Below are positions 1-64,000 of a stretch of 64,000 nt of DNA, piece after piece (position 1 is the stretch's first letter; each line of letters opens with the position of its first letter). The position numbers and the translations under genes were made by a program. Origin of the DNA: Blasia pusilla (lineage: Eukaryota). The DNA lies in contig CM114271.1 in the NCBI GenBank assembly GCA_050084515.1, positions 24,614,001 through 24,678,000 of the forward strand, written 5' to 3'. Below the pieces are notes generated by a model. That model made no database searches. It was not told the DNA's origin and saw only the letters and a program-made list of their open reading frames with translations.

Positions 1-230
1 TGCGCTCTGCTGGGAGGGTCGGCAGTCAATGCCGAGTGGAGACGTGCGCTGGAAGCAATGTCATCGGGGCGAAAACGCCGGAAAGGGGCTCTTCTGAAGT
101 CTGGACATGGTGCGCGAAATCTGCGCAGACAGATAGATTGAAGGTGCAGTCGCGGACAGAACGTGGTGTTGGGAGCGCGATGGGATGAGGCGCAGGATAA
201 CTGCTGGTAACTCGGTGCTGTCGAGATCAT
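1..230 (-). CDS. Possible 5' end of a gene running off the window edge; N-terminus resembles an organellar transit peptide
   Basis: ATG at 230 opens a stop-free frame to the edge: MISTAPSYQQLSCASSHRAPNTTFCPRLHLQSICLRRFRAPCPDFRRAPFRRFRPDDIASSARLHSALTADPPSRA. It is S/R/A/P-rich with no acidic residue in the first ~40 aa. No recognisable domain. Confidence 0.35.
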   Translation of the reverse strand, partial: MISTAPSYQQLSCASSHRAPNTTFCPRLHLQSICLRRFRAPCPDFRRAPFRRFRPDDIASSARLHSALTADPPSRA

Positions 231-504
231 TAGAGGCTGTGTTGAATCTGTTGAAACGAGACGCGAAAGCGATGCGGAAAGCAGAAAAAGCTGCTCGAGT
301 GCGCTTCTGGCCGCTGCGAGGGGAGGGAGGGAGCGTTGCTGGATCTCTGAGTCGGGGAAGGAAGAACATGAGATCGGATTCGCGTTTGCATCCCTGAACC
401 ACCAGACCGATGGAGCATCTTTTCACTGGCTCGAATCGACTTCCACAATGGACGAAACGAAAGGACTTGCTCTGCTCCAGGATGGAGTTTGTAAGGTCGA
501 GGGC

Positions 505-1042
505 AAATCCATCGAAACCTCAGGCATGGAATCACGGCGAGTACCACGAGCGTTTGGATAAAATCGGAGTCCATGCCCTGCCAATGGAACCCCATGAATC
601 GTACTTGTACATTCTCCGACTCTACACACTGCTAAGACTTGAGAAGTTGGGACTTGATGGCCGCAACCGAATTCCGGATAGGGGATTCGTCATTAGGGAA
701 AATCCATTGAAACCTCAGGCATGGTATAACAGTGAGCATCGCCAGCGCTTGGATAAAATCGGAGTCCATGTCCTAATAAGGTACCAATGGAACCACAAGA
801 ATCGCGTACATTCTCCAACCCTACCCACTGCTACTACTCGAGAAGTCTAGAACGTGATAGAACGTGTGCAGAGAGGTTTCCCTTAGGGAAAATCCATCGA
901 AATCTCAGGCATAGAATCACGGTGAGTACCGCCAGCGCTTGGATAACATCGTAGTCCATGCCCTGCTCAGGTACCAATGGAACTACATGAATCTTACAAT
1001 CTCCGACTCTACCCACTGCCCAAACTTCAGGAGTACAGAAGT
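505..1042. repeat. Three diverged tandem copies of a ~190-195 bp unit
   Basis: Motif AAATCCAT(C/T)GAAA(C/T)CTCAGGCAT...GCG(T/C)TTGGATAA(A/C)ATCG...CCAATGGAAC starts at 505, 700 and 890. Confidence 0.9.
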
Positions 1043-1596
1043 TGATAGCAGGCACTGAATTCACCAGGAGTAGCTCGGCGGTAACCGCAAAACTAGATCA
1101 TCTACGAGCAGTATGATCGCCAAATTAGGGGGCTGAAAAGCGCAAAATATTATACAAGCTCGAATGCGAAATACAATCGAAAATACAAAGCGGTGACGGT
1201 CCGACACGAATTGACCAGGAGGCACAAGATCGCCTTGACAAGGGAAAAGGCACTTGTGAACACTCTCCGTACGTCGTCAATTCCGATCCGTCAGGACCTC
1301 CGTTTATGGTTACTATAAACGTAACAGACAACGCCAGCGACGACGCAGAGAGGTATTCCGCTCCAATGTGCCAAGCCCAGTACCTTACTGATCATATCCA
1401 AAGTCTAGCCCTCAAGACGTCCCGGCCACAATCGAGGGATCGTCCTCGGTGCACGAAGCCACCAGGGGCTGACTGATCTAACCCTCACCGTGGCGCAAAA
1501 TGAAGCCCTTCGTCCCTTCAGATGGAATGGAGAATAGAGGATGACTCCTCCCAAGTGCCAAGTCGAGGTTCAATGATCTCATCCAACTGGCGTCGG

Positions 1597-3511
1597 TCAC
1601 GGTTTCCAAGAGCTCATACCGTGGAGAGTCCGGTCCTTCCATCCGGCTAGTAACCATTTACCATCCTGGAAAATTCTATAACCCTTGTGATGTTGAGCTA
1701 ATAAACCTCTAAGTTCTTGAATGAGCTCTGGATTCGGAGTCTGCTGCTTGAAGCCTGCGTTTGTGATTCGGGATTGCCACTGTTTAGGGGTCTCTGCCCT
1801 CTCTATTCTTTCAACGCCCTCGCATGCTATGACGTTCAGAATTTCTCTGCCTAAGATTTCCCTCTCAGCGATAAACCTGAGCTTCGTGTGGGGCGGAACT
1901 GTCGAATGAACGGCATCAAATAAAGCGGAGTAATGACTGATACATTCCCGGACGCGAGCCATGAAAAATGGAGTATTCATACCAGCGCTTATAACTCCCG
2001 TCACGAACAGCGCAGGATTTAGGCTGTGAATCTTACTCAGCAAAAGCTTCCGGGGACTGGAAGGCATGACAGTTTCATCTAACATGTTCCGTAGGCGGAA
2101 CATACTGTTGACGATGAGAACTTCATCTTGCCTGATATTGAATTGCGATGGTTGGATGAGATCCCATTTACCAGCGATTGCGTGGTACTCAAAGTCCACT
2201 CCCATCAATTTTGCTTTGTCGGCAAGTCGACGACCTGTGTCCTCCAGGCGCGAGGTAGATCTGAAACCCGGCTGCGCAAAATCTACTCCTGTAATGCGCA
2301 GATGGGGAGCACCTTCGGCAAGCTGGGACAGGGCGTGAATAAAGCAGGGCCACTGAACCCCATAGAGAATGCCAAAATCGATTATATGAATTCGTTTGGC
2401 CCCTTTGACTGCATCAAAAATCGTCTTGTTAGCGAAGTAGTGCGCAATCTTGGGCAACGGATTACACTGTATAAACAAGCGGTACGCCTTCACCATGTCT
2501 ACGGCATTCGGCGTGTTAGACGAGAGGGCACTATAGAGCCGACCACCAGTGCCCGAAAGTCGGGCTACCAACGCCTCCGTGAAGTAGTGGGTCATTCTCT
2601 GCCCGCCATCTCCATCGGGTGAGGATTTCTCCCTAAGTTTGTTGATGAGCTCATGTGTCTCTCTGACGTCGTCGGCGGCAACGGCTTGAGCGCACTGCAT
2701 GATTAATGGTTGGAGCTCGGCTAGAGAGTCCATCCCGCCCTTACCTCCGGAATAATTTATTGTCTCTACGGGTTCCTGAGAGTCTGACCAACCCATGCAT
2801 TCCGAAGGCCCCGTGGATTTCGAAGTGGAATTCCAAGACGCATACGGCGCACAAGGGTCAACATCCCGTGGTTCAGTAGGGCCATCATCTTCTTCTTCTT
2901 CGCCAAGATATTCTGAAGGGATCGAATCAAGGACGCCGTCGAACCAGCTGTTCGCGGTTTCGTCTTTCTTCGAGTCCGTATCACAATAAGAATCATCCGC
3001 AGCTCCAGGGTCGCCAATCAGATCAGCCAGCTCCTTCGTCATCGCTTGATAAGCGCTGCACTCCACAAACATGCATTTCTTCTCGCACAGATCCTCCTCC
3101 ATCAACATGTCGGAAAGAAACTGCAGCAAAGGATCCTCCAAAGGATCCGAGTCTACAACGAACTCGCTCTCCCTCGGCGAATAGTTCGATGCCGCTTCGG
3201 AGTTGGATGTAAGAGTATCATACAAGTCAGGAACGCCGGGGGATACCGACTGAGAGCGAGACTGGGAGGACATGTACGAATGTGAGGAGGAGGAGGAGCT
3301 TTGCACCATCGACGGGTCCGGTGGTACCGGATACAGGAAATCGTACTTCGGAACATTGCGCTTCGGTAATTGTGTCTGCAGCCACGCTTGTTGTAGTTGT
3401 GCTGCTAGCGGAGTGTCGGGCTTTTCATTTCTACCTCGTTCCTTGTGGTCTTCTGTCCCTTTTCCACTGCTCGTCCACGCACCCCTCTTGTTCTTCTTCA
3501 TTCCCACGGTC

Positions 3512-3516
<5 letters not shown>
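1597..3516 (-). CDS. GRAS transcription factor, LISCL (SCL9/SCL14-like) subfamily, intronless, ~639 aa
   Basis: LHRI (LIMQCAQAVA...QRMTHYFTEALVARL), VHIID-type IHIIDFGILYGVQWP, LRITGVD, PFFMAR, ACEGVERIERAET and terminal SSWKP (SAW). LISCL N-terminal motif FLSDMLMEED...CMF...AYQA. First ATG at 3516 (MATVGMKK). Confidence 0.95.
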
Positions 3517-3542
<26 letters not shown>

Positions 3543-3680
3543 TTCGCGCGTGTGTGTGACTGCTTTTCGATATGAATTCGCACAACTAATGTATCTCGAC
3601 TGTGCGCCACTTCCTTCTACCGTCGCAGTCCCAGAATGTCAACAAGGTCCTCCCTACGCTATGGACTCGTGTCTTCAGAG

Positions 3681-3714
<34 letters not shown>

Positions 3715-3720
3715 ATCTAT

Positions 3721-3759
3721 CGTCGCAAGGCTACGACAGGCACTGCTTAATGAGTACAG
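3721..3759 (+). mobile_element. Isolated 3' tip of LINE family A in a (CT)n tract upstream of the GRAS CDS
   Basis: GTCGCAAGGCTACGACAGGCACTGCTTAATGAGTACAG matches the 3' end of the LINE at 19329-19366. Flanked by an imperfect duplication (TCTCTCTTTCTCTATCT / TCTCTCTTTCTATATAT). Confidence 0.85.
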
Positions 3760-5520
3760 TCTCTCTTTCTATATATCTATGTATCTATGTCACTCACCCT
3801 CCGAATGGCCGTGTTAATGCCGATGGGAAATGTCGAGGCTCAGGAAGTGCAGTTTCTTACGGCCCAAGTACAGAAGAATCTCGAGAGGCGACTGTTCCGG
3901 AACCTCTCCCTCACTCACTCGTCGTGACTCGCTGCAGACACATCCGAGAACAGCGAGCACTCTGTTTCTCTTATGGCTTCAAGAGATCCGTGAACGCTCC
4001 GCCCTCCCTTGCCACGCTCAAGGGCTTGTCTTCGTGCGACTTCCATCCGCACTCGGCGAATCTGCCACCCCCTCCGACTGGAAAGTACGATATTGTGTGA
4101 CGAAAAAAGAACTCCGCGAGAATCAGCCGGTTTCCTGTTGCCGTGGATCGCTTTCTCCTATTCCGGCCCCGGAACCCCTGTCTCGCACTCTGCGCACCGG
4201 GCACAATTCGTGAAGGAAGTGGCACCGCCGTGGACCACGTTACGTTACTGAGAGTAACTATTTAATTATTTAATTAATACTATTGATTTCCTCCAGGCTC
4301 CCCCTCTCGGGTACCGCGAGATTCTTCTCCATGGGACAACATCTACTGGAGACTCGTAGACTACCCACAAGTGACCACAGTCAAACCGGACGACGTCGCG
4401 GGGTCCTTAGCTCCCGGTCGATCCAGGAACAGTCACGCGCTGGCTGTCCCGCTCCGCTCTCGGCGCAGCCAACACCTTTCCTCCACGTGTCCAAATCTGA
4501 CCTGCGCTCTCGCTCTCTGACAGTCAGGTGCCGCCAAATGTTTCTCGGATATCGGTGCGCAGACAGCTTCTCCGGTCAAATATCCTCCCCCTTCTTTCTC
4601 CTTCTCCTTCTGTAGGCTTGACGATGTTTGGAATAAAACGATGACTTTGCATTTTGTAGGACGAACTCGCTGGAGTCTTCACCCTTTTGCCATGCAAGTT
4701 CTACCATTTTTTTTTTCAAGAGCCCTACACTCGATTCGTGGAGAGGATATGAATCCAGCAATTTCGATACGCACATGTAGAGTTGAACAAGTTCGTAAAT
4801 TTTATCTCATCTAATAAAGAAACATTCTACATCACTGATATATTATTGGAAAGGATATGAAGCGATTTTTTTATATCCACCTCTGGAGTTTAAAAATATA
4901 ATTTTAAACATTTCTTTTTCCCGCTTTAGACCCACCTACATCAAGTATTCACTCGGTGCGTCGTTGACTCCAAACACCTTAGGTAACTAATAATACCACC
5001 CTACTAATCTCTCAACACTAGCTTTCCTTTCAATTTGCTCCATGACGGAAAGTCATGGAACAAATTGAAAGAGAGTTGAGTGTCTTAAAGTGCTTGGATT
5101 AAGGTCTCTGGCCCAATCGGACTTAAAATACCACGTCCTTTATGAATATATGTGGTTCATAAAAAGGCCTTTTGCATTCTAATTTAATAGCCATCCCATA
5201 TTGTGTAGTATGGAGTCTTGCGGTTGTGCAGTGACGACAGAAAATACCACGTAGGACTGGTGTATATTTGGCTGCCTGAGACGTCATGTACATGCATGTC
5301 ATACCGACGTCACCTCCGGACTCGTGTTTTGTTCCTTTCGCCTTTGCCTCCATTTTCTTTTCTTTTCTTTTATTTGTGGAGTTTTCTTTCATTAATTCTT
5401 TGATTAATCTTTGTTTCATTTTTCGCCTTTGCTTCCGTATTGTTTTGTTTTATTTTATTCGTGGAGATTTATTTTATTAATTATTTAATTAATATTTGGT
5501 CCATTTGGTACGAAATGTCA

Positions 5521-5693
5521 TCTATATTGTTATTGATGGGTGCCTCTTTATTTTGAAATCAATTCTTTTGACATGAGTCCTTGCTAGCCAATAGAATCAC
5601 TCGTTGTCTAAATTACTAGGATCCATGGAATTTGATTGCATCCTTGGAGGGTACTTCAAAATCATATCCGTGCGTAGTACGCGCACCAACTAG
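5521..5693 (+). mobile_element. Putative small non-autonomous Helitron (3' end reasonably clear, 5' end tentative)
   Basis: GC-rich hairpin GTGCGT-AGT-ACGCGC then ACCAA-CTAG|T (CTAG 5690-5693). Candidate 5' end A|TCTATATT at 5521. Confidence 0.45.
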
Positions 5694-6969
5694 TGTGGGA
5701 AAGGAGAGAGAGTCTCCCGAGAAATAGAATGGGAGGGAGTTGATGTAAGAAAATAAAAGTTTTTGATGCAGAATCTTTTAAATGAGTTTTGAAATTTCCC
5801 TTTCAAATTATATGTGGGAGGTTTTGTTATTCTCATGATTTTAAGCATAACCTTTGAGTGATCCAAGGCTTCGACAGAGACTTTTACCCTATACATTTGG
5901 ATCCCCGATCTATGATGTATCTATTGTTGTTATTGGCCACCCTCGCGCCTGTTCATCCTCAAGTTTTCTAACCCGAGGTTGGGCTAGATAACCTTGACCC
6001 CGCTCTGAAATTCTCTTGTAAAATAAGGTTAAATGTTTTACATTCTCCTTATTAGTGTGCACGAGACTATAGCACAATGGGCAACTCCTTTCCCTGTATA
6101 ACGGCAGAGTGTGGGTTCGGATGCTGGTAGGGTACTCGCGTTTGCAGAAGTGTCCCTCACCACTTAACTCGACTTTCACCTGCATGGCTTAACCCGAGGA
6201 TGAATAGGCACGAGGCTCGCCACCATACCATCCCAACCCACCCAAATTTGTTTTCAAGATTGTTCTTTTCTCTCGCAAAAGAAGACTTGCAAACTAACTG
6301 TGAAAGTAGTAATGATCACTTTCAACGTACCATCTGGAGGATTTAATTCTCCATTGCCCACTTGACTAAATGCCACTAGAACCAAATATGAATTCGACTA
6401 ACCCTAATTTGTAACTTAATAAGTCCTATATCATATGTTCTCATGTGGTTCATAGAAGATGCTGATCCTTATCATTTTATTGTGGTTAAAAAATGTGACT
6501 AGAGGTAGTACTCATGGTTAAAAGAAAGAATGCCTAAACTCAAGAAGGTAACACTCCTCATTCCCTCATCTCTCACCAAATCCATGTACACTCTCTATGA
6601 AAAGAAATTTTCATTATAGTTATAGTCAAGCAACAATAGATAGTATATCCAGACAAAAGAGCCATATATAGAGTTAGGGATGGAAAGGTCAAGAATGACT
6701 TGTTTGTCTCCCTTGGTGATACATATGTACATGTCATCCTTTAAGAAAATTCTTGAAATTTAGGAACATATATATAGTTACACGTGGAAAGGCCATAAAT
6801 CATTTGTTGGTCTTGTCTTACACATACACATCGTTACACAACATAGATCGTTGTTACCGAACATACACGATCCCATGTTAACTCATGGAATACACACAAC
6901 GAGACAAGAAGTACCAAAATATCTCTAATAAATCGATCAAATCTCTCATAAGAACAAGCTCTCCATGGT

Positions 6970-6971
<2 letters not shown>

Positions 6972-7055
<84 letters not shown>
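6972..7055. repeat. (TC)~42 microsatellite
   Basis: Pure dinucleotide run. Confidence 0.98.
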
Positions 7056-7057
<2 letters not shown>

Positions 7058-7142
7058 GTCAAACCAAACCCACTCTCCTAATGAGAGGCTTAGGTTACAC
7101 ACACAAGGCATGGAGGATCATATCTCCGTCGCCTCATGCGAA

Positions 7143-8048
7143 GAGGTTCAACAAAGAGATAATGAGCTCTCAAGCTCTCTCTCTCTCTCGGAGGTATATC
7201 CCCTTCCCTCTCCCAAGCCCTCTCCACGGTGACATATGCTCGCACGTCACCTCCTTGGCTCTTGACATGTTGTAGCGAGTCAAGGTCCACTTTCCAAAGT
7301 AGAAATTCAAGTATATTCCAAATGGAAACTTACTCAAAATAGTAAGTTTCTATATATGGCTCCAAATAAGCCAAAACGAAGGGAAAACCTTCTCTCTCAG
7401 GTTACCCGTGGCCTCATCATGTCATCCCTCTTGAGGCTATCCTCTAGTATCTCCAAAGGCGCTCTACTAGATATCGTCGATCTATCCTAAAAGACGTGAC
7501 AGCGTACATATTGCTACACAATACACATCACTGGTCATATCCATACCACACAACATTGATCTTTCCCAACACGCAGATAGATCCACACATGTATTAAAAT
7601 CAACTCACACATGTATATCAAGATCACACAATTTCCCCCCTAATTGGCAATTGGATCCCCCCTATTGCCTTTGTGTCTAGAGTTCTATCTACTATCATGA
7701 AGATCCTTGAAAGACGAGCTTGCACGTTGTCTACGATCGGCTTGACCCACGCCTTGGGGGGCGAGGGTGGTCATAGCTTTTCCACCTTAAAAAAAAGAGG
7801 TTCAACAAAAGAGAATCAGCTCCCAAGCTTTCTCTCCTTGAGGTATACCCTCTTTCTCCTCTCCTTGGCGATCTACACACCCAAGTCATCTCCTTGATCC
7901 TAAACTTGTAATAGTAGGTCAAGGATCAATTTCCATAAATATAAGACCAACTCTCTCAAAATAGGGAACTTACATAAAATAGTAAGTTCCTCAAATTTCC
8001 TGTAAATGAGCCCAAACCAAGGAGAAACTTGCTCTTCTTGGTTACCCT
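7143..8048. repeat. Two diverged direct copies of a ~260-bp unclassified repeat (~7143-7410 and ~7797-8048)
   Basis: Collinear shared blocks AGGTTCAACAAA, AAGCT.TCTCT..GAGGTATA, ACTTAC..AAAATAGTAAGTT and GGTTACCC. Confidence 0.6.
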
Positions 8049-8992
8049 ACTCCCTAGAAGCTCATTTATGGCCTATTGGGCTTGATATGTGGTCTCCCCC
8101 GAAGTGTCACACAAAACTCTATGTTACACTATCAAAAACAATATATTTTTTTAAGGTGATGAGGAACCCATTGATAGGTCGTAGTCAATTGAATTGGTCT
8201 TTGCGAAAGGACCAAGCATATCAAGTGGTGTAGTAAGTGTGCCCTTGAAGAATGCGAGAGGTTGTGAGGAACTTTGATCAAGGACGTTGTTGGGTGCAAG
8301 AAGGACCGTGTGTCAACTGCCTCTATTTTTTGTTATGGACATAGTGATGATGGGTATAGGGCCTATAGAGGTGTTTTGATTAGGGGACATATTAAGTGTG
8401 AGTTATATCATAGCAGTGTCTTGTTTTGAGATTATGCAAGATCTCCTGTTGTCTACCATATGTATTGGGAAGACGAGTACGGAGTCAATGACATTGATAG
8501 AGTTGATCGAGCGCTCAATGAAGTGGCACATGGAAGAAGATAAGAACTCAGATGAAGGATTTTCCCACATTGCCAAAGATTAAGTGTGCACTAGCTACCT
8601 CTGGTATTTTCCCATTGGATAACACTAATTGTGTGTTGTTTTCTTTTTTGCCCTTTAGTGGGCTCGCTATAGCAACAAGTGCATGTGCTTCTTAACTCTA
8701 AAGGAGAGTTATTGATGTTGGATATGCTTCTAGTCTTGGATTTGGGATCATAAAGGTCCAAATTAGAGAGGTGTTTGTTTTAGATCTAGATGGATCTTGG
8801 TGGTTCTACTGCATTATAATTCATAACATAGCAAGTGTCATGTGTATGTATATCGCTATACAACATACATCGTTGTTACCCAATACAAACACATAAACCC
8901 AAGATACCATACTCACTCATGGCATCTCAATACATATACGATCATATACCAATGTAATAGTGGGGCAACGGTCACTTTCTGAAATGGAAAGA

Positions 8993-9312
8993 CAACAAGG
9001 TTGCATGTGGCAAAAGTCTGTGTTCGCGAACATGTCTGTGGCATTACCTTTTTTCCTATGGAAGGACTTGTCCATGTGAGGCCTACTACGCCCTTCTTTC
9101 TCATCTACCCGATTTACCTCCATGTTTCACATTTTTCCGTTTCTTCCTTTCCCCACCTCCACTCCCTCCCACATTATTGCTTAGCTTGTCTCTTCCTTGC
9201 CACGAGCTATTAGAGTGGGCCCCACCTCTTGCAATGCATGTCCGTGAATATGTCCATACTTTTCCGTCCATGTTCGTATTAGGGATGTACTTGTCCATTT
9301 TTGTGCAACCAT
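8993..9312 (+). repeat. Dispersed unclassified repeat; inverted homolog at ~36948-37177
   Basis: CAACAAGGTTGCAT, GAAGGACTTGTCCATGTG and TGTGCAACCATG all recur as reverse complements, in collinear order, near 37 kb. Confidence 0.65.
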
Positions 9313-10099
9313 GAAAGGCAATTATGCTCATATTAGTACCTTACCTAAAATAATAAGTTTTTGAACATAGCTCCAAATGAGTTGAAACACAAGGGAAAGG
9401 TGCTCTCTGAGGTTAACCTAGTCCTCAACAAGTCATCCTTGACATCTTGTTGTCCTTTGACCTCCTTGAAGGCATCCTACATGTTCTTATGGATGAGTTA
9501 TAAAAGACCTGACATAAGACTTGATGTTGAGTCTACAACCGGATCATCCTACAAGGAGTTCTATCATCAGAGCTTGGATGGTGATCCACTCTGAGTTGTG
9601 TATTGTATTGGTTGGTGGTGTTTTTTTTTGTATCCTATGGGTTTCATATTGGAGTACTAGAATATGCTATATTCGTGGTTGGGCAGTTGTTGTGTCAGTC
9701 ATTTTCTAGTAGGTATTATTGGCAATGTCAATGGTGTGCAATAGGGCATCATGGCAATAGTTGGAATATATTATTTAGTGGTGAGGTGTGTTGGTGATAT
9801 GTGGGAAGACTAACTAGTGGTGGATGAGGCTCATGTAGTTTAGGATTATATTGTGTAGGTATATATTGGAGGTTATGATGACCAAGGTAATGTGTGGGTA
9901 GATGTTGGGTCAGGCAATGGATTTCCTCATTTGGATTCTTAAACCACTAGGCCATTAAGCTAGTAGAGGCAGAATTTGAGGTTGTAGTGAGGACAAATCG
10001 ACATCTATGGCCTTCTTGGAGTGTTTCTAAGGATGCAAGAGAGATGGAGGTATGAGTTGTGGAGTTGTAACTCATACCGAGTGATGAAGCTCTAGTTGC

Positions 10100-12250
10100 C
10101 TTGGGAAGCCCATGCTAAAGTATGTGGTGGCAAAGTAGGAGAGTACTACTCAAGATAAGAAGGGATATGAGATTGAGGTAGCATATGCTAGCCGCGCAAA
10201 CAACAATACGTAGGTGAAATACAACTCGTATAAAGGAGAATGTGTTGAATTACATTCAATTGCTAATTTTTTGGTATCTTGTTCACAATTATCATTGATG
10301 ATCAAACATCTAAAAAAATGACAAGAAAGCTTGCTAGATGGGAGTTGTTATTGTAGGAGTATGATTTTCAAGTGGTCCATTGCTTAGAACACACGAACGA
10401 GGATATAGAAAAACTGAGTTGTAACCTATACACAAGTCAACAAAATGAGAAAAGGGCTTGATGGCATGATGAGTTGGATGTAAAGAGAGTGTTAGGTTGA
10501 AAATGATAGCCTTATTTTGATGGTGATATAGGGTGAGTTTGTGGTGATGGTAGGTAATAGGGAGGATGAAGAAGCCTTGAAGTTTAAGACTAGTGATCAT
10601 GAGGCCATAGAAGTTCAATCAATATCCATGATGATATATGATCGATGGTCTTGAATTATTTGCACACATGAGTGGTGGCGGGCACCGTAGGTGCAAGAGA
10701 GCAAGATTGAGTTGTATAGCGATCCAAGTAGTTTAGGTGCGAGGGGACTCATCTCTTGTGAGTTTGGGATTATGTGGTAAGAATAGTGCCACATTAGTCT
10801 CAAAGGATATGATTGGTACAACATGCCCATAAGGAGTATGTTGGGTCATTTTGGAGTAAAGCGCACATATATAGAGCTTCCTCCATGGATAGTATTGGTG
10901 GCAAGAGATGCATTTGGATGTATGAAAATTCATAAGTAAGCATGTGGTGTATTATAGAGTGCAAATATCATTCAATGCTCCCACACCATAATTGCATCCA
11001 TTACCCATTATGCTCTTGAGCTATAGGTAGAGTTGGATTTTGTAGGGCCCTTGCCATGTATTGGTCGTAAAAATAAAGTGAAGGAGTTGCATATGCATTT
11101 TTTTAATCAAGTGTTGACTCATTTTGGTACGCAAGCATAGATACTTATTGATTAGGGGACGGAATTTTGCAAGTGAGTTCCTAGCTTTCTTGACCATTGC
11201 ACCATATTTTCAAACCATCATGAGACATATGGATTTGTTTCGAGACCTTTGTGTGTCCCCGCAACATGTACGCGGCCCAACTGCAACTTTGGAAAGAAAG
11301 GAAGAAAGTAAGATTTATTTAGTGTGGGTGCGCTATAGATTTATTTTTGTGGCTTGGAAAGTAATAAAATAAGGACCATTTTCTTAGATAGGTTAAGAAG
11401 CAATCGTAGGTTGCAATGTGTTAAATAAAGGAAAAATAAGCAAAAGAGTTGCAACCTTGAATCATTGTAGGGGGTATAAATAATTTGAACCAAAGGAGAA
11501 ATTACATGGGGATTTGGTAGTGTGGGTGGTCTAGACAATGAAGGGGAGTATGTATGGTTTGCAATAGGCATACTTAGGTAGATTGAGACATGCGATTGTC
11601 ATGGTTCGCTATGGGTTAATTATCAATTTAGATGGAAATCATCCATGGATCCATTTCACTTTATTGTTTTTTGTATGGATGGATACGAGACTTACTAATG
11701 GTGATTCCTTGGAATGGGGTGGAGGTTGTAGATTTGGATGACCAAGACATATGGGTTTTAGTGTGTTCTTAGTAGGCAGAGCTCTTTTTGACAAACAATG
11801 CCCATGGGTTTGAGAACCTCATGGGCTCAACATATGGATAAGTTAAGATATACAACAATTCAAGGAGGTAGATATCGTTTATGAATGAAGAGGTTTCACT
11901 TCAGCGATTATGTCTACACGTAGTAGATAGCAGCGACGACTTTAGATGTGATATAAGATCACACTATTTTGAGAGCATGAGAAGTGATTCCATCAAGAGT
12001 CTTGATGTTAGAGGATTGTGATGGTATGGCGTGGAAGGACCATGTGTGAAATTGCACATCATGTCACCGAGCATGTCACCATTCTAATATGGATGATATA
12101 ATTGACATGAGTTTGCTAATGGCTCTAGTTCACTAGTTCACTAGTGCATATTGTGCGGGTCAACACGAGATTTGCCCACAATATTGGTATGTGATGGTTG
12201 CTTGCAATGGTGGTTTATGGCATATATGACATCATCCTTGGATGTGAAAC
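10100..12250 (+). mobile_element. Heavily decayed Ty3/gypsy pol (RNase H, integrase, C-terminal PHD finger)
   Basis: Hand translation: VAYASRANNNT*VKYNSYKGEC (10178), KLARW..EYDF, LGHFGVKRT..YWW, LHPLPI, LDFVGPLP, GTEF, WKDHV*NCTSCH, CILCGSTRDLPTILVCDGCLQWWFMAYMTSSL (12145). Many stops and frameshifts; no LTRs identified. Confidence 0.8.
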
Positions 12251-13609
12251 AATGCTAATAAGCCACAGATACATGATGAAGCTAGATGATCGATATTCAT
12301 TGAGAGTGATACGAATACAAGTGGGAAAGTAATGATGGGACAAGAGAGTGCCCAACCTGCTCTTATTAACACCAGAAAGATCTATGTTTTTCTTGATGGG
12401 GCAATTGACTATCTAGGATTGGAGGGAACTAACCACCAACAAGAAGGACAATTGTTTTGATTCTCATGGGATAGGATACACAGTGTTGTGATGTCTTATA
12501 TATATATATATATGATAACGTTGTATATCATGTGGTGACGGATATGTGCACAACAAGTGTCATGGTATTTGTGGTAGAGTGAGAGTATATAATATAACCC
12601 TCTAGAGAGATTACTTAGGTGGTTAAGGATAGAGGAGACATGAGTAACATGTTGGCCCTTGGTAGAATGGACAACATGGGAGTTTTTTACTTGTTACTAG
12701 CTTACTGTGGAGTTTCGAATGACTTGTTTAGATATGTCACCTTTTGAGAGCCTTGGAAGCTTGAAAAGGGATATATCCTAAAGGGAGGCTAGCAGATGTT
12801 CATCTATCTTATGGGGAGCCTTCCAAACAAATGGTTAGGACATGATAATGCCACCAGTGCATTAGACGTGGATTCTATTACAAAGAAAATAAAATAAACT
12901 TGACAAAATTGATATTTAACAATTTAGAAAGGAGCAAGTTCCCCAATAGAATTTCATTAAGTGACCTTTTCAATGATAATGCACATATTTTATGTGATAT
13001 CTTATGAATTGTGTTAGTTATTAATTTATGTATGGGTAGTGGTCAACTAACTAGCATCTGCATGATAATAGCAAAAACATGATACCTCCTTAAGTACACC
13101 GTTCAAGGTAGCGATATGGCCTTCCTATTTGTGCAACTTAGGACCCGGTCCCATGCGGCCGAAGTCGCTAGGACCTGGCCCCAAGGTTCCGAGTCTTTCT
13201 TGATCCGACGCAGAGCATTCATGGGACCCGAACCTAATTCGTGCCGTCAAAACATTGGGCGCAAAGTTTACGACCATATTGCCACCTATTTCCAACGGAC
13301 GAGAAGGAGATAACACGGTTGTTGTATGACGATCGCAACGACCCCGACCGCGACTTGGCAGGGAGCCGGCCGCATGGGACGGGGTCCTTAGAGGTGCTAA
13401 TGTGAGAAATTTTGAAAAAACATTAAATGAAGAAAAATATCGGAGGCCAAACACTTTCCGAAGATTATTTCTCTCCCTCCATTGATATGTTTTCATATCA
13501 ATATCAATGGGGCGTCTCAATTTACGGTGATGCCGTTGGATACATCAGAAATTAGGAAAATAATCACTGTACGCACACAAGTGTAGTCTTGCGGACGGAA
13601 AAGCTTGCC

Positions 13610-13782
13610 CGAGGCCTGATTTGAGACGTCGTATCAGTCGTGTTTAATGCTCGTATAGCGTAAGTTCGATCTAACAGTTGAGGAGCTCAAGATACACGAG
13701 GCCTGATTTGAGACGCCGTGTCACTCGTGTGGAATGCTCGTATAGCGTGAGTTCGATCTAACAGTTGAGGAGCTCAAGATAC
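13610..13782. repeat. 87-bp tandem duplication just upstream of CSN3
   Basis: CGAGGCCTGATTTGAGACG...GTTCGATCTAACAGTTGAGGAGCTCAAGATAC starts at 13610 and 13697, with a few substitutions. Confidence 0.95.
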
Positions 13783-13970
13783 CAGAGAGGAGAAGAGCAG
13801 ACGAGAGAACAGAGAACGAAACAGAGAGGAGAAGTAGCGAAGAAAAGAGGAGGAGGGAGAAGAAGAAGACACGCGAGAAAAGATCGGGAAAAAGCGGAGG
13901 GAGGAATAGAGGGGAAGGAGGTCCTCGATCGATCGGTCCTGGGAGAGGAGGCGATCGGGAGAGGCGCAGG

Positions 13971-16900
13971 ATGGATTCGCTCGACGCGGTGGTGGCGCAG
14001 GTGCAAGCGCTGAGTGGAAGCGCGGATGATTGCGCACATTTGGCGGGCCTGTTGAAGCAGGCGGAGACGGTGCTCGCAGTGCATGCGCCGCGGTTGCCGT
14101 ATGCTCTGACCGCGCTCGATCCCGCGAAGCACTCCCTCGGCTACTTGTATCTTCTGTACGTATCATTGTTGACTTCATCGTGGCGCGAAGAGGAGCTTTG
14201 ATGTATGTCGTGGCGGGTGTAAGAAGAACCGTTTCGTGTTCTTGGGATTTTTTTTTTTGTCCTTTGAATTCTATTCCGTTCAAGTGGCATCGAAGTTATT
14301 GTGACTTTGAGGCTGTCGAGCTGTTTGTTATAATCTCTTCACGCTTAAAAGCAAACTCGCAACTTCGCTCTTCGGAAATGACAAGGGTTCTGGCGGGGAG
14401 GACTGTAAGTGGTAGACTTGCGGAAGGCTGAATATTCAGTTGAGATTGCAAACAGCAGACTCGGGGATGCCGAATTACCTGTGCAGCTGAATGTCGTGCA
14501 CCGTCATGGGGTGTTGACGTGGTTTCCAATCTCCACATTTATCGAGGAAATTTCTTTGCACCGAAAGTCCGAAATGATCGTGATGTCCGCGAACATACTG
14601 TCACTAGGTCTATGCAGTCGAAAATGGTCGAAGAAACATCTCGGTAGCGCTGTCGGCATGATGCTAGGGTTTAAGCGTGAGATGCCATTTCTCTCAAGGT
14701 CTTAGAAACTCCTTTAGAGTTTTACAAGATCTGGGAGATCTATGAGTCGAATCGTTGACATGCAACTATCTCTCACTGTTGCTGGGCATGTGGAGAATTA
14801 GAGTTATGTCTGTGAATGTATGGCTTGCTGGGTCAGCTAAATTCATTCCATGGGGTGTGACTGCAGCGAAGCGCATTCATCCGGAACTTTATCCAGGGAA
14901 CAAGCAGGGAGTTTCGTGGTTGCTGCGTCAACTTTCCTAAGTGTATGTTCAGCAGATCAAATACGACTTGCCGTTGACAAATGTAATGTAGACTCTCGAC
15001 GCGAGGATTCTGTTTCGTTTCTTGTTGCATATATCTTGTCTTAGTGGTGTGTCTCCTTGGTAGAAGGGGTTCTCCTTAATATTCCTTGTAGTCTTAGGAA
15101 GCGACGAGCAGATTGCTCATAAGTTGAGCAATGCAGTAATATTGTCTTGTTGAGAGTTTCTTTTAGACACAACTCAAGTAAGACTAAAGTCGGGAGGATT
15201 ATGTAGAAAATGAAGATGTCGTGACTCAGAAAGAATCTGTGCTTCCGCCCAAAAAATAGATATCACTATGCTTCAATTATTTTCTCACCATGCCCCCATG
15301 TGAATCAGGCGCTGCCTACTAAGGTGTCTTGTTATCCTGATTGTCTCCTTCATTTTTGTCTTGAAAGGTTTCACTTTTCTCTCAAGTGCGGTGGGAAGAC
15401 TCGTGCAAATTTTGAACTCAAATAAGCTCCCATTGGAAGGGCGATACATAAACTTGTAGTCTTAAACTTCAAAAGTATCACATGAGGTCAAGTCTCTTTG
15501 GGGCAGTCATTTCTGTGGCGTGTCTCCACTTTTCCAGTTTCTTTGAAGATCACTCTCTGGTGTAGGTTCAGATCCACACTGAGGATTCTCCCATAGTGGA
15601 CCAGATCATATGCCTCAGACTGTTCCTGGTAGTGGGGAACTCTCAGGCATGGCCACTGAACCAAGGGATTTTGAGCAGCTTTTAATTTTTGGGAACATAA
15701 CGATGAAGCTGTTACTTCATCATCCAAATGAGATACATGGGTCTCCTCTACCCCCATGACGCTCATGTTAAGAATCCTGATAGGAGAGGGAGCTCCTGCC
15801 AGATAGTTACCGTGCCAATTAGGTAGCTAATAGCTGAGTGTGTGGTAAATACCAGTTGAGTTACTGAGAATCTGGTTCGCCTATTGCTGTGCAATCAGGT
15901 TGATGAACTTGGAGCTGCCAAGACAAGTGGTAGATATGAATAGCCTCTAGGTCCTTCATTCTTGATAGTTTCGCTAAGACCTCCGCAACTCTGGCTTGTG
16001 GTATCCACAGGCCAAAGGGTAACCACAGGCCTTTGATAGATCTTTATAATATCTTATTCTTTACTTTTCTTTGCCCAAGCCAAACCTGCTCAACAAGACA
16101 GGCTGGACACTGTTACCTGTTTATTTGACAAAGTTCATATGCAGAGACATACTTAAAGATAATGAATCTTCACATAATTTATGGCATATTTTGTTGGGGT
16201 GCACTGGTGCTCCCAAAAAGGATGCTGCACCACTTCCAACTAATTAAGTTTTATTGAATGGCAGTCAATATGATATGTCGGAGGCTGAAGGATCAAGCCA
16301 TGCAAATGCTGGAGCCTAGCTGTGCTATTCTCCCGTTATATGCAGCTATTCGGAAACTCCAGCCATCCTCTGAGTATTTGACGCCTCTTCATGCGGACTA
16401 CCTTCTGTTGTGTTTGTTATCTAAGTGCTACAAAGCTGGCCTAAATATTTTGGAGGAGGACATCTTCGAGATTGATCAAAAAAGAACTGGCCTTGTACCA
16501 CGTGATTTCCTTCTGTACTGCTATTACGGGTGCCTTTCTCCATCCCTCATTCTTAGATTCTTGGAACTCAAATGCAGATATGAGACAGCGGGGGTTGGAA
16601 AGCCTTGGATCTGCTACATTTTATTGACCCAATGTTTTATACTTATTCTGAAGTGTGAGATCTAAACTTTTATTGTTCTAGCATTAGAATTACTCTGTGA
16701 TCTCCGAGTTCTGTCAGAAATATTTGAAAGCGTTTCTGACATTCACCCCCGAGTCTAGGTGGAACTCTGATGTGAGGAGTTTCACCCAGTAAAATGTCTG
16801 CTATGGCTGTTGTGCGATCGAACATGTTATTGCACATGTTATTGATTCAGCCTAGAGGGAAATGAGAATCAATCGTTCTGTGACTTTCTATTCCAAAGCT

Positions 16901-19900
16901 ATGAATCAAGAAGAATAACACAAGTTTGGAGAAGTTTTCTTAGGATCAAGTGGTTTGGAGACACTGTATCTCAAGTGCGTTATTTGATTGCAGGGGAATG
17001 CTATATATTGGCTTAAAACGATTTGGAAAGGCATTGGAGTTTTTCCAGCATGTAAGTATGTTTCTTCATCCACTCTTGCACATCTCTCTCATCAGATCAT
17101 GTTATTAATAGATTTTTTTGGTGCAGTGACTGTGTTTGGTATGCATGGAGTGCAGGAATCTGGCAATTAGGAAAGCTCTATAATGATTTAATTTTGTCTT
17201 CTATGCAAATCCAGGCCATCACTGCTCCAGCAACTGTCCTCAATGCCATTACCATTGCAGCTTATAAAAAGTTTGTTCTGGTTTGTCTTATTCACAATGG
17301 TCAGGTGGGTCTTTTTCACATTGTGGAGGAGTTTTATCCTCAAGTTTTCATGTGCTGCTCATGCCTCAAGTTAAAGCACTTGTCTTGACTCCAAGCCCAA
17401 AATACTTGTCCTGGATTTACCAGTTGTGACCAATTTGGATAGGCAAAGTGCATGTGTCTGAAGTTCATTTTGTGACTGTAATTGGATGCGATATGCAAAC
17501 CTTCAAATATGAAGTACAACTGCAAAGGCTTTGAATGTTTCTTCTTACATCACTTCTTAGTCCTTAAGATTTTAAAGGATGCATTGCAAGAGGTTGTTCC
17601 TACTTTTGTACAGCCACCCAACGACTGATGGATTATAGATAATGTCTGTTGCATATATTCATACTAAAGGCAATCACTTGTGTAAATCTCAAATGTTAGT
17701 ATAGAGTAGTCTGAGTCCTCGAGAATGTCATTATTTTGTGCAGGTTCCAGCTTTCCCAAAGTACACTCATTCAGTCGTGCAAAGAAATCTCAAGTCCTGT
17801 GCTCAGGTATTTCAAATCTGCGTTTGAAAAACTTTTTTTTTCTTAACAGGCTGTGTACTTGATTGGGCATGGTCTGCTACTGGTATTGTGCTTGAGTTAT
17901 ATTTTCTGGTATTGTATTACCTTTTAATGACAACTTGTAGATTATTTGCACTCATGTGACATTCAACTGATACAGCTTTTGGTTGTGTAGATGAGGGGTA
18001 GATTGACCTGACATAAGTTATACCGAATTGGAATTGTTTGTCATGGATTAGACGTGGAGTCCTCACAACATTCTGAAGTTTGCCAGGAGTCAGCCTCTAG
18101 AGCTATGGAGTGGCAATTATGGCGAAGTGTAGGGTCTTTAGAGGATTTGAAGGCATCTCATACCGTTCATTGACTCTCAAATGCTTTGAAATTTTCTGGG
18201 TAGCTGAAAATCCTCTGCTTGTACAGGATTATTTTGATCTGGCAAACTTGTATAACAGCCGGAATATTATGGATGTCAAGCGCTGCGTCAATGCTCATGA
18301 AGATGTTTTAAAAAATGTGAGTATTTATAAATAACGAGTTTTTGCTCCCTTAGCATTGCAGATTAACATAAGATGGGATCATTTGCACTGTTGTATTCCT
18401 AGCAAGTAGCCCACTCATGGAACTCCCTTGTGGTCTGAGGTAATAAATCTCGTATGCTGATGTCTAACAGGATACGAATTTGGGACTTGCAAACCAAGTG
18501 ATAGCTTCCTTGTACAAGCGAAATATCCAGCGGCTGACGCAGACGTACCTGACTCTTTCTCTCCAAGATATTGCTGATACAGTGCAATTGGATGGACCAA
18601 AGGAAGCAGAGCTGCATATTCTTCGAATGGTGCATTTTTACCCTGTTCTGCTGTGGTTTAATTGATTCAATCATCATCATTGTTGAGACACTCTTGTTTT
18701 TGTAAGTATACACTAATAATATCACTATATTTCTCTAGCACGTGAACCAGGCTAGTAAATATTGTCGTATACACCTGAAGTAACAAGAATAAGAGGAAGT
18801 ATGACTTCTGATTCATCTGTCAGCTGAGTGAATTCTTCATATCTTTCCATGTGTGAGGGAGCTCACAGGATTTTGCATCTATAACACCATGGCTGGTTAG
18901 GAGTAAGGGTTTTTTTTGTTGAAATCCGAATTCTACTTCTCTGAGATATCACTTTTAAAACTTTAAAAGCATGGTAAGATAGCAGATCCCGACAGGATCT
19001 TCCACTAAACCATGTACATGAGGGTAATCACGTACAAAGCTGAAGGAGCAAATCTGAAATGGATTGCATGTAGAACTAGCCTGCAACTTCTATTGAGAAC
19101 TGGGTGCTTGGCACAGCAACACCTTCTTATAATACACAAGACCTGAAGAGGTGGTTGAAACGAAGATGCAGGAGTTTGTGGTAGATTGGTTCTTCGACCA
19201 TTCTTCACACCAATGTACATTCCTTCTTAGTTGATCAAGGCACCAGCAGGGGTTCAGGTATGTAGGAGCTAATCTCAAGACACACTACCTTAGGGGAGGA
19301 GTAGAAGTGAATCAAATTAGGAAAGAGACTGTACTCATTAAGTAGTGCCTGTGGTAGCCTTGCGACCATGGGCCCCACGCCCTGGTTGGATGGTGCTGGA
19401 GACTGGGATGGGTGTAGAGAGAAGAACAAGTGAAGAAGGTACCATATGAGAGGAGGGAGACACTCTCATATAGTGTGAGTGCTGACCAAACAACGTGTTG
19501 GTGCGGAGCTTCCAAGTGTCAACCAAGAAACTCTTCACCACACCATCTACTTTACCTGATTGGGATCCCCAATAGACATTACTTACCAGTGCAGCAGCTT
19601 TGGGCAATGAATCGAGGCTACGGAATGTGTCGAACAATTCTGGTGTTACCAGCTTAGCAATATCAGCATATGCTCTTGCTCTGTGTGTTGTGAATTTTGC
19701 GCAGGAGACCAAGTAATGACTAGAGGTTTCATCTCCATCGTCACACAAGGCGCAAGAGTTTAGTTGTGTTCCCATCCTGCTTTTCTTATGGTTCAAGGGG
19801 ATTGCCCCCGTCCTGAACTTGAACTTGAGCGGGTTCCCTAGCAAGGGGTTCCCCGCAAATAGTTCTTCAGTTCTGCCTTCTCAGGATATACTGTCAAAAG

Positions 19901-22900
19901 AGAGAGGTCAGACATTTTCATGGCTTCCTCCGTGCTGTTCTGCTGTGAGCGTTTGCCCACTGCTTTGGTTTTGGTATCCACGAATGCTTTCTCATCTTGC
20001 TCCCACAGTCCAGGCCCTGCTGGGAGCTTGGATGCTTGCTCAATCTCTTGAACCTTTTTCGTCCAAGATTTGGCCTGCTTTACGGGTCTTCTTTGGGTCC
20101 AAGTTTTCCCCATCACCTCTTTAGGATAGCGATGGGAGTCCATTGTCTCCAGCTGCCTCCTCCATTTCAACTTGGCGATGTCACGTCTATCCTCCAAGGG
20201 TTCCACACCAAGTTCTGATCTCACACCAACTCGGGCTGTTCGTGAGGAAGTTGACATCATACCCTGAAACGCCTTCAGCTGCACAGCTTCAAGCCTGTCC
20301 CTTTGTTTGGTGTTGGCATCCCACACTGCTGCCCCATATTCCAGCAAGGGATGAATGGTATGCAAAATGACAGAGCGCTTTACTTCTGATGTGATGTCCT
20401 GGCAGTGTAGGAATCTGGACAGACTGTTCACCTTCTTGTGGCCTTTCTCAGTAGTCTTCTTAATTTGTGCATCCCACATGCAATCTTCCGAGAATTCTAT
20501 GCCCAGATAGGTGTATGTGGCCACACGGGGGATCTCTTGTTCGCTCCAGTACCACTGTTGGTCTTGGTCCTCCTCCTTGCCATTGAAAATCATCACACCA
20601 CACTTCAGTACATTTGCCTCCATGCCCCACATGTCACACCAGATTTTAGTCAGGGAGATCATCTCTTGGAGTTTCTGTCCTGTTTCCTCTAGGCCACCGA
20701 AGTCATCAGCAAACATGAGGGAAGCAACAGAGCTGTTGCCCACCCGTATGCCTAGTCCACTTTCCTCCATTTCTTCCAAGAGGGAATTCACGAAAATGTT
20801 GAAGAGGGTGGGGGAGAGCGGGCATCCTTGAGCCACTCCTTGCTTGATGTCGAATGTCCCACTCTTTTGGCCATTCACCAGAACTCATTGTGTTCTGGTA
20901 CATCTTCTCCACCACCCTCCACATTTTCCCTCTGAGCTCCGCCTTCCACAAGCTATAAGATAGCCCGTCACGCCATACAGTGTCGTATGCCTTCTTGAGG
21001 TCCAAGAAGAAGCAATAGGTGGGTTTCCCCTCTTTTTTCCTACCCTGGATAATCTGACTGAAGGGGAAGATGTGATCCACGCATCCTCAGGCTTGCCGGA
21101 AGCCAGCCTGGCCTTCCTTGATGACAGAATTCTCCTCCAGGTACACAGAGATCCTATTGTTGAGTATACGGCAGAGGAGCTTCCTGACTACACTCAGCAA
21201 TGTAATACCCCTGTAGTTTCCAGGGTCTTCTCGCTCACCCTTCTTGAAGAGGTTCACGATGACTTCCACCCGCCGTCTTTGTGGGATGACTTCTGCCCGC
21301 TAGACCAGGTTGAAGAGACTCACTAGAGGAACAAGCCATAGCAGAGTGGCCATACTTCAATAGCTCATTCACAAGCTCATCACCACCGCCTGCTTTGTGG
21401 TCCACAAGTTCTTTGATCGCTGTTCCCACCTCATCCAGGGAGAACCAATGGTTATATGGGTTGCCCAGCTCAACCTCTCATCATATACCTTCTCTCGGTG
21501 TATCTTAACAAAATCCTCCACCACCCTCTTGAAGTTCTGCTCTTCAAGGGATGTCTGAGCGGGCTTCCTACCTAACTCTTTGTAATGGTCTTCCAACACA
21601 TGTCGGATCTGTTGAGCCGTGGTCACCATTCCACCGACTTTTCTCTTCAAGGCCTTTACGTCGTTTTTGTCCCTGGCCTTGCCCAATGTTTGCACTTCCA
21701 TACAGAACTTTTTCTGATTCTCAGTGAAAATTCTTATTGATGGATGAGTATGTCGCTTGGTTCAATTTCTTCTTGTGCATGTGCACGAGAAGACGGGTTT
21801 CCTTAGGAAGGGCCACATATTCTGCCCACAAGGATGCATTGTCCTTGGCTTTGGCACTTGTTACATACGCTTCCCTTCATTTGGCAATGGCTGCCTTGAG
21901 TTCCAAGGACCACCATTTGACGGCCCTGCCCCATATTATCAATTTCCTGCTGACGGCAATCTCGGCGGCATCTATCACTCCATGTTCCCACCATGCCAGC
22001 ACCATGTCCACAGTTGTTCTTGTGAACCCAAAGGTCTTGACGGTCTTGGCATTTGAAAGTGTCAAATGCCAAGAGATTTTCTTCCAGCTTGCCAATGTAC
22101 ACCTTCTTGTTACCCTCATCTTGGAAGTCCTCTATCCTCCATTTCTTGATCACTCTCTTCACTGGTTTGGTCGAGCATTTTAGCCTTTGCTGCAACTCTG
22201 TCCAAACCAATGAATTATCCGATCTTCTAATGTCTGTCGCATCCACTGTGATCTTCCCACTGTGTGTGTAGAGTTCCTCATCCACAGCCATGTAGTCCAC
22301 AATGGAGCTTTCATTCTCCTTGAAGTTGACCCTAGTCCAAGCCGGGGAACATGGTTTTTTCAGATTTAAATGTTGGGGTTTTGTATCTATTTGCGATATC
22401 TTCACTTGCGCCTTATGGCTATCATTCAGTGCCATCAGTTGAAATTCCCTCAACATCGTGATCAGCTGCGTGCCATTGCCATTCACTCTCACATCTCCAA
22501 ACATCCCGATCTCCGCTTGGGGATCAGTGCCTTGTCCCACCCAGCTGTTGAAGTCTCCCAGCAAGACTATGTTCCCCTTTGTTTGGAACCCAAGGCAATC
22601 AGTTTTCACACTATCAAACGCTGCCTCTGTTACAGCAGCAGATTCACTGTTGGTCGGCATGTAAATACACCCAATATACATATCCCGCGAGTTGCGCTCT
22701 GCTCGGACTTTGACCCGTATGCTGTGTTCATACTCGAGCCCTGTGCTGATGGTCTCACACCTGTCCACCATGAAGTCTCTGATGAAGAACCCGACACCCT
22801 TAATACCTCTGTTGTTGTCCACCTGGGTGCTGGACATCTCTCCAAACCATGCATAGTGTGGTACGTGGGGTATCTCCATTAACTTGGTTTCCCAAGTTTC

Positions 22901-25900
22901 CTGATCACCGCATATATGTATTTGATTTTTCAGCAAAACTTCAGCAACCTCCAGCTACTTCATTGGATGGGTCAGTCCACAGAAGTTCCAGGTACCCAAA
23001 CGGAGACCTGTCACTAAGTGGGTTGGGGGTCGGCGGGCACCCTTTTGGCGTAGGTGTGGCTGCTTGCAACATGGAACCTCTTCATGTGCAGGCTCTTCAT
23101 CGCTGGTTCCTTGGAGAGCACTAAAGATATAAGGTGTGTAGATCACCAGCGGTTTTGTGGTGATGGGCCTTTCCTTCAAGCTGGAACCACCCTCAACTAC
23201 CATAGCCCTCCAGTTGTATTCACGTCTCAGTTCTTGAGACACCTGATTTTTGTGGCAAGCCTCCTCTGCCCTTGATAGACGCCTTGAAGATACATTGACA
23301 GCCATTCATCATCCGAGTAACCCCAGCTGTAGCCAGGAATTCAAAGCCCAAAGCTGTGCACATGATCTTAAATGAGACGAAGTCTACGGTGGGACGTTCA
23401 CAAAAAATGATCATGTGGAACTGTGGTCTCCTCCTATAGACCAGTTTGAACTCTCTCCCCAGATCCGGACTGCGGGGGGCCTTTGATGGTCTCACATAAA
23501 CATGCCGGTATTCCCCACTCAGCTTGGGGATGCTGAACTTTGGTATGCGCCTTTGATAGGTGAACTGGTACTCCTCACAAGCTTGGGAGGATAGAGATAT
23601 GTTGGGCTCAAGGCCGCTGATTATATGTAGAGGTTTGGCAAACAACTGATTTAGGATCTGGGGAGAATGTTTAAGCTCCCAGCCCAAGAGTCCAGACAGG
23701 GACTCGCTGTCCTATTTGTGCGGAGGGGCGGCCTCCAAGCGGCAGGGTACCCAAAGAGAGCCCGCTTGTTACCCCCAGAGATCATCACTACCTGCCAAGG
23801 TGAACAGCCCTGGCATTAAGGTACAGAGGAGGGCCGGTGAATCCTGCTTCAAAAGAAGGAGAGGTCTCCATTTCTCCAACTAAGTCCACTGGACACCTTA
23901 CTTGTGGCACAACTGCCACAAGTCACATGGATTACAGGACACAAAAATCCACACCTACCAACCAGGGGAACGACATCGCAAGCTCACAACGGGTTCCAAC
24001 TACAGCAATGGGCAACTCGATAGAGAGTATTGCTATATTACTTGCACGCGGTTCACTCATTATATACCCAGGAGCAGTGCTTTAGGGCATGTCGTCCCAA
24101 CATACCAGGCCTGTCAGGACTTGTAGTTTTGGGGTTTAAACTCAACCAGGCCAGGGGGAGAGAGAGAGAATGAATGAATGAATAGATTTATTGTCCACGG
24201 GACCCCACAGGGCCATGGGGCTTAGTTTTGAGACTTAACAACAATTTTGGAGAGAGGTCAAGCACCAGCAAGGGCCTAAGAGGTCCCCTGAGCCAGGTGA
24301 GTGTCCCTAGTCTTCACATAACTATGCAACAATTTAGCAATCTGAATCTGATTCTGCCTAGCCATGAATGCGGGGACTGTGGAAGCCTGGTGATCAAAGA
24401 GATCCGGGAAGTCAAGCCTAATGTGACTGTGAAAGGTGCAGCCGAAGAGGTAATGATGTTCATCATCAATAAGCCCCAAGTTGCAAAATCTACATAATCT
24501 GTCCTCCCTTTTCTTCATTGAGAATTTTCCTTTCTCAATCTCAAGGTCAATAGAGCCACATCTGAATCTCGCTAATGTATGACGTAACTTGTAGCGCCTC
24601 ATTCTTTCACCATTTTTGTGAGATGTATGCCCCCTGCTTTCCCAGAGACGCTGGTGTCGGCCTCAGTTGATGGCAATGTAATTGCTGTGCAATTGTTCAG
24701 CAAGGTCCTGGTGGGTGGCCATCGTCGATGGAGATTCCCCATTTCATGACCCACTCCTTGCAGTCATAGTACCAGTTTTTAGCCCCAAGGGTGGCACTAC
24801 TTTTGGAAACCACATAGGCCCTGGCGGATAGACGATTGGGATCGTCCTCGCAGATATCCTTGAGGTGTTGGAGAAATGTGATCAGATTTTTAACAGCACG
24901 GATCTCCATTGGTACCTCCCCAAACTCAGCCAGTAGAATGTGGTGGGGATTGGTTTTCCTAATGCCCAGACTCTGACGCATGAAGAGTCTCTGGGGGACC
25001 TCAAGGCCCTGGGGCCAAGCCTTGGGGCTGGGGCCCCATACCTCAGATGCATAGAGTGGAGCTTTGAAGAGATGGAGTTTCTGCGGAATATGCCAGAGTT
25101 CCATTCTTCAGCAATTGGATTGCAGCAGGTGTAGACCCCTCAAGCCTGCATTGATCTTGTTGCGACTCCCATTGGTTCTCCATTGGTTGTTGGGTTTGAG
25201 TTGCACCCCCAGGTATATGTACTCACCCTCAATCTCAATAGTCTCCCTTCTCAGTCCCTGGTGAAGGTGAAAGTGTGTGACCGTTGCGCCGTAGGGAGCT
25301 GTGATCCAAAGATGATTATCTTCGTTTTCAGCAAGTTGACTTCCATGCCCGATTTGTTGCAGAAGCTTGATAGTGATTCAGGTAAAGTTGGAGCCCATGT
25401 GCTGTTCTAGACATCAAAACTATATCATCTGCATACAACAGCAGGGGGATGAGGCAGTGTGCTAACCTCTTCAAGTTCGTCAATGTAGAGCCCAAACATT
25501 GTAGGTGAGAGGGGGCATCCTTGTTTGACTCCGGTGTTGGAGGATAAAGTTTCAGATCTGCCCCTCTTAATGGCAATCCCTGCTAACACCTGAGCATATA
25601 AGACCTTGATTGCTGTAAGTTGTTGTGGTGGGACACCCAACTCTTCAAGTCGTTTCCAAAGAAGTGCCCTTGGAACTGTGTCAAATGCCTTCTTGAAGTC
25701 TACAAAACAGCAGAACAATTTTCCCAGCTTGTGACCATTTCTTGACCTGGAAGTTTCTTCAATCAGTACTCGGAGTGTGAGAAGGTGAGAGGGGGCATCC
25801 TTGTTTGACTCCGGTGTTGGAGGATAAAGTTTCAGATCTGCCCCTCTTAGTGGCAATCTGTGCTAACACCTGAGCATATAAGACCTTGATTGCTGTAAGT

Positions 25901-28900
25901 TGTTGTGGTGGGACACCCAACTCTTCAAGTCGTTTCCAAAGAAGTGCCCTTGGAACTGTGTCAAATGCCTTCTTGAAGTCTACAAAACAGCAGAACAATT
26001 TTCCCAGCTTGTGACCATTTCTTGACTTGGAAGTTTCTTCAATCAGTACTGGGAGTGTGAGAAGGTGATCCAGGGTACTATGTGAGTGTCGAAAACCTGC
26101 TTGTCCTCTGGCTCACACCTTTTTTTCTTCAGCCCAGTCGCTGATTTTCCTTTCCAGCAGTAGCCCGTACAACTTGGCCATGAGGGAGCTCACCATGATC
26201 GTTCTGTAGTTGGATGGTATCATTGGGTGTCCAGCCTTGAAGAGTGGGTGGATCGTATTCATTTGCCATTTTGGTGGGAAGCCCTGTTGAACTGCAGTAT
26301 TGAACATTCTGGTGAGGGTTGGGCCAATTGCCTCACTTGCGAATTTGAACATCTGACCCCAGGTCATCCTCTGGTTTGTTATGTAGCCTTCTGAGGCCCG
26401 ATGTGAAATCTTCAATGGTGAAGAGGTCCGGCAGATCCCGGATCGCATTCGGTTGGTGGGAGCAGCAGTGTTGGAGTGGTAAAGTTGGGTACCATATGTG
26501 GTCCAGATCTGTAGATCTTGGAGTGGAATGTTGTTCTGTGTATTCCTGAGTAATTCTCCAGAATTTGGCCGATTGGTATTTTATTTGTTCTGTGAACTCT
26601 GTGATCCTCATGGCAATGTATTTGTGCTTCTTCCTACGTACCAATCGTTTGTAAGTTTTCTGCAACAATCGAGTGTATGGAGAGTGTGGATCCTCCCTCA
26701 GCCGGTGATTCAGCTCCCTGCGGGCCTCTTTGCAGTCCTTGTCAAACCAGGGTTGGGAGAAGAACATAGAAGTTGATCTAATGTGTTTGCCTCCAAACAG
26801 TTGGAAAGGTAAGACTTTTCTGCAACACTGATGTAGGATGTCGCTGAACTCAGTGGTGTTCACTGTAGGTGAGCACTGTGTAAGAGCCTTGTTGACGAGT
26901 GTGATCAGGTCATCTTTCTTTTCCTGAAGGAAAGTGTATCGACATTTGGTCGGCAGAGTTAATTTTTCTGCAGCCTCTGGGTGGTTTCGGAGACCATGTC
27001 AAAGTAGAGTGGTTCATGATCAGATTCTAGAACGGGTGTGATACGGACATTGGCAACCAGATGTGGTAGTTGATGTACTTCCCCAATCAGGTAGTCGACC
27101 ACTGAGGTTTCTCTGCTGGAGTCAGAGGGTCCAATGGAAGTGCGACCTCCTGACTGTGGCCACATAGCCATGACATTGGCGAGTACCAAACAATGTGTCG
27201 AGCAAAGTTAGAGAAGTTTCTCTCCATTGGCTGTTTTTTCCTTGTCCACTGAAGTGCGCTGCAGGTGTGGGAAGAATACTTCTCCGAGAGACCCGTCTGC
27301 CGACTGAGCATCAATCCCTTCCATGTTGGTGTTGTTTGACAAGAGAGAGAGAGAGAATGAATGAATAGATTTATTGTCCACGGGGACCCCACAGGACCAT
27401 GGGACTTAGTTTTGACACTTAACAACAAATTTGGAGAGAGAGCAAGCACCAGCGAGGGCCTAAGGGGTCCTCAGAGCCAGGTGAGTGTCCCTGGTCTTCA
27501 CACAACTATGCAAGAATTTAGCAATCTGAGTCTGATTCTGCCTAGTCATGAACGGGAGGACCCTGGGAGCTCGGTGAACAAAGAGATCCGGGAAGTCAAG
27601 CCTAATGTGATCGTGAAAGGTGCAGTCGAAGAGGTAGTGATGTTCATCATCAACAAGGCTGGAGTTGCAAAATCTACATAATCTGTCCTCTCTTTTCTTC
27701 TGTGAGAATTTTCCTTTCTCAATCTCCAGGTCAGTAGAGCCACATCTGAATCTCGCTAATGTATGACTTAACTTAGTGGGAATGGGGGCAGAGATGTAGG
27801 AGGCTTGCTGCATGGATCTGCAGTTGTTCATGAGGGTGTGGTAGCGCCTCATTCTTTCACCATTTTTGTGAGAGGAATTCCCCCTGCTTTCCCAGAGGCG
27901 CTGGTGTCGGCCCCAGTTGATGGCAATGTAATTGCTGTGTAATTGTTCAGCAAGGTCCTGGTGGGTGGCCGTAGGCAGGTCACCGATGGACATAACTAGA
28001 ACTAAGAACAAGAGATAAGAAATAACTTCTAATCTACCTGAAGTGAGAGACTTGTAACCATGGTAAACTTCCAACCATGGTTTGTAGAACTAACCACAGT
28101 TAAAACTAAAAACGATGGAATTTTTTTTTTGAATAGCAGACAATTGTATATGAAATCCTAACATGCTTATCACAGTCTCATATCATCTTGTACATAACAG
28201 CAAATTCTTAGGCAAGTTGTCTTCTGTGTTGCAGATACAAGATGGAGAGATATTTGCGACAATAAATCAAAAGGATGGAATGGTGAGCTTTCAAGAAGAT
28301 CCAGAGCAGTATAATACTCGGAAAATGGCCAATCGTCTTGATTCTGAAATTCAGCAGTAAGTCACCATTTCTAGCTCTTATGCTTACACTATATCATCTG
28401 CCTGTCTGTGACTTTACCTTGTTGTGAACATGGTACCCAGAAAGTCTTTTTCTAGCCCTGCTTTTGTGTTCTTACCATAGGTTGGGTTGTCTGCAACTCC
28501 ATTTTCTCCCTGATACTTTTCTGTAGTTTACTACAGTGCAAGACAATTCAATCATTCTAAAGCAGACTCATGGTTTAGAGATTGGAATTGACATATGAAC
28601 CTGAAATGAGAATGATGAAATCGTGCTAGTTCGATGGGTGACGGCTAAGGTGGTAGAGACTTATGTTGTCATGCTGAATATTTGGTTTTACAGCATCATC
28701 TGTCTTGCCAAGAAGCTTTCGTCTGTTGATGAACAAGTCTTATGTGATCAAAACTATTTGAGCAAGGTGTGATTTAATCTCCTCTTTTAGGATCCTATTC
28801 CAGCTTCATATTTCTGCATTACTTCATTCTTTAAGTTGAATCTCAGGTGATGGGTTCTCCTTGATTCCAGCAAAGAACTTGGATGAAATCCATTTTGGTT

Positions 28901-29101
28901 TTAGTCCTGACATTGAAATTACTTGGATTCTTGATCCCTTCTGATACCTCTTCCATATAATCTTTTGTTGTGTGAAGCGTGTCTGATATTCTTTCCTCAC
29001 ATTTGACGAGTTTGTTACTCTTGCAGATTGGCAAAGATCGGCCTCGATACGACCCTGATGACTTTGAGCTTGTTCCTCAAAAAATGTACACCAGTTTGTG
29101 A
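13971..29101 (+). CDS. CSN3: COP9 signalosome subunit 3, 11 exons, 431 aa
   Basis: Exons 13971-14155, 14867-14982, 16265-16529, 16994-17051, 17215-17304, 17744-17806, 18227-18316, 18471-18629, 28235-28356, 28694-28766 and 29027-29101. All introns GT-AG, phases consistent, 1296 nt total. Motifs [37 protein letters not shown] and PCI domain [20 protein letters not shown]...[19 protein letters not shown]. Confidence 0.95.
15430..16100 (-). mobile_element. Possible very old LINE RT relic in CSN3 intron 2
   Basis: Weak collinear remnants on the - strand: EQxG-like (~16090), DLSKA (~16035), SHLDD (~15725). Confidence 0.25.
19329..24157 (-). mobile_element. LINE family A (APE endonuclease + RT + C-terminal Cys/His motif; RTEX/RTE-like), near full length, disrupted
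   Basis: [80 protein letters not shown]-terminus FRTG..CALC..ET..HYLVSC. 3' end ...GAGTACAG|TCTCTTTC. Several frameshifts. Lies in CSN3 intron 8, antisense to CSN3. Confidence 0.92.
24158..27342 (-). mobile_element. LINE family B copy 1 (RTEX-like), 5'-truncated within the endonuclease
   Basis: [90 protein letters not shown]. 3' end AATAAATCT(ATTC)4(TC)5. Confidence 0.92.
27343..27990 (-). mobile_element. LINE family B copy 2, 5'-truncated (~650 bp)
   Basis: Same C-terminal motif ([30 protein letters not shown]) and 3' UTR as copy 1. Tail (ATTC)3(TC)6. Homology to copy 1 ends at ~27990. Confidence 0.92.
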
Positions 29102-31543
29102 GAGCGTTCAGATTCACTTCAGATACATATTGGTGCAGTTGTCTACACACGGGTAGTAGACGCAGTCATCATGGATTGCTTTTATAGTGGATAGGGGCCC
29201 ACGTTCTGCAGCACCATTATTTGGAGAAGTAGTGTTCAGGAAGCGTTGGGGATGCAGTCTTCAATCACCACTCCCTGATTGTGATGATTTGGGATGTCTA
29301 TGTTAGAAACAAGCTTCAGTAGGCATATCTTCCACAAGCATTCCAACCTAGTATGGAGAAAGGTTCAGAATAGCCCCCAGCAATCTGAACAATTTCTGAA
29401 GTATCTCAGAGTGGAATCCGCTGTCCACAATTGTCTAACTATCGCTAAAAGCGTATGCTGATGACTTGAGATTCCAAGGGATACAAAACAGCGCACGAAA
29501 ACAATTCTGGGGGAATTGGCAGTTTCCTGTGTAATTCAGAAATTCTGAGTTGAAGATAGCGTGGTCTGCACTTACTGGTGTTTCAGGCTGTCAGGAATGA
29601 ACAAGGACGTTCTATGGGCGGTGAATCACATAGGGGTTAGTGTACATTCTGTCTATTCAAGTTGACAATTCTGTTCACTTGGATTCTGGAAAGAGATGCC
29701 CATGCCAGATCCACAAAGGTAGCTCCACTCTTCCCCTGAGCCTGTCCTAGTAGATACCAGGGCTTTGATAAGGGGCGATTTTTACCCATTTCATGGACCT
29801 GTGGAGAGGTTGACAACCTGCCTGCCTTACTACCTTCGAAAGTTGTGTGGGAAGAAAAGGAGTAAAGGAGTCATATGAGTGTCTTCGTGTAAAGTTACTT
29901 GGAACTGGAGTGCTTAGCCTCTGATTTTGTTGCTGATGGCCAAAATCAAGTTCAATTTTTGTCCTTATGACTCAAATCAGCTTTAATCAAGTGAGAATGC
30001 CCGACTGTCCCTTCTTTTCACATGCCATGAGTAGAGTTTGTGGCAACCCAATGAAATTGCACCCTGAAGTATGGCTGTTTTCTGCCTACTCATTATGTAA
30101 ATTATTGGTTCACAGAATCTAGACAATATTGACCGAGTGAATGAACACAGGGTATGAACCTTTCTGCATACGCACTAAGCACATTTTGTATAAAAGTAGG
30201 AAGAGGCAGTTGATTAGGAGCTTGTCATCTTTAAACATTCCACTTTGCGTCATCTTCATGAAACTATTCCACAGATAATACTTTGTTTCTTAACAGTAAA
30301 ATACTCGTAGACGCAGAATCTACTGAACTGATCAGAGAGAGAGAAGGGACAGGGGAATAGTGCCAATAGAAACAATGAGAATGTGAGTTATTCAAGCTGT
30401 AAGGAATGAACATGGAAGTTTTATGGGAAATGGATCACGTAGGGGTTCATAGTTATTCTTGTATTGGTGAGTAATCAATCCTTATTCAAGAATTTTGTCC
30501 CTTATGTTCTGGAGCAGTATTAGATTAGAAATAGGATTACTAGTTTCAAACCATTATTTAATCACTTTTGATTCACAAACTTTAATTCGGGTAGAGAAAT
30601 TGGAATAGAAGCTTGATACTTTGGTGTGGTTGCACTTGCTCCCTCGGGGATGGTAACATGGTGTTGACTTGACTTGGTTTATGCAATGACTCATCACACA
30701 AACTTTAGCCCCTCCAACTCGTGCCATTCCTACACCTAAAACTTGTAGGAATCTTGAAGTTGCTAGCAGATATAAGTTCGGTGGATTAGTACTCTTAGAG
30801 TCTAGGATTTTGTCTCCATTCATCATCGTTGTCATTACTTTAGGGAGGTAGGTGAGATTACATCTTAAGCTAGAGGAGTTCTTTTTAGTTGCCATTTCAG
30901 GAGGTCATGATAACTTGCTATCTTACCTTGGAGTTGACCTATGTGTACAAGTCACCCTTATCTTTGATGAATGGCAATCTTTGAGGGGTTTTCATTTATT
31001 ATGTAACTTCTAGCACATTTAGATGTACTGCTTAGTGATGCCACTTGTACCATTAGGGGCAAGTGAGATGTGTCACTATTAAGGGTGTCCTTTTTTGTAA
31101 GGCCTTTCCTAAACCCTACACTTTCATATGGAGAGGACCTTATGTCATAGCTTGTGAGGTTGAGTACATTGAGTACTCCGCATCCTTTATGAATTCTTGT
31201 AGATGGGTAACATGTGCAAAGAGGTTATCATGGGGTTTGGCGCAAGGGGGATATATCTTTTAGATATTAGACCCAAGGTTGGGATCTATGATACAATGCG
31301 ACTACACTTCTGTGTTTCAATTCTCTTGAGTAAGATTGGGCTACGATTAATATGGAGATCACACCTTTGTCTTTGGTTATAAATTGGTTGAAATCTCTTT
31401 GTTGTAAACACGCTATGCATTTTAAGTTTATTTGACCCACGTTGGGAATAAATCTTAATAGAGTAAATTTCAATCTCAAGAGCAATTTAATATCTAAGCT
31501 GTGCTCTACCTTTTGAGTATGCATATCTAGATATGAGTATATG

Positions 31544-31869
31544 TGTGAGAATTGTCGAATGAATTGAAATTGCGTTTGTACTCTCTGTGTTCTCTATAGT
31601 GATAGATTGAAAGCCGATACATAAGTAGTAAAGTCTGCTCTAAACTAAGAGCCGTAATCAAAAGACGTGACGGTAACTATGTCACTTCAGAAATGTCTCA
31701 TAGCTACGTATCGTTTCGCAAGATGAAACGTTACTAGCAGTAATCAATGGACATAAACAGAACATTGATTCTAATCTAATCTAGATCGTTCGTATGGATT
31801 GATCCGTGTGATCAATTCTTGGATCAGTACTCTGATGATTTGTTTCGCTGGACTAATTGATTTCCTACA
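31544..31869 (-). repeat. Copia 3' LTR
   Basis: TGTGAGAATT...TTCCTACA on +; direct repeat of 36393-36718. Confidence 0.97.
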
Positions 31870-34800
31870 CTCCCACTCAGGGGAACAAATCAACCATTTT
31901 CATCACTAGTTAACCCTAGAGATTTAGTATGTTTCTGATGAGGTCCTTTCTGTAAACCCTTAGTAAAAACGTCTGTTGTCATCTCTGCAGTTGAAATATA
32001 GGTCAAAATAATTTCGCCACTTGATACTTGATCTATGATATAGTGGTATTGAATGTCGATGTGTTTGGTGCGGTCATGATGTTTTGTAGAACTGACCAAA
32101 GCAATAGCACTCTGGTTGTCTGAGAAGATCTCGTTATCTTCTCGAGCAAAACCAATTTCGTAAAGTAATCTTCGATCCAAATAGCTTCAAGTGCTAGTTT
32201 TAGTCATTGCAATGTACTCGGACGGTACTTGAAAGAGCAATCGACTTTTGTTTTCTACTTGCCAACTAATCGCTCCTCTTGCAAGGAGAAAGCAAAATCC
32301 GCTAGTACATTTTCGAAGTCGATATTGTCTCCATAGGCAACACGAGAATATCCTTGAAGATGAAAAGGAGTAGATGAGCGCTGATATTGGAGAAAGTAAT
32401 GTTTTGTCCCTTGTAGATACCTGAAAATACGTTAGACAAAAGTCCGTGTATAGGACCAGGATTGGTCATGAAGCAGGCAAATGATGCTAACATAATAGGC
32501 AATATCGGGCGAGTGCATACCATTGCCCACATTAAAGCTGCTCAGTAGCACTTTTATAAGGAATAGAAGACATTGCTGCAATGTCAAGATGAATGAGATT
32601 GATCTTGACTAAGATGAAGGCCAAAATCAAAGGGAGTGGAGATAGGTTTGCAGCCCAAAGATGTTGAACTGTTTGAGTTTGTTGGTGATGTAAGTCGTCT
32701 GGTCGAGCTTGATCCATCCTTGTTGTCGGTCTCGTTGGATATGAATTCCCAGAACATGATAAGCTTCATCGAGATCAGTCATTTCAAACTCTTGGCGGAG
32801 CTTCGTTTTGACAAAATGAAGCAGCACAGAAGTGAAGCTGGCAATGGCAGTGTCATCCACATAGAGAGCAAGGATCATAAAATTGGAGTCCTTGTTCAGA
32901 ATGTTCAAAATATTAGAGTCAGCAATGGTGCTAACAAACCAATGTCGAGTAAAACATAGTGACAACGCTCATACCACATACGGTCTGATTGCTTCAAACC
33001 ATAAATAGACCTTTCGAGAAGGCAGACCAAGTTATTCTGGGGAACTGGCAAGCCTGGAGGAAGGGGCATGTAGATCTTGTGTTGCACGAATCCATATAGA
33101 AAAGCAGCGATTACATCTAATTGATGTAAGTCCAAGTTGAAATAAGCAGCGATAGCAATAAGAATACGAAGATATTGAAGTTTAACAGTACGAGAAAAGG
33201 TCTCGTCGTAATCAAGATCAGGAACTTGAGTAAATCCTTTAGCAACCAGACGGGCTTTGTACTTGTGGATTGTGCCATCCACATGAGGTTTAATTTTAAA
33301 AACCCAACGGCAACCAATTGGGCTTTGATTAGGAGGAAGGGGAACCAAAGTCCAAGCCTTCATTCTAGCCATATTCTGAAGTTTTGCAGAAATGGCAGCC
33401 TTCCAATGTGAAGAGTCAAGTCTAGAGATAGCCTCTTCATAAGATTGGGGTTCAAGAAAAGAACTAGTAGAAGAGAGCAAGGCCCAACGCTTCTCTGCAA
33501 CTCGCTTTTTGTTCTTCTTAGCTTCAATAAGTGCATCGTAACGTTCAACAACCCGAGTAATGCGAGGACTTTTTCTTTGAGCAAGAGGAGGAGTAGGAGC
33601 TCGTTGTCTTCTTTCATAGTAAAGATGGGTACACCCATGACCAAGTACAGGATGTGCAGTGGAAGAGACCGTTGGTGAAGGCATATCCTCTGGTTGTGGC
33701 GGACTTGAAAGTTGTTGAACTCCCACTGAAGAAGACATGGAAGAAGAGGGAGTTCCCACTGAGGGAATAATCGGAGAAGTAGCAGGAATAGGCAAGGAAG
33801 TTTGAGGATTAGGGGATGAGCGGAAAAATAGAGGATCATATCTGATAGTCAGATCTTCTACATCTTAAGAAACGAAAGATGGAGTGGTCTGAGCAGTCTG
33901 ATCTTCAAGAACTACAGCATCATGAGAGAGAATGATAGTTTTGTCTCTCAGTCTCTCGAGACGCGAGGCTTTGCTTTGGTCACTGTAACCAAGGAAAATG
34001 CATTCCTCGATGCGAAAATCCAGCTTTGCATGAGGATCATTGATTTTAGCAAATGCATGGCTTCCAAAAATACGAAGATGAGATAACACAGGTTTACGAT
34101 TAAACTATAACTCATATGGTGTTTTGGAAAGTGGCAATGCTTTGCTCGGAAGACGATTTTGCAAATAATTAGCACTAACCAAAGCTTCACCCCAATAAGT
34201 CTTGGGAAGCAGAATGGAAAAGCATAGAACGGACATAATTAGCAAGAAACACCATTTTTCCGTGGTGTGTAGGGAACAATGAACTGCCTGGAGATTCCTC
34301 GAGAATGGAAGAAGTCTAAGAAAGCAGATGACTTAAATTCCCCACCATTGTCGGATCGCAATGTCTGAATGCGTCAAGGGTGATGTTATGTCTCTACATT
34401 AGCCACAAATTGAGTGAAACGGGAAGAACCTTCGGATTTGTAATGGAGGAGGGAAACAGTAGTATACTGGGAGAAATCGTCAATAAAGACCATGAAATAA
34501 CGAAAACCCAAATGAGTAGGGGGAGAAATAGGCCCGCAAATATCTGTATGAATTAATTCTAAAACATTAAGAGCTGTATAGACTGGAGTAGTGTTAGAAA
34601 AAGGTTTTCCAGTCTGCTTGCCATGTAGGCAGGCTCAACATGAAGAAATCTGAGAGGGATTATGCCGTGGAAGTCCGCCAGCCATTTGCTGATTTTGAAG
34701 TTGAGAAACATGAGCGGCGCTGATGTGACCCAAATGGTGATGCCACATATCAGCGATCGTGGGAAGAATCGCAGTGGAAACTGTAATGGGAGAAAATCGG

Positions 34801-36392
34801 GAGGGTGGAAGGACAACTTCTCCGAGTCTGTACAAATCATTGATTAAATAACATGTTGTGATGATATGGTATGTAGAATCACGGAGTATGCACTTTCCGT
34901 TTTGAATCAAGGCAGATCCTCCTGAAGTGTCTAGTTGCTTGACTGAGAAAAGATTTTTCTTCAAGCTTGGTATAAAGAAAACATTCCGAAGAATGTATCG
35001 AATACCATTAGTCTGAAGGATCTCAACGTATCCAGATCCTTTTATCTCCAGACTAGAGTTATCACCTAGGAAAACATACGAAGATTTTTCATACGGAGTG
35101 TAATTGAAAAATTAATCACTGGAGAAGGCCATATGATGAGTAGCACGGGTATCAAGATACCATGTGTTATCTTCAATATCTGAAGCCAAAGTTGAATAGG
35201 CAACGGTAGAGAAGAGATGAGACGTAAAATTTGCTTTTGGAGCAGACAATCTAGACTGCATTTGCTGATCTGCAAGACGTTTTCGGAAACCTTTAATATG
35301 ATGCCCCTACAAATTGCAGTAGAAACACTTCATTTTCTTATAAGTGTTCTGCTGATTGGAGGATGAAGCCTGCCAATCAGCTTGATGATTGGACGATTCG
35401 CCATGTGGAATTGTCATAGAAGCAGGAACAAATCCTGATTTGAAAGGACCAAAGCCTTTCTGAGAAGATTTGCCTCAACCGTAACCTCTGAACGAGCCCC
35501 CTTGCCTCGATTGCCGAATTTGGACTTCGATTGAAAAGGGGCAAAACCTCGTCCAACAAAAAGAGCTGAGGACGGTTCAGTAGTCTGCGTCTTCATCATT
35601 TTCTCTCTAAGAAGGAAAGTGATCACAGATTGCAAAGTAAGGTTACTGTGACCTCGCAATGAGGTCAATAAGTTGCGATAACTACTGGGCATTGATCGCA
35701 TCAATGCAAGATACTGATTTTCATCAATAGGCATCGATCCAGTAGCGTGGAGTTGATCAATCAATGTCCTAAATTGATGGACATGTTTGGTAACACTATC
35801 GCCTTCTTTCATCTTAAGAGTTTGCAATTCATCTTGCAGATACATTTTTGTGACAGTGTCATGGGCTTGGTATAAAGAATCTAATTTTGTCCAGTCTTCC
35901 GCTGCAGTCGTAGCGGAATTGATATGATGAAATTGCAAATTGTCTAAACGATTCGCTATGAAGGATAAGGAAATTCGGTTGAGAATCTCCCATTCGTGGA
36001 CACTCCCAGCGCCGGTGGTAGGAGCGGTAGCGGCTGCTGGCTTTGGAGTTGTTCCTTCTACGATGCCTACTAAATCTTCGGCATCAAGGTACAATCTCAT
36101 GCGTAATCTCCAGATATAGAAATAGGTCCTGTCAAATTTCGGGATGTCGTCAATCTTGAGGAACATGTTAGAATTCACCATCGTGAATTGATGAAAATGA
36201 TAGAAAACGGGTGAAGGACTTCGAATTCGTAAGAATCAGAAGTCTGCAGCCACCAAGCAATCAGAAATGAGAAAGGCGTTTGAGCATAAGGCGTCCCCTC
36301 TACTCTAGGAATGTTGAAGCGTCCCTCAAATTCCAATCCTTTCTTGAAAATCGTAAAAGAAAGTAGCGACTAGCGACTAGGCTCTGATACCA

Positions 36393-36718
36393 TGTGAGAA
36401 TTGCGGAATGAATTGAAATTACGTTTGTACTCTCTGTGTTCTCTATATTAATAGATTGAAAGCCGATACATAAGTAGTAAAGTCTGCTCTAAACTAAGAG
36501 TTGTAATCAAAATACGTGACGGTAACTGTGTCACTTCAGAAATGTCTCATAGCTGCGTATCATTTCGCAAGATGAAACGTTACTAGCAGTAATCAATGGT
36601 CACAAACAGAACATTGATCCTAATCTAATCTAGATCGTCCGTATGGATTGATCCGTGTGATCAATTCTTGGATCAGTACTCTAATGATTTGTTTCGCTGG
36701 ACTAATTGATTTCCTACA
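36393..36718 (-). repeat. Copia 5' LTR
   Basis: Direct repeat of 31544-31869, abutting the PBS. Confidence 0.97.
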
Positions 36719-36947
36719 ATATGTACGTAAATGGATAGTTTGTTGGATTTTTTGGAATCATTTGCATACATACGCTATAGGATTCATATAATAGATGGAT
36801 CGCGGACATGTGTTGATGACTAACACTGAATATTCGCATGACATCACATTTCTTGGAGCTCTTGGATATCCCTTCTCAACTATAGCTCATATCAATGAGA
36901 ATTTGCTCTTCAAATTAGTGGAGATTAGGGTGGGGGTGGTTCCCAAG

Positions 36948-37177
36948 CATGGTTGCACAGAAACGGACAAGTTTGTCCCTATGATAGACATTGATGGACA
37001 AGTTTAGGCATGTCCACGGACATGGATTGCAAAAGGTGCCACAAAGGCAAGTGGGGAGGATAAGAAAGAAGAGGGAGATGGGACCCACATGGACAAGTCC
37101 TTCTATAGGACGAACATAAGTCCATGGACATTGACATGTATACACACACAGACTTTGTCCATATGCAACCTTGTTGC
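36948..37177 (-). repeat. Second copy of the unclassified dispersed repeat at 8993-9312
   Basis: CATGGTTGCACA, CACATGGACAAGTCCTTC and ATGCAACCTTGTTG are reverse complements of blocks at 9 kb. Confidence 0.65.
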
Positions 37178-40045
37178 TAAGGAAAGGGAAGTTAACCAAG
37201 AATGGTTGGTTTTCTAAGTGAGAGGGTGTCAGGATTCATGGCTAAGGGAAATCTATGGTCTTACATAGAAGAGTGTAAAATAATTTTGACAATAATAACT
37301 ACCTAATTTAAAAAAGGTGATATCATAATATGCTATTCTCTTTTTCCCCTCCTAGACGAAATCCCTTCCCAATTACTTTTTTTTTAAACCCCTATGAAGT
37401 CTTTCCTTGCTGAGAATTTTTAGCTTTCTCTCATTCCCTCTGATATCAAAGATTCCACTTTTTTTTTTCCAAAATTATATTTCTATTTAGAACATGTTGT
37501 GTGTGATATTCAAAATTATTTAAAATTTTCGTACAAAAATTAAACATGTTTATTTTTAAGGTCCTACTTGAAAATTAATTCATTAGAACATTTGAAAAAA
37601 AATGACATATGGCCTTTGTAGAGTGTTAGGGAGCATGCAATGCAGGGAAAAGAATTCCATAGAAAATATTTCAATAATACACCTTTTTTTTTCTTTTCAA
37701 TTAAAAACTATGTCAATGATAAAACTGCCATCGCATAATTTTTTTTACATTTTAATGACAAATTAAATTAATTAATTTTGAGAACATAATAATGATGGAT
37801 TCTCCCATTAGCTAATTGGGAAAATATATGACTAGCTTACTGTTCAACGATTGATACCGAACACTTTAGAATATTTTATAGTTCTTATTCTTAACACCAA
37901 AAATAATAAAAGTTAGGAGAAAGATATTACGTGATCTACCTAATCATATGTACTATATTTAGAAGTCTTTTGTAGCCATGCAAAAGCACCACGATCATCT
38001 CTAGCCTTCCCTCTTCTCAAGGATTCAAAACATAGAGGATTTTGTAAAAGGATTTATGAGTAAATAAAAAATCCTTTTCATGTAAAAAAAATAACTTGTT
38101 TTCTGTCTACCTCTCCCATATTGAAAAAACTAAACCACTTTGAAAGATTTATTCTATATTTCCTTCTTTTTTTAATCTGTTTTTCTTTCCAATTCTTTCT
38201 TCTCTTCGATCATTTCGTACAAATTAAGTATTTGTAATTGCCAAAAAAAAAAAACATTTTATATCCCTGTATCAAAGTATCAAGAAAGATATAGTACAAG
38301 TCACTCATGCTCAAGTCTGCCACCTTTCGGTGTAGATCACAAGATCCTATCCCATCAATTACATACATGCTTTTGCTTTTTGAGTTGTCCTCTACCCGCA
38401 TTGCCTTGCTCTGCATTACCACAAAGCCTCCCGGACGTTAATAAACTCCGAATGGAAAGAAGTTAGTCGAGTCAAAGCTGATGAGAAGGAGAAGGGCCAG
38501 CTCTCGCACCAGGCTACTAGGTACGACAGCTTGTGTCACCTAACATTATAAAATAATTAACATATGCCACGTGCTATCTCCAATAATTATACAAGAAAAA
38601 ATTTGATTGATTTTAGAAAACAAAAAATTCTGGTTTTTAGATTTTGATCTCCTTCATGATACTAGAGATGGACTATACACATAGAGCAAGACACTAGAGA
38701 TGGACTATATACACATAGAGCAAGACACACTGGGTAATCCGTCCTCTCCTCTCCACAGGTAAACCTTCGATTAGGCATACTGAATAAATTAGGCGTACTA
38801 AAAAATTCTCTCAAGTTTCTTTATTTTTAAAACACAAGAATCTTGATCTTGCAAAAGCAATTACATATACGCAATCAGAAAAGAAAGAACACGCTAATCC
38901 TAGTTTTTAAATACCATGTAAACAAACCACCCTCAACAACCCAACCCGTCTATAAGGGGAAGACGAATGTAGAAATGGCTCTTATAGAAAGCCTTCAAAC
39001 TTCGTTCAAACTATAAGGAAATCCTGGAAAGATCCGACTTGAGTTGCATGAACGAAAGCGAAGAAGAGAAACACGAACGAAAAGCTCCCAACTCCCAAAA
39101 CGAACTCACATAAACGGTTAGATCGTCCAAGTCGAGTTGTACGTACCAGCACTATGAGAAGCTCCAAATAAGTCCACGTCCGAGGAAGAGACACTACTAC
39201 TACCGTCGAAGCTATGCTTCAACTCCACATCCGACGAACAGACCCAGATGGGCTTCCTATGGAGACACCTGTCCTTGGGAGGGCTTCATATCGAGACACC
39301 TCCTTGGGAGGGCTTCATATCGAGTCCCTTCTCGTTTCTCTGCAACCAAACGCTCCTGCCAGTGCGAGTACCCACCGAGTGCTCGAGATCTGTGTCTTCC
39401 ACCTTTCGCCGACGAGTGTTAGGTGTCTCCGACTCCATTCGTTTCGTAAGTCATATAACCGTGCAGTCCGAGGGTCAGAATCGGCTCGAACGGCTCGAAA
39501 GGACCGATTTCGTGTCAGGGCTTCATATCGAGTCCCTTCTCGTTTCAGAGAAACGAGCATGGACAGAGCCCATGCAATCCCACATTCCGGTAGATGACGT
39601 GAGGTGATTCTTTCTTGCTTTGTTTGGCATGTGGATGACCGATAACACGAACCTGTGGCTGTTGCGCTTTATGGCCCCAACACGACGGCGCAGTGGAGGC
39701 ACACGGTTTAAGAATCTTCTAAGTTGTTAACGTAGAGGTAACCCTCCAACAAGCACGACCAAGAGACTCGGCCCAATTAAAGTTAGTTAAGAAAGAATCC
39801 CGAGAATTCCTTAAGCTGGTCTCTAATTTTTTGACAAGCATCGGCGTAATAACAAAAGAAAATACCAACTGAACTCAGTTTTGGAACAGTGTTGGTGATT
39901 GAATAGTGGCATATGCAGTCGCTTCTTCGAGGATATGGAGTCGTTTCAGGGAGAACTTGAGGATATGGAGTCGTTTCTTAAATTACCTGCCCGGACCTTC
40001 TGCCCGACGGCAACTAAGGACTTCCCTTCTTGGAGAGCTTGAGTC

Positions 40046-40106
40046 CATGGTCCAAGATTGTACGGCAAGGACCAAATGACTCCTTACCGTACAATCTTGG
40101 ACCATG
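40046..40106. ncRNA. 26-bp-stem foldback; candidate miRNA/hairpin RNA precursor
   Basis: CATGGTCCAAGATTGTACGGCAAGGA, 9-nt loop, TCCTTACCGTACAATCTTGGACCATG. One mismatch, which is G-U on the - strand RNA. The inverted repeat is certain; expression is not shown. Confidence 0.4.
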
Positions 40107-41417
40107 CAATCCGAAGTGCTAGAGGTCTCTGCCGAAGTAGGGGCGGCAATGGGTTTCCAGGCTCTGATGTGACAGACCTTTACCTCTTCTTGGAGAGCCT
40201 GAGATTTCCAAGTCTAGGATTGTACGGTGAGGTGCGAAGTAGTGAAAGCTCCTTTTCCGATACTTGAACAGACCAAATGACTTCGACAGCATGGGTTTCT
40301 CGAATTCCTCATACACGTAGCACCATCGTTTCTCTCACTGCTAAAGGCCATGGTGCGAGTCACCGATTTCCTCTTGATATCCACACTTACTTTTACAAAG
40401 CTCTATCTTTTCTTTGCCGCTCAGGAAGCAAGCACATACTCAACTTGAGGTGTCTCCCCAAGAAAGATTATTTCAAATACTCTACCGCACTACTCCAAGG
40501 GTGTGGAGTTGAATTTGGCGCCCAAAGTGCTCCTTCTGCAACAACAGAACTAAATCTGGCACCTGAAGGGAGTTGTGGAAGCCCATTTACCAGGAAGGCT
40601 TGGCCAGGATGACCTGATGCACTCGAAATTAGACAGTCTCCCTGCTCGGCTCCTTCTTCCCGTTCAGAAATACCCCAGTACCAAGTAACCGAGGAAAATT
40701 ACCAGGCACTAGGAGTTTCCTTACCTTCGAGACCTTCGAGAGAAAAGAGGTGGCTAAGTTTTGAAGCTTTGATCAAATCACCAAGGAAAAAATCTGGCTA
40801 TGTAATATTAAGCCTGCAGAGTCCCTGAAGATATCGGCAGTCAAACTTACCAGCAGTGTACAGGTCCATTGCAAGTGATGGTGCATCAGCCTTTTAGCTG
40901 AAAGACTTCATATACACTCCACTCAATGTTACACAATTACTGGGAAAAACAGGTTATGCCTAAGTGAGCCACTTTGGATAGGAGTCAAAGCTTCTCATAT
41001 GTTTCTGCCAGCTCGGGCCTCGTCAGACCAGACCTGACCTGACCTGACCTTACCACCAACCTACCTCATTCCTAGTAGCCTACACTATCTAATCACAACT
41101 AGCCAGTCAGTGCTCACATTGCAGCACAAACGGGACTCATGCCTTTACCCATGAAATTCACATTGTTGTAATATTAACAAAACTGGCCTAAGCTGTTGTA
41201 CACAAGGTCCTACACTCTTCCCCAATTATCATTACAAATGGGGGAGCAAGACAAACCAGCACTTGAAGTACATTCTACACGGTAAATCTTGCTCGGCTAA
41301 AACTCAGTTCAGGACTGCAATAAATGGCATCTACAAGAACCCTCTCACAAATGAGGTATCACACAACACTGACTACTACACTCCTCAAACTATAATATAC
41401 TCCTAAGATGTCCAGTG

Positions 41418-44400
41418 CTATGTTGAATGTGCATTAAGCATTTCCCGATACACCATGTCTATGAAGTGGTCATTCTGCAGGTGAAACAAACACATTGTCC
41501 CAAGGTCAATCATACAATAAAGAAACTGTATAAGAGATAACAGGATCTCTGAATGCAAATCCTTCACGTTACTAAGATGCCCCTGTGAGAATACTGCCAT
41601 TTGCTGCAATTTTGAGGAAACTCACAGATAAAAATATTCTACTAAACAGAATTCCGATAAATAATTTCTTACACATTAACAATGATAAATGACTTCAGTT
41701 CCATTCCATCCTCTGTTAAGTCTCTGTACCTAAAACTAGAAAACTTGAAATGTTTTACACATGGTAGAGGTGATACTCGGTTGTTCCATGGATTGTCAAC
41801 ATCTTGAGAGATCCAAAGGAGAGAATGGGAAAGGAGGAGTCAAGGTAGACAAGTTTGAAGAACACTAATTAGCAATCAATATAAACAGATTAATGTTTCC
41901 CAGGAACCTAGAGTACAAACCCAGCTGCAAGTCATCCCATGAAGTGAAGATATATGTCATATAACTGATACCATTAACCAAAGATAAACAGATTCATCAT
42001 CTGTAAGGAGCCAAACACCCTAAAAATCACTGCTTGCGGAATGTGTTTCTGCCAGATATAAGCAGCCTAAACTTCATGTAGCATGACATAACAGAGTTCA
42101 AAGACGTTGATGCAATCATACCTGAAACAAACGGAATAGTGCATCACGAACTCCATCCCTTGTGATGGATAGCCCATGAGGAACAGAAGCTGGGGCAAGC
42201 GAAGGTGGTGGTGCTGGGGGGGGGAAAGGTTGTAGCAAGGGTGCACCATGTGATGGTTGCATAGGGATAGAAGTCGGGACAAGAGCAGTAACTGCAGGTG
42301 CAGATGAGAGAGGAGGAGGGACGAAATAAGAAGGTTTCAGAAGAATGGTCCCACCAAAGTCGGGCACTTCCAAAGATAGAGGTGGGGCCATAGGAGTATG
42401 TGTGTGGGACATGGCAGGAGACGGAGGAGAAGGGGCTGGTACAGGCATGGGAGTGAGATTAGGTGATGAGGCAGAAGAAGGTCGAATAGATAGAGGGTGT
42501 GACACCACTGGAGGTCGTACAGATGTAGAAGCTGAAGTCTCTGGACTGCCAAGATGTGTTGCATTCTGCACCATTCAGCCAAATTCCTAGTGAGTTTCCT
42601 GACTTCATTACATCACACCTGTTTAATTTCTAATAAACCCAGAAGCAATAGGTTGAAAGTACTAAAAAGATCACCAAGATAGAACAAACCCAAAGAACAT
42701 ATGACATTCTCTACCACTTGCTGAGCATGTCATCTGCCTAGCATTTTCCTTCCACAACTCAAGTTGATGCGTGATTGTGGGCTACCGATTCGTGCGTTGC
42801 AATTTCTTGAATCCCACTGACACAGCTCTCAATGAAATCTTTTGATCTGAATTCTTGATCCACTAGCTCAGATGAGGAAAATTTCCCAGGGAAACATCTA
42901 GAAAGAACCAATACCACCCACATTTGTGCAAAATATATAGGGCACCAAGGGCTGTTATTTTGCTGTCACGTGAGAGGAGTCACCAAACAAGGCAAGGGCA
43001 TGGCACCTGTGATCCATTTGGATTTCTCAATTCATCTTCAGGTTTTCTGCAGGTTTGAGGTTTAATCAAAAGCAGAAAACCAAATAAAAATACAAACCCA
43101 GAATTCTTCTATATCCCACGTGCTAGGATGAGATTTAGGAAGCAAGTAACATTGGTTACAAAAATGTACCCTGAAGAACTGCTCCAAAGGCTCTTCCAGA
43201 ACTTCAGATGCTGTTGACGGAGTTGTGGCTGTGGGCTCCAGCGGTCCCTCTACAAGAGCAGCAGTAGGAACTGCTTCTAGTTCCTGAAATTCGGAACTGC
43301 AAAGTCACACATAGATGGTCATTTTGATTAAATTTCACATGCCAATCAGACCACAACTTCTAGACTGAAATTGAAACAATAGAAAACAGATTGATCTGCC
43401 ACAAACTCTACCTATTCTATGAGAGTTGAAACCATGATACCATCAGGTTCCAGATCTCATAAGTGATGCATGAAAAGATTCCTTACATTATCAAAAAAGT
43501 TAAAAGTAACCCACCAGTGCCAACCAGGAATTCCATATGCATCAGGCTTACAACTGATTCCACCAGCACATAATTGTGCAATCATAAAAGGACAGAATGG
43601 TCACCCTAAACCTCTATGCCTGAGCATGCCAAAAAGGCATTTTGCCATACTACAATAAGGCTGTGTCCTCAACAAGGAATCGAGGACATTGGAGGCACTC
43701 AACTGCTCTCAATCTTTTAGTCCAAAAAGTTTTCATTTGCCCCCTTATTTCAAAAGCTACTGATCAGACCATGGCTTAGATACCTCTCATGAGGAAGGAA
43801 AAAAGCATCCAAACAGTTATGGTGAAATGATACTGCACCTTCAAACGAGGTGAAAAAACAGCCATACACAGTAGATTCCAATCAAACAACAATACTAACT
43901 GGGGAAACATGACCAAGAACTGGTCTACAAATCTCGAGGTAAGACCTAGTTGAAACAATGATTTACAGCACTAATAGACTAGTAGCTATAGAACCTACCT
44001 TAATTGGACAAATATAAAAATAGACTCAGAGGAGGTTAGTACATGGGACTGCCACTGTGAGCACTATATGAGTGCCTCAGGTGGCACCAGACTTTGGATG
44101 ACACTAGTAATGGATGGATGTAAAGAGAAAAGCGGAATCTACCATGTGAAACAAGTGAGACCCTTATACTCTACAAAAACGTACACTTCAAACAGTCACA
44201 TGAAAATGCACATCGTATTAGAGCAAGTAACCCTCTTGTATTTCTGAGGAATTTGACAGGTTAGGACAAGAAGAACATTACTGAAATAGAACACTTTGAG
44301 GGGGACCGCACTGTACACATAATTACATTACATTATTGCCTTTTGATGATGCTAGCATTATTGCCTTTTGATGATGCTAGCAATGGATGCACCCAAGAGG

Positions 44401-47400
44401 AAAGTGGATCATACCATATCCAAAGCAGAAGACTACTATGAAGTCTGATAAAAGTACTTTTCAAAGTAGCGTAGTTCTACTTAGATAGATATCAAGATTT
44501 ATCCTAAATCTTGATATCCTGACAAACTATTGAGGAATCTTAATTTTAGGACTTTCTAGAATAGATAACTGAAATAGAAGAGATCAAGGGGGACCAGCTT
44601 AAGAATTCCCAGCACTGCCTTCTTTTCTCACTATACTGTTTTGTGCTTTCCCGAGGCCAAGGTTTGTTTTGACCACTTGCAGGGAACTAGAGCATGCCAA
44701 TGACTAAGGCCTTCACAATATTCTTGGGATTCAGGGAAACTGCCACCTCCATAACTTGGACAAGAACTAAGGACACAGAGAAGTAATGGCAGTTGATTGT
44801 TTCTGGGCATCCTATTCCTTTGAAACCATGGCTCGTTAATGAGCTGGACACATTTTATTTTATTGCCACTCCAACCCTTTTGATGGAACATTTCTTCGAC
44901 TAATAAGGACCTTATCAGGGTGGTAACCGTGCGAATGACATAGTCCCAGCTTTGTTGTGCTAGTAGTCTTACAACCGGAATACTTCCACCCTCGTTCCTG
45001 ATTGGACACTGCAGGAGAGGAGTAAGAAAATAAGTATGTGCAAGAAGGATGGTTCCTTCAGAATGTGAATACTTACCATAGGTGTTCTTCAGGAATTTCC
45101 AGGTGTTGACAAACACAGAGTTTACAACACAATCTAACTTGAGTTAGTCCCCAAAATCCATCAATACCAGTGCAGCAAGTTTTGGCAGTGAACCTGGAGT
45201 TCTGAGTGTGATGGGACACCTCTGGTCATATCAACTTGGCAGTCTCAGAGAGGGCTGTTACTGTAAATTTCTGACAGGTAAACCAGTGGCGCTTCAAGGT
45301 ATCAAACCTGACATCACATCCTGTGCAGGATTTTCTTTGGTTCAAGGGAATAGGCACTATCCGAACTTCAGCCCAGTTCCTTGACAATGAATCCGTCACA
45401 AGCAGTTTTGAGTTAGAGATGCATGTAAAGCATATTCTCATTATGTGCATGTAATAGCCATGCAACAATAGATCCAACAGTCTGGATGGTGCGACACTGG
45501 GACAAGAGAAACTACCCCAATAGAAGGTATCTCATATTGGGTGAGTGCTAACCATATAGAGTGTAGATGAGCCTCCAGGTATCAACCAAGAAACTCCTTA
45601 GACACTATCAGCGTCACCTGATTGGGATCCCTGAGAGACATTACTAGCCAGTGCAGCAGTTCTGAGCGATGTATTTAAACTACTGAACTTGCCAGGTAGT
45701 AAGTGGGGATTCTCCCCCACCATCACACAAGATGCCTGAAAAGATAAAGAGAGAGAGCACTGGCTTCTAAATTTCTCATGCGTAAGAGCCACCGTGGTAT
45801 TGACAGCAGGCTTCAGATGTGGAGTGTAACTGACAGCAGTTGTGTTATCCACTTGTGGGACTCCAGTACTGGTGTAAGTTAGTCAATCTCTTGGCCTGGT
45901 GATGGCTGTGCTGGGTGTTCCGAGGCCCAGGATTGTGGCAAAACCTAATTGGGCATTGGCAATTATGATCAAGAGAAAGGGATGTCGCTGCACGTTGATC
46001 TATTTGCAATCTACTGTGCTCCTGGGCAAGATATTCCGGCACCCAGAGTCTATACTGCTTAGGAGCTTTGTTCTTAGAGATGTATGATGGATAAGGGCCA
46101 GAGATGTGGCTATCATAGAGAGACGAGGTCTTGAGTCTGAGAACTATAGAGGTATAACCAAAACAACCTTTTCCCGAGAAGTAGGAGGTGAAAAAAGAGA
46201 AAGAAAGACTGTACTCATTAAGTAGTGCCTGTCGTAGCCTTGCGACCATAGACCCCAAAAAGAGAAAGAAAGAGAACCTTTGAGAGGCAAATAGTTTGGG
46301 CTTTGGAGGTATTTTTGAAAAGGCATTCAGAATCCTGCACAAGACGAATAATCAGTTAGCACACGAAAACACGGGACATGTTCCCGGTCATCAAGGAGAA
46401 TTTATAACTGCCATGGACTTCTCCACACCAAACACACATGCAGATCTCAAGGCGGCATTCACATTGGCCTCTGAATTCTAGTACTGTCGCCCATAACAGA
46501 TCTCATTCCCCTGCAGAAAACGTAACGTCCAAAATAGCTCTCAACTAGGGAATTTCATTGATGCAGCAACTTCTCCATATTATCTAGAACTAAAACTGAA
46601 AAGTCCATTGGAGTACAAAGGCCAAACCGCTGAACAAAATATTCTTGCACAAGGGTTACTGTCTCAAAATTCTGAAGTGATCACGTACGTGTAGAGGGGA
46701 ATGTCATCATGACAGGTGTAATGGAAGATCATAAGCAGGGCATGGATGAATTGCGCAAACCAGAGGACCCAAACACAAGACTTTAGAACTAGCCACGGTA
46801 GCAAGAGGCCTGTGCAGATGTGAGAGGAGACCTAGAAAAAAGCTTTGCCACATCTTCACACTCTCGGGAGTTATAAAACCAAATGCCATTCACTTCTTGG
46901 GCAGCATTCCGGTACAACAGATAAGGAACTTGGACTTCGTATTCAAAATCACCCAGAAGATCCTCCACGAGATTCTCTGCAAATAGCAAGAGACGTTCTT
47001 AGTCCTATGTCAACCCATCCGCCACTTTTCACATGTGCCAGTTTGAAATCGTATTTTTCAGTTATGAGGAGAAGCGCAAAAAGATACAAAATCTGAATCA
47101 CAGAAAATTACAAATCGGTTAGCAAATTTTTGCCAAGTCAAGCATACCACATTATGACAATCTACCCGTCTCCCCATCCTATCTTGTACACTCCTTGGGA
47201 CATGTTTTAGATTATTCAGTACCTCACCCCAGCGAGCTACCCACCTAGACATAGTTAGAACCTAAATGCTGACTCTCATAGTTGCTGGCTCTGGGAGTTG
47301 CTTCAAGTGTCTGTCTCAGGGTAAGAGCATGTTCTCGTGAATGAATACACACCAGATCCAATTTCCCTGAGTGTTATGGCCTTCCATATGTTCGATCATG

Positions 47401-48264
47401 CACTATTTTGCAAGCAAGCGCATAATTATGAAAACGAGTAGAGTATTACCTGTACTACGCCGGTTCATGACAATAAACTGGAAACGAGGCTGTGTCCGCC
47501 TGCCAGGAGGCAAGACAACAAATTTTCAGAGGGTAACTATGGGTCAGCGATTCTCTTACAAAGAGCATTTGAAAAGAAAGCTTCAATTGTATTGTGAAGT
47601 TGCAGACTTAGCGGAACACATATAGTACTCACCGTTTCACAACAAAGAGTGAGCCCTCCACGTCCTTTCGGCTCTGCACGTACATGGGAGTGCAACTGTC
47701 AGCCATCAGCCCATCACCCCACTCATAGATTGGAAGTCTAATTCTTTTCTTGTTTCACACATCTTTTCCGTCATGACGCTGTAGACATGTCTGATCAAAG
47801 TGTAGGTCATCCAGATGACAAACTCTTCTACCTCTTCTAGACTCTCTGTGAATGTGAATGTACACCGAGTGGAGTTTAAATTAAGAGGAAGTTGGTCTCT
47901 CTGTATTGCTCAATCTATATCTCAATTACTTCTCCGATTTCGAAACCTTACTTTCTTATTAGGTTTTGACCTACATTGCGACAACAAACGTGCACTGAAA
48001 AGACAACGGGACACAAATAAATCTCGGTGCGCTGTTCAATCAGCGCGATCGGAGCCTCTTCCGGAATCAAGTCAAATGGTAATTGAGAGAGAGAGAGAGA
48101 GAGACCCATTGACTCAGTTCCACATTAAACTCGTAGAAGGTGACATGGGCAGCAGTAGTGAGTATGTCTTCCACGTGACGATCCATGCGCTGAAGCACCG
48201 TCAAATTTAGCTCTCGCGTGCTCTGCTGATCCAACACTGGCATCGGTTTTCCATTTTGTGCCAT
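41418..48264 (-). CDS. DCP1: mRNA decapping activator DCP1, 8 exons, 359 aa
   Basis: Exons 48264-48106, 47673-47633, 47499-47450, 46976-46832, 46334-46278, 43296-43170, 42565-42122 and 41474-41418. All introns GT-AG, 1080 nt total. EVH1-like domain LNLTVLQRMD..AAHVTFYEF..WSRKDVEGSLFVVKR..PRFQFIVMNRR..YLLYRN..VNGIWFY, EFQELEAVPT, Pro/Ser-rich linker and C-terminal helix VRDALFRLFQNDHFIDMVYREM. Confidence 0.95.
45097..45660 (-). mobile_element. Two older family-A-related LINE C-terminal fragments in DCP1 intron 5
   Basis: ~45580-45660 (CAACCAAGAAACTC..ACCTGATTGGGATCCC..AGACATTACT..CCAGTGCAGCAG) aligns with 19520-19598. 45097-45350 encodes IPLNQRKSCTGCD..HWFTCQKFT versus family [24 protein letters not shown]. 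Confidence 0.7.
46209..46256 (-). mobile_element. 48-bp 3' tip of LINE family A with a perfect 17-bp TSD
   Basis: Sense GGGGTCTATGGTCGCAAGGCTACGACAGGCACTACTTAATGAGTACAG. TSD AAAAAGAGAAAGAAAGA at 46192-46208 and 46257-46273. Confidence 0.92.
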
Positions 48265-50168
48265 TTTTTTCTCCCTCCCTATCCCCGCTCAGCGGGGCTC
48301 CGAGGAGTACAACCAACTCAAAAACAACCGCAAATTGCTTCCCCACCCCACCCCACCCCACCCAAACCCTACTCTCTCTCTCTCTCTCTCTCTCTCCACA
48401 CACTAAACACACGCACACACAATCAGAATCACTCACTCACACAAAAACAAACGCAGGGGACCTCACGGGCGTTGAGCGATGAGGGCAGAGCGACCGGCAA
48501 CAGAGAAAGCACCCTAGGGCACGAGCAGGCAAGCTTACAAGGGAATCAGTCAGTCGCCCGGAATAGCAGCGCGGGGAGACTGGTATCCACGACATGCTCT
48601 CGTAAGGAGCGTCACTAGCTACAGCCCCCCTTCCGCGCTAGGAAGGACGCACGCCCACCCACTTCCCTAGCCCTGATAGCACAGGGTTCGGACAAACCAC
48701 AGCAGCGAAGCGAACAGAAGTCTACTTTCTGCTCACGCAACCTCGAAACCACTTCACCGCTAGGAACGAAACCACTGGTCCCTAGGACGCCAAACCACTC
48801 CGTCCCTTAGCTACTGTCGACGTCCGGTACCGAGCACGGTTCGGTTACGCCTGTCCGTCAGGACCCCGAGGATCCCTGCATATAAGTACGGGCCTTGGAC
48901 AGTAGAAACGCACTCCGGGTGGTTGCAGACGAACGAAAAGCCTGCCTACCTCGTACTGTTACAACGTAGGCTCCTCTGCGTCTCTACGTTTTGTACTGTA
49001 GTAATCATTCATCCATGCCTGCGCAGTCCATCCATCCGTTCCACCTACTGCGTCGGCAGACAACAGTCGCGCAACGCCGTGTACGACCCAGTAGCTGTCA
49101 ACTGCAGCGGTGAGAAGTCAGTTGACGTCCAAACAAACTATATGGTATTTGCTTTCCCCACTTCCAGAATTGCACCTGTCAGATCATACGAGAATGGATG
49201 CACGTCATCCCTCTTTGTCACGCGGTTGAACGATGAACGGAACTTCCAGTCTCCCACCTTTCCGCTATGGACTCAGCTTGACGGAATCTTCGTCAGTTCC
49301 TCTCGGTCAGACGTCTTCGACCCCTTAACATGGAGCCGTATGTATACATACTACTACTGTCCTTCGAGAGGATATTCTCCTTCTGTTTGCGAGGGACTCA
49401 GCTGCTGCGAGACTACGTCGAGTTCTCGTGTCACCAAATTAGAGGACCTGAAGCCGCGACCGGATACTAGAAGATCTATATACAACTCTTCACTACGGAC
49501 CCAACGGAAGGAGGTCGGTGGAGAATCGACAGACGCCATCCGATGAGGAATCCGATGGTCGGCCTTGAGGTGAGCGAGCGTACAGGACAGCAGATCTCGA
49601 AATCGCGAAAGATTGCCAATTGGTTATGTGGCGGAAACCGAGACCAGATGCCACGTGATGACCATTCGCAGTTAAGTCGGTCTTCGAAGGGCGAACCTAT
49701 CGCGAAATGGCGATCATAGCGGCATATCCGAGCACCTTGTCACGTGACCGACCGTACCTACGCAGCCGCCTACGACAGGGACGGGACCCCCTCCTTGTAT
49801 CTTGCTGTTGTTGGAGGCCTACTTCCTCCCACATCTAGGGCCTTCCCGCCTGTTAGCAAATGTTCAAGTTTTGGTGACAGTTTTTCCCTGTATACGCATG
49901 CGATAAGTGAATGAGATATTTTATTTATTTCAGTCGTAGAGGGAACCAAATTTATCTAGTCCGAAATGGAAGGCTTTTGGAAAAAAAAACGCTTTCTTCC
50001 CTTTTGTTAAGTTCAATGTAAGGCATGTGGCACCAATTTTAATACAAAACCTCATAAAGAAACTTCAACCCCATCTGCTTTTTATGAGCAAGTGCACGTA
50101 CCATTATAATATATTGGTAAGTTTCTGATTTATAAATGTTCATTTTAAAATTTTCCATTCCCAACGAG

Positions 50169-50308
50169 CTACATGTAAAAAACTTGAAAAATTGAGTACT
50201 CTATCACTACTTTAGAAATAAATATGGAGTAAGGTGGCCTACATGTAAAAAACTTGAAAAATTGAGTACTCTATCACTACTTTAGAAATAAATATGGAGT
50301 AAGGTGGC
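50169..50308. repeat. Perfect 70-bp tandem duplication
   Basis: CTACATGTAAAAAACTTG...GGAGTAAGGTGGC starts at 50169 and 50239. Confidence 0.97.
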
Positions 50309-50501
50309 CGTATCAAAATGAGAGGGTTTCATTGCATTATTAATGGGGAGTGTCTCCTCAATTTGAGATCTCTTCTATTTCCAACACGTGTCTTTTTAAA
50401 CCAATAAAATCATTGGATGTTTAAGCCAATAGTGCATTTAAGATGGGTAATTCCAAATTATATAATATTCAATTGTGCACTGGGTAATTCCAAATTGTAT
50501 A

Positions 50502-50527
50502 CCCGTGCTTCACACGGCATTGGCTAG
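50502..50527 (+). mobile_element. Helitron-like 3' terminus
   Basis: Hairpin CCGTG-CTTCA-CACGG then CATTGG-CTAG|T. 5' end uncertain; TCTATCACTACT at ~50200 or ~50270 is a candidate. Confidence 0.55.
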
Positions 50528-51989
50528 TCTATTGAGGTGAGTGTCCTACATATCATTCCTCCTCCTTTGATAGTATAGAATCATAGATGCAAACTATTAT
50601 GAAAGATCTAAAAAGAAAAAGAGGAGGGTACAAATTCTTTAAGAAAATTAAGAGATAGGGATTGGAGTTGGATAAGATCATTTTTTCCCCCCAAAACAAG
50701 TTAGTGGGAGGGATGGAAAAAAATTCCATTAAATGAAATTTACACAAAAGTGGTTGAGAAAGAGATTAACAAGAAAGGGAGGCTAATTACTTTTTCCAAT
50801 ATAAAGAAGGTAAAGGGGTGAGGGTTTTTTTTTTAAAGGGGGTTCATAAAGGTTTTGCACTCATTACCTCTAATCTTATAGAACTATAAATTATAAATTT
50901 ATATCAATTTTTTTCATATCATCATCCCCCTCCTCACACACAATCACATATTCACTCTTAAATAATTGAAATGCTACATATTTATAAGTTTTAAATTAGA
51001 ATCCATAAAATTTAGAAAGGTGCACTTCTTAGCTTGTCAACATATTTTGGGACTACAATGTTTTTATAATTTTTTTCAACTTAAACTTGAAAAGAATAAT
51101 AACAAAAAACAAGTAGACCAAGTTATAATATTATTGTACTCCTACTAGTGTAAAGCACAAACATATTACACAAGTGGAGTGCATTTATATAAAAAAATCA
51201 TTTTCCATGCTTTGAGAAAATAGTCATATAGGAAAAGAATGACTAAAAGGATAGAGAAAATAGATATTCAATTTTTATGATTTAATTTCAAACGATCTTA
51301 TTGCTTCTGAAAGAGTGTGATCTTATTGGCTAAAAGTGTCAAGGAGAAGTGTTTGCAAAATGAAAGGGCACGCTCCCTTAATAATATAGACATATTACCA
51401 CATCCTCCTCATTTTGAAAGAAACAAAGAAAAACAAATCTCCTTTCCTTTCATTCCATAAACCCAATGGATTACTAATGTCGTGCGGATACATGTCACTC
51501 CCAACACACATCGATTGACGTACACATGAGTCTAAGATCCGTATAATTATAAATCCTACCACAACTATGCATAAACAACTAGAAACATTAAGTTTACCCC
51601 AATCAATTCGAGCTCATTCTTATTCAAGAGAGTTAAGGCCCACTATAATGACATGGTTGCACCGTATCACCGATCCCAACAAGGGTCTCATCAAAGGAAG
51701 ATCAATTCCAAATCAACATTATCAAGATTATACCCCTCTACGCTCCTCCATAGGTGACATGTGCACCCATGTTGCCTTCTCCTAGCAAGTCACAAACAAC
51801 CTGAAGTACACAATGTACTCAAACTCTCCAATCAAGTATGGTTTTCTCACAAAGAACACTACCTCGCATGCCAACTAATCTTAAGCCTTGTATGCCCAAG
51901 TGACACTATATAAAGACTCAGGCATCCTAGCATACACTTGTTCCACCAAAATAAGGCTAACCTCTAGAAGGTTGTCACTCCTCATAAAT

Positions 51990-54900
51990 ATAATATAAAC
52001 TTTAATAGAAACTTGGATGGAAAACCCATTGGGATACACAAGAGGGGGGCATAGAGAGCCAAAAATCCCGTGGGCCAAAAGCGTCCCTAAAGAGATAGAA
52101 GGGGGCCTTCCCCTTTAACGACCAAACTCACCAACATGAGAGACAATATCAGAAACACCTAGAGAACCATGGCTACTACTAAGTGGGCCTCTAGCATTGG
52201 CGTCTCCAACCGCCTCAGCTAGCCGCAAAAGCCCATTTTCTTGGGCACATTGCAAAGCTACGGAGACTCCTTTCCTACAATAAAGAATCGCAGTAGCTAA
52301 GGACAACCCATTTCTTGACTGAAGATGATGGGCGCAATCCGTAAGGAATGAGTCAACCCTCTTCCCCATAGCCCCGTACATCTCAATGGAGGGGGGTAAA
52401 TCGATGTCCATCATGAAGTCGACTATAAATGTGGGTCTTCTTTACCGCCGTTGCTCCTTATAGCAATCTCTCTTGTGCCACCACTTGGGCTCGCACCACC
52501 TCCTATGTAGGATCCGTCACTACAACATCCGCTACCACCACCTCAAACTCCCGCGTCATACAGAGATCAGCACGGATAAGGGGATCCCGCATCTCTCTGT
52601 GCACATGGAAGCCACTCTCTTGAGCAATACAGAACATAATATCCCACACTGCATCATGAATGGCTATCCTCTCAACCCCAACTAGAAACCGTGCCAAATG
52701 CACACCAAGTGGATCAAGACTCCGAAGACACTCGCAATGTGTCCAACCAACCACCGATGGTTGGGAGAGGCCCAATCGGAACCGCATGGCTATAGTGTAG
52801 GTAGGTGGTGCGATGCGGAAAGCTCTGATGAGGGGGCGAGCCCCCACCCATGAGCTGCCCCCTTTCCGGAGCAAGAGAGAATACGGGCCCGAAACTCCAT
52901 GGGGATATTCCCATCCAACATAATAGCTCTAAACACTGCCTCAAAGTGGGCTTCCATCAAAGAAGATTGGAGCCCAGACTATCCGGAGGTAACTAGAGAA
53001 GAGAAAGTGGGAAGAATTGCTCTAGCCTCAACTAGAAGGGAGTCTTTACAAGCTGTGAGTGAAGATTGAAGTGGGAAAAGGCCATCCTCAACCTGGGAAA
53101 CGTATTGTGAAATGAGTGGTCTATCCCTAACCAAAAATTGGGAGCAAAAGACGGGTGCTTTAGTGGCCCAACTCCCTAAAAAAACTAAAGACGCCACTAA
53201 CTCAGTCGCTATAAAACCTACTCCCCCAAAGGCAATCGGCCAAGAAGCCTGTCTACTAGCTAACTCCTCCACGGGGCACTCTAAGGAGCCGGGTCCTAGT
53301 AGATCCCCAAACGCCTACATGATCTTTCTATCAAAGGATATATACAAGGAAGAAATATGGCTAGACCCCCACACGGTTTTACAAAGATAACTAGATCTAC
53401 GAGCGAAACATGATGAGAGGATGCCATAAGCTACTTGAGGGTCACCAATCCTCGTGAGATCGTTGATGTGGAGAAGATCCTCGGTAAGATCCGCCGCCAC
53501 AAAACTCGATACAAAGTCTTGGATCCCAAGTGGGACTCCCAAGATGCGAAGCCCTCCAACAGGTGTCAAGAATCCATCGGGTAAATAAATATTAGCCGAC
53601 AAGCCTGATGGAGACCGAGCCTTGCACTTTCACACCTTCACTGCGATGCCGACAAGTGCCAACTATGCTAAAAAGTGCTGACATGCAAGAACAATCTGGT
53701 CTCTAGGGCCAACAATGTGAGTATCATCTGCCAACGAAGGGAAAATGCAACATGGGAAAGCCTCCACCGTAGAAAGAACTGCTTGATAATGAGCCAAAGC
53801 AAACAATGCACCACCCAAGGGGTCACCTTGACGAGCCCCGGTAGAAGACTCCAAATCCATGACCTCCTCCTCAAACCTACCATGGTGAAAATAGAGGGCC
53901 GAAGGGGCCCCATAGAAAGCTTGCACAAAGGGAATCAGGCTCGCAATAGGACCCCCTTAGTCTCTCAACTCCGTGAAGATAGTTGCCCAAGACACTAAGT
54001 TGAAGGCGTTCTCCACGTCAACTTGGAGAATCTCTCACTCATGATGTATATCCAGACAAGCCCTCAAACCTAAGGTTATAGTCTCACAACCGACTGGTGT
54101 GGCAACTCCGAATTGGTGCAGACTCATATATGACTGGAAAGCCTCACGGAATTGCAAAGCGATAGTGCGACTCACCAACCGTAAGAGCACCTCACCTATG
54201 GCAATCGGACGGATCCCTCCACCCTCCTTCAACAACGCCAAAAGTCGCCACGCCCCCAATACTTGGGCCACTGTTGTTGGCACTCTCCCTTGAGCTAGGT
54301 GAGAGGCAACCTGAAGCAACTCGGGAAAGCCGCTAGTAGATTCCTCAAGGGGAAAGCAATCACGAAGGTGTTCGTACATCATACCGGAAAACCCTCCGGC
54401 TACTATCCTAGGGGAACGTCCAATTGTCCATGCAAAGAGGGACGGATCTAGGCACAAAGTCATGTCAAGATGGAAATCACGTCCAAAAGCTGGAATGTCA
54501 ACCGTTGGACGAGGATGTAACCTTCGGAGGGCATCGATGGTAACAGCGGAAGGAAGAGCCATGTCCATAGGGCGGAGCGCACAAGCCACTCGCGAGTACT
54601 CACATGCTCGTCTAAGTGTCCTACATTATCGCAACCTTTATCGTTGCTGCTACAAGATCATCCGTCGAGAAACCAAGTGAGGTGCTACCTCTAGCATACG
54701 CCACAAACTTGCTTTGCAGAGGCTCCCAATCGCCTCCTCGAAAATGCCGCAATCGGGCCACAACCTCTCTATGGCCAACCTTCCCCCTCCGGATATAACA
54801 AAGACACCATCATGGAAGGAGAAGTAGTAGATATCAAGAGAGCTTATCCATAGGATCAAGTGCAATCCTAGATAGAGGAAGGAGAAAATCCTGGTGGAGC

Positions 54901-55330
54901 TCATCCCGAATAGCATGGGGGATCCTATGAAACAACCTCGGGCAGGGAAAACGGGTCTCAAAGAGGCCTATGATGCTTCCAAGGTGAGACCTCGACCACT
55001 CCCATGCCTCGAGAGGGAGAGATGATGCATGAAGCACCAATGAGCATCCATGGTCGATTGGAGGAACCACCCATCCAAATCTATCAAAGTCAGGATGTTT
55101 AGGCGCTAAGTGGTTCCGAATTCTTGAACGAGTGAAGAATTCAAGACAACAAAGGCATTTCATATCTCGACCAGACAACCCATGGGCCCATATACGAGAG
55201 GCCGATGCGAGTCGAGGCATGGACACCTCTCACCAAGAAGAGAACATGATCCCCTCCATCAAACTCAAGAGACAACCCCCACCAAAATCCACCCAATAAC
55301 CCCCATTCGAACTAGCACTAATGGTAATCG
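51990..55330 (-). mobile_element. CRE-clade-like non-LTR retrotransposon (zinc finger + RT + restriction-like endonuclease), disrupted
   Basis: C2H2 CLCC..IRNHLAPKHP. LRRLHP, GFSGMMYEHL, KEGGGIRPIAIGEVLLRLVSR, QFGV, GARQGDPLG, SLADD, ILGVPLG, GGVG, RFRLG, CEC..HL..HD, RADL..VADV, KKTHIY, IEMYG. No APE domain. Boundaries approximate. Confidence 0.85.
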
Positions 55331-58300
55331 ACTCTCTTCCCGTCCACGGTAATGCTCCCCCTAGTATGAACTCTCATCTACCTTCCTCACCTAGGACTTA
55401 TGGCCCAATCCCTTCCCAAAACAAGCTAGAAGTAGTATGGAGGTACTAATAATGTGGAAAGTGAATAGACAACACCGGAGAAAAATGGATGGGAATAGAG
55501 GTCTACTTAAGGGTGGGATAACAGAGAAAAATATGGGTCAAACATCAGCAAGAAATATGCATGGCCAAAGGGAAAGACGTAGAGAAAAAGGGGTGGTGTG
55601 GAAGAACAACATGAGTTATCTTGGAAATATTCATAACATGACAACAAGGCAAGACAACAAAGGGAACCATAATACCAACATGAGAAACCCTAATAAGATC
55701 AAGAATCTAAAAAACACAATTAAAAAAAATACTTCACTTTAAGATTGATGATGTAGATCAAAACGTAGAGGAGACCGAGATCTCCGTTTTGGTATATCAC
55801 ACGACCCACCTCCCTCCTCCTTCCCTCCGTGGCATCCTCCTCCACCATCCCCGTCCGCCACCCTCACCGCTCACGTCCGCCTCCATCCTCATAAAGGAAA
55901 GGATAACCTACCCTCACATGTCACCTCTTAAGACCAAGTCACATAAGACCTCTCAAAACAGGGAAGTACAAGATCCCTCTAAAGGCCTCAATTCTACCAT
56001 CGCATTAATCTCAAGGATCATCATATGTCCTCCATGTTATTTCTTATTCATGCATAAAAGAATAAATAAACATGGAATTCAAATACTCTTCTTGATCACT
56101 TTAAATACAAAAAAATTCATGTCCCTCTTATTATATTATGCTATTACACGCCTCTAGCGTGCATACGAAAACAAGTTTAGCTAGTTTTATGTATAGAATC
56201 GGGTCAAGACAATCATATCCATAAATTAAAAATTAAAAAATCAACTTAAATAAGATCTTCCCACATACATTCTTGAATATTTCCTTCTATGTTGTGTGAC
56301 AATACGGGAAATTTAATTTTTTCCTTAAAATATCCCCAAAGGAAGGTTGAGGGCTTGGTGGTAGTAGAAGTGGTGGAGATTAAAGAGATTTTGGATGCAT
56401 TGGATGAGAGCTCCATTATTTGGTGCTTGTTAGATGTAAGACATACGACAATTGCTAAGATTCTCACCTAGATGGGGCAATTAGAGTATAAGCTTGTTAC
56501 TTTGATGAGGATAAAAATATAGTTGTGGAGAGGGGGAGAGGATATATTAGAGTTGAAGTTCCATCTATTTTGATTAATTTCTCTTCGATGCCAATGGTAT
56601 TAAAAAATTCTACGGAGGCAACCCCAATCCATTGTTCGAGATTAGTGTGGACCAAGTATATTTAGAGTAGATGCACATCTTTACCAACAAGATGATCAAG
56701 AATGCGATGAGCCATTCATATTTCACTAGCTCATAGGTGAAGCAATAGTTCTATGTTGAGCATCAATTTGTATCACTTCCGCCACTTGGAAGATTTCTTG
56801 GACACAAAGTCCAATTGTAGTTCACTCAAATACTCCATATGACATTTTTGGCAATTCTCATGAGAAGGAGAGTGTCCTCCCTCCCCCCCCTCCCCATAAT
56901 AGGTACTTCTAGGGTTCCTTGGGGGAATCCCACCTTTCCCATTATCCCCCTCAGGCCCTTCATTTTGGCCCTCAAACGAACCATGATTTGCAACCCACGG
57001 ATCAGCGTTAGGCTAGTTATCCATCAAGATGGCTTGGCGGAGCTAGGCTTCTTGTAGCTTGTGCAATTATTGGCTCCCCAAATGCATCTTGGAGCTTGGA
57101 CCTATGTTTCATGTGTCTCATGGCTAGTGCCCATCTTGACTCCCTATTTGGAGTCTCATGGTTGTCTTGTTGCCCTTTGCGTTTCGTGACTAGTCTTGTG
57201 GTGTCTTTACTACTCAGGTGTTCCTTGCTTCTTGCCCTTGACTTGGCACTTGGCTCCAAGGTCTCAATTTTTTTCTTGCCTTGTATTTTCCCCCATGTCG
57301 TGTGCCTACTCTCCTTGAACGTTAATCTTGTTGTTGCGGAAGCGTGCGTTTAGTAGGTCACGCTCTCAACACTAATCTGCATCCAAACACGCACTCTGGT
57401 TAGTCGGGTCTTGGATCAATTAGCGAGCTAACTTTCCGAGTTCTCACCTCGGTCTCTCATCAAACTCAACCTTCCTTGTTTCACGGTTTACAACACTGGC
57501 AAGTCTGGAAAGACTTGGGACACACTTTTTGGTTGATTCAGGAACCTCAAACGGCGTTTTGCGTTTGACGGTTTCAACTGTCGGATGGACATCCAATGAG
57601 TCCCTAACCGAAACTCGCACAAAGTGAATTTTGGGTTGGAATCCAAGTGTGTAATACAAAGCCCACTCCCTTGGATCAGGTTTGGGTTTCGAGTTCCAAC
57701 GCCAAATTTCCGTTCCATCCCATACCTCTGAGACCATGTTTGGTGCTCAAAGTGGGGATTCATGTTCTGAGACATCTTGGAGAGACTCCTCCCTTACTAG
57801 TACTTATGGGGATCTCCGGGGTTCCCTACATTTAGGGAAAAGACACCCGGGCCTCTCCAATTGGCCCTCAACCCGATTGCTCTCACAGTCATTTTCGGCG
57901 AATATCTGAGTCTTTACTTATGCATTTTCTGAGATCTTTGGTGCGTTGAAAGCGTCTCAAGATAAGATTTCCAATTCGCCCTTACTTGTTCCAAACGCAT
58001 CTTGGAGGTAAACTTTATGATCCAAAACACATTCAAATTCCCCATACGCTAGTCGTGTTCTAAAACTGGTTCTCACCTCTTTGGCAACCAACCTTCCAAG
58101 ACTCAACTCATCTCAAGTCTTGGCTCGTGTTTGGTCTAGGTTTCCTGGTCGCAACCACTATTGCATGAAACACACAACTTTGTTCCGCGTTTCGTCTCTT
58201 GGACTTTTCCAAGAGACCTTTCCAAAAGCCTCTCCAAAGCGCGATCATCGCAGCGTGAGTCCACTTGAGTTCTGATGTTTTGCTTGGCGCCTATTTGGTG

Positions 58301-58379
58301 TTGTTTGGTTACAAGGGTCGTGACATCCCGCAAGTAGCTACGCCCCTTTCTCACTTAAGGCTTGTCACAAGACAATTGC

Positions 58380-60762
58380 GCATCTCGCATAGCAGTTGTC
58401 TTGCAGTTGGTTCCACTGCCCTTCCTCAAAAACACTGCATCTAAGTTCTTTTCGTGCCACAGGGATAGAAGTGTTAGGAGGTTGCCTTGTAATGGGTGGT
58501 TTGACTTTGAATGCAAGCAAGCAAGGGCACGATCAGTTGATAAATCTTTTGATATCCAAAGTCGGATTATTATGACGAGCCTTTACAAATACTTGGTGAA
58601 ATCTAAGAAACGAGCTTTCTTGCGGTGGAAGCAAGAGTCCTTGACCACGGAGCTGCATGAGGATCCCAAATCATTTTGGAGACGGTTAGTAGTACGGTCT
58701 TCAAAACCTACTCTTGATCCCAAGTCTTTGATATCTTTTGCCGAAAAGCTCTATTTCTTCCCCGACGCTACATCTATGCCACGTTGTGAAGGAATATTTG
58801 GCTTATTCTCTGAAGCATAGGTGATGACTCAACTAAGAAGATTAGCGAATGGTAAATGTGAGGATTTGGATGGTCTTTCTATTGAACTTTTCAAGTGGGG
58901 AGGAGATTGTATTGGACCGATCCTCACCAAAGTATTGGGTGATGCTATTAGCTATGGTTTTCCTTCAACTTGGTCGCTACGGGAGATTGTTCCTATTCAC
59001 AAATCACGAAGGAAGGACTTGGTAACAAACTATCGCACTATCATGGTGGGTAGTGTTTTTGCCAAGTTGTTTGGGAAATTGGTGGAGTCAAAATTGAGCA
59101 CATGGACATAGTCTTTCCAAAAGAGAGCACGGGTGCAAGCTGGTTTTCGTCCAACATACAACACCATCAACCATATCTTGGCCTTGCGTGTTTTATGGGA
59201 GAAATCTAAGGGCAATGGAAAAGCTTTATTTTGCGGTTTCATCAATTTCAAGAAAGATTTTGATACTGTACCTCGTAAGCTCTTATGGGAAAGGCTGCAA
59301 GCCATTAGAGTACCACCAAATCTCCTAGCAGCCATGGCCACGTTATACCATTCCGTTCAGGCCAAGATCAAAGGTTCACAAACTCAAGAGATCTTGAGTA
59401 CAATCGGAGTCATTCAAGGTTGCCCTCTCTCCCCTCTTCTCTTTGGAGTTTTCATAGATGATATCTAAAAGTGGTTGGAGGAATGTGATAGTGAAGGTGT
59501 CAAGCTTGGGGACTTTGTCATCAAAGCTCTATTGTATGCAGATGATATCATATTACTAGCACGTGATGGCATTAGTTTACAAAAACACCTCGACACTTTG
59601 GCAAGGTTTTGTATCCAGAATCATATGGAGGTTAATATGGACAAATCTAAAGTCATTATAGTAGGTACTAGATCCAAGTTCTCATTCTTTTACAAAGGTC
59701 TAGAAATAGAACAAGTGAAGAGTTACAAATATTTAGGCATCAATTTCTCTAATGACTATAGTTGGGCACTTTGCGTGCAGAAGAGAGCAGAAGCTGGTTA
59801 CAAAGCTCTATATTCATTTTTAAACCGGTGTAGAAGAGCTCATCTTGTATCTTGGAATCTTATGAAATTCTTATTTAGGAGCTTAGTGTTGCCAGTGGTC
59901 TTATATGGGACCCAAGTTTGGGGCCCTAGTTGTAAGAAGACAGGTTGGGAGCGCGTGGAGAGGGTGCAAAAGATCTTTCTATAAGAAGAATTGGGTGTAA
60001 GAAACCAAACTCCGTATGCTATTCTTCTTGCGGAAACAGGTTGTCTTCCTCTAGAGGCTGAAGCTCTTTACTTGACCATCACTTACATCGCAAGGGTGAG
60101 ATCTCTTGATGTTTCTCGCCTCCCTCGTCAAGCTTTGCGAGCCACACGTTCCATAGGGTGGATGGCGGATGTGGTGACTTGGTCTTCGAAGTGGAATGTG
60201 GCGGAACGCGATTGGGACTTGAAATCGATGGCCCTCTGCGAGCAATTTCTCAACATTATTTGAAGGAGCCAAGGCACCAAAATGGATTAACAACTGCATG
60301 TTAATCCTGTGCTTGTATATTGTGAACAAGGATACCTACTTGCGGGGATCTCCACGTTCTTACGTCATATTATCGCACAACATATAACTGGGTCTCATAG
60401 GCTAGGAATTGAGGAAGGACGATGGTTTAATATTGATAGAAGTGAACGAATTTGTAGGTTATGTGACGGAGAAAATATTGAGGATGAAGAGCATATGTTT
60501 GTTACATGTCCAAGGTATGAAGAGATTAGACTAGCTTATAAAATAGATGTGGAGAATTTTTATTCTTTACTATAGCTAGTGCCTTATGATTTAGGTTGTT
60601 ATATTAGGGACGTCATTATTCATTGCTCAAGTGCTCTAGGCAGTAGCTAAGAGAAGGTCTTTAAGATCTTTTTGTGGGTCAGTGAATGAATGACTTGTAA
60701 TGTGTTTTCCAGCCTTTTGACCCTTTGGGTCCCACGGGCTTGATCTATTTACCATTTACCAT
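58380..60762 (+). mobile_element. LINE family C (RTEX-like, related to family B), 5'-truncated, with in-frame stops
   Basis: WFDFECK, NYRTIMVGS, QAGFR, FINFKKDFDTVPR, GVIQGCPLSP, LLYADD, YKYLGI, GSHRLGIEEGRW..RICRLC..EDEEHMFVTC. 3' hairpin GACCC-TTT-GGGTC and (ATTTACC)2 tail. Confidence 0.9.
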
Positions 60763-63700
60763 ATTCTCGCGACAAGCTAGTCTAGGTTTCAACTTGAGTG
60801 GGTCACACCAAGATCTTTCATACTTAGACCTACGATCATGACTCACTTCTTAGGTGCTTGTAGACTTAGCTATTTGCAACGCTTTTGTATTCAAAAAGTG
60901 GTTGTTATTTGCAAAATGCTAGCAAAGAAATCACAAAATATTTATTTGCAAAAGTTGTACTTGCAAAGCATATGCTCAAGCAAAAAATAGACTTGCAAAA
61001 TATCCAAAAATGACTTTTCAAACCCCTTTTACGTTTTTGTATACATTCTTACCTGTTCATTTAAGGTTACTCTATTCTTTGTACATGATTATAGATCTTG
61101 TACAATTAGTAGTTTCCTTAAACACTTCATTACAACCATGAACAGTTGTTGCACTAACAAATTGGACTCTCTTTTCATGATACATGACATGCCTCCTCGT
61201 TGCCACATCACATTTTTCAAATAAGGTTCACCATTGATATGGCAATTGCAAACATCCTAATTGCATTTTCTTTGCCATTTCTATGTTTCAATTCAATTCT
61301 ATGTTTCAATTTTGCCCATTTCTTTTGTGTTGAATTCCTTGCGTTTTGCTCTTTAGCCTCGTCAAATTTTCAACACCCTTCAAATTTGATTCATCCTTTG
61401 ACTCCAATTCTAAAAAAGAGGGGAAAAGAAAACAAAACATTTCTTTTGATCTTCATGATGTAAAACCAATGACAAGTTGGCGGTTGTATACGTTGTGTGA
61501 TGATGTGTATATACACAATATCCACATAATCAAGAAAAGTAGGGTATTTTATATTGCCACGTCGATTCATCCAATAATTTAGAGTTTGCCATAAAAGAAC
61601 ATTCTTCTTTCCAAGGTATCCTTGTAGCAAATCTTGTCTCTTTGACATAAGCATTTGCACTTGGCTACTTTCCTTTTGTCTTTGCATTTTGAAGTGAAGA
61701 TTAGATATAATCAATCGATTTAACATTCATGTTTTTACGTCCTTTGTTTATGGGACACATGTCTCTCTATGGATTAAATATCTTTCAAACTTCTTAAAAC
61801 TCTTGGTCCCATTTAGCTTCAACTTTGGAATTTCAACTTTCCAACTTGGAGGGAGGACTCCCACTAGTAGGCCATAGGTCTTTGCATAGTATAAATGAGG
61901 ACATTTGGAATGACTTGCAAAATTTGTTCCTTATTCTATACCAAACACAAGTTTACCATAGCCGACCTCACAAGTGACTGTATGGGCGCAAATGATTTCA
62001 TTTTCGAAAGTGTGTTTTCTTAGACAAAAAAATCAGGGGTCACATAACCTCCACCTTACATCCTCACGTATATAGAATCAAAATATCCATCATATTTTTG
62101 AACGTATCCCCAAAATTCTTATTTAAAAAAAGTTTCGAGTATTTTCATGACTTTTTATTTTCCACTCTAACAATATAATTCTTACTCTATGTGACTATTT
62201 TGGAAGCCTCCACATGTTCCATATTGTCTATTCAACTTTAACACTTATGGACGCATGAAAATCTTTCCATTCGCCAATTACTCAATGAAGCTTTTTCCTT
62301 CCACATAGGGATGAGAGAGGTGGAAATCTCACCTAAAGACGGTAAAGGCAAGTAACAATTGTGTGGCCCCATGGAGGAAGGGACAAGCCATTGATAGGGT
62401 GGGGACCAAGAGGACGATAAGAAGTAGGGAACCCCAACTAGCTGAAGTACTTACGTAATGTAAGATCCTATGGTGTGGGGTCAAGGATATGGATTTTCAA
62501 GAATCAACTCCATGGGAAAGTTGGAAGGTACATGTGGTTCTTGTCTATTTGGGAGGGCATGGCAAGTCCATGTCTATACATTCTCGAGTGTCTTATGTAG
62601 CCACCAAATATAGGACGTAGTATGGGAAGGGTGGGGCTTCGGTTAACACCTGATTAAGTTTGTGATTAGGCCGTCCATAAGCATCTCTTGGTGTTGGGAG
62701 GCACTATAGAATCGAGAAACTCCAGTTTCCATGCGAAGGGAGTGAATGTTAAAGAAAATGCCGTGTCATGAGGTTTAATATTTAATAGTGTGTTAAAATG
62801 GGTGTACATGGGAACAAGTCTACATGAGAAGATCACAGTCAGTCATATAATAATGGTGCTGTTAATTCACTCCAACGGCACAAATAAATACGTCTGCAAA
62901 TTATTATATGGGAAAGCAATCTCGAGGGGGTAAGACGAGCAACCATTGAAAAAAGAAAAGAAAAAGGAAAATGTAAACTCTACTAACCCATAGCCCATGG
63001 TAACAATCCGTCTAGCTTTGATCGTGTTAAAATGAAGAATTGATTGCCATTAGTTCGTTCTCTCCCAGGTAAAAATCGGTCAACTTCTTAAAATTATGTT
63101 GACACCGGTTCTAATCAAACTATCCAACATAACCCTTGATTGAACATAACAGCTCATTAGAGAGGGTGGGAAGAAGTTCCATAGCAACGTCCAAGGAGGA
63201 TAGGGCCCATGTAGAACCAGTCGGTTTAAAAAATGATTATTATAATTTTACAAAAACGACAAGAAACATTTGTTGGAAAGAAGAATAAACATCCGCTCGG
63301 ATTGGGTAAATACCGTTTAAAAATATAAATTTATTTATTTTTGTCATGGTTTCGCCATGAAAACTCCTAGGGGATAAGAAAAGAGAGTGTGTCGTTAGCT
63401 ACTAGTTAACTCTCCTTGCCACATGACAATAATTACGATCATTGTCAACAACTTAATAGAAGAAATTAACTATCCTACTTAACCATTCAGTTATTAGTCG
63501 TCTACATGCGATAGCTGGGCGAGAAGTTTCAATAAAATGGATTAGAGAAGTGGGCGTACTACAACTAATTATTTCTTCCCGCCATAATCCTTCCATGAGC
63601 TTCTACCAATCATTTTGATCCATCTCAAAAGTCTATTAAAAGACATAAGTGATCTTACTTGACACTTAAATTATAGCCATGGAAAGATCAAGAAGACACG

Positions 63701-64000
63701 AAAAAATACCTAGTGGATAAGAGAAGCAATCATGTAATTACAAAAGCCACCATTTACCTCTCCCTCCTAGAGTCCATAAATCGAGTCATAAAGTGGTTTT
63801 CATAACTCAAAAATACTATTAAACCATTAAACTAAATTTACTCTCTTGCTTAAAGACTGAAAGGTCACCATAGAACATGACGAAGTTCCAAGTGGATTAG
63901 AACAGCCAGTAAGTATGGACGGCTCTATTAGCTCTCAAAGCTAGTGAAAAGGAAAATTTACTACTCTCCCTAAAAATCTTATTAAAAGAGAAAAAAATCT

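Follow-up and report, generated by a model that had tools for sequence, protein, structure and literature searches.

Known LINEs with repeat targets and tandem insertions

Microsatellite-specific LINEs have so far been found mainly in fish and insects. Kibi elements of zebrafish and pufferfish are APE-type LINEs that insert specifically into (TC)n microsatellites (Kojima & Fujiwara 2004, via an excerpt of PMC3812793). Tandem arrangements of non-LTR elements are known to result from double insertion at one site, as described for R1 and for jockey and other non-LTR dimers of Drosophila (PMC5932611, in excerpt). Among plant elements, the L1 lineage L1-CS has a target preference inside the CUS-TR24 satellite of Cuscuta europaea (excerpt of PMC8091179), and most plant L1s carry a C-terminal CCHC zinc motif (zf-RVT) together with a poly(A) tail (excerpt of PMC3472496). 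In RTE-related LINEs and SINEs with microsatellite-like 3' tails, the first base of the target-site duplication (TSD) correlates with the tail repeat (PMC6007223, in excerpt).

Here, we describe three LINE copies from two families, A and B, that stand head to tail in intron 8 of CSN3 within a 64,000-nucleotide stretch of DNA, the window, which also contains a relative of family B, LINE C. As far as the excerpted sources describe these systems, family A resembles Kibi in being a probable APE-type element, in having TC repeats on both sides, and in an orientation fixed to the repeat strand. It differs in that the host is a liverwort-like plant; in that its targets include impure CT-rich runs (TCTTTCTTTCTCTTTTT) rather than perfect (TC)n alone; and in that the array combines two unrelated families. 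The train shares with the double-insertion tandems its tail-to-internal junctions, its differing 5' truncations, and a target copy of TSD length in the junction, but the target is a microsatellite rather than a unique site, and three elements from two families are involved. Like L1-CS, which has TSDs of 13-16 bp, it appears to represent plant LINEs piling up in one kind of tandem repeat through an endonuclease preference. L1-CS cleaves a satellite monomer at TTCTA and TTTCAA, whereas the tract here is a CT dinucleotide repeat and the elements lack poly(A). Finally, family B and LINE C end in short tandem repeats and a TCTC motif opens the flank, as in the RTE-related retroposons, which suggests that pairing between tail and primer may help site choice in B and C. 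Unlike those retroposons, the relatives of B are not RTE elements but LINEs of streptophytes whose C-terminal zinc motif is L1-like.

Layout of the train in CSN3 intron 8

CSN3 has 11 coding exons on the plus strand, mapped by tblastn with the CSN3 homologue P0001, which shares 89% identity with the query ORF, and Pfam COP9_hel_rpt matches are present. The intron between exons 8 and 9 measures 9.6 kb, in contrast to 154-1264 bp for the remaining nine CSN3 introns. The components of the train and its host intron are as follows.

18633..28234, plus strand: CSN3 intron 8, host of the train (tblastn exon map)
27355..27995, minus strand: B2, a 5'-truncated family B copy with the C-terminal part of ORF2 (CX2C..HX4C motif), a 3' UTR and an (ATTC)3 tail at 27366-27355
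27341..27354, minus strand: linker 1, (TC)6TT, from the B2 tail to the truncated 5' end of B1 (sequence reading)
24168..27340, minus strand: B1, a family B copy 5'-truncated within the endonuclease region, RT present, (ATTC)4 tail at 24183-24168
24158..24167, minus strand: linker 2, (TC)5, from the B1 tail to the 5' end of A (sequence reading)
19329..24157, minus strand: A, a near full-length LINE family A copy with an ORF1-like region, APE-like endonuclease, RT and C-terminal zinc motif
19321..19328, minus strand: CT-rich 3' flank of A, TCTCTTTC, a candidate TSD

On the minus strand, the order is B2 (27995-27355), B1 (27340-24168) and A (24157-19329), all co-oriented non-LTR retrotransposons. 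The original prediction of a head-to-tail train that fills most of an unusually large intron is borne out: the elements are joined solely by (TC)6TT and (TC)5, they occupy 8.7 kb of the intron, and the size contrast with the other CSN3 introns holds. At least positions 18917-19316 of the intron remainder are also repeat sequence. No sign of an effect on the CSN3 gene was seen.

Copy A starts at about 24157, ends without poly(A) in TTAATGAGTACAG at 19329, and contains many frameshifts and stops. Its TCTCTTTC flank agrees by eye at eight of nine positions with the 9 nt preceding the presumed 5' end, and the pair forms a possible TSD. B2 ends in AATAAATCT(ATTC)3, and its similarity to B1 starts at about 27995-27990. 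In the minus-strand sequence, no TSD around the whole train was recognised by eye. TCT plus five further pyrimidines, a pattern found at 0.0021 per window position, directly follows all five exact A and B 3' ends, which is more than chance would give. Read mapping covered the train outside 24149-24194 and 27338-27375, the B-tail microsatellites and junctions, where 30 loose-end entries were dropped. The related-species run X6 has zero depth in the unique flanks and yielded neither an empty orthologous site nor an intermediate.

Domains and relatives

Matches to RVT_1 lie above the Pfam cut-off in A (E = 5.6e-13, 49.5 bits), in B1 (E = 9.6e-14, 52 bits) and in LINE C. The endonuclease of A gives a weak Exo_endo_phos_2 match (E = 1.1e-3, 19.3 bits against a cut-off of 27.4), while PF03372 is above the cut-off in full-length relatives of A; B1 retains just the end of its endonuclease domain. 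The zf-RVT match of A is likewise weak (E = 4.8e-4, below the Pfam cut-off), and the B ORFs contain a recognisable CX2C..HX4C motif. Six of the ten ORFs scanned match no Pfam family, and both A and B lack a poly(A) tail.

The RT domains of A and B share 26% identity and their database relatives differ, in agreement with the earlier assignment to two distinct families. Protein searches place relatives of B in Taxus, Adiantum and Klebsormidium. Among the 31 protein matches of A, the only named relatives come from fish (LINE ORF2 proteins, 28-29% identity), and no named plant appears. In the PDB, A matches R2 at 2.8e-12 and human L1 ORF2p at 1.3e-11; neither these matches nor the protein atlas separates L1 from other clades for A.

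Family A and its CT-rich target

The exact 13-nt terminus of A is found at three sites in the window, where the bases directly after it are TCTCTTTC, TCTCTCTT or TCTTTCTT. The two sites outside the train are listed below.

3681..3779, plus strand: 41-nt A tail, 5'-truncated (3719-3759), between a preceding CT tract (3681-3714) and a following CT-rich flank
46192..46273, minus strand: 48-nt A tail (46256-46209) with a perfect 17-nt CT-rich TSD (46273-46257 and 46208-46192)

A fourth match to the 13-mer, at 1026-1038 with two mismatches, was rejected as a chance match, having no similarity to A and no CT flank.

Judged by its sequence, 3681..3779 records a separate insertion of A, made where a (CT)n tract ends, and the 41-nt copy has a similar imperfect repeat on either side. 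A TSD assigned within a dinucleotide repeat is by nature a weak call. The 17-nt direct repeat of the 48-nt copy is perfect and begins right after ...ACAG, indicating that the CT run there is duplicated target and not an added tail. CT-rich sequence lies on both sides of all three exact copies. The orientation is fixed as well: at each of the three, TC lies on the sense strand, and the read consensus has the same polarity.

Raw reads (X14) provide 369 ends extending past the A 3' end at 19324, with a plus-strand consensus of (AG)n, that is, (TC)n on the element strand; 49 contig ends in X1 likewise continue into (TC)n on the element strand. This consensus runs for about 20 nt and exceeds the 17-nt TSD, so tail addition or later microsatellite growth is possible for A. 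For family A, then, the three window ends, the 17-nt TSD and the (TC)n at the read ends support the proposal of a CT target with target-site duplication.

Read depth over A is about 620 near the 3' end and declines to about 80 towards the 5' end, compared with about 0.27 in six unique flank bins, pointing to a family with on the order of a thousand members, mostly 5'-truncated. Truncation is evident both in this gradient and in the 41- and 48-nt copies and, together with the lack of LTRs and the 17-nt TSD, identifies A as a LINE. A further 98 read ends diverge at 19369, where 18 nt of A-like sequence are preceded by CT-rich sequence. In at least two X1 contigs among the matches listed, the A 3' end is followed by 15 or 25 other letters and then by a 5'-truncated A, indicating that head-to-tail joins recur elsewhere. 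An older A-like pair at 45745-44950 is also arranged head to tail, with a spacer that has no clear CT richness.

B1 and B2 as separate family B copies

Family B is represented in the window by B1 and B2 only, both inside the train. B2 and the 3' part of B1 are 89-95% identical (90.3% over 433 nt and 95.4% over 130 nt; the window repeat listing gives repeats of 300 nt and 130 nt), with 60 differences over 587 aligned sites. B1 contains an internal 280-bp tandem duplication (25503-26068, 98%) and lacks 32 bp at 25464, as well as 66 bp in comparison with B2. At the joint 27983->24726, reads of the family run on into the body of B.

At all three positions checked, the base at which nearly all family reads differ is private to a single window copy (27658 and 27768 in B2; 24427 in B1), and the 5' truncation points of the two copies differ. 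These unshared mutations and distinct truncations fit the original prediction of separate insertions. CpG-polarised differences comprise five losses in B1 and one in B2, and family reads favour the B2 3' region over that of B1 about 7-fold (181 vs 25); both hint weakly at a younger age for B2. No TSD was recognised for B2, whose upstream flank ends in GTTCTAGTTATG without (TC)n. The linkers, at 14 and 10 nt, are within the range of the 17-nt TSD.

LINE C and tail types

58391..60764, plus strand: LINE C, related to B (RT amino-acid identity 43-49%) and truncated at its 5' end, with the tail (ATTTACC)2.3

Family B has (ATTC)n tails, and that of LINE C is (ATTTACC)n. In B1 and B2 the sequence following the tail opens with TCTC, which in LINE C comes one base later; the frequency of TCTC in the window is 0.0067. 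TCTCGC is found just upstream of the presumed 5' end of LINE C and again 1 nt past the last tail base, a pair that is a weak TSD candidate. RNA folding of six 3' end sequences from A, B and C gave no structure whose stability exceeded that of the shuffled controls (z between -1.57 and +0.48), and a conserved 3' stem-loop is thus not supported for these elements.

Origin of the train

The train probably arose through separate target-primed reverse-transcription events of APE-type LINEs at a CT tract. cDNA synthesis would start at a nick before TCTC/TCTY runs on the (TC)n strand, and one CT tract in CSN3 intron 8 would have been struck three times. Every insertion would split the tract and duplicate 10-17 nt, leaving on either side a CT run that could serve again as a target. 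Since such a target is strand-asymmetric (TC vs GA), all insertions in one tract would point one way, producing co-oriented, head-to-tail elements separated by CT remnants of about TSD length. We infer that B shares the CT target of A, which it could reach through an endonuclease preference for /TCTC or through base-pairing between a (GA)n primer and the ...UUC with which its (AUUC)n tail ends. The order originally proposed, A before B1 before B2, may hold, but the same structure also results if newcomers enter the CT tract downstream of a resident element. The earlier idea that each insertion regenerates a landing pad stands insofar as the target site is duplicated within the repeat, but it was overstated, because this is the known double-insertion mechanism (as given in the excerpt of PMC5932611). 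The elements most likely settle in TC-repeat DNA, as fish LINEs are already known to do, and the pile-up is real yet a known kind of event.

The tail itself could instead have acted as the landing pad. B transcripts would then end in (AUUC)n(UC)n, each copy would bring its own (TC)n, and B would have no CT preference. CT-specific A would have entered the (TC)n behind B1, B1 would have reached the end of B2 as a good priming site, and the array would have grown at its 3' side, opposite to the order originally proposed. Alu elements that insert into older poly(A) tails offer a parallel. Such growth fits the (TC)5-6 found directly after (ATTC)n in both B copies, the (TC)6 at the 3' side of B2 with no CT run at its 5' side, and the position of A's upstream TSD candidate, the 8/9 match, which adjoins the B1 tail directly. 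The repeat tail of LINE C, however, is followed by no (TC)n but by TCTCGC only, which is present upstream of the presumed 5' end as well; B1 has (TC)6 and (TC)5 at its two sides in the manner of a TSD; and the CpG losses and read preference that weakly suggest a younger B2 misfit the entry of B1 into a B2 tail. We consider this account unlikely.

A single chimeric event, in which the RT copied A RNA to its 5' end, switched to a B RNA at its 3' end and then to a second B RNA, would explain why no host spacer is present and why each junction joins a tail to a 5' end or an internal point. LINE reverse transcriptases are capable of template jumping. Yet three templates from two lineages at 26% RT identity would be needed, the whole block lacks a flanking TSD, B1 appears more decayed than B2, and the linkers match a TSD in length and A's proven target in sequence, all of which makes such an event highly improbable. 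Explanations by chance adjacency, by an assembly error or by a local duplication of a single B copy are scarcely credible: the junctions do lie in low-complexity DNA prone to assembler misjoins and no read was seen to span them, but exact abutment of tail and element occurs twice in one intron, against the low background of TCT-pyrimidine runs, and the unshared private mutations at the three positions rule out a late local duplication.

Implications

No (TC)n-specific LINE of plants was found in the literature outside Repbase reports and subscription journals. The data allow a tentative joint reading: A could be the first land-plant lineage of (TC)n-microsatellite-specific LINEs to be described, with copies numbering on the order of a thousand and its nearest named relatives in fish, and B could have converged on the same target. 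This convergence may have come about via the (ATTC)n tail or the endonuclease. If this is true, co-oriented mixed-family arrays would grow at CT tracts, A and B together would help shape the abundant CT microsatellites of the genome, and a high-copy (TC)n-seeking family would extend microsatellite-specific behaviour to land plants. It would also be a natural case of one repeat target used by two unrelated LINE lineages, which bears on the question of what determines where LINEs insert, the endonuclease or RNA-primer pairing. At the level of the locus, the meaning is small: a CSN3 intron has been inflated about tenfold by antisense, decayed elements.

Searches of other sequence collections

A 20-mer from the B tail matched three loci in metagenome contigs, all from one unrelated AT-rich gene and thus chance matches, and a 23-mer had no match in viral_contigs. 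A 22-mer from the A tail had none in either genome_contigs or viral_contigs. Protein-based locus searches returned four loci in Veillonella MAGs, all chance matches of 25 residues, and none in a second search. Three air-metagenome runs contain small shares of the sequence words.

A LINE train within an intron of CSN3

A plus-strand open reading frame in the window has as its best database match the CSN3 homologue of a Marchantia species, at 89% identity, which places the window in a liverwort-like plant. Mapping by tblastn with the Marchantia CSN3 homologue places 11 coding exons; Pfam finds COP9_hel_rpt in this CSN3 context, and exon ends are visible as well. Exons 8 and 9 enclose an intron of 9.6 kb, at 18633-28234. 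The remaining nine introns measure 154-1264 bp by the same tblastn mapping, short as had been claimed. On the minus strand of 27995-19321, three co-oriented non-LTR retrotransposon remnants from two LINE families, A and B, are arranged as follows:

27995-27355, minus: B2, a family B fragment comprising the terminal ~640 nt, ending ...AATAAATCT(ATTC)3
27354-27341, minus: linker 1, (TC)6TT
27340-24168, minus: B1, a family B copy truncated within the endonuclease region, with the 3' UTR of B2 and (ATTC)4 at its end
24167-24158, minus: linker 2, (TC)5
about 24157-19329, minus: A, a 4.8-kb element of the other family, ending ...TTAATGAGTACAG, then TCTCTTTC

The three-LINE train in intron 8 is thereby confirmed as originally described, with two additions. 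One is the tandem duplication in B1 given below; the other is that the leftover intron, over at least 18917-19316, is itself moderately repeated sequence. Lying immediately past the A 3' end, this stretch has a read depth of about 29, compared with about 0.27 for unique flanks, and shows neither a second copy within the 64-kb window nor any coding signal.

B2 and the 3' part of B1 share 89-95% identity, and a global alignment of the two copies differs at 60 of 587 aligned sites. RVT_1 scores above the Pfam cut-off in both A and B1, and A additionally gives weak, sub-threshold matches to Exo_endo_phos_2 and zf-RVT; six of the ten ORFs scanned have no Pfam family. The reverse transcriptase (RT) regions of A and B are 26% identical and, judged by sequence, the two families are not closely related. 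The RT region of B1 contains a 280-bp tandem duplication (25503-26068, 98% identical), and, relative to family reads, B1 has a 32-bp deletion (at 25464) and A an insertion of 62 nt (22349-22410).

CT tracts at the ends of family A

Reads and contigs from four runs were compared with positions 17500-29500 of the window. In the raw-read run X14, depth averages about 0.27 in six unique flank bins, falls over A from about 620 near the 3' end to about 80 at the 5' end, and reaches about 150-180 over B. Both families are high-copy: the A 3' end is present on the order of a thousand times and B several hundred times, a rough estimate that takes in reads of at least 85% identity. The depth gradient over A is the 5' truncation typical of LINEs. 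Past the A 3' end, at 19324, 369 X14 read ends have the consensus (TC)n on the element strand, as do 49 contig ends from the contig run X1. A class of 98 read ends that split off at 19369 shows the upstream flank: 18 nt of A-like sequence lead into CT-rich sequence. At least two X1 contigs run from an A 3' end through 15 and 25 other letters into a 5'-truncated A, indicating that head-to-tail A-A junctions also exist elsewhere.

The exact 13-nt A terminus occurs at three sites in the window, the intron copy included; a fourth match, with two mismatches, is attributed to chance. The two copies outside the intron are:

3719-3759: 41-nt A copy where a (CT)n tract ends; a similar CT-rich motif occurs to either side of the copy
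46256-46209: 48-nt A copy lying between the two units of a perfect CT-rich direct repeat of 17 nt, which begins directly after ...ACAG

The CT run at the 48-nt copy is target sequence that was duplicated rather than a tail that was added. In the window, each of the three A ends is directly followed by TCT and five pyrimidines, a pattern that occurs there at 0.0021 per position. CT tracts are thus well supported as a landing site for family A.

About 500 bp downstream of the 48-nt copy, the minus strand carries a head-to-tail pair of older, diverged A-like C-terminal fragments (45745-44950). The first, about 45745-45431, is preceded by a CT tract (45757-45746), and a weakly pyrimidine-rich spacer of 30-55 nt separates it from the second, about 45400-44950.

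Family B and a related LINE

B1 and B2, both within the train, are the only family B copies in the window. In each, (TC)5-6 directly follows the (ATTC)n tail. B1 lies between (TC)6 on its upstream side and (TC)5 on its downstream side, the arrangement expected of a target-site duplication (TSD); no CT run is found upstream of B2. The window holds one further B-related LINE:

58391-60764, plus: LINE C, 5'-truncated, RT at 43-49% amino-acid identity to B, tail (ATTTACC)2.3, not (ATTC)n

Set against the (ATTC)n of B, the tail of C indicates that this lineage ends in a short repeat and that (TC)n is not a feature its tails share. In B1 and B2 the post-tail flank starts with TCTC; in C, TCTC comes one base later. 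TCTCGC, 1 nt past the last tail base of C, recurs immediately before the presumed 5' end of C, making it a weak TSD candidate. The flanking sequences favour, without proving, a /TCTC nick preference in the B lineage. The original idea that CT tracts are a landing site shared by A and B is well supported for A, on its TSD, its ends in the window and the reads, and plausible for B, judged from B1 and B2 in the train. Searches of public DNA collections with the B tail gave three chance matches in one collection and none in the other, and searches with the A tail and protein-based locus searches gave nothing useful.

Assembly of the train

Three positions were compared at which the window copy departs from nearly all family reads; at each, one B copy alone carries the deviant base (27658 and 27768 in B2, 24427 in B1), with the other copy carrying the family base. 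B1 and B2 are independent insertions, and the private bases, at all three positions compared, rule out a late local duplication of one B copy. CpG-polarised differences comprise five losses in B1 and one in B2, and family reads favour the 3' region of B2 over that of B1 by about 7:1 (depth 181 versus 25), which weakly, and not decisively, suggests that B1 is the older.

The train would be most simply explained if a single strand-asymmetric CT tract had been hit repeatedly by target-primed reverse transcription. Every insertion would duplicate 10-17 nt of the tract, leaving CT runs on both sides that are open to new insertion, and the 14-nt and 10-nt linkers would correspond to TSD length. Because the TC strand differs from the GA strand, all insertions would share one orientation. 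The order A, B1, B2, with newcomers landing upstream, and the reverse order, with newcomers landing in the CT run behind the resident, yield an identical final structure. The self-extending array originally proposed, each insertion regenerating a landing pad, is what an already known mechanism would be expected to produce. A template-jump chimera would instead produce the block in a single event; it is less likely, since it requires three templates out of two lineages, no TSD surrounds the whole block, and the parts seem unequally decayed.

Relatives and known parallels

At E <= 1e-20 the A RT fragment has matches in 31 longer proteins, most at 29-48% identity and none from a named plant. For the A ORF2 fragment (19838-20884), species-named matches are to catfish only, at 28-29%. 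Unlike those of A, the relatives of B are streptophyte LINEs: its RT fragment matches 586 proteins and, among the 120 listed, named matches include Taxus, Adiantum and Klebsormidium at about 50-60%. Judged from these matches, family A may have an origin unusual for a plant.

Several published systems offer parallels. Kibi elements are TC-microsatellite-specific APE-type LINEs in fish (PMC3812793), and tandem non-LTR elements in Drosophila arise by double insertion, their junction containing a TSD and their truncations being distinct (PMC5932611). A plant L1 lineage in Cuscuta has a target preference inside a satellite (PMC8091179), and in RTE-related elements the tail repeat correlates with the TSD (PMC6007223). 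Both A and B lack the poly(A) end that most plant L1s have (PMC3472496). No report of a (TC)n-specific LINE in plants was found in the literature covered, outside which lie Repbase reports and many subscription journals. The interest of the train lies mainly in its host lineage and in the mixing of two unrelated LINE families.

Other features of the window

Several further features were recorded:

500-1019: 190-bp tandem repeat, 2.7 copies
1600-3585, minus: intact 662-aa GRAS-domain ORF
3516-3718: two CT microsatellites, situated like the 41-nt A tail copy a short way upstream of the GRAS ORF
6971-7055: long (TC)42 microsatellite
32630-36235, minus: Copia-type LTR retrotransposon remnants (gag, pre-integrase, RVT_2)

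Counting both strands, the 64 kb contain 11 tracts of (TC)5 or longer.
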